DNA of 63,410 nucleotides, the filler included, from Folioceros fuciformis (lineage: Eukaryota): assembly GCA_049999805.1 (NCBI GenBank). It is 4 parts of 4 records of this genome, joined end to end, with 100 filler letters (N's around TTAATTAATTAA, not from the genome) between each part and the next. Parts side by side here need not be neighbours in the genome. Positions count along the whole stretch, not along the records: positions 26,997 to 42,250 come from JBNGIO010006004.1; 3 more parts are not named here. One strand, 5' to 3'. Shown one piece after another: positions 1 to 63,410 of the stretch. Made by a program: the position numbers and the translations under genes. The notes beneath the pieces are model-generated. The model was not told the origin of the DNA and did not search any database. It saw only the letters and a list, made by a program, of their open reading frames with translations. Numbering within the stretch: position 1 is the first letter of the stretch; every line of letters begins with the position of its first letter.

Positions 1-7
1 CCCTTAC

Positions 8-64
8 TTCCATCCGACGGCTGAGCAACGCGGCTGCAACTCCGACTCCGACTCCTGCTGCCAT
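8..64 (-). CDS. Possible first coding exon of a divergent gene that runs off the window (MAAGVGVGVAAALLSRRME)
   Basis: Minus-strand GCACCATGG start context at 64, then 19 codons followed directly by a GTAAG donor at 7-3. Product unknown. Confidence 0.35.
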
Positions 65-367
65 GGTGCCGCGCGCACAGCTGCTCTTTCTCCTTCTTGG
101 AGCTGCCTCCTCCGCCGTGTGACGCCGCCCTCCCGCAAGGCGGGTCCTTCTGCATTGGCGGCTGCATGCACGCGCTCTTGGCTGCTCATGGCTCTGTTGC
201 CGCAATTGCCTTCCTCTGGAGCAAGAACGGCTGGCCTCGCATTTGTTTGATGCCGTGTCTTGAGTAGGTTCGAGACGGGGAGTGGTGGCCGGGATCGAGG
301 CGCGGCGCGGTTGCGGGGAGGCGGTTCTTGAGCCGGAGCCTTTTCCGCCGGCGAAGAGGCTGCCGAT

Positions 368-3300
368 ATGAACAAGCAGGCGCTGGCCACGCTGGCGAGG
401 CCGACGCTGGACATCGGCGTCGGAGCGGATAACCCGCCGTTGGAGAATCTGGTGGCCATCAAGTTCGACCTCTTGAGCGACGACAAGCTCCGGGCCTGCT
501 CCGTCTTTGACCACGAGGCCATATCCAGTAGAGAGCAGCTGCTGGACCCCAGGCTCGGGCTGCCCACCGTCGGGGACACGTGCACCACCTGCCGGGCCAC
601 CGAGTTCCCGGACTGTCCCGGCCATTTTGGCCACATCAAGCTCGCGCAGCCTATATACCATCCCAGCTTCGTGTTGCACGTAAAGAGGTTTCTGGCGAGA
701 GTGTGTCTGGCGTGTGGGAGTTTGCGGGTGAAGAGGAAGTCGTCTGCGGTGCAGGAGGTACTCGACGCGCTGGCGGCGGGGCCTGACTTCGTGGACGTGG
801 AGGTGCAGGCGGAGCCGACCGTCATTATTGGGAGTGCCTCGGTGCCGGTTCCCACTACGGTTGTAGGGAGGCCTCCCAGGGCCGGGAAAGCGGGTAGTGC
901 GGCTGCGGCAGCGCCTTCCAGTCAGGCGTCGACGAGCAGGAGTGGAAAGAGGAAGGCCGATACCTCTCTTGGGCTTGTCGCGGTGGGGGACGAGGACGTG
1001 GGGAATGGCAAGGGTGGCAGTCGTAACTACTACTTACGGCCTCGGAAGAAGAGGTCTGCGAAAGCGGAGTTTGTGGATCTCACGGATGGAGGTGACGAGG
1101 ATCATGACCCTGCCTCTGGGCTGGCGCTGGCGCTGGCGCTGGTGCCTGGCACCCCTACCGTGCCGGGTACCCCGGTCAATGTCATTCCGATTTTCCAGCC
1201 GCCAGAGCAGGCAGCTAGGCCCTCCCCGAAGAAGACCAAGAAAGCCAAGGCAGGAGAGAAGAAGTCTTTGGGGGGGAGGAGGTGTCGATACTGTCAGCCT
1301 TCCCTCTTCAAGGACGACATTCAGTATCCGGCGATTTCTTTGAAGGTGGTTTCCAGACCGGCAGGCCAGACTAGGGACAGGATCGAGGTTATTGAGATGG
1401 AGATCAAGCCAGACGATGAAATTGGTCTAGAGTTCTGGGACTTTCTTGGGGAGAAGGAGGAGGAGGAGGACGACAGTGTGGAATTCCCGTTGAAACGGCC
1501 GCTGCTTCCGTCCTCTGCTTTGAAGGTTTTTCGGAAGGTGTCGTTCGAGTCAAGGAGGAAGATCGGGATCATGAACCCGGAGGCCATGATCATTCAGCAC
1601 TTGCCAGTGCCTCCCAATTGCACGCGGGTGGTTGATGAGGATCTGTTCGGTGCTACGTCGTCCGACTACGGCGACGACAAGACGACGCACTTTTTGAAAA
1701 TGATCATCCAGAGAAACAACAATTGCAAGAGCAAGAAAATCCGTCCAAGCCTTCAATGGGAATTGCTGCAAGGGCTTATTGGGCAGTACTTTCGAATGAA
1801 GGGAGCCTCGAAGGTGTCAGGTGCATTGGAGCCTCGCATTGGACAGAACCGTCTTTCTGAGCAGAGCCTCAAGACTAAGTGGAAGACGAGACTCAAGGAC
1901 TCTGTGGTAGGAAAGGTCTCCAACCATTGTGCCCGCAGTGTCATATATGGGGACCCGTTTATGAAGATCGACGAGATTGGCATCCCTGACGAGATTGCCA
2001 AGATGGTGACTGTGCCCGAAAGGGTGAACAGCATCAGCTTAGCCAAGCTGCAAAAGGTCGTTCAGGAAGTCAAGGATCAAGGTCCCAAAGGATCCTTAGC
2101 AAGAAGGGGTGTGCCTTACTATGAAAGAGACGGGGAGATTACAGCCACAGCCAAGAACCCTGATTGGGAGCCCCAGATAGGTGATGTAGCGTATCGCTTT
2201 CTCATGGATGGCGACCTGGTTTTTGTAAACAGGAACCCATCGTTACACAAACACTCGTTGGTTGCTTTGAGAGTTCGAAGGCATAGCCCCACGGCAATTG
2301 CGTTGAATCCACTCTTGTGTGGCCCTCTGAATGCTGATTTTGACGGGGATGCTCTTCACGTTTTTGCTCCTCAGTCTTTCGAGGCTCTGGGGGAGATGCG
2401 TGAGTTGATGACTGTTCCCCAGCAGATCATATCTCCTCAAGGTGGCCAGGTGGTGATCCGCCTCACCCAAGATGCCTTGTTGGGCGCTTACCTGCTGACA
2501 AGTTCGGGGGTGTTTGTGGACAAGCCTGCGATGGGGCAGCTGGTGTGTGAAACCTCCTCCTCCATGCCCGCACCGGCTATATTAAAATCTCCCAACTCCG
2601 GTCCCCTCTGGACTGGGGCTCAAGTCTTTGGTTTGACTTTGCCTGCTGAGCTGGACTACGCTCACTCCAGTGGGGTGCTCATCTCCAAAGGTGAACTGCT
2701 GCGCAGTGGTGGGGCATCAGATTGGCTGGGGAGCTCTCCAGATAGCATTGTCGGCCAGATTTGCAGCAAATTGGGACCAGAGTGTGCAGTTGAACATCTT
2801 AATATTGCCCAGTACGTCATTCATGGATGGTTACTCATGAGAGGTTTCAGCATTGGTCTGGATGATGTCTATGCTGCGAAGGACAGTGCATCACGGAAGA
2901 AACTAACTAGGGCCATCAAGGAAGAATTCGGGATTCGCAAGCGCAGGGTTTTGGATCATCCTCTTGTTTCTGGTAACCTGCGAAATAAACGAATTAGTGC
3001 TCCTGAGGATTTTGATTTCATGGATTTGGATGGGGATGACGAATTGCTTCAAAAAGTCGAGCAGATTATTTCCAGATCCAAAGACAAGCACAAGGAAGAG
3101 ATTGCTGTCGTTGAGTTTCGTGGGCTCCCAGCCATAATTGAGAGGCTTATTACAAGTCAGATGACCCAAAGCAATTCCTTGTTAAGCATGGTCAAATCTG
3201 GAAGCAAAGGCTCCATGGCAAAGGTTGTTCAGCAGAGTGGACTTGTGGGACTACAGCTCAACGTTGGAGCCAAGCTTCTTCCTCAGAAAAAAAGCTGCAA

Positions 3301-6300
3301 ATTCAAGTATGGGGTGCCCCTTCAGCAGGGTGGCAGCAGTGATGACGAAGGAGCATGGGAGGGGTGTGGATTTGTCGGAAGCTCTTTTCTTGAAGGGCTC
3401 AGTCCAATCGAGTTTTTCACTCATGCCATGTCCTCTCGACTGGCAACAATCTCCCAGTGCTTAGACGTAAGGGAGCCTGGGTCTTTGTTTAAAAGTCTGA
3501 TGTGCTTTTTACGTGATTTATATGTTGCACATGATGGGACTGTGCGCACGGGACTTGGAAAGTGTGTTATCCAATATTTTTATGGGGGAGCTCTGGCTGC
3601 CTGTGAAACTACAAGTATGGATGACGAGGCTATGAAAGAAGTCTGTCAAACTGCAGCAGGTGAGCCAGTTGGGGTGCTAGCTGTTACTGCACTTGTTCAA
3701 CCCATATACCAAGCAATATTGGACACACCACATCAAACAGGGATCAAAGATATGAGGCCATTGGAGCTGCTGCAGGAAACCCTTCTGCCCAGATTCAAGT
3801 CGGAAGCAAAATGTTGTGATCGGAAAGTGATTCTACGACTGATCAAACCATCACTCTGCAACTGCAATACGGAGCTTTATGGGTGCAGTTGCCTGGAGAA
3901 AGTAGCTGTGCAGGTTCAAAATCACCTGAGAAAGCTTTCTCTAGACAAGCTTGTCACAGGAACGGCCATTATGTTTGAACCTCAAGATGGAGTATCAGTA
4001 TCTCCTTGGATTGGTCACATGGAGATGTCCTTGGGCGAGCTGGAGTATCATGAGCTCACAATAGAAGGTCTCGTATTTCAGCTAGAGAAGCTTGTCACGG
4101 ACCCAAAGAACGCCAAGATTTTTGGACACGTAGAGTTCTCGGAGTGCATCAGTTGCAACTGCACCAAAAGCAACGAGGGTGCTTGCATTCGCATCCGAAC
4201 AGAACCCTCTCTTCACATCCCCACCTTGGCTGCATCCCTGGAGTTTATGAAGTACACGTTACTACCTGCCTTTCTGAAGACAGTGGTAAAGGGCAGCAAA
4301 CTCATACAGTCTGTGAACATCCTTTGGGAAACTAAAGCATCTCCATTCAGAATGTCGGCGACGGATCCTGAAGAAACTGTAGTTGAGGTGGTCACGCAGG
4401 GGAAGCAGCCTCGTGGAAAGTCATTCTCCATAGTGAAGGTTGCATGCATTACCATAATGGATTTAATCGATTGGAGTAGGAGTTCCCCGTACAGCATACA
4501 AGAGCTGCGAGAGTCACATGGCATTGAAGCTGCCCATCATTGCGTCCTGCAAAGGTTGAAGCTTGCCGTGAAGAGCATGGGCACTGCTGTTCACCCACAT
4601 CACTTACAGTTGATCGCAGATTTCATGGCGTTCACTGGTGATGCTGTTGGATTTGTGTATGCTGGGTACAAGGATTACATCCGAAGCATCTCTTGCTCTG
4701 CACCATTTACTATGGGTGCATTTCAGGCACCATGGAAGAGCTTTGCAGATGCTGCCCAGAAAGGAGAGAGTGAGACTGTGAATGGCGTGCTTTCCTCCTG
4801 TGCTTGGGGAAAAAGAGCCCCCGTTGGCACCGGGGCAGACTTTGGGGTTCGGTACGTTGCCAGAGACACAGCCAAGCTACTGGAGGTTGATACCCATGAG
4901 TTGTATTGCCAGGTTGCTGCAGAAGTGGCTAGACTGAGGCCAGTTCCAGAGATCCCGTTCCCAGAAATGGAGGACGTCTCACCTGGTGCAACAGATATGG
5001 AGACGGGCGGATGGGGCACTAAAGGAAATGCAGCCTTGGATCCGTGGGAGACAGGAAAAGGAAGTGGCCAGCCTTCCTTTGGTGGGTGGGGGGATGAACC
5101 CATGAGTGGAAAGACAAAGGATCCCACAGGCTCTCCAGGTTGGGGTACTTCTGAAAACACTGGTGCTGAGAGTTGGGGAGACAAACCTACAGCTAGATGG
5201 GGCACGGGTAGAGGGGAAGACACATCAGGTAAGACATCTCACGATGAGTGGGAAGGCGCGAAGGCAACAGGTTGGGGTGCAACGGAGGGGACTGACGCCG
5301 GGTGGGGTAAAGAACAAAAAGGCAGTAAGGATGATGGTTGGGATGACACCACTAAGTCAGCCAGCGGTGGTGGTGTTTGGGCTGACGCAGCAGTACCGCA
5401 AGCGTCAAATGAGTGGGGAGATGCAGGTAATGCTGGAGATGCTGGGGACCAAGTTCCATCATCAAGTGGATGGGATGAGGATGTCGCAGCCGGATGGGGA
5501 GATGCACGGAAGGCTGTACCTGGAGATGCTAGGGCCCAAGTTGCACCAGCAGGTGGGTGGGATGATGTCGCAGACGGATGGGGAGATGCACGTAAAGCCG
5601 CCGCAGGGGAGATTGTCGAGTGGGGCCAAGCTCCATCTGCAGGTGGACGGGAAGACGACGCCCTCGGGTGTTGGGGTAGTGTTCGTACGACTGCGGCCGA
5701 GGATGGTCAACTTGAAGACAACTGGGGTCAACCTGCATCTGTGGCTGGACAGGATGATACGGCCCCACCATCCCTTTCAGCACCTAGGCCTAGGCACAAG
5801 AAGCCCATTGACGACTTCTCGGGTGGACGGAAAAGGAAACAGGATACGTCATGTTCTGGTGCAAACATGGAACCTCTTGGTAAAAATAGATTTTGGAATA
5901 AGGGAAACCTCAGTGTTTCTCATAAACCAGATGGTAACGTGCAGCCAGCTGCTGAATCAGGTGCCTGTGGCGTGTCGAGAATTGACGTAGAAAGCCAGGA
6001 AGCTGGTAGAGTAGACAATGCTTTGTGGGATGCAGGTGGTGGAGGCTGGCGCGACAAGAAGGAGGCTGTCGAGGAATGTAGGGGCTGGAATATCCCAGAA
6101 GGAGGAAGGGAACAGCCTAGCTGGGGAGATAGGGGCAAGGTAGATGCGAATGAATCAGGTCGGGGGAAGGCAGATACACATGAATCAGGTTGGGGCAAGG
6201 CCGATACGAATGAATCAGGTTGGGACCACAAACAATCAGCGGAAATTGATGATTGGTGTGCTAAGGAAGATGATGCGGGGGCAAAGAAAAACGATTGGGA

Positions 6301-6862
6301 ACCCGTAGTAGACACTGGAGACTTCGGTGCGTGCGAACCTGAGCTCCTTCCTGGGGTCAAAGGTAGAGGACGTTGGGCAACAAGGGATGCGCAACAAACA
6401 GGAAGACAGACTGGGCGTCCACCACGCGCGCCAGGCGCGCAACCTGGACCACGCGCGGCACGATTCCAAGAGGCCCCTGTCTTGTCACCTGAAGACGATG
6501 AAGTGAAGACAGAGATCGCGGCAGTCCTGCGGAGAGTACAAGAGATCTTATACAAAGGTGGGAAACTTTCCGACGAGGATGCCTTGTTCATTATCGAAAA
6601 GGTTCTTGCCTACCATCCGGACAAAGAAATGAAGACCAGAGGCGGCATCGATCACGTCAAGGCTGATTCGCACCCGCTGTATCCTGCCGCTCGATGCTTT
6701 CTAATCGTGAAGAAAGATGGTTGCGAAACTGATTTGTCTCACCACAGGTGTATGCAGGAATTTGCGAGGTCTAAGAGCAAGGTGTTGTTCGAGAACTATT
6801 CCTTGTTCTTTAAACCACCGAAACCTTCGAAGTCTAGAGAGTCTAGAGTTGAACAGGAATGA
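368..6862 (+). CDS. NRPE1: DNA-directed RNA polymerase V largest subunit, single exon, 2164 aa
   Basis: Rpb1-family motifs: LDPRLG..CTTC..CPGHFGHI, VNRNPSLH, NADFDGD (2330-2350), SGSKG. NRPE1-type signatures: EPGSLFKSLM...DGTVR and AGEPVGVLA. CTD has about 20 WG/GW motifs instead of YSPTSPS heptads and ends in a DeCL/DUF3223-like domain (VLAYHPDKEMK..RCFLIVKKDG). Confidence 0.93.
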   Translation: MNKQALATLARPTLDIGVGADNPPLENLVAIKFDLLSDDKLRACSVFDHEAISSREQLLDPRLGLPTVGDTCTTCRATEFPDCPGHFGHIKLAQPIYHPSFVLHVKRFLARVCLACGSLRVKRKSSAVQEVLDALAAGPDFVDVEVQAEPTVIIGSASVPVPTTVVGRPPRAGKAGSAAAAAPSSQASTSRSGKRKADTSLGLVAVGDEDVGNGKGGSRNYYLRPRKKRSAKAEFVDLTDGGDEDHDPASGLALALALVPGTPTVPGTPVNVIPIFQPPEQAARPSPKKTKKAKAGEKKSLGGRRCRYCQPSLFKDDIQYPAISLKVVSRPAGQTRDRIEVIEMEIKPDDEIGLEFWDFLGEKEEEEDDSVEFPLKRPLLPSSALKVFRKVSFESRRKIGIMNPEAMIIQHLPVPPNCTRVVDEDLFGATSSDYGDDKTTHFLKMIIQRNNNCKSKKIRPSLQWELLQGLIGQYFRMKGASKVSGALEPRIGQNRLSEQSLKTKWKTRLKDSVVGKVSNHCARSVIYGDPFMKIDEIGIPDEIAKMVTVPERVNSISLAKLQKVVQEVKDQGPKGSLARRGVPYYERDGEITATAKNPDWEPQIGDVAYRFLMDGDLVFVNRNPSLHKHSLVALRVRRHSPTAIALNPLLCGPLNADFDGDALHVFAPQSFEALGEMRELMTVPQQIISPQGGQVVIRLTQDALLGAYLLTSSGVFVDKPAMGQLVCETSSSMPAPAILKSPNSGPLWTGAQVFGLTLPAELDYAHSSGVLISKGELLRSGGASDWLGSSPDSIVGQICSKLGPECAVEHLNIAQYVIHGWLLMRGFSIGLDDVYAAKDSASRKKLTRAIKEEFGIRKRRVLDHPLVSGNLRNKRISAPEDFDFMDLDGDDELLQKVEQIISRSKDKHKEEIAVVEFRGLPAIIERLITSQMTQSNSLLSMVKSGSKGSMAKVVQQSGLVGLQLNVGAKLLPQKKSCKFKYGVPLQQGGSSDDEGAWEGCGFVGSSFLEGLSPIEFFTHAMSSRLATISQCLDVREPGSLFKSLMCFLRDLYVAHDGTVRTGLGKCVIQYFYGGALAACETTSMDDEAMKEVCQTAAGEPVGVLAVTALVQPIYQAILDTPHQTGIKDMRPLELLQETLLPRFKSEAKCCDRKVILRLIKPSLCNCNTELYGCSCLEKVAVQVQNHLRKLSLDKLVTGTAIMFEPQDGVSVSPWIGHMEMSLGELEYHELTIEGLVFQLEKLVTDPKNAKIFGHVEFSECISCNCTKSNEGACIRIRTEPSLHIPTLAASLEFMKYTLLPAFLKTVVKGSKLIQSVNILWETKASPFRMSATDPEETVVEVVTQGKQPRGKSFSIVKVACITIMDLIDWSRSSPYSIQELRESHGIEAAHHCVLQRLKLAVKSMGTAVHPHHLQLIADFMAFTGDAVGFVYAGYKDYIRSISCSAPFTMGAFQAPWKSFADAAQKGESETVNGVLSSCAWGKRAPVGTGADFGVRYVARDTAKLLEVDTHELYCQVAAEVARLRPVPEIPFPEMEDVSPGATDMETGGWGTKGNAALDPWETGKGSGQPSFGGWGDEPMSGKTKDPTGSPGWGTSENTGAESWGDKPTARWGTGRGEDTSGKTSHDEWEGAKATGWGATEGTDAGWGKEQKGSKDDGWDDTTKSASGGGVWADAAVPQASNEWGDAGNAGDAGDQVPSSSGWDEDVAAGWGDARKAVPGDARAQVAPAGGWDDVADGWGDARKAAAGEIVEWGQAPSAGGREDDALGCWGSVRTTAAEDGQLEDNWGQPASVAGQDDTAPPSLSAPRPRHKKPIDDFSGGRKRKQDTSCSGANMEPLGKNRFWNKGNLSVSHKPDGNVQPAAESGACGVSRIDVESQEAGRVDNALWDAGGGGWRDKKEAVEECRGWNIPEGGREQPSWGDRGKVDANESGRGKADTHESGWGKADTNESGWDHKQSAEIDDWCAKEDDAGAKKNDWEPVVDTGDFGACEPELLPGVKGRGRWATRDAQQTGRQTGRPPRAPGAQPGPRAARFQEAPVLSPEDDEVKTEIAAVLRRVQEILYKGGKLSDEDALFIIEKVLAYHPDKEMKTRGGIDHVKADSHPLYPAARCFLIVKKDGCETDLSHHRCMQEFARSKSKVLFENYSLFFKPPKPSKSRESRVEQE
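5008..6225 (+). repeat. WG/GW Argonaute-hook repeat platform of the NRPE1 CTD
   Basis: About 20 Trp residues flanked by Gly; duplicated GWD(E)DVAxGWGDARKA units; three 9-aa K(V/A)D(A/T)(N/H)ESG(R/W)G-type units near 6135-6225. Confidence 0.85.
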
Positions 6863-6996
6863 TCTAATTAGATATTTGCAGACTTAAAGTAGAACGCATG
6901 GCGAGTCGCCGAGCATTGTGGAAGTGATGGTAGTGGGTTAGACGAAGCGGATATTGAGGTACATGATGATGGGAAACCTATTGCTGTGGGACAACG

Positions 6997-9276
6997 CTAA
7001 ACCTTCAAAAGCTGTAAACTCAACTCCTTCAGCTTGGCACAAAGCTGCTTACTTTGTGAGTGTGCGACATTGCCGGCCATGAACACATGCACCTCATGGT
7101 TATGCTCAATCCAGGTGAGGCCAGGCTTATTCCACGCTCCTGAGTGCCGCCTTAACTCGTCGACTTCCTTTGCTTCATCCCACATGCCAGCGTCGGAATA
7201 CATATTCGCCATTAGCAAATACGCAGCACCTTGCTCTGGCTGCAACCGCACGGCCCACTCAAACACCCGCTTTCCAAGCTCTAGACTTTCGTACTTGCGG
7301 CATGCGCCAAGTAGGGACAAGAACACTGCCAAGTCAGGCTGCATCGGCATTCTCGACAGCAGAGCTTCAGCTTCAACTAAAAGCCCAGCTCGACCAAGAA
7401 GATCAACAAGAGCTGCATAATGGTCCACTTCCGCAGCAATCCCGTAGTTTTGAGTCATGCATACAAAATACTCGATTCCCTTCTCAACCATACCACAGTG
7501 ACTGCATGCAGAGAGAACTAAGACAAAGGTAACTGAATCTGGCAATGTTCCCGCCTGCTGCAGTTCCTCAAAGCATCTCAAGGTCATCTTCCACTCTCCC
7601 AATCTTGCGTAACCTGAAATCAAGGCATTCCATACTACTATATCTTTTCGGGGCAGCAAGTGAAAGATGTGCCAAGCGTCTACCATATTGCCACAGTTTC
7701 CATAAGCGTGGATAAGTGCGGTGCCTAAAGGAAGACTTAAAGGAAGACTCAGATCAGACCTTGACTGCATAATCTGATGGTGAATCAGAGTACACGCACA
7801 GAGGGTTCCAACATCGCTGCACGCTTTCAGAGCCCATACAAAAGTAGCCTCATTTGGTTGCACACCTTCCAACTGCATCTTGGCATATTGCAACAAAGCT
7901 TGCTCACCTTGTTGCTGCTGCACGAAAGCAGAGATTATGGCATTCCAGGTTACCACATCACGCTGGGACATGAACTCGAATACACGCTTTGCATCAAGGA
8001 TGCTGCCACAATTTGCGTACATCTGAATAAGAGTATTCGCGACAAACAAGTTGGACTGATAACCTCGTTGCATGACTTCAGCATGTATAGCCTTTCCCTG
8101 CCGTAGGGCACCCACCATGAACAATCCCCCGTCTGTAAGCATGCTTCCCTCCCTTTCTGCTAAGCTAGCACATGCCGTAACCACTATCACGAAGGTGCGA
8201 TCGTCGGGATTCACACCTTCAACTGACATTTGGGCATAGAGTTGCAGAGCCCTTTCACTCTGATTTTCCTGAACATATGCTGCCAGCATTGCATTCCATG
8301 ATACCACACAACCCTGTGCCACTGCATTAAATACATTCCTAGCAACCTCAATACTACCGCAGCTTGCATACATGTGGATGAGAGAACTCCGGACGAATAC
8401 GTTTGACTCGTAACCCAACGCAGCGGCTTCGGTATGAAGGATCCTGCCCTGCCTCAAGGCGTCATCTTTAGCTGATGAGTGCCCCATGCTAGCAAGCTTG
8501 CCGCATGCCTTAAGCAAACTCACAAATGTCCTCTCGCTGGGCCTCACACCATCTTGCTTCATCTTCAGATACAATTCAAAAGCTTTTTCACCATGTTCTA
8601 CCTGGGCATAGCCAGAAATTAACGCATTCCATGATGCTATGTCTGGCTCGGACAGGTTGTCAAACACGAATTGTGCCTCTACCATGCTTCCACTCCGTGC
8701 ATACATGTCCAGGAGAGTTGTTGCAACGAATAAGTCAGACTCACAATCATGCCTCACGATCTCTGCATGAATCCATCTCAAATCTTCAGCCCTAGAGCAT
8801 GCTCTAAGAAGAGCTAGGAATGTATGTTTATTCGGCCTCACATCGTGTCCGAGCATCTGGTGATACATTTGGAGAGCCTTACAGCTGTCTCCAGCCTTGG
8901 TTAAACCCGATATAATGGCAGTCCACCCAAAAACACTCCGATGATGTAATCTAAGGAACAATTGAAGGGCATCTGATATATCTCCCCGCCTGACCAGTGC
9001 ACTGACAAGAGTTTCACCCAATAAAGCGCTTGTCTCCAACCTCTTTGCTGCAATGTGGGCATGCAGTTGCTTGATCTCAGCCAGCGCCCCTTTCTTGATA
9101 CAAGTCTGCAACAGGCGCCTGTAACTTTCAGCTGAGGGCACAGCACCCTGTTGGTCCAGAAATGACAGAACATGCAGCGCCTTTTGCACCTGCCCCTCCT
9201 CACAGAAGCGTCTCAACTCATGTTCATCACCCGAGTTCATGTAGAACCTGGCGTGGATAACAGTTGAAACCTTCAT
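6997..9276 (-). CDS. PLS-class pentatricopeptide repeat protein with E/E+ domains and no DYW (organellar RNA editing factor type), single exon
   Basis: Repeated WNAMLAAY/WNALISGY and LIHMYASCG motifs; E domain (HYAALVDLLGRAG...AAYLLMANMY); PG-box KPGLTWIE; stop before any HxE/CxxC DYW domain. Confidence 0.93.
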   Translation of the reverse strand: MKVSTVIHARFYMNSGDEHELRRFCEEGQVQKALHVLSFLDQQGAVPSAESYRRLLQTCIKKGALAEIKQLHAHIAAKRLETSALLGETLVSALVRRGDISDALQLFLRLHHRSVFGWTAIISGLTKAGDSCKALQMYHQMLGHDVRPNKHTFLALLRACSRAEDLRWIHAEIVRHDCESDLFVATTLLDMYARSGSMVEAQFVFDNLSEPDIASWNALISGYAQVEHGEKAFELYLKMKQDGVRPSERTFVSLLKACGKLASMGHSSAKDDALRQGRILHTEAAALGYESNVFVRSSLIHMYASCGSIEVARNVFNAVAQGCVVSWNAMLAAYVQENQSERALQLYAQMSVEGVNPDDRTFVIVVTACASLAEREGSMLTDGGLFMVGALRQGKAIHAEVMQRGYQSNLFVANTLIQMYANCGSILDAKRVFEFMSQRDVVTWNAIISAFVQQQQGEQALLQYAKMQLEGVQPNEATFVWALKACSDVGTLCACTLIHHQIMQSRSDLSLPLSLPLGTALIHAYGNCGNMVDAWHIFHLLPRKDIVVWNALISGYARLGEWKMTLRCFEELQQAGTLPDSVTFVLVLSACSHCGMVEKGIEYFVCMTQNYGIAAEVDHYAALVDLLGRAGLLVEAEALLSRMPMQPDLAVFLSLLGACRKYESLELGKRVFEWAVRLQPEQGAAYLLMANMYSDAGMWDEAKEVDELRRHSGAWNKPGLTWIEHNHEVHVFMAGNVAHSQSKQLCAKLKELSLQLLKV

Positions 9277-10269
9277 TGGAGAACTTCCTCCTTCTCAAAC
9301 CATTTTTCTTTACAAAAACCTTACTTGAGGGTAGAAATGCTCACTTGTCGAGTACTGACCTGGTCGTGGAATCCACAACGAAACATGAGCTGAAATGAAA
9401 AGACCTCCTGGTCAGCCGAGCTTCCAGTTGATGCCGTTCCACCCAGAACACCTTCAACCTGTCGCGATTCCAAGGAAAAGTGGCTCTTTCTCTGGTACCC
9501 CAAAGCGGGCGATTCTGCATACATAGCACTGCTTGAGTTCAAGACTTCAGTCTCCCATGATTCTCATGACCGCAGCTAACGGTGTAGAAATACCTTAAGC
9601 ATTCGCTTGACCACCCAATCTGCAGGACATGCCAGTGTCTCTTGCCTACCCATCGTTGATTCCTCAAGATAACTCCCTCAACTTCGTCCATCGACGACAC
9701 TGAAACAATGCCGTAGAATCTCATGGGCACCTGCTGCTTACTTGTCTCCACACTCCTTCTGTTCATAGCCAGTTCCACACAGACGGCTCCGAGATGGACG
9801 CGACATCAACTTCCCAGGACCATGAGCCAGACATTGCCAGAGATAGACATTCACAATTCCACCCAAAATGTGATGTGGTTATGGATCATGTTAATGACTA
9901 GAGCGCATGATGTGAGCGCGACACGTTACCACATGAAGTCATTCGTTATATTTTATTTCAACAGTGATAAATTTCAGGATCTTAAGAACGATTATTCTAA
10001 CATGATGCGGTATGCGTAGTACGCGTTGTTACCATGCCATGTCGGATTTCGGCCCATCAGTGTCTAGAAATACCTTTCCTGTCCGGTGAGAATCTGCGAA
10101 TGGCTTCAAAATCTCAGTTCCCGAAACGATTGATTTGGAACCTCTACATATCCATTTTACTGTACAAATGTATCTTGATACCAACTTTGTCCGCTAAACG
10201 TCGTCTTTGTTGCCAAAGCTTGTTCTGCTAGGGCTTCAGGACGCTCGTGCTTTCGCTTGGTGCAACGCT

Positions 10270-11114
10270 ATGGCCGCTGCTGCGAAAGAGCTGCGGTTTC
10301 AGCTGGAGACTCAGGCATCGGCGTTGCAAAAGATTCAGAAAGGTGACCTATGTTTACAAGCTGGCGCGGCAGTGTGAGATTTTTGCCTACTGTTCGTGCT
10401 GTCAGTTCTCCAGTCGACTAATTTCGGCCGCTGCTGTCGGCTCTGTGGTGTCGGTGTGTGTGTAGACATCGCCAAGAATCACCAAGTTCGGCGACAGTAT
10501 ACAATTCAGCACGGGGAGAATGAGATGGTGCAGAAGGTGCTCACAGAAATTCACCCATACGAGCTCTGCAAGTCGTTGCCTGTCGTGCCGAGCAGGAAAG
10601 ATTCGCTGTGGTGGTTGGGGTATCGGTGCCTTCTCTGATCAGGCAGCGCCTCTGTTGGTCACCGTGGTGTGCAGGAGCTCGAGCTGCTCGAGGATGACGC
10701 CAACGTGTATAAGGCCATCGGCCCGTTGCTAGTGAAACAGGATCTGGTAGAAGCAAGGACCAACGTTAACAAACGCCTTGAGTACATCACCTCAGAGCTG
10801 TGAGCGTCGAGAGCGTGAAATTCGGCAGATGAAAGAATTTTTGCTACTTCCAGGCGTCATCCTGATCTTCTGATTTTACTGGCAGGAGGCGGTTGGATGC
10901 TACGTTGAAGAACTTGGAGGAGCAGCAGAGCAGTAAACAGGACGAAGTAAGTGGATATCGGATTGCTCGGTTGCACCCCTCCTGCAGGGGATGCCATTTT
11001 GCGACCGAAAAACAAAGCCCTTGCAGCACTTTGACATCAGCTTTGTTGCACCTCCAGGTTTTCAAGCTGCAGCAACGGCTTCAGGCCGCACAAACCGCCA
11101 AGGCGAAAACTTGA
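10270..11114 (+). CDS. PFD6: Prefoldin subunit 6; exons 10270-10342, 10466-10536, 10675-10799, 10886-10946, 11058-11114
   Basis: Manual GT-AG splicing gives MAAAAKELRFQLETQASALQKIQKDIAKNHQVRRQYTIQHGENEMVQKELELLEDDANVYKAIGPLLVKQDLVEARTNVNKRLEYITSELRRLD..., a typical prefoldin beta subunit 6. Confidence 0.92.
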
Positions 11115-11383
11115 TGTGCCTCGCGTAGCCTCCCTCGTATGCCCCGTAGTCTACTTCGGTGTTTGCAAAACATTTTCCACACACACTCTGACATCCTTAT
11201 CACCATGCTAGTGCAAGAGGACCTATAAGATACAGTTCTCTTGTATCCCATGTGAGCATCCACTCCAATAAGGGCACCCGCATTGAATGATGGTCTGTTC
11301 TCTCCATAACTTTCCTTCACCACGCGCGTTCTGGCTGCTCGTTTCCATTTGTAGGCGTTTGGAGTCAGCTCGGGAAGTTAGCC

Positions 11384-12460
11384 ATGTCGGCCCCGATGCT
11401 GCTGCTGCTTGTCTGCGTGCTTTGGGGCAGTTTCATTGGCATTGGCAGTGGAGCAGCTACGTCCGACTACGCTCCATTAGCGTGTCCAGTCGTCCCCGAC
11501 CCGGCCTTCCGCCCTGTGTTTGAGGAAATGCAGGGCACTGGCACACGCCCCGGAACCTTCTACATTTCGCAGGTCCCTGCATGTCCCAAGGCGGTTCTGG
11601 TCATCTCCCACGGACTCAACCGCTCGCCGTACACCTTCTGGGACCCGCACCCAGACTGCGCCCTGTGCACGGGCCTGCCCGAGGACCGGGCTATCGCATT
11701 GGAGGCTCTGGGGAGGGGATACGCGCTGGTGGCCGTCAAGTCAATTGGCGTGGAGTGGGAGACATGGCCATTCCAGGAGTCGAGGGATAGGGCGAACGTG
11801 GAAGAGGCGCTGGAGTCCTGGCTGCTCCGGAACCCGCAGCTGCGGGGGCTGCCGTTAGTGGGATTGGGAGTGTCTGCCGGGGGGAATTTCTCCTCTGCTC
11901 TGGCGCTGGACCTGGAGTTTGCGGGCCTCGTGTTCATGGTGGCGTCGGGAAGCTTCGAGGCGCTGGAGGCAGTTGAGGGGCTTGCGTACCCGCCCACCAT
12001 GTTCATCCACATGCCCAAGGATCCGTGGGAGGATAGCGTGCAGCTGGCGATGGAGCTAATGCGCCAGCGCGGCGTGGAGGTGGTGGAGGTTGTGTGCAAC
12101 GAGTTCCCCGTGGGCCCGAACCTCTTCACGGCGCGCATTCCGTGCGTGAGCCAGCAGACCGGCGAGGCCATGTACCTGGCCTTCGCCGAGTCGGGGCTAT
12201 TGGATGAGCGGGGCTTGCTCCTCCACGATCCCAGGCTGGCGGATTCGTGGAAGGGAATCCTGCGTCAGAGGCGCATCTTGCCTGATTGTGCTCCCGATGA
12301 GCTGTGCCTTCAGTCTCACCTGTTGGAGGAGCTCAACATTGCGTGGGCGTCCCACGCTATAACCAGCTTGCCGTCCAAACACATGTTCGATTGGCTCGAC
12401 GCACAGGTTGAGAGGAAACCACGTAGTCAGTCATCCTTTCTCTTTGTAGGGGCCCTGTAA
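11384..12460 (+). CDS. Secreted alpha/beta-hydrolase-fold protein, single exon, 358 aa
   Basis: Hydrophobic N-terminal signal, PKAVLVISHG, nucleophile elbow G-V-S-A-G, candidate Asp (MPKD) and His (ASHAI). Confidence 0.75.
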   Translation: MSAPMLLLLVCVLWGSFIGIGSGAATSDYAPLACPVVPDPAFRPVFEEMQGTGTRPGTFYISQVPACPKAVLVISHGLNRSPYTFWDPHPDCALCTGLPEDRAIALEALGRGYALVAVKSIGVEWETWPFQESRDRANVEEALESWLLRNPQLRGLPLVGLGVSAGGNFSSALALDLEFAGLVFMVASGSFEALEAVEGLAYPPTMFIHMPKDPWEDSVQLAMELMRQRGVEVVEVVCNEFPVGPNLFTARIPCVSQQTGEAMYLAFAESGLLDERGLLLHDPRLADSWKGILRQRRILPDCAPDELCLQSHLLEELNIAWASHAITSLPSKHMFDWLDAQVERKPRSQSSFLFVGAL

Positions 12461-12466
12461 CCTTTC

Positions 12467-12706
12467 ATTTGCTATCTCAAATACGGGCGAGGTGACTGTC
12501 TATTTGCTATCTCAAATACGAGCGAGGTGACTGTCTATTTGCTATCTCAAATACNNNNNNNNNNTATCTCAAATACGAGCGAGGTGACTGTCTATTTGCT
12601 ATCTCAAATACAAGCGAGGTGACTGTCTATTTGCTATCTCAAACACGGCATGGTGTACTTGCTAGATAGCCAAGTTGATAGCCAAGAGAGCGAGGTGACT
12701 GTCTAT
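12467..12706. repeat. 35-bp tandem minisatellite (ATTTGCTATCTCAAATACGAGCGAGGTGACTGTCT), at least 5 copies, interrupted by a 10-N gap
   Basis: Unit starts at 12467, 12502 and 12537, continues after the Ns, and has a detached partial copy near 12688-12706. Confidence 0.9.
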
Positions 12707-12848
12707 CATCGAAACAATGCACGTCGCCGATGCCATGTCCGAGTGACTTGATAGCCAAGGTTGACACGCATCCTTGAAAGGAAAAGGGAAATAAAAAAAT
12801 AGGAACTCAGAGAAGGACGGTGGTGCAGGAATTGCAGATCAGTCACAG

Positions 12849-12920
12849 AGCTCCCGGCGAGGATCGAACTCGCGACCTTTCGCTTACGAAGCGAACGCAC
12901 TACCACTATGCTACGGAAGC
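12849..12920 (-). tRNA. trnT-CGU: tRNA-Thr(CGT)
   Basis: Reverse complement GCTTCCGTAGCATAGTGGTAGTGCGTTCGCTT-CGT-AAGCGAAAGGTCGCGAGTTCGATCCTCGCCGGGAGCT folds as a cloverleaf with A/B boxes. AT-rich TATA-like sequence lies upstream and a T-run about 50 nt downstream. Confidence 0.95.
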
Positions 12921-13182
12921 CTATGCCTCATGACGTATTTTTATTATTATATAAATTAAATTTTATGTAATTCAGTCCACACAATTCACGTAATTCAGTC
13001 AATTTATGCAAGTTTGTCAAATTATCGAAGAAAGACCTATCCGGTAGTAGAATTGGGAAAGAATGTTCTAGATTCAATAGCTGAAGGCGCCACATCTCTA
13101 CAGGCCCAAATAAACTAGTGCCGGGGAGGGGAGATTGATCCCTCCAGTCTGGATGCCACTGGGAAAAAGGTTGCATCTCCCC

Positions 13183-16100
13183 TCACAGCTCATCATGAGC
13201 TGAAGGTGCAGCGGAGTTTTCGATCTGCTCTATCGCCTCTGCGCTAGGATCTCCATTCACAGAACTGGGCTCCCGGTTGTCAGATACTTGTTCTCCATTC
13301 AGACTATCCGATGATGGTTCGGTTGTCTCGTTTGCGACAGTTTCCATCACCTTGGGCTTGGGCTTTGGAGTTCGGTCAATCTTCGCAACCTTGTCTTTCA
13401 AGGTGCCAATCCTTAGAAACACGTCGTCTGATGAGAAAGCAGGGTCCTGATGAGGTTGAGCCCTGCACATGCGACGTTGGATATCAAGCCATGGATTTAG
13501 AATGTCATGCTGTGCAAGGAAAATAAATTGACCATGGCAAGTAGATGAGGTATAAGGGAGGCAGAGACGCTTACTCGCGTTGCCGAGATTCCTTCTCATC
13601 CAACCACTTCTCGAAGGCTTTGACTTCTCTTAATACCTGTGTGGGCACAAGACATAGATTAGACGTGCCAGACACAAGGACTGTCAGATTGTCACGAACC
13701 TTACAATGGATAGGGGAATGCGCACCTCTTCCTTGCTGCTCTCCGTGATCCACGGCTTGTCCTTGTTCCATCTTTCAACAGTCTACATCAAATCAAGACA
13801 ACAGACCATTAGCACCTGTCACGACCACATAGAGGACAACTATCGGTTCCTGTCCTTCAGTATGTACAGTAGGTTAAGCAACAAAAGACAGACTTGATTG
13901 TACATCCGTTTAGAAGGAAACGAGAGCGCCAAAATGCATTTACCTCTTGTACTTCAGGGCAGTACACTTTGGCATATTGGATCGCCAAAGGTCTGGCCTT
14001 CAACTCGCCCAGCCTGTAATGATCCTTCAACTGTTGTCAGACTCCCTAACATGACAATCTCATTCAACCTCAAGCTTTGGAGCCAATCCAGCTACTCTCA
14101 GATGTCATCCCAAAAGAAAGGGGACAGACCTGAAAAAGATGGCATCGCCTGTCTTCCGAAGGCCTGAGAGCTTCTTCTCAAACTCCGTAGCCCCAGCATC
14201 TTCACCATCAGTATACAGCCAATCCTCTACCTGCAACGTGTATGAGAACCATTTACAGTGTGCCAAAAAACACTTCTGAAGATATGGATGCAATCACATT
14301 TGCCATCCCCAGCCTTGCCTCTTGATTCTACCTACCTCTAATAAATCACCTCTGAAGTCTTCCAGCTGCTTCTCTGTGGTTACCTTCTCAATGCCTTCCT
14401 CTTCAAGCTGCAAAGCAACAGCAGAGTAGGCAGATTGAGAAGCTGAGGCATAAGGCAGCTGCTTTCACACAAAATCTGAGAAGGATTTCCACCTTCACCC
14501 TGGTTTCAAGAATGTAGGCTTCAAGACTATTCTTTGCCTCCGCTGTTTTCCTTTTCTCAGCATCCTTCTGATTCAGCTCTGTTGTTCGTTTGACAGCGTT
14601 AAGAAGGGCCTCATCAGATAAGGATCTGCCTGGTCCTGTCGTAACATCTTTGATCTGCCGAGCACATTATCATTCAGACACAAGTTTTGATTAAAAGATG
14701 GTACCATTAAGAGGTGATCCACATGCAAAGAAACCCCTGGGAAAATGCCACACCCTGACATTCACAAAACATGACAGAACAGCTTACCTTAAGTGGGATC
14801 CTTATTGTCCTCTTCCTCAGCTTCGTTGTAGTTTGAGGCTTGTCTGTCGTTGAGTCAACAGCCTGTTCCTGATCTCCACTGCTCTCACCCTTCACATTTT
14901 GGCCATCTCTCTCCTCCTTCACAGAACCTGATTCTGCCCCTGCTGCCTCAGACGTTGCTGTCTGGTTGCCATCAAGTGTGATATTTTGAATTGGCACTTC
15001 ATACAGCTCTGAAATTTCAACAACAGTCTCCGCACGATCCAGTGACAGCACACCACTTCGGCTGATGGAGAAATGCAGACTTGTCTTGATAGGCGCTGAC
15101 AAGTTGTGTGAAACATACCTTCAACCAGTGCATGAGTAGTGAGTCACCAGGACTGTTAGAACAGGGATGCACCAACAAACGTCACATGCATTTCCAGTGT
15201 CAAACCCGTGGCTTACTTGCTGAAAGCTTCTGCTACCCCCGCAATATGAAAGGTGCTGAATTCCGCAGACACTACACCAGGAGGCAGCGGACCGGAGGGA
15301 TCATAGGATAAATGTAATGTGAAGTCCTCCTTCAGATTCTTGAATGACCTGAAAACCTGCGAAGACAAAAGTCAGGAGCACGACATTTGCAGCGCAGTTG
15401 GGTACATCGTAGCCTGGTTCGTAACCACAGGCCAAAGCCCAGATCTTTCACCTTACTGGGAACCTTCTTCACAAGCCGGCCCACAAGAAGGTGCTGATCT
15501 GATCCAACTCCATAGTCGTCATAGCTTTCAAAAACAGCACCCTTGGAGCTGTCCAGTTTCAAAACAATGCCATAAGGAACACCATCAATCATCCCCAACT
15601 TGCGATTCAGCTTGAACCCATCACTGATATTCGCTGCATGGAGAGCTGCCCCGAGGACAACTGCCTCATCCGAGTCAAGGTGGCGGTCCAATTCACTCTT
15701 CCCCAGGAATCCTGAAAGGACAGCCTGCATCGGCCGTCACAAGGTCGACCAGAATCAGGCGACCGAAAGACAAGCAGTGCATTAGACTTGCAGTGCCGAG
15801 GCACAGAAAATCACCTGCAACTTTGGTACACGAGTAGCACCACCCAGAAGCTCAACGGCATACACATCCTTGAGAGACAAGCCGGTGTCAGCAAGCACAT
15901 CTTTCAGGGGCACCAATGCGCGCTCCCAAACGTCCCCACACAGGTCCTCAAACTTCTCCCGAGTAATGCTACTCCTGCACTCGAGAGATCCCCACACGCA
16001 TCAACAACAGAACAGAAAGCACAACTGCGCGTAGTCCAAACCACATACACCATCCTACCACAAACCTGAAATCCCGATCATCATGAAGAGACTCCACCGA

Positions 16101-17174
16101 CAGCGGGGCATCTAGGTTAGCACTCAGTATTTCCTTGGTCCGCTTCACCTGCTTTTTCAGCTTGGCCATAGCTTTGGGGAATTGGCGGACATCGAACCCA
16201 CCCCCCACCTGCTTGTTGAACTGATCAGCGAAGTACTCCACAAGCTTCATCTCCATGGCCATGCCACCCAAGTTGGCATCCCAACGGACCCCCTTCACCT
16301 GCATCCAGACCCTCAAGTCAGAATCATCCATTCTCAACCCACACTCACCCACCCAGAACAGCAGAAACTCACCCCACCCCCACATCACCTGAAACTGATT
16401 AAGCGAGGTGGGCTTCCCCTTATCCTTCGCCAGGTAGGAAGAAAAGGTAGCCACAGCCGCGTACACGCTGTTGGCTCCCATATCATAAAACACCACATTC
16501 CTGGTCTCGTTCGCAAAATCCTTATCAATCCCATACTGCAAAGCCGCCCCCGAATGCTCATTGACAAGCGCTAGGACACTGATCCCCGCCACCTGTGCGG
16601 CAGATAAGAGGGCCCGCCTCTCCCCCTGCCCGAAATAAGGCGGCACGGTGATCACGGCGTCTTTGACCACCCCCTTCACGTGGGCTTCCCCGAGCCCCAC
16701 CGCGTAATGCAGCAGCATAGCGAGCAGCTCCTCGGAGGAGTAAACGACAGAGCCGTCGTGGATCCGGAACGCGGCAGCCCCGCGCTCGTCCTCCACTGCC
16801 TCCAGAGGCACGTAATTCCGCCTCAGCGCCTCCCGCACCTGGGCCACGTCCTTCCCCACCAAGTCCCGTACGCCGGAGAAAACCCTCTCCGGATACCGCG
16901 CCGTGATACCGGCCGCACTCTCTGCCAGCAGGCGCTCCCCGTTCGAGAAGGCCACCAGAGCGGGGGACTTCCGCTTGGACATCTCGTTGATGGCGACCGA
17001 GATAGGCGCTTGACCCGGGCGCAGATTCACCACTGCAACCTTCACCCACTCTGATCCCAAATCGATGCTGAGCACGGCGGCCTGGGCCGGGAAAATGCTC
17101 GGGCTCCCCAGCAGGAGCAGCGCCACGACCGAGACCAGCAGCAGGCTCAGGCGGAGGCCCGGCCTGCGCTCCAT
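13183..17174 (-). CDS. HSP70-17: ER-luminal Hsp70/Hsp110-type chaperone (HYOU1/GRP170 orthologue), multi-exon
   Basis: Signal peptide, SIDLGSEW, AINEMSKRKSP, ITVPPYF, FYDMG, ELLGGATRVPKLQ, LDSDEAVVLGAA, and C-terminal HDEL. Many short GT-AG introns. Confidence 0.93.
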
Positions 17175-17503
17175 CGTGCCTCCTCTTCCGCGGACACTAC
17201 AGGGCGATCGGGCAGTCCCGCTCTCCACAACGCCGTCAGATTGACTCCCGGCCGCACAAAGAAGCCCGAGTTTCGTCCCCACGGCACAGGACTAAATGCG
17301 TACCGATGCTTCACCAAGTGGAGCTTCAGTCATGTCCGAGACCGAGTGCACTGCTCCCAGCCCTGACCGGGAAGGTCGCAAGGCACGCGAGGGCTGGAAC
17401 TATGGAACGGAACGGCAGGACGCGGCGGGGACCAGGCCCACAAACTCACCAAGGGGCCGTTATGCCGTGCCAGCGCGCCGCGTGGACTTGACACCTCTTT
17501 CCA

Positions 17504-17522
17504 CCAATCACGCTGGACCATG
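17504..17522 (+). promoter_or_regulatory. ERSE-like element (CCAAT-N9-CCATG) in the HSP70-17 promoter
   Basis: One mismatch to the ERSE consensus CCAAT-N9-CCACG, about 330 bp upstream of an ER chaperone ATG. Further CCAAT boxes lie nearby. Confidence 0.4.
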
Positions 17523-19399
17523 TCACACCCGCCTTCCTATTGGCTACCCGCCTGAGGCTGCATTTTTTGGACTCCAATAAACACACACGTTGAATTCCAT
17601 CGTCCACCTACCATATACATAAATATTAATATATCATATAAAGATACAAATTTCTTTCTCTTTTCTTTCTACTAAGGTCTTCATATGTGTTTCTAGGTCT
17701 AATATGCCTTCACACTAAATGAAAGACAACCTTTTAGAAATGTTATGTGGGAAGTGGAGATTTTATTGAAAGAACAAGATGGAAAAACCCATCTACCTTA
17801 AGGGGGTATATCTCTTGTCTTATGACATGTAACTAAGTGACAAATAGGAGTTTGATGCTTGTCTTAGGTGCAAGTGCAGGAGGCAATAACAACAGAAGCA
17901 GTGATGGCGTGCCAACACAAAAATTCTAACTTGAGCAACATTGCAAGCATGAGGATGTGAAGTGGATGGTTGGTAAACCCCCCCTAAGGAGACCAATAGC
18001 AGACATGGCTTCTTCCACCTATGGAGGGATGGGAGTGGATGGATGAATTCGTTGTTGTTGATGGCTAATGTCTAGTGCCTAATGGATGAATTCATTGTTA
18101 ATGATAGCTAATGTCTAGTGCATAAGAACCTGATTGAGCACTATGAGCACAAGGAAGATAAGTAGTGAAAGAAAGGTAGTGAGGGGGTATCAAATTAGTG
18201 CCAAATATACAATGGGTAGGCACGTAATGTAATAGGTTCTGTGGTCATTATGCTTAGGCACAAAAAGGTATGAATAGGAATGTACAATCGCTAGTTGCTA
18301 TCAAAAAAGTAGGCTTTTCATAAGTGTCAAGTGCATTTGAAATGGCTGTAAATCAACATCAAAGGGTCATTCTAATATATCTTTTTAACATGATTAATAA
18401 TATTGGAAGAAGATGTGGTAACCACTTGTATGCGATCTTAAGTCCAATGGAGGCCACTATGACATGTGTGGGGAGCTTGTGCAACAATGAATGTGAGTGA
18501 TGAGGCAGTAAGGCAGGCAATAACATTTAGTGTGATAGAGGAGTGACATAAGGCAAGGACACATGCATAATAAGTTATGAATCGAGACAAAGACATTTCA
18601 AATCAAATATAAAGCGTGGCACCTCAATATGGAATTTGCATAGTCATGATTTCAATAAACTTTCATGTGAAGAGAAGAAAGCAAGGTGGTCACATAGTTT
18701 GGTGTACCAAAAACTGTAACAACCGCCAATATGCTATATGTGCAATACATGCCACTTGCAACAAATATAAGATATTAAACAAGTATTAATTAGAAAAACA
18801 ATTTCAAAGTTTTGGGAACAATGCCAACTGACAACTAAGGATTTCAGTGAAAACAAAAGCCGGTACTCGGGCGTAAAGGTGCAAGTCTACAGCTTCACGC
18901 CCCAAGCTCATGAGTTGAGCAACCTCACCGGGGACAACAAGCCGGCTAAGTGAACAAGGGGGACCATAGTAAGATTGTAGTAGTCATGAGGTCACCACAA
19001 TTGCAGGCTAAGCAAGCAAACTGTGATACAAGATGTGTGCAATGTAGGAAGTAGTCAAGCTGGAGCACGAATACCAAGTTGTTTCCATCTCGGCATGGAA
19101 ACAACTCCAGGTTTATTACCTCAGTTTCAGTAATGAAGGGTTTCTTCAATCGATGGTCGGACGGCCAAAGGGAGCGTGTTGCACAATTTTTGCATTTTGG
19201 CTGGAGAATTGGATTCATTGGAACGATACTTGGACAAGCTTTCTTTACCACATGATGAACCAATCATCTTGCCTGGTGTGGAGGAGGATGCTTTGAAGAC
19301 CTTAACAGACATTCAATACCATGCTCTTCTTCAACATTGGCAAAGACAAAGACAACACAAGAGAAGGAATCCCGTAGATACTTGAGCTCAAATACTGAG

Positions 19400-20100
19400 A
19401 AGCACCTTCTAATCCCAACTTTAGCATCCCGTGGCGTGCAATTAACGAATTTTGTTGACAAGATGAGAATAGCATCTTGCATAGCTCAACAAGCTCTTCA
19501 AGATAATGTAAATAAATTTATAAATGAATGCATAGAGTGGGACTAAATTCCACTGCAAGTTGCCAACTTTTTTTAAAACTAAACTTTTGATCTAAACTTT
19601 AGCATCTCATTATATGCCATAAGAGCATTATCTAGACATCATGAGAATACCCTCTTGTAGAAATCAACAAATTCTACAAGATGATGTTAAGAAGTTTGCA
19701 TAATAATACTGAAAATGGGATTGAATAACCTTGCAAGTTTGCCAATTGTTTCCAAAATCAAACTATTAATCCAAACTTTGGCATTTCATTTCATATAGTA
19801 AACACACTATCTAGACATATTTGTAATATTACGTTGTAGAGCTCAATGAGTTCTACAACATGGTATAAAAAAGTGAACATAAAAATGTGTAGAACGGGAT
19901 ATAATGCCTTTGCAAGTTTGCCAAAAGTTTTAAAAATTAGTATTTTGATACAAAATTTGTCGTTTTCTTCAATGAGATCTATACATGTACTAGCGAAAGA
20001 TAAACACATTACTTGTAGAGCTTGATGTGCAAGGTGGCGTAAAAATTTGCGTGTAGTTATGTATAGAAAAGGATTAAATAATAATATTGCAAACTAGACC
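19400..20100 (+). repeat. Degenerate ~179-bp tandem repeat, 3-4 copies, probably a decayed coding repeat
   Basis: TGCAAGT(T)TGCCAA recurs at about 19554, 19732 and 19911, and TCTAGACAT and TTGTAGA recur at the same spacing. Confidence 0.6.
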
Positions 20101-21888
20101 CAAAATCTAGACTTATACATCTTTAGGCCTAAATCTCTTTTGAGCTTGGACTAAGAGCTTTACCATCTTGATTTGGGTGAATTGTTGCAACTTACCTCAA
20201 TGCTTGCAAACACTTCTGCAAAACTATTGATGCTATCTGCAATCTTGTCCAGCCCACTATTTGAAAGCTTCATCTTTGCTTGTTTGAACACGTTCTTTAC
20301 TACTACACCTTTTAAAATTGTTACCTAAGTAAACAATGACTCACAAATCTTATTGTCTTAAGAAGTAGAAGGTGAAGGATGACCCCTAGTAGGTGTTGAT
20401 GGTGCAGGTAAAGATGATATGGGTGTGAGTATAGTAGAAACATGAGAGCACATAGAATGATTCATTCCGTATATGCTCTCAAAAACCCCTTTGGTAGAGC
20501 TGTCAGTTGCTGCAAGAAAAGAAGTCCATTTTGTGAACCCTAAGAATCTAGTTATTTAGCATCAAACAACAACTCCACGTTGATCACAAAAAAATGGCCG
20601 CAAAAATTAAATTGAAAATAAGATCCACATAAACCTTGCTTGGTGCATGTTATCCCACATGAGTGCTTTTCCCACCTTTTTAGTTGAAGCTATTTAAAAC
20701 ATGGTGCACATTACCAATAGCTATAATTGTTTTTAACTTTGGCATGGATCAAACTCTTGAGGCATCATGAGCTAGCATAATTCCTTCTTTTTTGGATATT
20801 GGAGTTTTGAGTCATATACCGTATGCTCGTATTCCAAAAGAGAAACGAATAAAATTGGATGATTAGAGTATTGCATATATCTTCCTTGGCTATTTTGAAG
20901 ATTCTTGAAGTTATCACTTATTTGCTCTACATACTTGAAAAATTATATTAAGTTGAGTTAAGTTAAAATGCATCCACTTATATATCATAAATGTTGTATG
21001 ATGTGCAAAGTAGTTGTCGTTATAATGATGTAATTTGCATTTACAAATGAGGAATTGCATGCAAAAATCCCTTAGCTCATGTTGCTGCTAAATCAAGTTT
21101 GTCTTCCTTGCAACCAAAACATTTATGAATCTCCAATAACGAGGAGTTAATCTTGGTGCTAGATATTTTGGGCAGGTTGGTGAGGAATAAGGAAAATTGC
21201 TAAAGAAAACCCGATGAAGGATTTCAAAGTGACCTCTAGTAAGGAGGTTGACAGATTATGATTGTCTTTTGGGCGATGATCTAGATTATGGTTAATTGGC
21301 TTCGTAAAGGAATTTGGCAATTGGTGGCTAGCCTACAATCAATGATGTGGATTATGGGGATTAGGTTGTACGAAGGGATTTGGTGACTTATGGTTGGCCT
21401 CTAGACAATGACTTGGATTATGGGCATTGTATCCCTATAATGGGGCAAGGTGTAGGTTGCGGCTAGTTTTTACAAAGGTTTGGCCAGCCATGTGATTGTT
21501 CCATGGGTTTAAAACTCTATTGGTAGGGGAAGGTCGATACTCCCATAGGAAGGTATGCCCTATTGCCTCTTGCTCTTCAGGTTATATTGTTTGCTCCAAA
21601 GCTAGCTCGCCTTTGGTTGAAAGTGGAGATATGCAAATACAAGAATTTAGTCCCACCAAACTCTTTATCTTTATGAGGGTGAAATTGTCTCCTCTTAGGA
21701 TCTATGGGTACTAGGTGTCCCAATTGGGCCTCTAGCCTTTATGGATTTTATGGTTGTAACTCTTGAGAAAGACATATGCCGATGACTTTTTAGTTTGGGA
21801 GACCTACATGTAGCTGTTAGGATTCTCTATTACATATTTACCATGTTGCCTGAGGTATTTCCTTAAGACATTGCCCTGTTCAACACTC

Positions 21889-24800
21889 CTAGTTAGTTTG
21901 AAGGGCTTTAACATAAAGATTATGCAAGTTTTCCAATCTCGCAAGCCAGACCGCCCTATCTAGTCCTAAGTCTTCCACCTTATCATCATCCTCCTCCGAG
22001 TCGGCTCCCCTACTATCCATGGAGTATGCATACCACCCTTCCCCTCCTAAGGCTGGTTGTTGCCTTAAGACCTGTTGCACCTTTTCCTCCAGTCCCTCGT
22101 GCAACCACAAAAAGATGAGTCTGACATGCCGGGCCCTTAAACCAAACTCCCCTTTGATCTCTTCTATCTCCTTCTACCGAGACTCAGATCTATTCCATAG
22201 ATGCCTCAGTTGGATAACGCCTCTCCGATAGGCTAACCCAAAAATTTGTGACCATATACCCTTGACCTGAACTCCTACACCCACAACCTCGAGAACCCCT
22301 GCAAACGAATACCAAGAACATCATCCGCACATGAAAATTCACCTAGAGTAATGTATCATTTAACCTCCAAGTAACTGCTCCAGATGGACTTGAGGAGTGG
22401 GGAGCATCGTGCAGTGTTGAGAATCAGTTTGTCGGCCAGAATGTTGTCGATAGATCTTCTTCCCCGGGGGACAGCCTGGGTGCAGTCCATATGTTGTGTT
22501 AGAAGGCTCTTCCAAGGATAGTACGTCGGATCGGCTGCTCTGACAACCCACTGGGCATGCAACACTTTCATCTTGGCAACCGGGTCCACCACCCCAAGAC
22601 CCCCCGACCCACGTGCCTGAATAATATGCTGCCAAGCCGCTTTAGAACACCCAACCATACTATCCCCCGAACGCTTCCACAGAAAGGAGGTCAACACCTG
22701 TTGTAAGCGTTTCACCTCTAACTTGGAAGGGACCCATAAGAGCAGATAGTACCATAAAGAGGCAGTAAGGATATGATTAATCACCACCAGCCTACCTGCC
22801 AGATTGAGCTCCAGTAGCTGAAGACTATCCGCTTTGCGAATAAACCTGAGGCATACGTACTTCCCAATCTCCTCATTCTCATCTTCCTCTTGAAACGGAA
22901 GCCCCAAATACTTGTGAGTTGAACCCGGAGTCACTTGCCTAATGTAGTTCATGCATTGAGGAATCTCCCCGTCCAAGTGGAGACACATCATGCACGTCTT
23001 ACTCCAGTTCACCTTACAACCAAATAGTTCGCCAAAGACCTTGACCTGTTGGAGCAGCGCTTTCAATGAGGCCTCCTCAGCCAAAGAAAAGAGTAGAGTA
23101 TCATCTGCAAATGCAGAGACCCTCAACTGCGTTCCATCAGGGTTCCGAATTCCCACCATTGCTGGGTCTTGCTTGACTGCTCTGAGAGAGAAGTCAATGA
23201 CGATAATAAATAAGAATGGAGCAAGGGGGCAACCTTGACGTACCAACCGAGAGATGCCAAAGCATTCCGTAAAGGACCCATTTACAGCCACCTTGGCTCC
23301 TGCGTCTTCACACAAAATGGCTATTCATCTGCAGAAATTGTTCCCAAGCCCAAAGCTACGCAAACATCACCACAGGAAATGCAATTCAACAGAATCATAA
23401 GCCTTGTAAAAGTCAAGGGAAATGAAGATGGCGGCTTTCTTCTGTACCTGAGAGTCATACTTGGCTTCCCTCAGGAGTAATAGGTTGTCCAGGATGCACC
23501 TGTTTTGAATAAACCCTCACTGTTCTTTCTCAATCCAGTCATCAAGAAAGGGACTAATTCGATTAGCCAATACCTTAGCAATCACCTTGTATGTGCACGT
23601 GAGCAAGGTAATTGGGCGCCAATTGGAGATTGAAAGGCTGGCATCTTGCTTAGGGAGTAGGGAAACTCCCCATGCTACCTTCTTCCCAAAACATACTAAC
23701 GGCTTCCATGAATAACGGTTGCATAAATTCCCACCCCCACAGCAGGAACTCGGGAGGGATGCCATCGTGTCCTGGGGATTTATCCCTCAGCATCCCCTTC
23801 GGGGCCTGGAACACCTCGTCAACAGTTATCGGCTTATCCAAATCCCTGCGCAGGTTAGCACACACTTTAGCCGAAAGTGCACCATAAGAAGAAGACCAAA
23901 GCCGTTCCCACCCTGCCGCCTTCCCAACACTTGAGAATCTGCCAACAAAAAAGAGGGTAATAAGAGCTTTTAGAGCTTCAAGCAATTCCTGCACCACGCC
24001 ACACGCGTCTGGAAGGGCTGGAATTCGCGTCCTATGTCGGTTAGAAGTCACCTTGTCGAAGAAGAACTTAGAGGGGTCGTCCCCCTCCCTCACCCACTTG
24101 ACTTTGGCCCGCTTAAACCAACCTCTCGCCCTGTCTTCTTCCAACTTGGCCAAAGCGCACTGCACCTTCGTTTTCCTGGCCTCCTCCGCACATGTGAGCT
24201 CCCGGCCTTCACAGCTCCTCTGTAATCAGCATAGGTCCTCCCTCAAAAAACAATCTTGTTGGCGTCGTTCTCGCGCTCGTTGAACCCCTAATCTCCTTAA
24301 ATACCTAGTCACCTCATTGTTAGCACACATCAATTTGACTGCCGCGTTATCTTCCCCCTACTCAACTCCCTGCCAGATACTTTTGATATCTTCAAAGACC
24401 CCTTTTTCCTTCAGTAAGGATGTGTTCATCCGAAAATTTTGCATAAACCTCCTTGGGCGCACACCCTCTGGCGCAAGCCCCAAGTGCAAGGTAATAGGAT
24501 GGTGGTTGGAAAGGATCGTACCAGCAAGAATACTGTATGACTGTACGAAGGCCAACCACCCTGAGGGTAGATAAAACCTGTCCAACCGGCGCGCTCCCAA
24601 ATTCTGTTGTTGTTGATTGGACCAACTAAACATCAAGGACTGAGGGTGGCGATGAGCCGGGAGGGCCACCCAGGGATCCTGCACAGCCAGGACCGTGTCT
24701 CTCAACTCCTACCAAGACATAGGCACCGCCCGGATATCTCTTGGGCTCTCCCCTCGAATGTCCTCACGACATTCAACAAAGTTGAAGTCACCCACCAACA

Positions 24801-24903
24801 TCCTCGGGATCTGCTTATCGAGTTGATCCCCCAACCTACACCAAAGGATGCTCCTATAAACAACGGCATTAGGAGCGTAAATATTGCAGATACAAACTGG
24901 GCC
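21889..24903 (-). mobile_element. Decayed non-LTR (LINE, L1/Tx1-like) ORF2: AP endonuclease plus reverse transcriptase
   Basis: Endonuclease motifs NIYAPN, GDFN, RLDRFY, SNHHPI. RT motifs KSPGHDG, NWRPITLL, RQGCPLAP, FADD, KYLG. Several frameshifts and stops. Confidence 0.9.
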
Positions 24904-25802
24904 TTATTTGCCTGTGATCTCTTGATCCAGGGCGTCAAGTCTCTTCATGATTTTCTGGAGCTGGTCCTCTATGGTGGTGCCGGTACTCTGCTGCGAAGTT
25001 CCTTCCTCCGTCGTTCTCACGACTTGAGGATCCGCCTGTGGCTCTTCCACAACAGCTTCGGTAAGCGGGGCCTTATCTAGCCTACGGCGTACCCTCTCCT
25101 CTCTGCCTGGCTCAGTAGGATTTGTCATCGTTAACTAGCGTACTAGTCAAAGATGCTTCAACCTATGCTATGATACCAACAAGTAACACCCCCTTCAGTG
25201 GGGTGGGGCAGAACCACACAGTTAGAAGCAAAGGCAAGAGTTAGTAATTAAACACCAAACACATCACTAGGCCTCCAAGTAGCCGGCCCTCCTCTTCTAT
25301 GAGGACTCGCAGCCAGCAGCACCCTTGCTGCTGCTCTCTATTCAAATCACGAGTCAACAAGAACATACAGAGCTGGAGGGCTAAAGAGAACTCCCCATCT
25401 TTGCCTAAGCTAGGACCTTAGTTCTCCCTTCTCTTAACCTCCTCCCACAGCTCCTTCACAGCACACCTCTCATGTGCTCACAGCACACCTCTCATGTGCT
25501 CACAGCCCAAGCAACACATGCTCTCAAGGCGTAGCCCAAGCACCTAGTGCTCTCAAGGCTTTGAGGAGATACTGATCTCAACTCCACTGTACTAAACTGT
25601 CCTTAGCCCTTGGCTAGGTCCCCTTATTATACACAAGCTATAGTCTTTAACTTAGTAACTACATACTTAAGCCTTAAGCTATTGTTCACTACCACACACT
25701 TTTCCTAGGGCTGCATGCTTCTCATGCTCTTAGTAACCTGCTCTGCTAAACATGCCTCTGCATGGAGCTTTCTTACTTGGCACTCAAACCAACGTTGTTA
25801 CT
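24904..25802 (-). mobile_element. LTR (25182-25802), Met-tRNA PBS (about 25167-25178) and gag-like N-terminus (25128-24904)
   Basis: Minus-strand TGGTATCATAGC PBS; 7-bp inverted termini AGTAACA...TGTTACT; G8A polypurine tract at 25803-25811. Confidence 0.6.
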
Positions 25803-26896
25803 TCCCCCCCCACTAGGAAAGAATCATTGCCCTTAGTGATAACCAGTGTAACGATCAATCATCGAGGAGCCTCTCTGGATATCCTCTAATGTTACCCAAA
25901 CTGGTGTTGAGATCCCACGCAACTTTACCATGTACTGTGGTAGAGTTCTGTTAGATTAGGTCATGAGCAGCCTTATCCAAGTTATTTAATTAGGGCTTGT
26001 TTGTTTGACACTCTAGATAGTATCTCACTGGTCACGTCTTTAGGAAATGCATGTTCAGGTCACAATGGTTTGGACGGGCACCGTACCCCTAGTTCTCACC
26101 ACGGGATCCTTTCTTAATCATCTTTGTTTTCATCTTTATCGAACTTCCTACATTCATAGCCTATTCATTGAATTTGTATCAGAGCCGTATGTAACTTCTT
26201 ACATCCTGGGAGATGGCCACTCAGTCTAAGAAAGTCAACCGTATTATCGGCTGTTATTCAGAACTTTGCTGGACTCCATCATGCTAAGGCCACTTCTCTT
26301 AGATAGCACCTTAGGAGTACTTGAAAATGCCTAACCGAAGGCATTACTCCGCAAGGACGCATTCTCGGTCGAGTTTAGAACACATTTCCTGCAACAGTAC
26401 ACGCGGCAGGCAGTCAATTCATGCACACACTGATTACAATTTTACAGATTCAGTTCTTGCACGAATACCTGCATCTGTTCAAAATTGCTGCTCATCTGTT
26501 GCTGTCATCCATTGTCTAACCTCAGACATGCTAGGCTTATATTGGACGCAGCAATTCGTGATAACCACTTGATCACAAAATCCAAGGTTAGCGGCCTCCT
26601 TTCTCAATCTAATCCAGATAGTTACATCTTGCAAAAAATCCGATCTCGATAGATTAGAGAACCAATTAATTGACTTGCACATTTTGGTAGAAAGGCTGCA
26701 TTACGTCTTCATCAACGAATTGCAAGCAGTGTCCAGTATCGCTGTAGCCAAGAAAAACATGTGTGAGTCGGAGCAAGCTCTATCCTCCTCCACCCTCTGA
26801 TCCGGGAGGCATATCCAAACCACTGGAAGCCAAGGGGACTTGGCACGCATCTGCCAATCCTCCCCAAGAAAAAGACAATCAAGATGTCTAGTGGAA

Positions 26897-26996
26897 NNNN
26901 NNNNNNNNNNNNNNNNNNNNNNNNNNNNNNNNNNNNNNNNTTAATTAATTAANNNNNNNNNNNNNNNNNNNNNNNNNNNNNNNNNNNNNNNNNNNN
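26897..26996. other. Artificial assembly spacer N44-TTAATTAATTAA-N44
   Basis: Exactly 100 nt with stops in all six frames; identical to the spacers at 42251 and 57104. Confidence 0.97.
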
Positions 26997-27077
26997 GGGT
27001 CAGGGAAAGGAAAGGGGAAATTTGCAGCCACTGCCGCGAGTGGCAAAGGCAAGAAGCAGAAAAGGGGTAGACGATAG
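26997..27077 (+). CDS. RRS1: 3' end of a second RRS1 copy, truncated by the gap
   Basis: Matches 35742-35822 with one mismatch ([26 protein letters not shown]). Confidence 0.7.
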   Translation, partial: GSGKGKGKFAATAASGKGKKQKRGRR

Positions 27078-29130
27078 TTGCACACACGCTAGAGTCTTAC
27101 TGGAACAGTTTGATCATCTTTGAATGGAAGGTTATCAATTGCTCAGTGCGAAGAGAATGTACAGTCGGGAACTAAAGCACCGAAGCAGACACAAGTTGGA
27201 AACTGAGGTTGGAATGTTGGCTAGATGGTGCCCAAGAGAGCTCCGGCACTTGGGCACAGCTTACACATGGGTGAAGCTGCCGCTGGGGATCACAGCAGCG
27301 ACATTTCCAGAGCAGTTTCCTTGCGGCTCTTTCGAATGCTTTGCTCTGGATGTGATGTTTTTGATGGGAATGAATTAGCTACATAGACTGAAGTATAGAT
27401 TACACCGGAGTCGTGAATTACATTTCGGTATGAGGGGAATAAAGTCCGTCAAGGCACGGCTGTACCACTGAAATGTAGTAGTTTGCACCCTGCACTGTTG
27501 TGTGAACAGTCTGTCTGCGCCCACTTGTAGGGGAGGCTGATGACGCTTTGAGATGCCAATGGTTGTTGAGTCTGTTGGTGACGCTAACGCAGCCGACGCG
27601 TGGCGATCTCGTACTCGTGCCATGGCTTTCCTGCCAGCACGAGGCGTGAGGCGCAGGTTTGCAAAGCACAGGAATTTGCTTCGCGTTGGTCTCAAGCAGA
27701 GGAGGCAGTGACGCCGAACAAGATCAGCTAGACTGTGGGACGACCCGCTATGGACCGTCTCGGCATCTACCTGACGTTCAGGCATGTCGAAGTCCGGAAT
27801 GGCACAACCGTTCTGTGGTACCGATAGAGATCCCAACCCATCAATTGATGCCCGACGTGGTTGTTAGATATCTAGGATATCAGAAATTCTCGCTGCAGAG
27901 CCCACAACCTGGAAGTGATATGGGACAGGTGGAGGACTCCGAGACCCTCGAGTGGCCTCACCTGAAGTTGTCCACGGTACTTCCAGGCAGAGCTCCAGAT
28001 CCGGCACCCCCAGCAGGAGACCTCAGGTTGCATTGTCCGTCTCGATCAAGACAGGCCCCTGCATCCAGAGGACGGCAGCATGGCACCCCCGCGTGAGGGT
28101 AGTTGGATGGTTCGACACCGCTTGCTTTGAAGTTTCGAGTGGCCTGATGGTTCACGTTGGCTGCATTCCAGGACCTTCAAAATTCTGCTATGTGGTACTC
28201 TCTTGACCCTCAGGAGAAAAGCTGACATCAGAGAAGCCAACACCCTGTGGGCCCGTTACACTCGTAGGAGCCCCGACATCTGCCCACATATCCACCCCGT
28301 CTACAAAGTGCTTCCTTGGCAGTGTCCCTCACGGAGATTGCATCGCTCGCAACCCATTCAGGTGTACCTTCGATGCTCTGCTACTCCGTGCTCAAGTCGA
28401 AGGAAGGAAAGACGGGGCGGCGGCGCATGCCTCTCGGATCCATGTCCATGAGCCACAAGACACCTGGAATCTTCGTAGCAAACACTTGGCATCGTGGAGT
28501 TTCTCTAATTTGGGCACCACCACATCTCGGACACTGTTGCCACTGTGTGCTCGTTTGCCCTCTCTAAAATTGAAGGTACCACCCGGCCTCCTTCGGTCAA
28601 ATGCACAACCTCGTTCCTGGAAATGGAGCCTTGCCGCGTGATGTTTGACACCAACTATCCTACTCTCGCTATATATTGTACCTTGTCCACGTGAAGCCAT
28701 GGCCAGTGGGTCTTGTAACATATGAATAGCACGAACCTCCCATAAAAGCACCTGCGGGTGCTTCCTCGTGCGCGTTTGGAGACGACCCCGTCAGCAGTCT
28801 TTCTTCTCCTCGATGCATTTGAAGTCTGAGAAGACGTCAAAGGTCTGCAACATCTGATTGGGCACTTGATGAATTCTGAATGTCAGATGGGTCTTTAATC
28901 TAGTACCAATTGCGTAGTACATCCAAAAGAGTTTGAAGCAGAAATCCTTGCTTGAACTCATTTTCGACAACGAGAGCTGGCCAGGGTGTGGGAGACAACA
29001 AGTCTCATGTGAGTATGTGTTATGGGTAGGCCATTCCGGGTCTCCAACCTCTCCTCCTAGTTGCTTACCGTGAACGGAAGTGAAGGCACAAGCAGTCGAG
29101 CACCCGGGTCTCTTCACTTCGTAATAGGCT
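26997..29130 (+). repeat. Segmental duplication copy 1 (paralogous to 35742-39130)
   Basis: Colinear blocks, e.g. GCAGCCGACGCGTGGCGATCTC, TCCAGGCAGAGCTCCAGATCCGGCACCCCC, GCCTCTCGGATCCATGTCCATG. Confidence 0.9.
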
Positions 29131-29174
29131 GTGGTTGCAGCCAGCGTGGGTTGATGAAGATTAGACTCGTTTTC

Positions 29175-30230
29175 ATGGATATGCGGATGGGTCATGGTTC
29201 TCCTCCACCCGGGTCCAGCTCTTCGAGTGAGCCGGGTAGGCGTGCAGGATGGGACGTGGGTTTGACAACTGTGAGCACATTACGTGAGCAGGGGAAGCTT
29301 TCAGAGGCCGTTGGAGTCCTGGAATCTTTGGGGGCACACGGATTCTGCTGTTCCTCAGACCCTGCTTTGCACTGTGCTGAAATTGTGTACATCTGAGAAG
29401 GATCTGGCTGTGGAGCGATGAGTTCATGACCTCACTGTCAAACGTGGGTTCGTAACGAGGCGAATGCATACCTGGGGAATCATAGTCTGCGCATGCATTC
29501 AGGTGGAGGTAGGCTAGGAGAGGCCATAGATGTGTTCACCAGAGTAGGCAAACCAGATGTTATCACGTGGGGTTCCATCAGCTCTGCATATGCCAAGCAT
29601 GTGAAGCCTAAAGAGGCCATACAACTGTCCCATGAGATGTGTATGTCAGGGGTGAGGGCGAATGATCATGTCTTTGTGGCTGCCCTTCAAGCCTGTACAT
29701 TTGCTGCGGACTTGGAGTCCGGCAGGAAAGTGCACTTCGACGTATTGCAGGGTGCCATTCCCACTAACTTGTTTGTTGACAACGGAAGGGCCTGGTGGAC
29801 ATGAATGCAAAATGTGGCGCACTGAAAGATGTACGCCAGCTGGTTGACAGCATGGCTACAGAAGGGCGTGGTAACATGGAAGGCCCTGATATCTGGTTGT
29901 ATGAGCTGAAACATGCATGTGGCTTTTTCGACAGCATGACGGTGAAGATTGTGGTGACATGCACGGCTCTGATTGGTCTCGGCCATTGGAACAAGGCCAC
30001 ATTTTGGCTAACCATGTCACTTTTTCTTGCCTCCTGAAGGCCTGTGCAAGAACTGGTGCCTTGGAGAAGGGCAGGCAGCTACACTCACTGATTGTGGAAA
30101 GAGGACTGCTGGATAACGTGGTGTTGGACAACTGCTTGCTGGACATGAATGCAAAATCTGGCACACTGGAAGATGCATGTCCAGCGTTTAACAACATGAC
30201 CACAAAGGATGTTGCCATGTGGAATATGCG
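29175..30230 (+). pseudogene. PLS-PPR pseudogene
   Basis: Fragments LREQGKLSEAVGVL, DVITWGSISSAY, VFVAALQAC, TFSCLLKACARTGALEKGRQLH, LLDMNAKSG are split by frameshifts and stops, and the gene ends abruptly at VAMWNM. Confidence 0.85.
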
Positions 30231-30413
30231 TGTCCTTAGAGATAAGTTGTCTTTTCATAATAAGTATTTTATGATTTTCTTTATATATATATATATATAT
30301 ATATAATAGCAAGAATTATATGTATTTATTCATTTTATATATTTTATTAATCTATACAGTCTTATAATCTAAGACTATGAGTTTTTTTTTCAACGTAGAT
30401 GCTATTCTTAAAA

Positions 30414-33400
30414 TTACTTAATTAATTTTGTACGCTTGGGATTAGACAGAGGTTGTATTTCTTCTCCCATAGTATGTTTCAAATTGGATTTAGATTGGAG
30501 GTGTAGACTTTGTTGATGCATTATGTATCCTTCATCGACTTCATGTTGTTGATGTTGGTGTGGTTGCAAGTTATCCCCTTGGTGAAGTTGTTGCTCTAGA
30601 TCATGGTCTGCAACCATATTCATCATGAAATCGTGCAAGTCCAAGTCATCGACATGGGGATCCTCCAAGTTACTAGAAGATGCATAGTCCCTTTCATCCA
30701 CACGTAGAGCTTGCCGAACCCCATCAACTTGTTGTTGCTGAATTCCCAAAACAGGTTGAATTCCTGAAGCTTGTTCTACTTGAGGGTAATTTTGAGGTAC
30801 CTCATATATGTCATAGTCCCTTTCATCGACATGGGTAGCTTGCTGAACCTCATCAACTTGATTTTGTTGAATTCCCGAAACTAGTTGAATTTCTGAAGCT
30901 TGTTCTACTTGAAGGTAATTTTGATGTACATACCCTGTGTCAAAGTCCCATTCATCGATATAGGGAGCTTGTTGAACCTCATCAACTTGCTGTTGTTGAA
31001 TTCCTGAAACTAGTTGAATTTCTGAAGCTTGTTCTACTTGAAGGTCATTTTGAGGTACATCAAACCCTGTGTTAAAGTCCCATTCATTGACATCGGGAGC
31101 TTGCTGAACCCCATCAACTTGATGTTGTTGAATTCCTGAAACTAGTTGAATTTCTGAAGCTTGTTCAACTTGAAGGTCATTTTGAGGTACATCAAACCCT
31201 GTGTCAAAGTCCCATTCATCGACATGGGGAGCTTGCTGAACCTCATCAACTTGATATTGTTGAATTCCTGAATCTAGTTGAATTTCTGAAGCTTGTTCTA
31301 CTTGAAGGTAATTTTGAGGTACATCATACCCTGTGTCACAATTCCATTCATCGACATGGGGAGCTTGCTGAACCTCATCAACTTGTTGTTGTTCTACTTG
31401 AAGGTAATTTTGAGGTTCATCATACTCTGTGTCATAGTTACATTCATCAACATGGGGAGCTTGGAGAACCTCATCAACTTGTTGTTGTTCTACTTGAAGG
31501 TAATTTTGAGGTACATCATACTCTGTGTCATAGTTCCATTCATTGACATGGGGAGCTTGTTGAACCTCATCAACTTGTTGAATTCCCGAAACTAGTTGAA
31601 TTCCTGAAACATGTTCTACTTGAGCGTAATTTTCAGGTACATCATACTCTGTGTCTTGTACCCATTTGGACATCAACTGTGTTAGAGATGTAGTACGACT
31701 AGCATGCTCTATGCGCAGCTTGTCTAGGCTTACGGACACCATCTTGATTTGCTCCTCCTTCTCACCAATTGCCTTTCTTATCTCAACCTGACTCATTTTA
31801 GCCAGACAAGCATACTTCCTCATGCGTTTTGCATCATCAATTCTGGTTTGGGTCTTCATATTGGATGCTTGTAACTAGAGGAGAATAGACAAACAATGTA
31901 TCCCAAGTTAAAAATAAGTAGGAAACACACACCAAAACATGCATGACCATAATCCATTGTGTGTAGTGCTAAAGTAATTGCAATAACATGAAAAACAGAA
32001 AAACTTACTTGTTGAAGTTCTTGTTTCATTTTCTCAATGATGGCTTGCATGAATCCCCTCTCATCCAATTTCTTCTTCTTTTGTTGTTCATTGGAAACTG
32101 CTTTGTAACGATAAAGAACATGCTCCACACTCGGATGTCCCCAAACTATATTCACATTATTTTTATTCTTTGCGGTTTGGACACCGTTACAAATCAGACA
32201 TACCTCTACGTCACATAGTTTACTCAACTCGGTCGCCTTTTTCAATACACCCTTGCTGCGCTTTCCATAGGTGATATACCGTTGTTGTTCATTCACAATG
32301 GGCTGGATAATAATCTTAGATCGAGTAGGTTTGGGTGCAGCCAGCTTCAAATCGTCAATGTATGTAGCTTTCTCTTTGCCTTTGCCTTTACCTCCATAGT
32401 TAGGCCGGGCTGTTCCCACACCTTCTTCATCACTTTCTTCGTCCTTCCCTCCATAGCTCGGTTCACCAGCTTCCTCATCTTCTCCATCTCCATCACTTGT
32501 TTGTTCTAGATCTACACCTCCTCCATCACAAGAGGTCTCTCCATGTGCCCTAGAAGATGAGGGCTCATCATCCACCCTACAAGAGGCCCCTATGCTTGCC
32601 CCATATTGGGTCCCCACATTCTGCACATATGAAGTCCTCTCACCCGGCCTATAAGAGGCATTCATGTTGTTCGAGGTCCCCATGTATGCCGCCCCATGGG
32701 AGGGGCCCATGTGTGACCCATACGAGGTCGCCACATACGATGTCCCCACGTATGGGCCATGGGGGAGACCCATGCCTGGCCCATACGAGGCCGCCCCATA
32801 TGGGGTCCCTGCACCCTCCCTATACGGAGTCCTCTTGTTCGGCCTATGCAAGGCATTCATCTCATACGGGGTTCCCATGGATTGGCCGACATGGGAGACG
32901 ACCATAGGTGGCCTATGCAAGGCGTTCATCTCATGCGGGGTCCCCATGGATGGGCCGACATGGGAGACGCCCATGGGTGGCCTATGCAAGGCGTTCATCT
33001 CATTCGGGGTCCCCATGGATGGGCCGACATGGGAGACGCCCATGGGTGGCTTATACGAGGCCGCCCCGTATGGATTCCCTGCACCCTCCATATACGGGGT
33101 CCTCTCGTACGGCCTATGCAAGGCATTCATGTCGTATGGGGCCTGTACATATGGGCCATGGGAGGGGCCCATGTTTGGGTGATACGAGGCCGGCCCATAC
33201 GGGGTTCCCATGCCCTCCCTATACGGGGGCCTCTCGTACGGCCTACATGAGGCATTCATGTTGTATGGGGTCCCCATGTATGCCCCATGCGAGGGGCCCA
33301 TGCTGGGTTGATATAACGTTGCTCCATGTGGGGTTCCCATGCTCTCCCCATGAGGGGTTGTCCCGTACGGCCCTGGTTGGTAAATCTGAGGTAATTTAGG

Positions 33401-33439
33401 GTTTCCATTCACATTGCCTTCTCCGTTTACTCCCGCCAT
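30414..33439 (-). CDS. Type I (SRF-like, M-gamma/AGL80-like) MADS-box protein with N- and C-terminal tandem repeats; exons 33439-32009 and 31874-30414, about 963 aa
   Basis: MADS domain TRSKIIIQPIVNEQQRYITYGKRSKGVLKKATELSKLCDVEVCLIC (about 32326-32190), followed by VEHVLYRY..KKLDERGFM. A GTAAGT...CTCTAG 134-bp phase-0 intron joins the two ORFs in frame (ELQQ|LQASNMKT). Confidence 0.8.
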
Positions 33440-34001
33440 GGTGACTGCTAAGTTAAGTATTTTGTCTACAAGGATCATAAAGAGCACGAATGAAAATGAT
33501 TTGAACGTGAAACTCAAATGTATAGCTCCTTTTATGGGCCACACCAACAGATACTTTAAGAAAGGGAAAGAAGCCTAGCATAATCCATAATAAGTATAGA
33601 GACAAGGTTTATATAGACTAAGAAGATAATACTAATATAATACTACTACAATATAGACCTCTAGCTGTAAATAGTAATGTACTATTAATCTTAAAATCTA
33701 CTATTCCTGTAATTCACTCCTTCTAAGAGACCATGGCCAGCTTGAATTCAGACAAGGTGCTCTAAGGCATTCAGTCCACTCCGACTCCGATTGTGATTGG
33801 CAATTTGGAAGTTGTATGATGTCGAGGATGGAGGGGAGTTGCCAAGCATGCCCAATGTATGGATAGATAGGTCTGGTACCGTTGGTTTTGGGTGTCTAGA
33901 ACAAATACCGAGTAGTGGTGTCATGTCGTGATTAATTTTGAGGGCTGGGAAGCCGCGGTGTGAAGGGTGCTGCGAGCTGTACTCTTTGCTCGTGGCGAAC
34001 C

Positions 34002-35822
34002 ATGGCTACGGTGGAGGCAGAACGTGCTGCGCAGCCAGTTGCAGATGAGTACCAGATGGACTGTGGCAACCTACTTATCTTCCAGCCAAGAGATGTGGAA
34101 ATTCCGTCCAGCTCCACCCAGTAAGCACTTCCTAGTTTGACGATGATTTGCGTGACGATCCGGTTGTAGAGCTGAAGACAGGGCTGCCTTCTGGTGCAAT
34201 GTGACCAAATTGTTTGCCCCTGTTCTTGTTTGGGGGAAGGGTAGAGAGGAGTGCGACAGTGCGTGGCTGGAGAGTGCTACGTCGCTGGTGCAGGCTCTAG
34301 CCAACAGCTTGTTCGCTCTCCCCTGCACTGTTGACCGAAGTGGCAGGATTGCGTCCCTGCCTGAGCCGATAACGAGGCTTCCTCGAGAAAAGCCGGTGAG
34401 ACGGGGTCGGTCATGGGACCGTTATTGTGTGTGATGTTCTGACCTTGATTACAGATTTCTGAGGGTTGGAGGATTGGCTTGTGATTGCAGTTGCCCAAGC
34501 CAAGGCCTCCGACGAAATGGGAGCTCTTTGCCCAAAAGAAGGGTAGGTTTTATTTTTTGCGCCGTCATAGGGTGGCGAACGTGGACTGGAAGAAATTCGT
34601 AGCTCATTTCCGGGTTGTGCAGGCATTCAAAAGCGGAAGAGGAGCAAGCTTGAATTTGATGATAGTTCTCAAGAATGGAGGAGGAGGTACGGGTACAAGA
34701 GGGTTGCAGATGAAAACGAAATACCCATTATTGAGGCTAAGCCAACCGACGGTACTGGTCTTCCTGCTGTCTCCAAAATGTGGGCTTTACTGCTGGGAAT
34801 CTGGCGGCGCTCGCTGCTCAGAAGTATTGAAGGGCCAGTTTCGTCTTTTGGTTGCAAAATTCTGTCTTCAGTTTCTGCTCTCATGTGAACTTGCCGGCTG
34901 ATCGTCATCAGATCCGAATGAGGATCCATTCGCAAAGAAAAGAGGTGCCAAGAAACAACGTGTGGCAAAGAACGAATCCAATAGGTTGCAAAATCTGAAG
35001 CAGGCTGCCAAGGCTGGTGGGAAGGGAGCTTTACCAAGGTTTGTCTTTGAACACCAACTTCACCAATGTGCTGTTGAAGGTCGCTGCAGGGATTGACTCG
35101 TGCGTGGAAGCATCTGTGTGGCAGCACTTTGCAGCTAGCAGCAACTCAGGTACCAATCACAGGTGTGAAGGAGCCTGTGAAGAGACTCAATAAGGACGAA
35201 ATAGGTCATGCTGCCGGTCTTGCTGCCACTGCTACAGCGAGTGTTGGCAAGTTTGACAAAAAGCTTCCCGGGGAGAAGGCTGCGAAGCACCAGGGGAAGC
35301 ACAGGAAGGTGAGAACCAAAGTGCGTGGTTTCTGCCAACGTGGATATCCGGTTGTGTCTTAGTTTCAGATTATGTTGAGCAGCGCTTTGTGTTGGGGGTG
35401 GCAGTTCCTTCCAGTAGCTCCATCACGAGGAAATGGAAGTCAAGAGAAGCTCCAAATGCAGAGTGTGCTGGATAAAGTGATTTCTCGCCATGATACAGGG
35501 ATGCTGGATGTGAACAAGGTACCGTTTTGTGATGTGTAGTCCATTACTCCGTTTTGAGAGGCCCGGTTGCACCGTCTCTGACACTTGTGTATTGCGTCAA
35601 CAGGCCGTAAGTGCCTACAAGGTCCAAGAAGAAGGACAGCGAGCCAAGGAAAACGAGGCCAACGGTGGGAAGAAAAGGAAGTTTTCTTCCAAGGGACGTG
35701 CTGGTAAGGGAGCAGGTGGTGGAAAACGAGGAGCGGGAGCAGGGTCAGGGAAAGGAAAGGGGAAATTTGCAGCCACTGCCGCGAGTGGGAAAGGCAAGAA
35801 GCAGAAAAGGGGTAGACGATAG
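34002..35822 (+). CDS. RRS1: Ribosome biogenesis regulatory protein RRS1, multi-exon
   Basis: Spliced motifs [58 protein letters not shown], and a basic G/K-rich tail. Confidence 0.92.
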
Positions 35823-38800
35823 TTGCACACACGCTAGAGTCTTACTGGAACAGTTTGATCATCTTTGAATGGAAGGTTATCAATTGCTCAGTGTGAAGAG
35901 AATGTACAGTCGGGAACTAAAGCACCGAAGCAGACACAAGTTGGAAACTGAGGTTGGAATGTTGTCTGGACGGTGCCCAAGAGAGGTCCGGCACATGGGC
36001 ACATCTTACACATGGGTAGCGCTCCAGCACGGGAGCACAACATCGACATTTCCACAGCAGACTCCTTGCGGCTATTTCAAATGCTTTGCTCTGGATGTGG
36101 TGTTTTTGGTGGGAATCAATCGCCTAGTAGTGGGAATCAATCACCTACTAGCTGCATGGCCTGAAGTATGGATCACATCCGATTTGTGAATGACGTTCTG
36201 GTACGAGGGTAACAAAGTCCGTCAACGTAGGCCCGCATCGCTGAAATGTAGTCGTTTGCAACCTGCAGTTTTGTGTGAACCGTCTGACAGCGCCCACTTC
36301 TAGGAGAGGCTGACGACGAATTGAGACGGCAATTGTTGTTGTTGTGAAGAGTCTGTTGGTGTCGCCAACGCAGCCGACGCGTGGCGATCTCACACTCGTG
36401 CCATCGCTTTCCTGCCAGCACGAGGCGTGAGGCGCAGGTTTGCAAAGCTCAGGAATTTGCTTCGCGTTGGTCTAAAAGCAGAGGAGGTAGTGACGCCGTG
36501 CAAGATCAGCTAGACTGCGGGACGACCCGTAATGGACCGTCTCGGCATCTACCTGACGTTGAAGCATGTCAAAGTCGGGAATTAAGTACAACCGTTCTCT
36601 GGTACCGATAGAGATCCCAACCCATCAATTGGTGTCCTGACGTGGTTGTTGGATGGATATCAGCAATTCTCGCTGCAGAGCCCACAACCTGGAAGTGATT
36701 TGGGACAGGTGGAGGCTCCGTGCCCTCGAGCGGCCTCATCTGAAGCTATCCACGGTACGTCCAGGCAGAGCTCCAGATCCGGCACCCCCATCAGGAGACC
36801 TCATGTTGCATTGTCCGTCTCGATCAAGACAGACGTCCATGGATCCAAAGGGCAGCAGCATCGCCCCCCTGGGCGGGTAGTGAGCTGGTTCGTCACCTCT
36901 TTCTTTGAAACTTATAGAGGCCTGATGGTTCACGCTGGCTGCATTCCTGAACCTTTAAAATTCTCCCATCTGCTTCCAGCATGAGCCTCAGGAAAAAAGC
37001 TGACGTGTGAGAGAGGCCAACACCCCGTTACACTGGCAGGAGCTCCCATATCTGCCCACATATCCACCCCGGCTACAAAGTCCTTCCTTGGCAGTGTCCC
37101 TCACGGAGACTGCATCTCTCACACAACCCATTTCTGTACCCAGCCCATGCAGTACGGGGTTTCAACTTACGCACCAACATACATGTATGTCCTGCTAGCC
37201 CGATTAGCCCTGGCCGGCGGGTTGCAATCTGCGTTTCTCACACATCCACAAAAGCAAACTGACTACCTCACGCAAAGTACACCGGCGTACATATCATTCA
37301 TTCCGTTGTGCATCCTATCAGTGGAGCTCCTGTCATGCCACCCACCTGTGCTTCACTGACAACATAAACAAAGAAAACTTTTGCACAAAACGTCACGACG
37401 TGTACCTCGTCTGCAGCATAGGTGAGATCAAGGTTCTTAGAAAATCACACTGTTGGTGTCGTCTGTACTGCACGGTCGCCGTACTCATCCATCCCATGTG
37501 AATCAAATCATGTACATATGTATCCCCTACCCTACCTTGCGCCATGTCTTTATGACCAAGCCAAGCCAAGCCAGGACAAGGCAACCTGGTTCCAAAACTC
37601 GAACCCTAACCCTAGTCCTCACATACCCACAACCCCTTATCCTGATTCTCACATACAGTGACAGTGTCTGCATGTCAAGCAGATCCTTGGTACGATGCAC
37701 AGTGCCGAATGCATCCAAACAGCACAGTAAGCAAAAAGCCGCAGGACAGTGGCTGCTGTCAGTCACACATGCCTTGTCTCATCAGCTGCACCGTCGATGC
37801 TCGACTCCCCAACCCCAACACTCTCAAAAACGCATCGAAGTAAGGACTCGGCCCCGCCTCTCGGATCCATGTCCATGACGCCACAAGATACGTCTAGTCT
37901 GCGGAGCAAACACTTGGCATCCTCCAGTTTCGCTAATTTTGGAACGACCACATCTCGGAGACCGTTGCCACTGTGCGGCCCTTCCTTGGACGCCCTTTAC
38001 CGTCTTTCAGGGGTTTAAAACACCACCTGGCTTCCTTCAGTCAAATGAGCAACCTCGTTCCTGGAAACGGAGCCTTTGCCACGTGATGTTTGACGCCAAC
38101 TATTCTACAATATCTCCTCTACACGTGCTAAAATACTGTATGTTGGCTCTATACACAGGGCTGTACTGTGCCTCATGCACGTCAGGCCATGGCCAGTGGG
38201 CCTGGTAGCAACACATGAACAACAGGAACCTCCAATGAAAAACACCTCCGGGTGTCACATGTTGAGTCCTATCACTTAGTGGACGTTTGAGACTCCGTGA
38301 GCATTCTTTCTTCTCCGTCATGCCTTTGAAGTCTGGAAAGACGTGAGAGGTCTGCAACTGCAACATGTGCATATGCTCGTACACTCCATTACTTCTGAAT
38401 TTGACGTGGGCATTTCAATCTAGTAACAATCGCATAGTATACCCAACAGATTCCCAAGCAGATATTCTCGGTTGAACTCCATTTCTACGACGGGGTCTCC
38501 ATTGAGCGCGAGCGCTGGCCAGAGTGTGAGAGACAAGTAGTCACGAGTATGTGTCATGGGTAGGCCCCTCCGGTTCTCCACACTCTCCTCCTACTTGCCG
38601 GGCCCTCGTCTGTTGTTCCCGCCAATTAAGGATAGCTTACTCGCTCCATCCAGCTCCTCCTACCGTGCCTTCCAAAATTCGTAGTAAGATGACGTGATTT
38701 GCAAGTACATATCTACATGATATGGAATTGGCTCTCGTCAGAGAACCTCGGCTCACCGCACCCCAGGCTGGGGCAGCCACGCGGCTTCGAACGAGTTTCT

Positions 38801-39130
38801 GAGAAATTCGTTTCTGGGCGCTGACTTTTGAACTAAGCCGTACTTTTTCGATATTCCGAGAATTCCTTAAATTGGGAGCGGCACCGGAACCTGCTACGGC
38901 CTGTGCAAGGGCAGCAGGCGTCACCATGCCTTCGGCGCTTTGTGGGCGCTGATGATACGCATTCCTTAACAGGGTTGGAGCCAAAACTCGTGCTGTGGAT
39001 GCCTCCGGTCTTTTCTGCAATGGACTGACCGGTCTCGTCCAGTCGGTGGGAACTGCAGTCTCTTCGCACGCGTTTGATCGGACGTGAAGGGACAGGCAGT
39101 CGAACACTCGGTCTCTTCACTGTCGTAGTG
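35742..39130 (+). repeat. Segmental duplication copy 2, with two insertions relative to copy 1
   Basis: Aligns to 26997-29130 except for inserts at about 37141-37792 and 38600-39070. Confidence 0.85.
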
Positions 39131-39468
39131 GACTGAAACGGAAAGTCGAAGACCGTAGAAATGCAGAGCACGAGCGTCCGGTGCAACCCTGTTATTTGAT
39201 GCCTCTCGTGACCCCGTCCTCCACACAACCCCTAGTCCCCGAGTCACGTTGATCGAAAGTCCCAGAGGCCGTAACAGGTCCCCGTTCCCGTCCCCGTTCC
39301 CGTCCCCGTTCCCGTTCCCATTTCCAATCTAAGAAAATGAGAAAAATGAAAATGTACGGTCATGTCCAAAGTCAGCGCCCAGAAACGAATTTCTCAGAAT
39401 CGCGTTCGAAGCTGCGGAACGTGTCTGAGTTGACCCTCAGACTCCATGACGAGAGCCTTGGCAATTCC
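38724..39468. repeat. Inverted repeat, arms about 38724-38902 and 39267-39468
   Basis: 32-bp perfect core (38797-38828 vs 39368-39399) with imperfect extensions on both sides, and a CCCGTT/CCCGTC microarray in the right arm. Confidence 0.85.
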
Positions 39469-41479
39469 AGCTCTTAGGGATCATAAATTGGAGTGGACAA
39501 AAACACTTTGCCGAGAGTGAATTTGTTGTCCTTCATCCCAAGAAGCTTAGCACATATGTATGAAATGCCTGCCCCAAGTCAAATGGAATCGTTTTCTCTT
39601 AAGTCAATAACACAGCAAAAAGCTTGTCCTGTGTTTTCAAAAAGTTAAATTAAACTAAATGCATCTATGGTTTATGATTCCCTAGATTCCACACTTGTAG
39701 GATTGATTCTCCCACATACTCCTACATCTACATCTACGAAAAAATCCCAAGAAAGTACTTGGAGAGTGTCATGGTTACAATGGTGCCACATGTTGTCTCT
39801 AAGTTTGAAACAAAGTGGGTTTTGTGTATGTGCAAGAATGGGATTGGAGCATATTCAAGTACATGATTCCTTATGAACTTAGGCAAATTCCTATGAGCTT
39901 GCTTGATGTTTTGTCCCTTGATTGTACATACTTTGTCGTGTAAGTTGGGTTTTGGCAATGGATTTAAGTGGGTTTGGTTTAGATCTCCATTGAGAAGATG
40001 AAAGAATAATTCTCTTTGTTGCTTCCTTGCTACTTCTTCTCAACTCTATCATCTTGTCCTATCTTGTGACCATGCACTTGTGACCTCATGCAACCCACTT
40101 TAATGGACATGGGAGCTCCTCCTTTGTATCACTATTACATCATCACGTCTCGTAAACTCAAGAACTATAAGTTCAAGGAATCCAGCAAGCATTAAATTGT
40201 GGAATCAAAGTGCATAGTATGTAATATGCTTTCATAATACAAACGTAAGCCATGTAACTTTGGTAACCACGATTGTCACTTAGTGACAAAGTATTCCCTA
40301 AAACTTGGGCATGCAATGTCAACGCGGTTTGGTTTTGTTGCAAGACCCAATCCTTTTTAAGAATCTTAAGATGATCATGTAAAATAATCGTCTGATTTAT
40401 ATATAATAATAATAATGGGTGTGAGAAGTTAATGCTTGCACTTCACTCAACATTGCATGTGGAATAAGCTTCAGTTGAAATGCATGTTGTGTGGTTAAGG
40501 TGACTACCTTACATAAGATTCTTTTACACCTTTCTCCTATGATATTATTTAAATGTTTAACAAAGAACAAAAGTGAGAGTAACGTGGGTCTTCTTGGGGC
40601 AAGGGCTGCCTAAGCATTTTTAGTTAAAAAATGAGTTTACTTTCATATAAGCCTTGTTGTTGACAAGGTGTGAGAATATTTATCTCGATTCATGTCATCT
40701 AGAAGTTTGTGCAACATAAGTAAAAGGGAAGATTGTTTGCCAAGCAAACATAGCTGGCTCTCTTTGTTCCAACTTTCATAGGAAATAGCACTTCCGCCAA
40801 GTTATTTTAATACCACCATGACCTACAGATGATAAGTGCTTATAAAATATATTTTATAAGTGTTTAAAAAAAATAAAATTTGATAATGATAGATGTGCTT
40901 GCGATTAGTTGATTAGTTGTTGTGGTATCTAAAACCTAATTGTCCATCCAAGGACAGATTAGTGATTAATTAAAAATAATTTGGTTGACAAAAGTCTCAT
41001 ACAAGTAGATCCTTAATTTCGTAAGCATCAAATGAGAGCAAGTTTGAGTCACAACTCCCACCAAGGATTCCATATAGCAACATGTTATCAACCCTATGGC
41101 TTGGGGTGGTGGAGGAATGCATGACATGCAATGTCTACAAGGGTTCTTTAAGGGGATGCAATGGGGAAGAAATTCTATGTCCATCTACCCTAAATAAGAG
41201 GAGGAAAGAATCCATAGAGAGTTGAAAGCCAAGAAGGGAGTTAGCCTTTGCAAATACCAATGGCACAAGTACCCATAGCCTCTAAGATAACATGGCCTAC
41301 TTGAACTCAAGCGCACAAAGATGGATGTTAGTAGACTTGCTTAGTACTTGACATGTAAACAATGTTTGCTAAAGCCCTTCCCATGTGTGTTTGTTAAAGA
41401 TCAATACAATCGTCGTTTGTTAAAACCCTTTGTACAGGAATGGAAATGCATTCCTGAATGAAAGCATGCCACCACCAAA

Positions 41480-41880
41480 GAAAGAAGGCCACCACGAAAG
41501 AAAGGCAGGGAAACTCAACCCGTTGCTGTGATAGACTGTAGTAAGTTTTTGTATAAGTCTTGAGAAGTCCTTACCATGGTCCTTCCTATCGTCTCGACAA
41601 GAGGAAGAAGAAGAAGGCCACTATGAAAGAAAGAAAGGGAGGGAAACCTAGCCCATTGCTGTGATAGACTGCAGTAAGTTTTTGTATAAGTCTTGAGAAG
41701 TCCTTACCATGGTCCTTCCTATGGCCTCGGCAAGAGGAAGAAGAAGAAGAAGAAGATGAGAAGTCCTTACCATGGTCCTTCCTATGGCCTCGGCAAGAGG
41801 ACGAAGAAGAAGAAAATGAGAAGTCCTTACCATGCATGGTCCTTCCTATGGCCTCGGCAATAGGAGGAAGAAGAAGAAGG
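41480..41880. repeat. Nested tandem repeats (~133-bp and ~60-bp units containing GAGAAGTCCTTACCATGGTCCTTCCTAT and (GAA)n)
   Basis: The core recurs at about 41561, 41695, 41758 and 41818. Confidence 0.85.
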
Positions 41881-42250
41881 AGGGGGACAAAAGGGGACCG
41901 TCCATGGAGAACATACTTTCATTTTTGATAAGGGGGTCTTGAATAGATTATGGTTGTAGAAAACAGGTACAAAACATAGAAGTGGGTTAGTTGGGTCGTT
42001 AGTCCTGGGAGCCTGGCAGGCGAGTCTTGCACACCATCGACCATGGCTTCTAAGGGAGAGACGCGAAGGACCAGGGGAGACAGGTAAATGTGTACACGGT
42101 ACAGTACATCTGTATATAGACGTCGGTCGAGGTTGGGAGGAAATTGGAACAGACAGAAGACACGCATAATCGGACGAAGATGGCCGTAGAAAGTGCGCGC
42201 GTACGGTCGGGAAGAGAGACACATTTAATGAGCGGAATGGAAGGGCGAAG

Positions 42251-42350
42251 NNNNNNNNNNNNNNNNNNNNNNNNNNNNNNNNNNNNNNNNNNNNTTAATT
42301 AATTAANNNNNNNNNNNNNNNNNNNNNNNNNNNNNNNNNNNNNNNNNNNN
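42251..42350. other. Artificial assembly spacer
   Basis: N44-TTAATTAATTAA-N44. Confidence 0.97.
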
Positions 42351-45300
42351 GCCTGGCTATTCAATATTATAATTAACTCAGTTATGATATTTCACTAGGA
42401 TAGTGCACTTATCTTGCACTTCATAATGACTCTCCCAGGCTCTTGGTCGCATTTGGTGACTTCGTATAACACTTCACAAATGCAAGGGCAAAAATCGCTA
42501 AGGCTGTTGATGTTGATCTCCCCAAAACCAAATTTTCAGAGTTTGTAGGAGCTCTACTGCAGGAAGAAGCAACAAGAGGAACACTTGGCAAACAAGCTGG
42601 TAAGGAACAGGCCCTCTACACCACCAATAAGAACAAGGGAGGAAGGCCCAACTTCAAAGGCAAACAGAATGCCTCAGGTGGTGCTAGTAGCTCACAGCAA
42701 GCATCTTCACAAAAGAAAACACCCAAAAAGACTGGAAAGTGCCACTGGTGCCAAGTTCTAGGTCATTGGGAAAGCGAGTGCAGAAAGAAGTAGGCCGGAA
42801 TACCTCGCAAGGAGGGCAATTCCACTTCTGAAACACACGTTGTTGTGAAGAAACAAGGCTCTCCTGCTGCCCTGACTGTAGGTACCATGCAGTTTGTACG
42901 TCCTCTTGCTCATCCAACCTGCTTGTCAACAAATATTCAAGGTAAACCAGTTCGTGAGTGGTACCTTGACACTGGTGCAACAGTGCACATTTGTTTTGAT
43001 AGGAATGCCTATGTCACATACAGACCAGTTAAAGGACAGTGCGTTTACCTGGGTGACGATAGGTCCCTTGTGTCTCCTGGAATAGGCACAGTTAAAATTC
43101 CTGTCCCTTCAGGGGTCACATTGATGCTAACAGATGTATACTATGTCCCTGAAATGACTCGAAATCTCATCTCCGTTAGGAAGCTAAACATGGATAACAA
43201 TAGCCACATCCTCTTTACTCCAACAGAATGTAGAGTCATCGATGCATATGATCATCGAAAAGTACTAGCTTATGGATCATCTGATCATGATCTATTTTGC
43301 TTGCACACAAATCTTGGTGTAGCCACAGCCCATCTAGCTTCCCAGACTTCAGATGTGTTTGCACAAACAGTCGAGAAGGTCAAACTATGGCATGCACGCC
43401 TAGGTCACCCTCACAGTGCTAAGCTACAGAAGCTGGCTACAAGTGACCTATACTATGATGGGAAAATTGGGCTACTACCATCCTTACCTTTGTGTGAAGC
43501 TTGTGTGCTTTCTAAGCGACACCAGGTAGCTTTCAAGAACAGAACTCCATATCGAGCTTCTGAGGTTCTTGAATTGGTACACACTGACATATGTGGCCCA
43601 CTCTCACAGCCCTCTCTTGGAGGAGGTCGTTATTTCCTCATATTCACAGACAACAAAACCAGATTTGTCACTGCTTATATTCTGAAAGCTAAGAGTGAAT
43701 GCTTTTCCTATTTCAAGGACTACTTGAGATATGCAGAAAGATGGACTGGAAAACAACTAAAGACTCTCCGCTCCGACAATGGGGGTGAATACACATCTAA
43801 TGAGTTTCAAGCCTATTGTACAGCAGAAGGGATTGGGAGGCAACTTACAGTGGTCTACACGCCACAGCAAAATGGTGTAGCAGAACGCTTGAATCTAACT
43901 CTTCAAGAGATGGTGTCTTCTCTGTTACATCACGCTACACTGCCCCTTCCCTATTGAGCTGAAGCCCTTATGACATCTGTCTACCTACTCAACAGGCTGC
44001 CAACTATTGCTGTTGACAGACAGACGTCATATGAAGCTTTCTTCTGTCGAAAGCCTTCAATTCAGCACCTTCGCACCTTTGGTTGCATTGCTTATGCCTT
44101 CATCCCAAAGGAGAAACGCAAGAAGCTCTCTGCAAAATCCAAGAAGCTTCTTATGATTGGTTACACTGAGGGTATCAAGGCATACAAGTTGTATGATGTT
44201 TCCCGTGGCCAAGGCAGCTATTCTAGAAGCGTTACCTTTGACGAAGGACGATTCTGGCAGCCAGTGGGAGCTACTCCCACGTCTAAGGAGGACAATCTAC
44301 CAGATGATCTTATACTTCCTGATGTCACTGTTTTTGAGAACTTCGCTCCTGAGGAGATTGCTCCTGCAGGGGGGGAAGGACAGCAACATGAGCAACAAGA
44401 ACAAGACAATGAACAGGAAATTCCAGGAAATGCAGATGCAGAACTTGCAAATGAACCTGAAAATGTTGCTGATTTGCAGCCGCCACCTCCTCCAGTTAAT
44501 GATCAGCCAGATTCCGATGATGCTGAAGGTTCACTCGTCGATGCAAACAGTGATTCTAATGATTCCCAACAGCCTGAACAGGCAACAGCGCCTGTAGAGC
44601 GTCGTTATCCTACTCGAGAACGACGAGCTCCAGATTATTATAAGGCTCCAGATTTCAGACCCACCTCTTCACATGTTCAGATCAATTCTGCTATGTCACT
44701 TGATCCTTTAGAACCACAGACTCTTCAGGAAGCACTTAGCAGACCTGACCACAAAGAGTGGGAGAAGGCCATCCAATCCGAGTATGATTCCCTGATAGAA
44801 AATGGCACATGGGAGTTAGCTGAACTTCCACCTGGCAGAAAATTGGTGTCATGCAAATGGGTGTTCAAACTGAAAGTCAAGGCTAATGGTACCTTTGATA
44901 GGTATAAGGCCAGACTTGTTGCAAGAGGTTTTTCCCAAGTACCTGGACTTGATTACTTTGAAACCTTTGCTCCAGTTGTGAAACATGCCACCCTACGCAC
45001 CATCTGTGCCCTGTCGGCATACAAGGACTATGAACTACAGATGTTCGATGTAAAAATAGCCTTTCTGATTGGCAAACTTGATACTGAAATTTACATGCAG
45101 CAACCTCCTGGCTATGAGGTTAAGGGCAAAGAAGCCTATGTCTGCAAGCTAATAAAATGTTTGTATGGACTTAAGTAGTCAGCATTAAAGTGGAATGTCG
45201 AGCTAGACATAGAATTGCTAGCTCTAGGATTCACTAAAAGCAAGGCTGATGGCAGTCTGTACATCTATATTAATGGAGAGGTCATGTGTTACTTAGCTGT

Positions 45301-47657
45301 ATACCTGGACGACCTCATACTCTCGAGTAATAGCCAGCCTTACATTGATAAGATCACGGATCTCCTGGCCACCAAGTTCAAAATGTCAAACTTAGGCCCT
45401 CTTCAGAGTTGCCTAGGGATACACATTCAAAGGAACAGGTTTACCAAGGTCATCACTTTGACACAGCCCAGATATTTGCTTGATAGCACTGAACAGTTTG
45501 GTCTGAAGGATGCAAAGGTAGCATCCACGCCCCTTCCAACAGGTCTGAAGCTCAGCAAGAGCATGGCACCTGTCACACAGAGTGAGAAGGATCAGATGGT
45601 GAATGTGCCCTGCAGACAAGCTGTCGGAAAGCTAATTTATGCAGCAAATTCAACCAGGCCAGAGGTAGCTTACTCGACAAGCGTGTTGTCACAATATCTC
45701 GAAAATCCTGGACAGGAGCACTGGAGTTGTGTTAAGCGAGTGCTTAGATACCTAAAGGGAACAGCCAATAGAGGCATCAAGTACTCCTATGCAAATGGAA
45801 ACCCTTTAGACTTGGAGGTTTACACAGATTCTGATTATGCAGGTGTCATCGACACTAGAAAATCAGTTTCAGGATATGTTGTGTGTGTAGCAGGTGGACC
45901 GATCTGCTGGTCCAGCAAAAAACAGCCTACAGTGGCCCTATCAAGCACAGAAGCTGAGTACAGGGTACTCACATCAGCGGCAAAAGAGGTCGTGTGGTGT
46001 AAGCTCTTGTTTTCAGAATTAGGGATTCAGCTCCCTACCTGCACAATAATACACACAGACAACCAAGGATCCATGGCACTAGCAAAGAACCCAGTATTTC
46101 ATTCGAGAACGAAACACGTGGAAGTAGAATACCACTATATCCGAGAATTGGTTGCAGCAGGAACAATAGGACTGGAGTACATTCCAACTCAAGAAAATCC
46201 AGCATATATTCTTACCAAGGCACTTGGACGTGAGTTACATGAGAAGCATGTCAAAAGTCTTGGGCTAGGAGAGTCAGCAGCTTTCCTAGCTGATCCAGCA
46301 ACCTAAGCTAAGAAATGAAAACTGCCCACCCACTGCCCACTAGTAGCTGTAATCTTCACTCTCCTCATAGATTTCAGACACATCTTTGGGATTGTCTGAA
46401 TCGTAGAAGTTGCTAGAAGAGCTCGGGGTTGCATTATGCCCTAAAGACAGCGAGGACATGTAGTCCTCTGATGGGACATCGTCTTCTTCCAGCTTATACA
46501 CAGAACCTGTACAAGGAAATTACACAAGTTAGGAAAGCAGTGGGAGCACACATAGCAACAGGGGCAGTTACCTAAACAGGGAAGGACTTACGATATATGC
46601 TCGTCACATGACCCTGGTTCTCATTTTCACGGACCTTGATGCGCTTCATCACTATGCAGGACGTGTTGCATCTGTACCACACAGGAGAGTTAGGCCTTGC
46701 AATTGTACCAAGCCCTATGATCTTGGTGTCCCTCTTCAGATTCCCTTGGGAAAAACAGGAGGGAGGTCAGGCATCGTGGCGCCTTTCTCCCATTCAGCAA
46801 CAGGTCCAGTGCTGGCAAAGGCTTTGAGGCTGCTGTTCAGCCGCCTCTCAGCTGGCATCCGGCTGGTATGGACAGGCACAAGACGCGCTAGAGCAGGGCG
46901 AGGTGGAGCCCCCATGGTTCTCCTCTCTGATTCAGCCCTGGCTGCAAGGGCAGCGTTTGTCGTTCCTCTTGGGCGGCCGGGTCCTCTACGTGTCGGAGCT
47001 GCTTCAGCAGCTGTTTCAGCCCTCCTCTATGAGCTCAAGGCAGTTGTCCTAGGGGCGCAGCCCCTAGCTCTGGCAAATCTTCCTTGGGAATCCCTCACAT
47101 AGCGGCGCGCAACCTCCTTCTCCTTAGAAGAAGAAGACATCTTGCTCAGCTTACTCTCCACAAACTCTGTGGCTATCATGCAGAGTGTGAAGAAAGCAAG
47201 GAGAGATATAGCGCACCTGTATTCAACCGGTTTTTCTAGAGCACGCTCCATTAAGTACCGGATGGTGGAAGCTGGGCGGGTAGAGCAGCTGGAGGCGAGA
47301 CACTTGCATTCCACAGCTGGGGTGTTCATGAGCACGGCAGTGAAGACTGAAGACTGAGGCGTACAAAGGAATTCACTATTTGATATGATCACCAAGTGGG
47401 AGTGTTAAGATATATTGTTGAGTCATATGTACGTGAATTAGGTATAGATTAATATACCAAGTACACATTTATAAGGGTAGCTATAATAAATAGTTAAGTA
47501 CCCTTTGGCTAGGGTTACAACCCTTGTGAAATGTTATGTCGTTTAAGTTATAGTTTAAGTTGTCTTTTCACCATAAGCACGTAGGTTCTTTTCTTGAACA
47601 CAATGTAATATGTAATTGCTTAATTGTAATTGATCTATATCAAACCCATATTTTTCA
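42351..47657 (+). mobile_element. Ty1/copia LTR retrotransposon A (5' end lost in the gap): gag C-terminus, PR, IN, RT, RH, extra 3' region, PPT, 3' LTR 47403-47657
   Basis: CHWCQVLGHWESEC knuckle, WYLDTGA, WHARLGH, LVHTDICGP, RSDNGGEY, YKARLVARG, YLDD, YTDSDYA, RTKHVEVEYH. In-frame stops near 42790, 43955 and 45176. PPT AAGTGGGAG, then TG...CA. Confidence 0.93.
46340..47140 (-). pseudogene. Antisense accessory gene inside copia A (AT-hook, one predicted intron 46591-46507, acidic tail), disrupted
   Basis: Reads MSSSSKEKEVARRY...RRGPGRPRG... through one TAG and one frameshift. The GTAAGT..TACAG intron is in phase with a 55-codon acidic last exon. Confidence 0.5.
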
Positions 47658-49965
47658 TAAGATTGATAGGATGAGGGTAGGCTGGTCAGCAGTTGTGCTA
47701 TCATCTCCACTCCAGTAATCTTGGTACCTAGCGCAGCAAGCTATGCTCGCAGGTGCCTCAACTTGGTGACATGAGCACCAACTGGTTCCCCCTCCCTCAA
47801 CCTCAAACTATGAAAGTCGTTTCTTGCGTTGATCATGGTACATATGTTTCTGACCTGATAAGGGTCATGAAATTGTTTCCACACAACTTCTGCTAACTCA
47901 AGTGAATCAACCTCAGTAACTGTAGTGTCATCAAGGCCTTACAGAAGAATGGCAAATGCAACCTTGTTGCACTTCTTCCACTTTGCCTTGTCCTCAGACG
48001 TGGGATGAACTACAGCTGTAGCTGGTACAAGGAAAGGGTTTGGTATAGTGCCATCAACATACTCCAGAATGTCGCGAGCATCAAGGTTAGCTCTCATTTG
48101 TGCTTTCCAGCTTTCAAAACGTAGTGATTTTCCATCGAACCTATCTTTTTCCTTAAACTCACCGTAGTATGACGATCCTACAGATATAGACACGGGTCCT
48201 TGACCTGTAGTCATGGTGACACCAGCAAAGAGTGGAGGAGTTGAAGGATACGAGAAAAGCCAGGAGAGTTGATCAGTTTCACTATCAGAGTCAGTATCTG
48301 CAACAAACAGGAACATGCTCTACTGAATGTTGAGAAAACAGACAGACGCCAGAAGAGAATTGAAACGGTAAGTCCTAAAACTTAAATGCCCCTTCAATTT
48401 TTTTTTTTTTGAAGTGAATAACGTTTCAACAAACCCTAAGCATTTCACACGACTTCTAACTAAAAACCGTTTGTACCTGCAGACATTCTCAGAATGCAAG
48501 GTGTTAAGCATGATTAATGTTGATATTAATTAGTGCTAATCCAGCTTATTGAGTTTGTACTAATTAGTGGTAAGAGTGATTAAGGTTATGATTTTTATAT
48601 ATATATATATAGCTTATTAGACTTTGCTATGTTAGGCAAAAGAAGTATTGTAGGGTTTGGTTGGGGTCATTTATCCCATATTGGGCACGAAATGAGAGTG
48701 CCACCCATAGGTCCATAAAAGAAGGGATGAACCCACTTAGTATATGCAGTCTAACTCCCTCTTCACTTGTATTGTGTTGTTTTTGTAATTCTCCTTTTTT
48801 ATTTGAGTTTAAGAGCCTTGTTATAGTGCTCTTAGTTTTGGGATTCTGCATCTTGCTTCAACTAACTTGTTTTAACCTCCTTTGAGCATGGCGGGGGTGA
48901 CATCTCAACACAAGGGACGTGACCCAAGCATAAATCAGGAAGACAGCAAGGACATCTACAACACGTGGACACTCCAACCAACAGGCGCAATCATTAGTAG
49001 TGCCTGTTGAGAGCTCCAGGGCAACAAATTGTAAATTCGCAAGCTGTCTCTCACACCCCTTCAGATCTGAGGGGTCTTGTTTGCCTAATCCTCAGTGCAT
49101 GCTCCATCTCTCATGGGAACAAGAGATTCCAGGTACATCGCTGCAATTGGTTGCACTGCAGAGGTAGAAACATGTGTTTGTTGAACTTTGAATTGAGTAA
49201 GTTGAGAAACAAGTTCTACAACTTTGGATTGCAAGGACTCCACACTTCTGATCACTTCACCAAGTCTTGGAATTGTGAAGGCAAAGGTATGGTCAGCAAG
49301 CAATTTGATACTGTTCAACTTGAGGATGAGACGGTCAGTTGAATAAGAACTTGCTGTAGACTCCAGCTACTCAAGTAGTACTCCATCTTCAAGAACTTCT
49401 CCTAACCAATTTTCTTGTTCAATCCTTAATTGCAGAAGCTCAATCCACCTGGAAACCACTCAACTGGAGTAGCTGTGGGGAGAGACAAAAAATTCTCTCA
49501 CCTTATCCTTCTTCCTGGCATATGAGAGCAGATCATTGAGTAGTCTACTAATGTAATCTACCCTAGCAGCCCAAGGAGATGAAGAGATAGGCTGTATACA
49601 CCTACCACTCCTTCTAGGCATTTTAAGCATAGGAACAAGAGTCTAATGTGCCTATCATCTGAGATTGCTAGGACACCAGAGTAGACACACTAGACCCGAC
49701 ATATTTGACAATCACATTGCAAAAAGCATATGTAGAAGTAGTACAGCGGAAGACTCAGAGCATCGAGTGCTCTGATACCATGTTATTTTATGCATTTGTT
49801 CAAGGATTATTTAGACAAAGAATACTTGAGACAATGCAGCAAAAGAACTTAATTCAATTAATACAAAATTGTAGCTTTTATAGTGTCAAGTTTGTTAAAC
49901 CCAGAAGTCACGTGTTTAACAGAGTTAGGTTAATCTAACCCATGGTTACCTAAATAACCTTAACA
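47658..49965 (-). mobile_element. Copia element B 5' part: LTR 49781-49965, PBS 49769-49780, decayed gag about 48316-47658, cut by the LTR of copia A
   Basis: TGTTA...TAACA LTR and TGGTATCAGAGC PBS. Gag motifs DRFDGKSLRFESWKAQM..ILEYVDG and LLTSLPSSY. Assignment of the gag to this LTR is inferred. Confidence 0.7.
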
Positions 49966-52144
49966 GTCTCGTGGTGGTACAGGAACTGATAAGACTTTCG
50001 GCTTCTTTCGTTGCACTACACCAACTGTTGACACATGCTGATAAGTGGAAGGTGTAGCAAACATGTCTCCATACAAGACAACTCCCTCCATGTCAAAGTT
50101 TCTGAACACTATGGGTTCTGAATCAGCACTGTCTTCAAGTGTTGAGGTACAGGTGTGATTGGAAATTGAGTGTTTGCTGGAGCTTGTGGTCCTTGTCCAA
50201 CCACAGTCGGAGTGACTTGTGGTGGTTGTGCTACAGCTACAGGTGCTGCAGGCTTGGTGAATGTCGCTTCTTGTTCATCTTCTGACTCAATTGGTGAGTC
50301 CAGACCGTATGCTCCCACTGAGTCATGAGACTCTACACCTTCAACAAAAATAACATCTCTGGAATGTGTCACCCTGCGTGACTGCCTATCAATAACCTTG
50401 TATCCTTTGATACTTCAGTGAAGCCTATAAATATGTAGGAAGTAGACTTTGGCTCAAACTTCTTTCGTAAGTCCTTGTGTACATGTACGTACATCGGTGA
50501 TCCAAAGACCTGCATGTGTGATATGTTGGACTTTGATCTAGTCCACAACTCAAAAGGTGTCTTGTCCTGGACAGAAGCATGTTCAATTCGGTTTTGTATG
50601 TAGGTAGCATACGCCACTACCTCGGCCCAGTAGCATTTTGGAAGCTTTGCATAGCTTAACATACTAGATGTTGATGTTTCAAGCGCCTTGTTTTTATTTT
50701 CAGCTACTCCATTCTGCTGAGGTGTGCGAGCATTGGTCAATTGCCTTGCAATGCCATGTTCACCTCAAAAGGCTTGAAACTCTCATGAGACATACTCACC
50801 ACTGCTGTCTGAACGAAGGGCTTTCAATTTCTCCTTAAGAGCCTTGTCACCTTCAACTCCAGATGATGAAGCTATTTTCTTGCGATTTTCTTCTATGAGC
50901 ATTGTTGAAATCACTCGATTAACAGTGATAGCTGCCACATTTTGCAAGGCCTGGACAACAGTGGTCCAGCTTTCCGGCATCTGTGAGAGTAGAATTACTG
51001 CCATGACTTCCTCCTCAATTTGAAAGCCAAGAGAGAGAAACTTGGTTTGCCAGCTCCTCCACTTGAGCAGAAACTCAGCCACTGTGTTCGTTTCAGACAT
51101 TCGAAGTCCAACAAACAACTTCAATGTATGGGTCTTGAGCATCAGGTCAGAGGCATCATAAACCTCAAGTAATTGTTGCCATAATTCTGTAGCCGACATG
51201 ATGGAGACCATCAAGGTGGCTATGTGAGAGCTCTTGACACTCATTGTTAATGTGCTTCTAGCCTCTTGATTTGCAGCCTTCCAAGCTGCTATCTCATCTG
51301 CTGGTGCTGTGGCTGGTGGTTGAGGCCTTATCACAGCTGCTCCAACATACTCCCACAGGTTTCGGGATTTAAGTAGCTCCTCCATGCGAAAATTCCAGAG
51401 ATTGAAGTTTTCTCCATCAAATTTATCCTCCTTTGCCAAGGCAATCGGCGTTGGTGGTTGTTGCCTTGACATTTTTATGGCCTAAGGGGAAGACTCAAGA
51501 AATGGGGTGAAAGTGTGCCTTGCAATAGTGAGGCAGGTGAGACTGACTTTCTACCTCTAGTGACATTTGGATGCTTACTTAGTCTGAGAAGCTCCAAGAT
51601 TATGCATAATCTGATCCAAACTTGATGCCACCTATTTCCAGGTGCTAACTTTTCTTGATATTTTCTCTTAGACCGAGCAAGGTAGTCTGCCAGGTTAGAC
51701 AGCCTCTCGGCATGTCTGTTCAGGCGCTCCCTTCTCATTGAGCCCGGCATGCTGAGACGAGAACGCCTGCAGCTTTGCTGCACTCGTACCTGTGGCTTGA
51801 GGAAACAACACGCAAGTACCATCTCCTAAATCTCTGCAGGCATGCCACTTGGCCAACAAACTTGGATCAAGTGTAAGAATATGCCAAACTCAGAAATAGA
51901 GATCGCTTTCTTGTATTCAGCGTGCTTGTAAAACGAGCAGGTCAAGGTATCCATTGCTCTAATACCATGGAAAGTTTTGGATCGTAAGATTGTGTTCTAT
52001 TAGGCAGCAATGCACACGTCTTATGTGTCACCGCATTGTGAACGGTTACAACCATAATACCTGCCGTATTAGGTCATGTTCATTAAAACCTACTTAACCT
52101 AATGACTGGACCTCAACTATACGATATATGTATGTATTGTTTCA
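49966..52144 (-). mobile_element. Copia element C: LTR about 51968-52144, PBS 51956-51967, upstream ORF, gag fused by deletion to the integrase core
   Basis: Gag DKFDGENFNLWNFRM runs directly into KLKALRSDSSGEY, then TPQQNGVAE, QNR, VFGS, SRDVIF. Zn knuckle and protease are absent. Confidence 0.8.
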
Positions 52145-52369
52145 AATATAGCATCTTTGCTAAAAGGTGCTTCCACATGCAATTCTAACGTAGTATCAGA
52201 GATTCAGCTCATACCATGGTCTCTAAGTTCCATGACTTTGCAAGTATTTTGTGGTGGCAAAACCCCGGGCATAAATTGGGGTCTCGTTGTGAGTTGTTCG
52301 GTCTCAAGACATAAAGGGCCATCTGTCATAGGCATTTCTCGTCATTTATAAAAAAAGGTAAATGGCTAG

Positions 52370-55300
52370 GCTCTGATACCATGACACAAAGTGAGGGGAA
52401 AACGGGGAGCAAGAGAAGGGAAGAACATACATAGAAAGATGTGTTCCACTTTAACATTAACCACCCAAGGTGGCCTTTAAAGGTAGCAAGGTAGACCCAA
52501 GAGTCACAACTATTCAGATAACTAGTCATGCATAACTAACCCTAGTGAGGTTAGATTAACCAGGTGCTCCAACACCCCCTCTTAAGCTAAGCGAGCTAAA
52601 GGAGGTTGTGAACGACAGCTAAGCTAACACGTATCTCACGAGGAGGATCATGTCATGCAAACAATTATGCCACCACTCGCTCTAGCAGGACGGCCACATG
52701 CTACCAGATTTTTTGTAATTACGCTCCACGTTGTACATCACGATGTTTAAGCTCCAAGGAATCGCCTACCATTCGAGGATCTTGAGACCTGTCTTCTGCT
52801 CAGCCGCATACTATTGAGTGCATCTCGCGATGAAGACCAGGAGTGGAAGCTTGTATGACAAAGGGGCTGAAGTAGGCGAGAGCAATAATCTTTCTAGCAG
52901 GGAGAGTGGCAGGAAAGCCAAAAAGATACGGCCCTCGGAGGCGATGGGGAAAGAAGATTGGGATGCGCGTATGAACTTGGGAGCGTTGGTGACGCTCGCA
53001 GGCTGGCACATTGGGCTAAATATCACCCTTGAGTGGAGAGCACCAACCAACGAGCGAGATGAAGAAGGAGAAGAATTCCCAAAACCAATAGAAGTTGGGG
53101 GTGAGATCGACCTCCTCTACCCCCTACACAACACCTTAAACAAAGTACTGGAGCTGAGGGCGAGAAGGGCGGTAAAGTCTCCGGCGGAAAGGGGAGCAGC
53201 TGCAGGCGATTGAATAGGCATAAGGCTTCATCCACCCTGCACTGTTGCCCTCTTTCTTTATCTCTGAAATGTCCTATGTAAGCTAATCGTCATCCGACTT
53301 CTCTCAGGAGACAGAAGGATGGGAAGCATGTAAAAGGTTCTTCCTCTCCTAAACCTGGCAGCTGGAACAACCAGGTTTGGGACGTGATGAGTCCCACCCC
53401 TCCTCAACACCCAACACCCCAAAAGATAAGTCAAGTTCTACCAAGGTTCGGAGAATGCTGACAATAAGTTGCAAAATTCTCCAAACCAAGGCCACTCATA
53501 TGTTGGTAATATCATTGTTTTTGCGGGCCTTTTGTCATTATGTTGGCAATATTGTCGTCCCTGCCAACATATTCAACCCTGACAACACCTCGCTCAACTA
53601 CATCCCTAATGTAGTGGTGTTGTATCTCAATGTGTTTCGTGCGAGCATGAAACTTGGGATTTGCCACTAGAGCTAGGGCAGAGGTATTGTCGAACAAGAG
53701 GAGAGTGGGAGGGTTCTACTGTTGTCCAAGATTAGTTAGGGAACTTCGTTCCCACTCCACCTCCTTGGAAGCATCTGTGAGTGACTTGTATTTGGCCTCA
53801 GTTGATGATAGTGCGATCGATGTCTACTTCTTGCAACTCCAGCTCACAGCAGCCGACGCAAGGAGGAAACAATATGTGCTCAAACTTTTATGGGAATCGG
53901 AATCTGAGGCCCCGTTGACGTCTATGAATGCAGTAAGTACAAGTTTTCCCTGCCCACTGCTTCTATAGAAAAGGCCATATGTGATAGTGCCTTTTAAATA
54001 ACGAAATATTTGCTTCACTGTTGACCAGTGCACTCTTCCAGGTTGCTCCAAGAATTGAGATACAGTGGATATAGAATACTGAATATCTGGTCGAGTCCAG
54101 TTTCCAACAAATATAAAGCTACCAACTGCATGCCTGTAGGGAACATCAGCTATGTCTCTGGCCTCTTGTTTGGTCACAGCACACTGCTCACTGGTGAGTT
54201 TGAGTCCTGTTGCAAAAGGTGTAACAGCAGGTCTAGCTTGATCCAGTCTAAACTTACGTAGGATTTCCTCAAAATATTTATGTTGATGTACTATGATGAA
54301 CCCTTCAGATCTAACTCTGTGTATCTGGATGCCCAAGCAGAACCAAAGTTCACCAATGTCCTTCATGTCAAACTTTGAGCTAAGCATGAGTTTAACCTCA
54401 GATAGGATTTGCTCACTTGTAGTTGCAAGAATGACATCATCAACATATAATGCAAGTACAACAAATTCACCTCCTCTAGTAAGCCAATAGACATTGCCAT
54501 CTACAGTGCTTTGTACAAAGGATAGGCTGATAAGATGGACGTGCATAGTGAAATATTGGACCCTACCACTTTGTTTTAATCCATAGATGCACTTGAGAAG
54601 TTTCAACACTTTGTTTGGATGTTTTGGATCAACATAACCCTCGGCCTGCATCATGTACAAATCTTCATCAAGAGTACCATAAAGGAACGCAGCGCAGACA
54701 TCCATTTGATGAAGCTCCAAGTTGAATTCAGCAGCAAGGGCTAAGATCATTATGATAGATTGGGCACGCACCACAGGTAAGAATGTCTCCTAGTAGTCTA
54801 GCCTTCGACTTGAGTAAAACCATGAGCCACAAGGCAGGCCTTGTATCCGGCAACCTCTTCTTGCGCATTAAGCTTAAGTTTGAATACCCACTTGTATGAA
54901 ATGGGTTTTATTCCCTGTGGTAGATCAACTAATCGCAATGTGTGGTTTTTGGTAAGACTCAGGTATTATGACATCGTTCAGCATGGCCATTCATATCAGA
55001 ATGATATGGGATAGTAAGTTGACATGTTATTCCTCACTCTTGACAATATCCCTGAAAAGTTGTAGATAAGTACTCTTCACCATTATCTAAATGAATGCAA
55101 TTAATCTTAAGTCTAGTTCATCCTCCACTGCTGCCTTCCAAAGGGAAGCTTCAAAATATGAAGTTGGTTCCATTGGCAGGGAAGTGGCTAAGGAAACAAG
55201 TGCCAGAGCGACAACATAGGTGGACGACCTGAAGTCTATGGACGTGTACGGTGGCTCATGCCATTGTGTGGAGGGTAGACGAACCCTAGTGCTGCAACAT

Positions 55301-56370
55301 GGGGGTGGCTCAGCCTCAGCACTAGAAGTACACCCAAATCTGTAGCTTCAGTTACTGGTTCAGGCTCATACAAAGATATACCAGTAGGCTTGTCCTGATG
55401 CCTAGGGGGTTCATCAACGGGAGGAGGGCCCATAGATTCTGGTTCCATATTTGCTACAAAGTTCACAATAGGATCCTCTACAAGGATGTTGCCTTCAGCA
55501 AGATCAATAGATTCCTCAGTAGGATCTCCATCATCAAAGGGGTAGACAATTGTGTCAGCAAGGTCTTCATATGGAGAGAGCGAATCCCCCTCTGAAGGGG
55601 GTAAGTCACACCCTGTTCAGCCAGGCTATAAAGGTTCTACGAAGGTAACACTCCGAGCCATGGTTACAGTCCTCAGCTCAGGGTCAAAAAGCTTGTAGGC
55701 CTTAGCCTGCTTGCTATAACCTGTAAAGACCATAGCTTTGGCTTGTGGATCTAACTTGTGCCTTTTTTCAGCAAGAATGTAGGCATATGCACAAGACCCG
55801 AAGACTCTTACATGTAGTAATCTAAGCTTACATCCCTAGAAAACTTTGTAGGGGGTTTTGTTGGGTATTGAACTTGTGAAGATCCAATTAGAGATATAAG
55901 TGGCTACCATGACAGCTTCCACCCAATATCCCTAAGGTAACCCTGCCCATAGTAGCATACTCCTTGTCATACCAAGAAGAGTCTGGTTTTTCCTCTCAAC
56001 AACACCATTCTATTCTTGTGTGTAGGGGACTATCAGCTGCCTGCTTACCCCATGCTCTTGGAGAAGGGAGTCGAAAGTAGAGTTCACGAAATCCGTTCCA
56101 TTATCTGTGCGCAGGGTCTTAAGAAAACAACTGGATTGTCTCTGTGTGGTCGTGAGCTAGTTCTTAAAGTAATCAAAGGTGTCACTTTTCAACTTCATGG
56201 GGTAAGTCCAAGAGTATCGGCTAAAATCATCTTTCAGTGTGAGGTAATACAAGGACCCTCCTAATGACGGTTGATGTATCTTGCTAGAGATGTTAACATG
56301 AACCAGGTCAAGCACTATGTGGGCAAGCGGGTATGGTATCCCTACCAGGCACTCGCTCACATGTATCGTA
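52370..56370 (-). mobile_element. Copia element D: decayed IN-RT-RH, extra 3' region, PPT, LTR 52382-52574, then a PBS
   Basis: DDFSRYSW, LHQMDV..AFL, YGLKQSG, LYVDD, HARTKHIEIQHH. AAGAGGGGG PPT next to the TG...CA LTR. TGGTATCAGAGC at 52370-52381. Confidence 0.88.
52830..53213 (+). CDS. Antisense ORF (127 aa, MKTRSG...) between RH and PPT of copia D
   Basis: Open ATG-started frame inside an otherwise decayed element. No recognisable domain. Confidence 0.4.
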   Translation: MKTRSGSLYDKGAEVGESNNLSSRESGRKAKKIRPSEAMGKEDWDARMNLGALVTLAGWHIGLNITLEWRAPTNERDEEGEEFPKPIEVGGEIDLLYPLHNTLNKVLELRARRAVKSPAERGAAAGD

Positions 56371-57103
56371 GTGTGAACCTCCGAAGTTTGGGGTAGTGGT
56401 TTTTTTTTATGAAAAAAGGGTTGATAGTGGTATGTTTGGTTTTCTTTTTCTACTTCTTTTCCCTATTTTTTCTTTATTTTCTGGTTATTTTCCTATTTTT
56501 CTTTGTACTAATTAGGTTAATTAACTAGGAAATAGTTGGTTTGGTTATAAGAGTGGGTATAGGTTTGGTCCCAGACCTGGGAAAGTTTAGGTCTGGTACC
56601 GGACCATAGGGTCGGGAAAGTTTGAGTGTAGGTTTGGTGATTTGGTTTATTATTAATTAAATTTATATAGTATTAAGGATTAAATAATTATAGAATAATA
56701 TTAAATAATAAAATAATGGTTTGAACATAGGATCGGGAATATGTGGAGTGTCAGTCAGGGGTCAGGGTCTGACGTCAGGCTGGCTGATTGCTTGGCTGGC
56801 CTAAACGGTCATGGAGGCCGTGCTCTAGCTAGGGCTAGAGGTAGGGGTTGCAGCCACCCCCTTTCTCCCTTCCTCCTCCATTCCCTTCTTGTCCCACTTC
56901 CTCTTCTTCCCCTTCCCTCTCCATCTCCTTGTCCCGCTTCTTCTTTTAGATCCACATTGTAGGTAGGGGGAGAGACCCCTGAGTGTTGGGAGTGAAGGCC
57001 GCTACAGGAGGATCAGGAGCTGCGGCCTTGCTCACCATCCCTGATTTCCAGATTTTAGCCGCTGATCCGTCTTCCTACCTTACTCCTGTTTCCCCACTGC
57101 CCC

Positions 57104-57203
57104 NNNNNNNNNNNNNNNNNNNNNNNNNNNNNNNNNNNNNNNNNNNNTTAATTAATTAANNNNNNNNNNNNNNNNNNNNNNNNNNNNNNNNNNNNNNNNN
57201 NNN
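57104..57203. other. Artificial assembly spacer
   Basis: N44-TTAATTAATTAA-N44. Confidence 0.97.
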
Positions 57204-60200
57204 CGCAGATGTTTGCCACAACCAATCAATCATCACTTGTTCATGCCACACGTTCATTTTGGAACTGCAAGATGAAAGACTCGGAGACGGTCGAAGATCA
57301 AGTCATGCACTTCAGACATTTGAGGGAGAAGCTAGCTGCAGCAAGGACGAAGGTTTCTGAGCTCTAGGCCTCCGTTACACTCTTGATGTCACTGCCGGAC
57401 AAGTACAGAGTGTTCATTAGTACTCAAAGCAGTTTTCTTCGCACGGCCGCAGCAGCAATTGTTACACTCTCCAACACCATCGGAGCTTTGCTTCAAGAAG
57501 AGGCTGCGATGAGATCAAACCGAGGACTTGGTCAGTCCTCTCATGGTCGTGTACTCTACGCCGGAAGAGGAACCAAAGGTGGTCAAGGAGGTCGCTTCCC
57601 TAACCGTTCAGGGTGGCAAGGGAGGCCCAAGAATGTGGGCATGAGAACTCCACCCAATCCGAATCACCGAAAGCTCACTTGCAATTGGTGTAGGAATCCA
57701 GGCCATATAGAGGCAGACTTCCGCAAGAAGGCAGCTGGTGAGCCACGGAAATCTGGATCTCCTGAAGCTAAACGTAGGCACAAAATCAAAGGCATCAAGT
57801 TCCAATATCATCTTGACTGTGTTTCTGGCACACGCCAAGTCAGATGAGCACTCCTGGTTCTTGGACTCGGGGGCATCAGCCCACATCTGCTATAATCGAG
57901 ACAGCTTTGATGACTATCAACATTACTCACCTGGACAGTTCGTCCTGTTAGGTGATGAAAGCAGACTAAGCATTGCTGGCGTGGGGGCAGTCAAAATTCG
58001 ATTGCATGATGGTTCCCTGAAAATTCTGAAGCAGGTTCTTCACGTGCCTCAGATGGTGAAAAACCTCATGTTTGTTAGATATGTGTGTCAAGAGTGGAGC
58101 GTCAAAGTGAGCTTCGACGAAAAGCAGTACAGACTGGTTGATAACAAAACTCATGCCGAGGTGGCCATTGGAGTTTTGCACTCTGACCTATATAGGCTCA
58201 ACTGTCGCACCCATGCTGGAATACATGTGATTAACCCACATCCTTAGGCGCACCTGGCTAGGCGCCTAGATGTAGATAGCAATCAGCTGCTGTGGCACTG
58301 TCGTTTGGGACACCCAAATTACAACATAATGAAGAGCATGCTTGGTGCACACTTATATCGAGAGGAGGTTCCCTGGACAGTTCCTGAGGTGGGCGTGCTT
58401 TGTGACGCATGTGTGCATGCAAAACTCCCCAAGCAAAATGCCAAGAAGCCCCATGAGCAAAATAGATCCACAGAAACTCTTGCTGTGGTGCATACAAATT
58501 TATGCGGACCAATGTCCATTCGATCACTTGGAGGAGCACTGTATTTTATGGTGCTTGTGGACGACTATAGTCGCTTCACAATGACATATTTTTTGCGCCA
58601 CAAATTTGAGGCACTTGAGAGATTCATGGATTATGTGAATTTTTCACAAAGGCAAACTGGGAATAAGGTGAAAGTCCTTCGTAGTGACGGAGGAGGGGAG
58701 TTGAACAGCACTGATTTCCAGGACTACTGCAGATCACTCGGCATGGGGAGGCAGATTACTGTCCCATACACCCCCAATCAGAACCCACTTGCTGAATCTA
58801 AGAATCGATACTTACAAGAAGCAACTAAAGCCATGCTGTACCAATCGGGATTATCAAGGAGGTACTGGGCAGAGGCAGTACACACGGCCACCTACATTCA
58901 AAACCGAATTCCCACATCAGCCTTCAAAGACTCCACCCCTTTTGAACGCTGGACGAGTAAGAAGCCGGCTATTTCTCACTTGAAGATCTTTGGGTGCAAT
59001 GCACATACCCAAGGAGCTGAGAACAAAACTCGACTACAAAGCAAAGCAGATGCTTTTTGTGGGGTATTTAGAAGGCATAAAGGGGTATAAAGTGCATGAC
59101 ACAGCAACTGGCAGGGTAACACATGCTCGATTTGGCAAATTCGATGAAAGATCACTTTTAGCAGCCTCCCCACTTATGACTCAACAAGGTGATTCAACTG
59201 CCACTGACGTCTCGGATTCAGAAGTGCATGAACTTTCTTATGACATGGCTGAACAGCTGGAAGATGCTAATTTGGAGCAAGACGACATGTCAAACCACTA
59301 TCATGTCGAAACAGAAGATGCTGATTATGACAACCGTCCTGAGCAAGTGGGAGGTGATGACCATGAAGTCGAGGTAGACTCGAATATGGCAGCAGGTGAC
59401 AAAATATGACTGCCCTAAACCCTAAAACCCTTCATGCAGAAACCCAAGGAAACCGCACTTGGATGCAATTAGAAGAATCATGAGATATGTGAAAGGAACT
59501 ACTGAGTTTGGATTGCTCTATGAGCATAGGAAGCAGCTTGAACTGACACGATATACAGATGCTGATTGGGCTGGTTGTGTGTATGACAGAAGATCAACCA
59601 GTGGATATGCATTTAGTCTGGGAAGTAGTATGATCAACTGGCAAAGCAAGAAACAACCGACAGTTGCTTTGTCAAGCACAGAAGCAGAGTATCGAGGAGC
59701 TGCAGTGGCAGCCTGTGAAGCAGCTTGGTTGCAGAAGTTGCTACATGATCTGAGAAATATAGTGAACAGCAACGTTACAATCTACTGTGACAACATGGGT
59801 AGCATGAGGTTGGCTACTAATCCTATGTTTCATGCTCGTTCGAAGCACATAGAAGTACATTATCATTTCATCAAGGAAGCGGTATTATCTGAGAAGATAG
59901 ATCTTCGGCACGTGAAGACCGAAGACAAGGTAGCAGATATCTTTACTAAGTCGCTAGGTAGAGATAAGTTCTTACACTTTCGTGAACTACTTGGAGTGTT
60001 ACAAATAGTCCGAGCTTGAGGGAGAGTGTTAGAAATCAAGCTCTAACTGAATTGTTATTAAGAGCATACAACACTTAGGATAGTGTAGATTATCCCATAT
60101 TGAACTCGTAGTTATCTATCACCTAAGTGTTATCAGGATATACTAGGATATTGCACCCTCGAGACTAAGGCTTACCTTATCGAGGGTTGCCCCGCCTGAA

Positions 60201-60277
60201 GGCTATATATGTAGCATCCTGTGCACCATAAGTAAGGAGTTGTGGAGTCCTTTTAGGCCTGTGGTGCTATTTCAACA
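57204..60277 (+). mobile_element. Copia element E: gag, PR, IN, RT almost wholly missing, RH, PPT, 3' LTR 60027-60277
   Basis: CNWCRNPGH, WFLDSGASAH, VDDYSRF, RSDGGGE, YTDADWAG, RSKHIEVHYH. GAGGGAGAG PPT and TGTT...AACA LTR. Confidence 0.9.
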
Positions 60278-63200
60278 ATATCAAGGATGCAAAATTTGGT
60301 AAAGGCAGAGTTACACTCGTGTCGAGAGTGTTGTTCAAAGTGCATCTTGGTTTTCTCGGGTTGCTTAATGCCCCGATATCGATCAAACTCCCAGGCAGTT
60401 GGGAACTTAGATGGGAAGAAGATTTGAGGGTTGAGGGTACGGTGCCTATGGAAGAGGATTTTAACAGTGTGGACTTAGGTAGTGTGACCCCACCAAATGG
60501 TCTCAACAGTCTGGCAGTAGAGGGTAGGGACTCTATCGGGGAGCTTCAGCAAAGAGGAGGTGCTCATCAATTAGCCAACCCCACAACTCAGCAAGACCTC
60601 TTAATTGTCCCCCAGGTAGCAGACCCGACAGGGTCTGAATCCCGAGCCATAACCTCAGGAGATCAACCGAAGGGTGGAATACATAAGGCAGTTGATAAGG
60701 TGGCCTTCCAGGGTGAGTTGAGACAAGCTCCTACGCAGGGGAGCCAAGGAAAGGGGTAGTCTACTAGGTCGGCTTTCCAAGGGGAGTTAGAACGGGGTGT
60801 CCAGAATCTCAAGGCAAGGAAGCTCACAAGTCTATCTGCTAGGATGGAGATGGGGACCACAATGAATGGTCGGAGTTTCCCAGGAGGTTAGCAAAGGTCA
60901 GGTGCCGAAGGAGAATCTCAGCAGTTTGCAGATCCAGGGGGTAGTTTGGCTCCCATGGCCCAGCAAGGTGGGGCGAAACTTCAATCAGCCGGAGTGCTAA
61001 CAATAGACAAGGAGTCCCAGGAAGGAGCCTCCGGGAGGTCGACGGAGGTGGGAGGTAGCGCAAGAAAGTCTGTCCCGGAGGGTTCCACCGCCCAGCCTCA
61101 GGAAACTTGTCAAACCGGCTCCAGAGGGATGGGATCAGGTATTAGTTCTTCCTCGATAAGGGAGGAGGAAGGGCTGGTTTTCTCGAGTGTTGCAGGAGGG
61201 GGAGTCCAATCGTGAGGACGAGGTGGTTAGGCAGGAGCACCTTCAGCCCGGGCGGATACAAAGAGGCTCTCAGAAGGACCCTGGCGAGTGTCAAGCTGGG
61301 GAATTCTCTGGTGTATTTTCTCCCCAAATTGGGGAAGAGCTGCTTGAGCACGGGCTCCATGCCTTCCCTATGGCACCAAATAGGATGGGTGGGCAGAGCA
61401 AAGGAAAAGCTAGGTCATGGCGGCGGTCCAGCCTGAAGTTGGGGTCAGGGCTGCAGTGCATCCTGGATAGTCTCTGCAACCGCCTGTGTGTCAGAACGCT
61501 GAGGTTGAGAGCCTCTCGTTGCTTCCCAACGGTGTCGATGCATGCACGGCTATGGTCTCGTTGCATGAACAGGAGGACGCACTAGGTAGTGCAAGGGAAG
61601 GCCTGCAAGTCGCGTCCTCCAGGGCTCTGAAGGCGAGCTAGGATCAAGGTGGAGTGTATTCGGGAGCCTGTGGACACCACAACGTAAGAACTCAGGGAGA
61701 TTTTGCGCTGGAGGGGCAAGCCAGGTCAGGATCATTGTCTTTTGTCGAGAGTGATGTAGGGTGTGTCCTTCCTCACCACAAAGTGTTGGTAGATCAGCTG
61801 GTGTCCACCGACGCAATCCTCCAGACAGGTTGCTGGCAGGGAGAGATGGCCCCCTCGGCTGGAATTATCTCCGCCAAGCTCCAGAATGAGCTTGCTGAAG
61901 TAGTCGGCCAGGACACCATGGCGGGAGCTTAGGCGGTGGATGCTGCTTGCGATCAAAGGGCGTGCTCTGAGGTGATGGATGTGTCGCAAGCAGGTAGATC
62001 GGTGGCAGAAGGGACTAAAAGATCCCTGGTTTTCGGCATGGAGCAGGAGGTGTGGGCGAGCTCGGTTGGTGCTCCAGGTTGTACAAAGGATTCTGGAGCC
62101 AAGCCGAGACGACCCTCCCACGATGGGTGCATGAAAGGCAAGGAGGTTGCGCCGATGAGTAGGGAGCCAGTGTAAGAGGATTCACGCGCTGAAGGTGGTG
62201 AAGCCTTGGGGATAATAGGAGTGTCGAGTATGAAACTGTCCTTCAAGGACAAAGCACCCCTGGAGGGGATTGGTTAGAGTGGAGTGGTAGCGGCGACTGG
62301 AGGCCTCCCAGTCAGGAACACAACACCTGATTCAGGCCCGGCTATCGAGGTTGGTGAATTGGGCTAACCCACTTCATGTGCTCCAACTTCGGTTCTAGGT
62401 GTCACCACGGTGGGAGGTCAGGCGGAGGCAAAGAGTTGAGAAGTGGTGATCATCCAGGAGATGCAGAACGTGCTAAGGACTGATGGCCGTGTGGCTGGAG
62501 AAACAAAGCTCGTCCTGGACGATGGGGTCGGGGTGGAGCAGTGGACTGGCACGGGAGGTAGGGCGGAGGAGGGCAATACCACTATTGCACTGATGGGGCC
62601 ATATTCCCAGACGCTGAGGCTTCCTGGTGCGGGGGCGGTGCCTTCTCCTTTTTCCCAGCAGGAGCTGGAGGCTGGAGATTTCTTAAGGACAGTGGGTGAG
62701 GGCCTGGGTTGGTGTCCAGAGGAGGTAGGTCAATAGGTTTGCGGGGGTAGGGGACTCATGGATGGAGCCTCCTAGGGAAGGGAGGTACTTGAGGACAGAT
62801 ATTCCCGTGCCACATCCAAGGAAGATGACATTGTAGAAGTGTATGCAGACGCCGACAGGGGAGGGGTCAAACAGCCACCTGCTGACAAGAGCTTGGAAGA
62901 GGAGGAGCCGATTACTGGCGGTGCCTTCCTATCGGACAACAAGACTGGAGCACCATCAGAGGATTTTCCGCAACGGCTGGGTTTGCAGGTTTCAGAGGTG
63001 TTGACGCCACCGGGTTCAAGCCGGGGGACAGGGCTTGGGTTGCTGTCAAGGGTGGTCGGCAAGGACGTGGGGAGGAAGACAACCTCAATTCTCCACGGGC
63101 AACACCCACTCGGCTCTTCGGCGCCATCGTCATCACTTGATCGTGAGCTGGCAATGGCTTCCAGAGACTTGGTGCAAGAACCAGATTCCGGTTCTGCTGT

Positions 63201-63410
63201 TGGATTGGTTCCGGATAGGAGTTTGGTCTAGGCTTCCACTACTGAACCAACAGCAATGGTTTCTGCTCAGGTTCCAAGCAAACACAAAAGTGCTGAGGTT
63301 TTTGTGGGGAAGAGAAACCGCATCTCGGAGGATTCAACATCAGGACTTAAGAGGCAAGACCAGATCGCTGTTGCCAAGGCCAGGAAAGCGTTGAATAGAG
63401 TGGTTCAACA
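60278..63410. other. GC-rich, fragmented coding-like sequence, probably a decayed TE-borne ORF; unassigned
   Basis: Many short Pro/Ser-rich frames and no domain I can recognise. Confidence 0.25.

Follow-up and report, generated by a model that had tools for sequence, protein, structure and literature searches.

The window analysed here is a stretch of 63,410 nt. Its minus strand carries two adjoining open reading frames, at 33478..31856 (540 aa) and 31859..30414 (481 aa). When 33478-32009 and 31874-30414 are joined in frame across a predicted intron, 976 codons stay open, or 963 from the ATG at 33439. The original prediction, that a 134-bp GT-AG intron fuses two ORFs into a protein of about 963 aa, is thus reproduced by the joined frame. 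Tandem Repeats Finder and the 976-codon frame also bear out its claim that a MADS domain lies internally between two tandem-repeat arrays in one continuous frame. The features are collected in Table 1, with residues numbered from the first in-frame ATG; in this numbering the MADS domain opens with the conserved Arg at position 386 (373 in the numbering of the original prediction). Judged from its sequence, we read the locus as a predicted, fast-evolving, lineage-specific type I MADS gene. Type I MADS genes make up the poorly understood half of a major family of plant regulators, and outside flowering plants they are, to our knowledge, almost uncharacterised. According to one report, they are strongly diversified in mosses and hornworts (PMC13293092).

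Table 1. Predicted features of the MADS locus, in transcript order.
Feature	Coordinates	Strand	Basis or remarks
Candidate TATA box TATATAAA	33608..33615	-	Consensus match only, in AT-rich DNA (34% GC)
Upstream in-frame ATG, context tttATGa, would yield 976 aa	33476-33478	-	Read from sequence
Likelier start codon, context aCCATGG, 963-aa protein	33437..33439	-	Read from sequence
N-terminal low-complexity array, residues 47-300	32579..33340	-	Tandem Repeats Finder, unit alignment
Linker, residues 301-385	32324..32578	-	Asp/Glu/Gly-rich acidic stretch (net charge -13), then basic patch GGKGKGKEK
MADS domain and conserved I-like region, residues 386-490	32009..32323	-	Pfam, PDB, AlphaFold
Predicted intron, phase 0, GT-AG, 134 bp	31875..32008	-	Donor CAA/GTAAGT; acceptor with pyrimidine tract, CTCTAG/
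Segment rich in Lys, Arg and Glu beyond the junction, residues 491-560, net charge +7	31665..31874	-	Composition
Acidic Gln-rich aromatic repeat array, residues 561-900	30645..31664	-	Tandem Repeats Finder, unit listing
Gln/His/Leu-rich tail ending NPKRTKLIK, then TAA stop (30414-30416)	30414..30644	-	Sequence
Two AATAAA motifs, candidate polyadenylation signals	30325..30348	-	Consensus match only

The MADS core of the predicted protein is well conserved. A Pfam SRF-TF search and a phylogeny, both suggested in the original prediction, gave a match to PF00319 at residues 394-430 (32189-32299; E 2.8e-13, 49.5 bits against a cut-off of 26) and a position within an AGL80-like clade with an SH-aLRT support of 99. 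The core also matched PDB sequences of MEF2 (2e-8), MCM1 (2e-5) and SRF (3e-5), and it keeps 16 of the 18 columns that are common to at least 90% of 37 homologues, the exceptions being Met384Pro and Leu411Val. AlphaFold modelled the core mostly at a pLDDT of 72-94 (60-62 in the loop at 431-450); in this model a helix spans 397-422, and there are short strands with a pLDDT of 83-88. Among 48,161 chains, the three top structural matches to this model, with middling Z values, were MEF2D (Z 6.2, 88 aligned residues, rmsd 5.3), MEF2A (Z 5.2, 70 aligned, rmsd 3.5) and SRF (Z 5.1, 54 aligned, rmsd 1.9). No K-box was matched by Pfam in either exon (in exon 2 up to E 10), and tblastn found no second MADS copy in the window.

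The phylogeny was computed quickly from 43 rows, picked by hand, over 114 columns, and its five outgroup pieces were labelled Malpha-like or MIKC-like by reading their sequences. The query fell inside the AGL80-like Mbeta/Mgamma clade of 38 rows, as sister to the sequence P0001 (support 92), and the named relatives were AGL80/AGL82-like proteins and MADS proteins of fern, lycophyte, moss and gymnosperm origin. Together with the lack of a K-box match, this placement agrees with the original assignment to type I. The query branch was long (0.99, against a median of 0.3 in the tree), which would also fit relaxed constraint.

The start methionine of the homologues aligns with Pro384 (CCT) of the query, and the nearest in-frame Met before the MADS domain is residue 272. 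Therefore, 112 aa or more precede the domain whenever the gene is read as a single exon up to there, and because this Met is the closest one upstream, a short protein of the canonical kind would be impossible without an unseen upstream exon. Such an arrangement departs from what is seen in the relatives. The best 150 matches in a search of 1.84 billion proteins all align to the MADS stretch, and none of them extends N-terminal of about residue 342. A single MADS domain is found in 132 of the 150, with a median length of 235 aa (maximum 537 aa) and a median of 2 residues before the domain; more than 50 residues precede it in 3 of these 132 proteins, and more than 100 in none. By these counts, the architecture is rare. 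The remaining 18 of the best 150 matches are tandem-fused multi-MADS predictions. Multi-domain matches with a seemingly internal MADS domain were considered as precedents and rejected, since all those inspected are tandem duplications of whole MADS units (27 of the best 150 sequences were inspected). A non-exhaustive literature search, at keyword level and in the main text of papers, found no plant MADS protein described as flanked on either side by repeat arrays.

The evidence for the gene model comes from the frame and from the splice signals. The exon-1 frame is bounded by an in-frame stop just above 33574, and the spliced frame contains no stop in any of its 976 codons. Over the N-terminal 383 codons there is no stop in the proposed frame, as compared with 7-28 in each of the other five frames; in 2000 shuffles there were 15.7 stops on average and at least 3 every time. 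In all six segments, the proposed frame ranked first of six under a codon model for which only two neighbouring genes served as training data. The intron length of 134 bp is not divisible by 3, so that exon 2 is unreadable without splicing, and retention of the intron leads to a stop 50 codons further on. The acceptor, TTCTCCTCTAG, ends at 31875 when read from the minus strand; its TAG is the stop from which the exon-2 frame opens, so that this frame opens exactly at the acceptor. The GC content of the predicted intron is 33%, compared with 39-59% in the exon segments, and it dips only in the intron and in the flanks. From the candidate TATA box to the first in-frame ATG the distance is 137 nt, and the AATAAA motifs lie 66 and 84 nt past the stop codon. 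In P0001, the nearest relative, the homology within the ORF ends at the same position, after ELKQ, and is followed by a Val (GTN) codon; this break at the splice position of the query does no more than hint that the intron is shared. Homology spanning the junction was considered as proof of splicing and rejected, because exon 2, scored against a profile built from the post-MADS region of the relatives, gave no significant value (1.1 bits, with shuffles at 0.2 +/- 1.3; 174 of 937 scored shuffles equalled it). Since the homology of the relatives stops at the junction, it is the splice signals and the frame that carry the joining of the exons. The neighbouring Hsp70-like gene was considered as a measure of intron size and rejected, since its exon pieces overlap or shift frame and no clean intron can be defined. 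A sequencing run with the same species label (X1, 49 million letters) contained next to none of the words of 30300-33700, and none of its 143,725 contigs lay on 31620-32840; this speaks neither for nor against the model.

The N-terminal array consists of four full units based on 43 aa and a 13-aa remnant, with the pattern [M/A]G[T/N]PYG...MNA.HRP..R.PY.EG. The third unit contains three 23-aa sub-units that are 93% identical in DNA, and Tandem Repeats Finder reported periods of 69 and 129 at 32841-33348; the arrays that it reported in the two flanks have 78-93% matches overall. The array is composed of 15% Gly, 14% Pro, 9% Tyr, 8% Ser and 8% Met, and Gln and Asn account for 25 of 287 residues (8.7%). 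Because it is dominated by Gly, Pro and Tyr and is poor in Gln and Asn, the label 'prion-like' given to it in the original prediction fits badly and has to be replaced by a Gly/Pro/Tyr/Met-rich low-complexity region. AlphaFold modelled the array at a pLDDT below 50 and without secondary structure; this part of the protein is predicted to be disordered. The N-terminal 370 aa gave no usable Atlas match and no Pfam family above threshold.

The C-terminal array has the consensus unit QVDEVQQAPHVDEWDYDTGYDVPQNYLQVEQASEIQLVSGIQQH and comprises eight to nine units (two of 32 aa, three of 44 aa, two of 43 aa, an incomplete one at the start and a degenerate one at the end), in line with the 8-9 acidic Gln-rich repeats of 32/44 aa described earlier. 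Tandem Repeats Finder gave periods of 132 and 96 at 30686-31580, with 89-92% matches. The 330 residues of the array include 68 Asp and Glu, 4 Lys and Arg and 29 Phe, Trp and Tyr, and the net charge of residues 561-890 is -64. It is in this composition that the array agrees with the multimerised acidic-aromatic activation domain that had been suggested for it. For exon 2, the AlphaFold model is unreliable (mean pLDDT 45.8), with low-confidence helices at exon-2 residues 10-24 and 30-36 in the segment after the junction. As to the coiled-coil-like segment that the original prediction placed after the MADS domain, the AlphaFold helices give it weak support at most. The best exon-2 model contains beta hairpins at a pLDDT of 50-76, and so it does not support disorder of the C-terminal array. 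No homologue of exon 2 was found among 7997 scored candidates in a word-based search, nor was there a usable Atlas match; Pfam matches to the array were all sub-threshold. A word-based search with the MADS region (297-945 aa) likewise found no relative of the flanks.

It had also been suggested that selection keeps the frame open. The C-terminal array contains 44 distinct changes, of which 8 are synonymous and 36 non-synonymous; none is a stop, whereas 2.9 would be expected (P of no stop = 0.05), and each of the three small indels within its units spans 3 nt. There is no excess of synonymous changes (8 against an expected 10), and the pairwise pN/pS is 1.1-1.4. In the N-terminal array, the pairwise pN/pS is 0.55 at a pairwise pS of 0.34-0.61, and an event-based test counted 23 synonymous changes against 17.5 expected, which is not significant (P = 0.08). 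Taken together, the 3-nt indels, the missing C-array stops and the N-array pN/pS give a weak indication of constraint on the arrays. The suggestion of selection thus draws weak support from the lack of stops and from the N-terminal ratio, but neither the C-terminal ratio nor the event-based test speaks for it.

We lean, with somewhat more confidence than doubt, towards an intact two-exon, lineage-specific type I (AGL80-like Mbeta/Mgamma) MADS gene, carried by a land plant that is probably a bryophyte. The ancestral start codon would have been lost, and the reading frame would now begin about 370-385 codons upstream, so that a normal MADS/I-like core (386-490) has become embedded between the arrays. 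The two flanking repeat regions may still be expanding, and they are without detectable relatives. The protein would be made at about 963 aa, and its core would bind CArG-type DNA as a dimer, as MADS proteins do. We infer that the acidic C-terminal units, studded with Trp, Phe, Tyr and Leu, may form a multi-copy acidic activation region, and that the N-terminal region, rich in Tyr, Gly, Pro and Met, may be a multivalent low-complexity interaction region; what selection would chiefly preserve in both arrays is an open frame and a composition, not the exact sequence. A more far-reaching proposal, which we put forward tentatively and consider doubtful, is that all 963 aa are made and that a bryophyte type I factor, having lost its start codon, has independently built two still-expanding arrays around its DNA-binding core. 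One, of eight to nine copies, would serve acidic-aromatic activation, and the other, multivalent and rich in Tyr, Gly, Pro and Met, would drive clustering at target sites; differences in copy number would adjust activity from one individual to the next.

Other explanations should also be weighed. The gene may be real and its model wrong, with additional introns in the arrays, with exon 2 not joined (a protein of 527-540 aa with an intron-encoded end), with an internal start such as Met272, or with an unseen 5' exon. No homology continues past the junction, 23 in-frame Met codons precede the MADS domain, and gene models in this family are often faulty, as the tandem-fused predictions among the best 150 matches illustrate. 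However, in every segment the proposed frame outscores the other five, and a run of 976 codons without a stop would be needless if parts of it were intronic. The GTAAGT donor is also perfect and in the right phase, the frame of exon 2 begins precisely at the acceptor, the GC dip is confined to the proposed intron and the flanks, and a start at Met272 would still leave an extension of 113 aa. We consider a wrong model unlikely. That the whole frame is an artefact of assembly, in which misassembled repeats made a chimeric frame, seems very improbable: tandem repeats are prone to collapse and expansion, but there are no runs of N within 30414-33478, the array units are diverged and ordered, and the unique linker, MADS core, post-junction segment and tail link the arrays in one frame.

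The locus could also be a young, unexpressed or decaying copy, which lost its start and was fused in frame to repeat-rich DNA through local duplication and slippage, with stops not yet accrued and the repeats neutral. The replacement of the canonical Met by CCT, the long terminal branch, the C-array pN/pS of about 1 and the merely marginal deficit of stops are all consistent with such a copy, as is the setting of the locus, which lies amid retroelement fragments and between 2-kb direct repeats and adjoins a frame-broken PPR gene. Fast birth and death of type I genes, and missing EST support for most of those of Selaginella, are reported in PMC3442193. Nevertheless, the conserved MADS columns are intact but for two, and the N-array units are old, as judged from their pS, and yet have no stops and a pN below pS. 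The three small indels are all of 3 nt, and the 2.9 kb contain no stop although they abound in codons for Gln, Glu, Tyr and Trp, each of them a single step away from one. We regard a decaying copy as improbable and keep to the intact two-exon gene as the preferred reading.

If the full 963-aa protein is made, it would be by far the largest plant MADS-domain protein among those found in our searches. If the gene is expressed, it would represent a natural case of a transcription factor that has gained large low-complexity arrays around a conserved DNA-binding core, and it would offer a handy system for relating repeat number to activation strength or clustering. Should the gene not be expressed, it would show how rapidly this family puts out odd, open but idle frames, and would call for caution in gene annotation.

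Among the closest known systems is 'Clade 2' of the Mbeta/Mgamma genes (AGL80/AGL82-like), which in Arabidopsis is of the PHERES type. Its members share 33-45% identity with the query over residues 386-489 and have, as the query does, a post-MADS region of the form W..P....V..RY......EQ.KKKLD...F; neither has a K-box. The relatives have 0-1 introns, and in the query one intron is predicted from the sequence. In contrast, the domain begins at a median of 2 residues from the start in these relatives, whereas 372-385 residues precede it in the query, which has 963-976 aa. The flanks of the query also differ from theirs in being tandem repeats without detected relatives, and the post-MADS motif ..WD.RL......L..L, conserved in the relatives, is undetectable in the query.

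The original prediction also held that plant MADS domains are normally N-terminal. This has to be qualified: four type I genes of Selaginella moellendorffii, SmMADS12, 18, 19 and 20, are already annotated as NMC (N-MADS-C) in the accessible part of Gramzow et al. 2012 (PMC3442193). They resemble the query, by annotation alone, in having an N-terminal domain before the MADS domain; in that part of the paper, three of the four have 2 exons, none of the four has EST support, and, unlike in the query, no repeat arrays are described. Ginkgo Gb_05359 (P0112) belongs to the clade of the query; at 98 residues, its non-MADS N-terminal extension is longer than that of any other of the 132 single-domain matches. 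This extension is four times shorter than that of the query and non-repetitive, and it may be an annotation artefact. Outside plants, the MADS domain of animal SRF is internal. This protein and the fungal MCM1/ARG80-type proteins combine an internal MADS domain with long regulatory or activation flanks, which shows that residues ahead of the domain need not hinder DNA binding; their fold and sequence match the query core. However, they belong to another MADS lineage and their flanks are unrelated to those of the query, whose core is closer in sequence to MEF2 than to SRF.

The predicted two-exon gene on the minus strand (33478-30414) is most likely, in our moderately confident judgement, an intact, fast-evolving and lineage-specific type I MADS gene whose predicted coding sequence includes both tandem repeat arrays. 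The core of the original prediction, an internal MADS box between two repeat arrays, is confirmed on re-reading of the sequence, as are its coordinates, intron, length, domain position and repeat descriptions.

Features of the MADS locus and of the remainder of the window
Feature	Position	Strand	Remarks
RNA polymerase largest subunit	332-6862	plus	Rpb1 domains 1-5 and C-terminal DUF3223/DeCL; single 2176-codon frame, intronless
PPR protein with E motif	6997-9294	minus	intact, 765 aa, one ORF
tRNA gene	12849-12920	minus	67.6 bits, Rfam
Divergent Hsp70-like gene	13183-17291	minus	several ORFs; profile 1-287, 288-343, 343-401, 494-546
RVT_1 fragment	22356-23324	minus	retroelement remains
Direct repeat copies	26997-28358 and 35742-37132		85% identity over 1.36 kb
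Direct repeat continuation	to 29064 and 38598		68% identity over about 0.7 kb
PPR repeats	29430-30306	plus	at least two frames (ORFs 29430-29804, 29917-30306)
Exon-2 ORF	31859..30414	minus	481 aa, ORF call
Tandem arrays, period 132 and 96	30686-31580		Tandem Repeats Finder
Predicted intron acceptor	AG at 31876-31875	minus	TTCTCCTCTAG, then exon; pyrimidine tract; sequence reading
Predicted intron donor	GT at 32008-32007	minus	CAA/GTAAGT, perfect; sequence reading
Exon-1 ORF	33478..31856	minus	540 aa, ORF call
Tandem arrays, period 69 and 129	32841-33348		Tandem Repeats Finder
Candidate TATATAAA	137 nt 5' of first ATG	minus	consensus match only
Two candidate AATAAA motifs	66 and 84 nt 3' of stop	minus	consensus match only
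Ty1/copia-type pol (integrase and RVT_2)	42794-46306	plus	in-frame stops, giving three consecutive ORFs
RVT_2 fragment, second	53824-54789	minus	retroelement remains

Residues 394-430, numbered from the first ATG, match Pfam SRF-TF (E 2.8e-13), and sequence matches in the PDB are MEF2 (2e-8), MCM1 (2e-5), SRF (3e-5) and SEP3 (6e-5). Exon 1, searched against 1.84 billion representative proteins, gave 430 matches at E<=1e-3, 13 at <=1e-10 and none at <=1e-30; all 150 matches listed were confined to residues 342-490, nearly all from about 365 onwards, with a top identity of 45%. The 19 clusters examined included named MADS proteins of Adiantum (fern), Psilotum, Diphasiastrum (lycophyte), Ginkgo (two), Cunninghamia (two) and Sphagnum, and the angiosperm clusters were proteins named AGL80 or AGL82. 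We also calculated a quick maximum-likelihood tree from 43 hand-picked rows, namely the query, 37 of the 132 single-domain matches and five domain pieces that are Malpha-like or MIKC-like by our own reading, with the other matches left out. The query fell within the AGL80-like clade (SH-aLRT 99) as sister to P0001, its nearest relative (support 92), on a long terminal branch (0.99 vs a median of 0.3). Excerpts of Gramzow et al. (2012, PMC3442193) describe the Mbeta and Mgamma grouping as the ancient 'Clade 2' of type I genes. No K-box was found in either exon by Pfam search. The SRF-TF match, the clade placement and this absence together uphold the proposed type I identity. The query retains 16 of the 18 columns common to at least 90% of the 37 aligned homologues. 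With the alignment of these homologues, AlphaFold modelled residues 385-490 at a pLDDT of mostly 72-94 (60-62 in the 431-450 loop), with helices at 397-422 and within 451-489; the top structural matches among 48,161 solved chains (MEF2D, Z 6.2; MEF2A, Z 5.2; SRF, Z 5.1) are modest, and belong to the right family.

The N array (residues 47-300) consists of four units on a 43-aa base and a 13-aa remnant, and a 23-aa sub-unit of its third unit has been triplicated in a young event. It is followed by a linker, the MADS core, a 70-aa Lys/Arg/Glu-rich segment and the acidic, Gln-rich C array, which comprises a partial unit, two 32-aa, three 44-aa and two 43-aa units and a degenerate final unit. The label prion-like, proposed for the N array (Gly 15, Pro 14, Tyr 9, Ser 8, Met 8 and His 6%; net charge +3), does not suit it in the sense of Gln/Asn richness, as Gln and Asn make up just 8.7%. 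In its predicted composition (Gln 20, Val 14, Asp 11 and Glu 10%; net charge -64; 29 aromatics in 330 residues) the C array resembles an acidic activation region. Searches of the protein database, the Atlas and Pfam detected no relatives or family for either array. AlphaFold gave residues 16-385 a pLDDT below 50 without secondary structure, and exon 2 alone a mean pLDDT of 45.8, where the best model placed beta hairpins on the repeats (50-76) and the other four averaged 27-35, a confidence too low for any reading of the fold. Across the N array, at 32557-33399 on the plus strand, three overlapping antisense frames are open for 116-177 codons; they are a by-product of the GC-rich repeat and no sign of a plus-strand gene.

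Excision of the 134-base predicted intron fuses the two ORFs in phase 0 into 976 codons in one frame, or 963 if counted from the second ATG (33439), where the start context is aCCATGG vs tttATGa at the first. If the intron is retained, the exon-1 frame stops after 50 intron codons, and exon 2 is unreachable without splicing because the intron length is not a multiple of three; the exon-2 frame opens at a stop formed by the acceptor's own TAG. The exon segments have a GC content of 39-59%, compared with 33% in the predicted intron and 29-34% in the flanks. Exon 2 was not recognised by a profile of the relatives beyond the junction (1.1 bits, equalled by 174 of 937 scored shuffles), so that the support for the join comes down to the splice signals and the frame. 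We regard it as unlikely that this gene model is wrong. Within the N-terminal 383 codons the proposed frame contains no stop and the other five contain 7-28 each, and 2000 shuffles contained a mean of 15.7 and a minimum of 3. The proposed frame also ranked top of six in all six segments under a codon model, which was trained on a small set of just two large neighbouring genes. That the structure is an artefact of assembly seems to us very improbable.

The weakest part of the original case was that an open frame implies selection, and the signs of such selection are weak. In its favour, the 44 distinct changes from the unit consensus of the C array (eight units, the degenerate ninth dropped) comprise 8 synonymous, 36 non-synonymous and no stops, where 10, 31 and 2.9 are expected at random (P of no stop = 0.05), the three small indels within its units are each 3 nt, and the N-array units, which are older (pairwise pS 0.34-0.61), have an overall pN/pS of 0.55. 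Against it, pairwise pN/pS among the C-array units is 1.1-1.4, and the synonymous excess in the N array (23 distinct events vs 17.5 expected over 43 shared codons, P = 0.08) is not significant. N-array changes are fewest at second codon positions (14 vs 26 and 27). These patterns suggest that the arrays may be under selection for an open frame and composition, rather than for exact sequence. That the locus is a young, idle copy, on which both sets of figures bear, we consider doubtful.

The sequence is that of a land plant and carries PPR genes with the E motif. The runs of N at 26897-26996, 42251-42350 and 57104-57203 are filler, each of two stretches of 44 N with 12 bases between, and a masked or withheld run of 10 N lies at 12555-12564. 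The MADS gene and the PPR fragments lie between two non-coding direct repeat copies, each about 2 kb long and separated by 8.75 kb. About 0.7 kb is inserted in the second; the first adjoins filler on its left, so its full extent may be longer. The pair may represent a dispersed element present twice, or else an old segmental duplication, and its behaviour does not fit a clean LTR pair. The bracketed PPR fragments are probably a frame-broken pseudogene; this candidate runs towards the MADS gene, and about 108 bp separate its end from the MADS stop codon. The predicted product of the 2176-codon frame is like the Pol V subunit NRPE1, and its best matches, from liverworts and mosses, reach only 40-44% identity, which would point to a bryophyte of neither group, possibly a hornwort, as the source. 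In the RNA polymerase largest-subunit family, so large a gene without introns is unusual. As some of its pieces overlap, the Hsp70-like gene would contain either very short introns or frameshifts. At the gathering threshold, the window contains no Rfam family besides tRNA.

One of the two changed conserved columns is that of the homologues' start Met, which is Pro384 (CCT) in the query, and the closest in-frame Met 5' of the domain is residue 272. Therefore at least 113 residues precede the domain, barring an unseen exon just before the box. The proposed architecture is indeed unusual: of the 150 best matches, 132 contain one MADS domain, and among these the residues before the conserved Arg have a median of 2, exceeding 20 in nine, 50 in three and 100 in none (protein length: median 235, maximum 537). 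The other 18 contain several domains, and those inspected, among 27 of the 150 sequences read overall, are tandem duplications of whole units; such database proteins are probably fused gene models. P0001 (173 aa) shares with the query the absence of the canonical start Met, with Leu in its place and 17 further residues upstream. In its ORF, on a 4.1-kb contig, the family resemblance ends exactly after the homologous ELKQ, the next codon being Val (GTN), which hints at a phase-0 intron common to P0001 and the query. These features suggest that the two may belong to one sub-clade, whose genes have this intron in common and whose MADS proteins are extended at the N-terminus. The 2020 hornwort genome paper (PMC8075897) states that hornworts have type I MADS genes and that Marchantia has lost them, and according to a 2026 review (PMC13293092) these genes diversified in mosses and hornworts. 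In Selaginella, excerpts of PMC3442193 give four type I genes annotated 'NMC', with two exons in three of the four and EST support for none; these genes already provide a precedent for an N domain in type I proteins.
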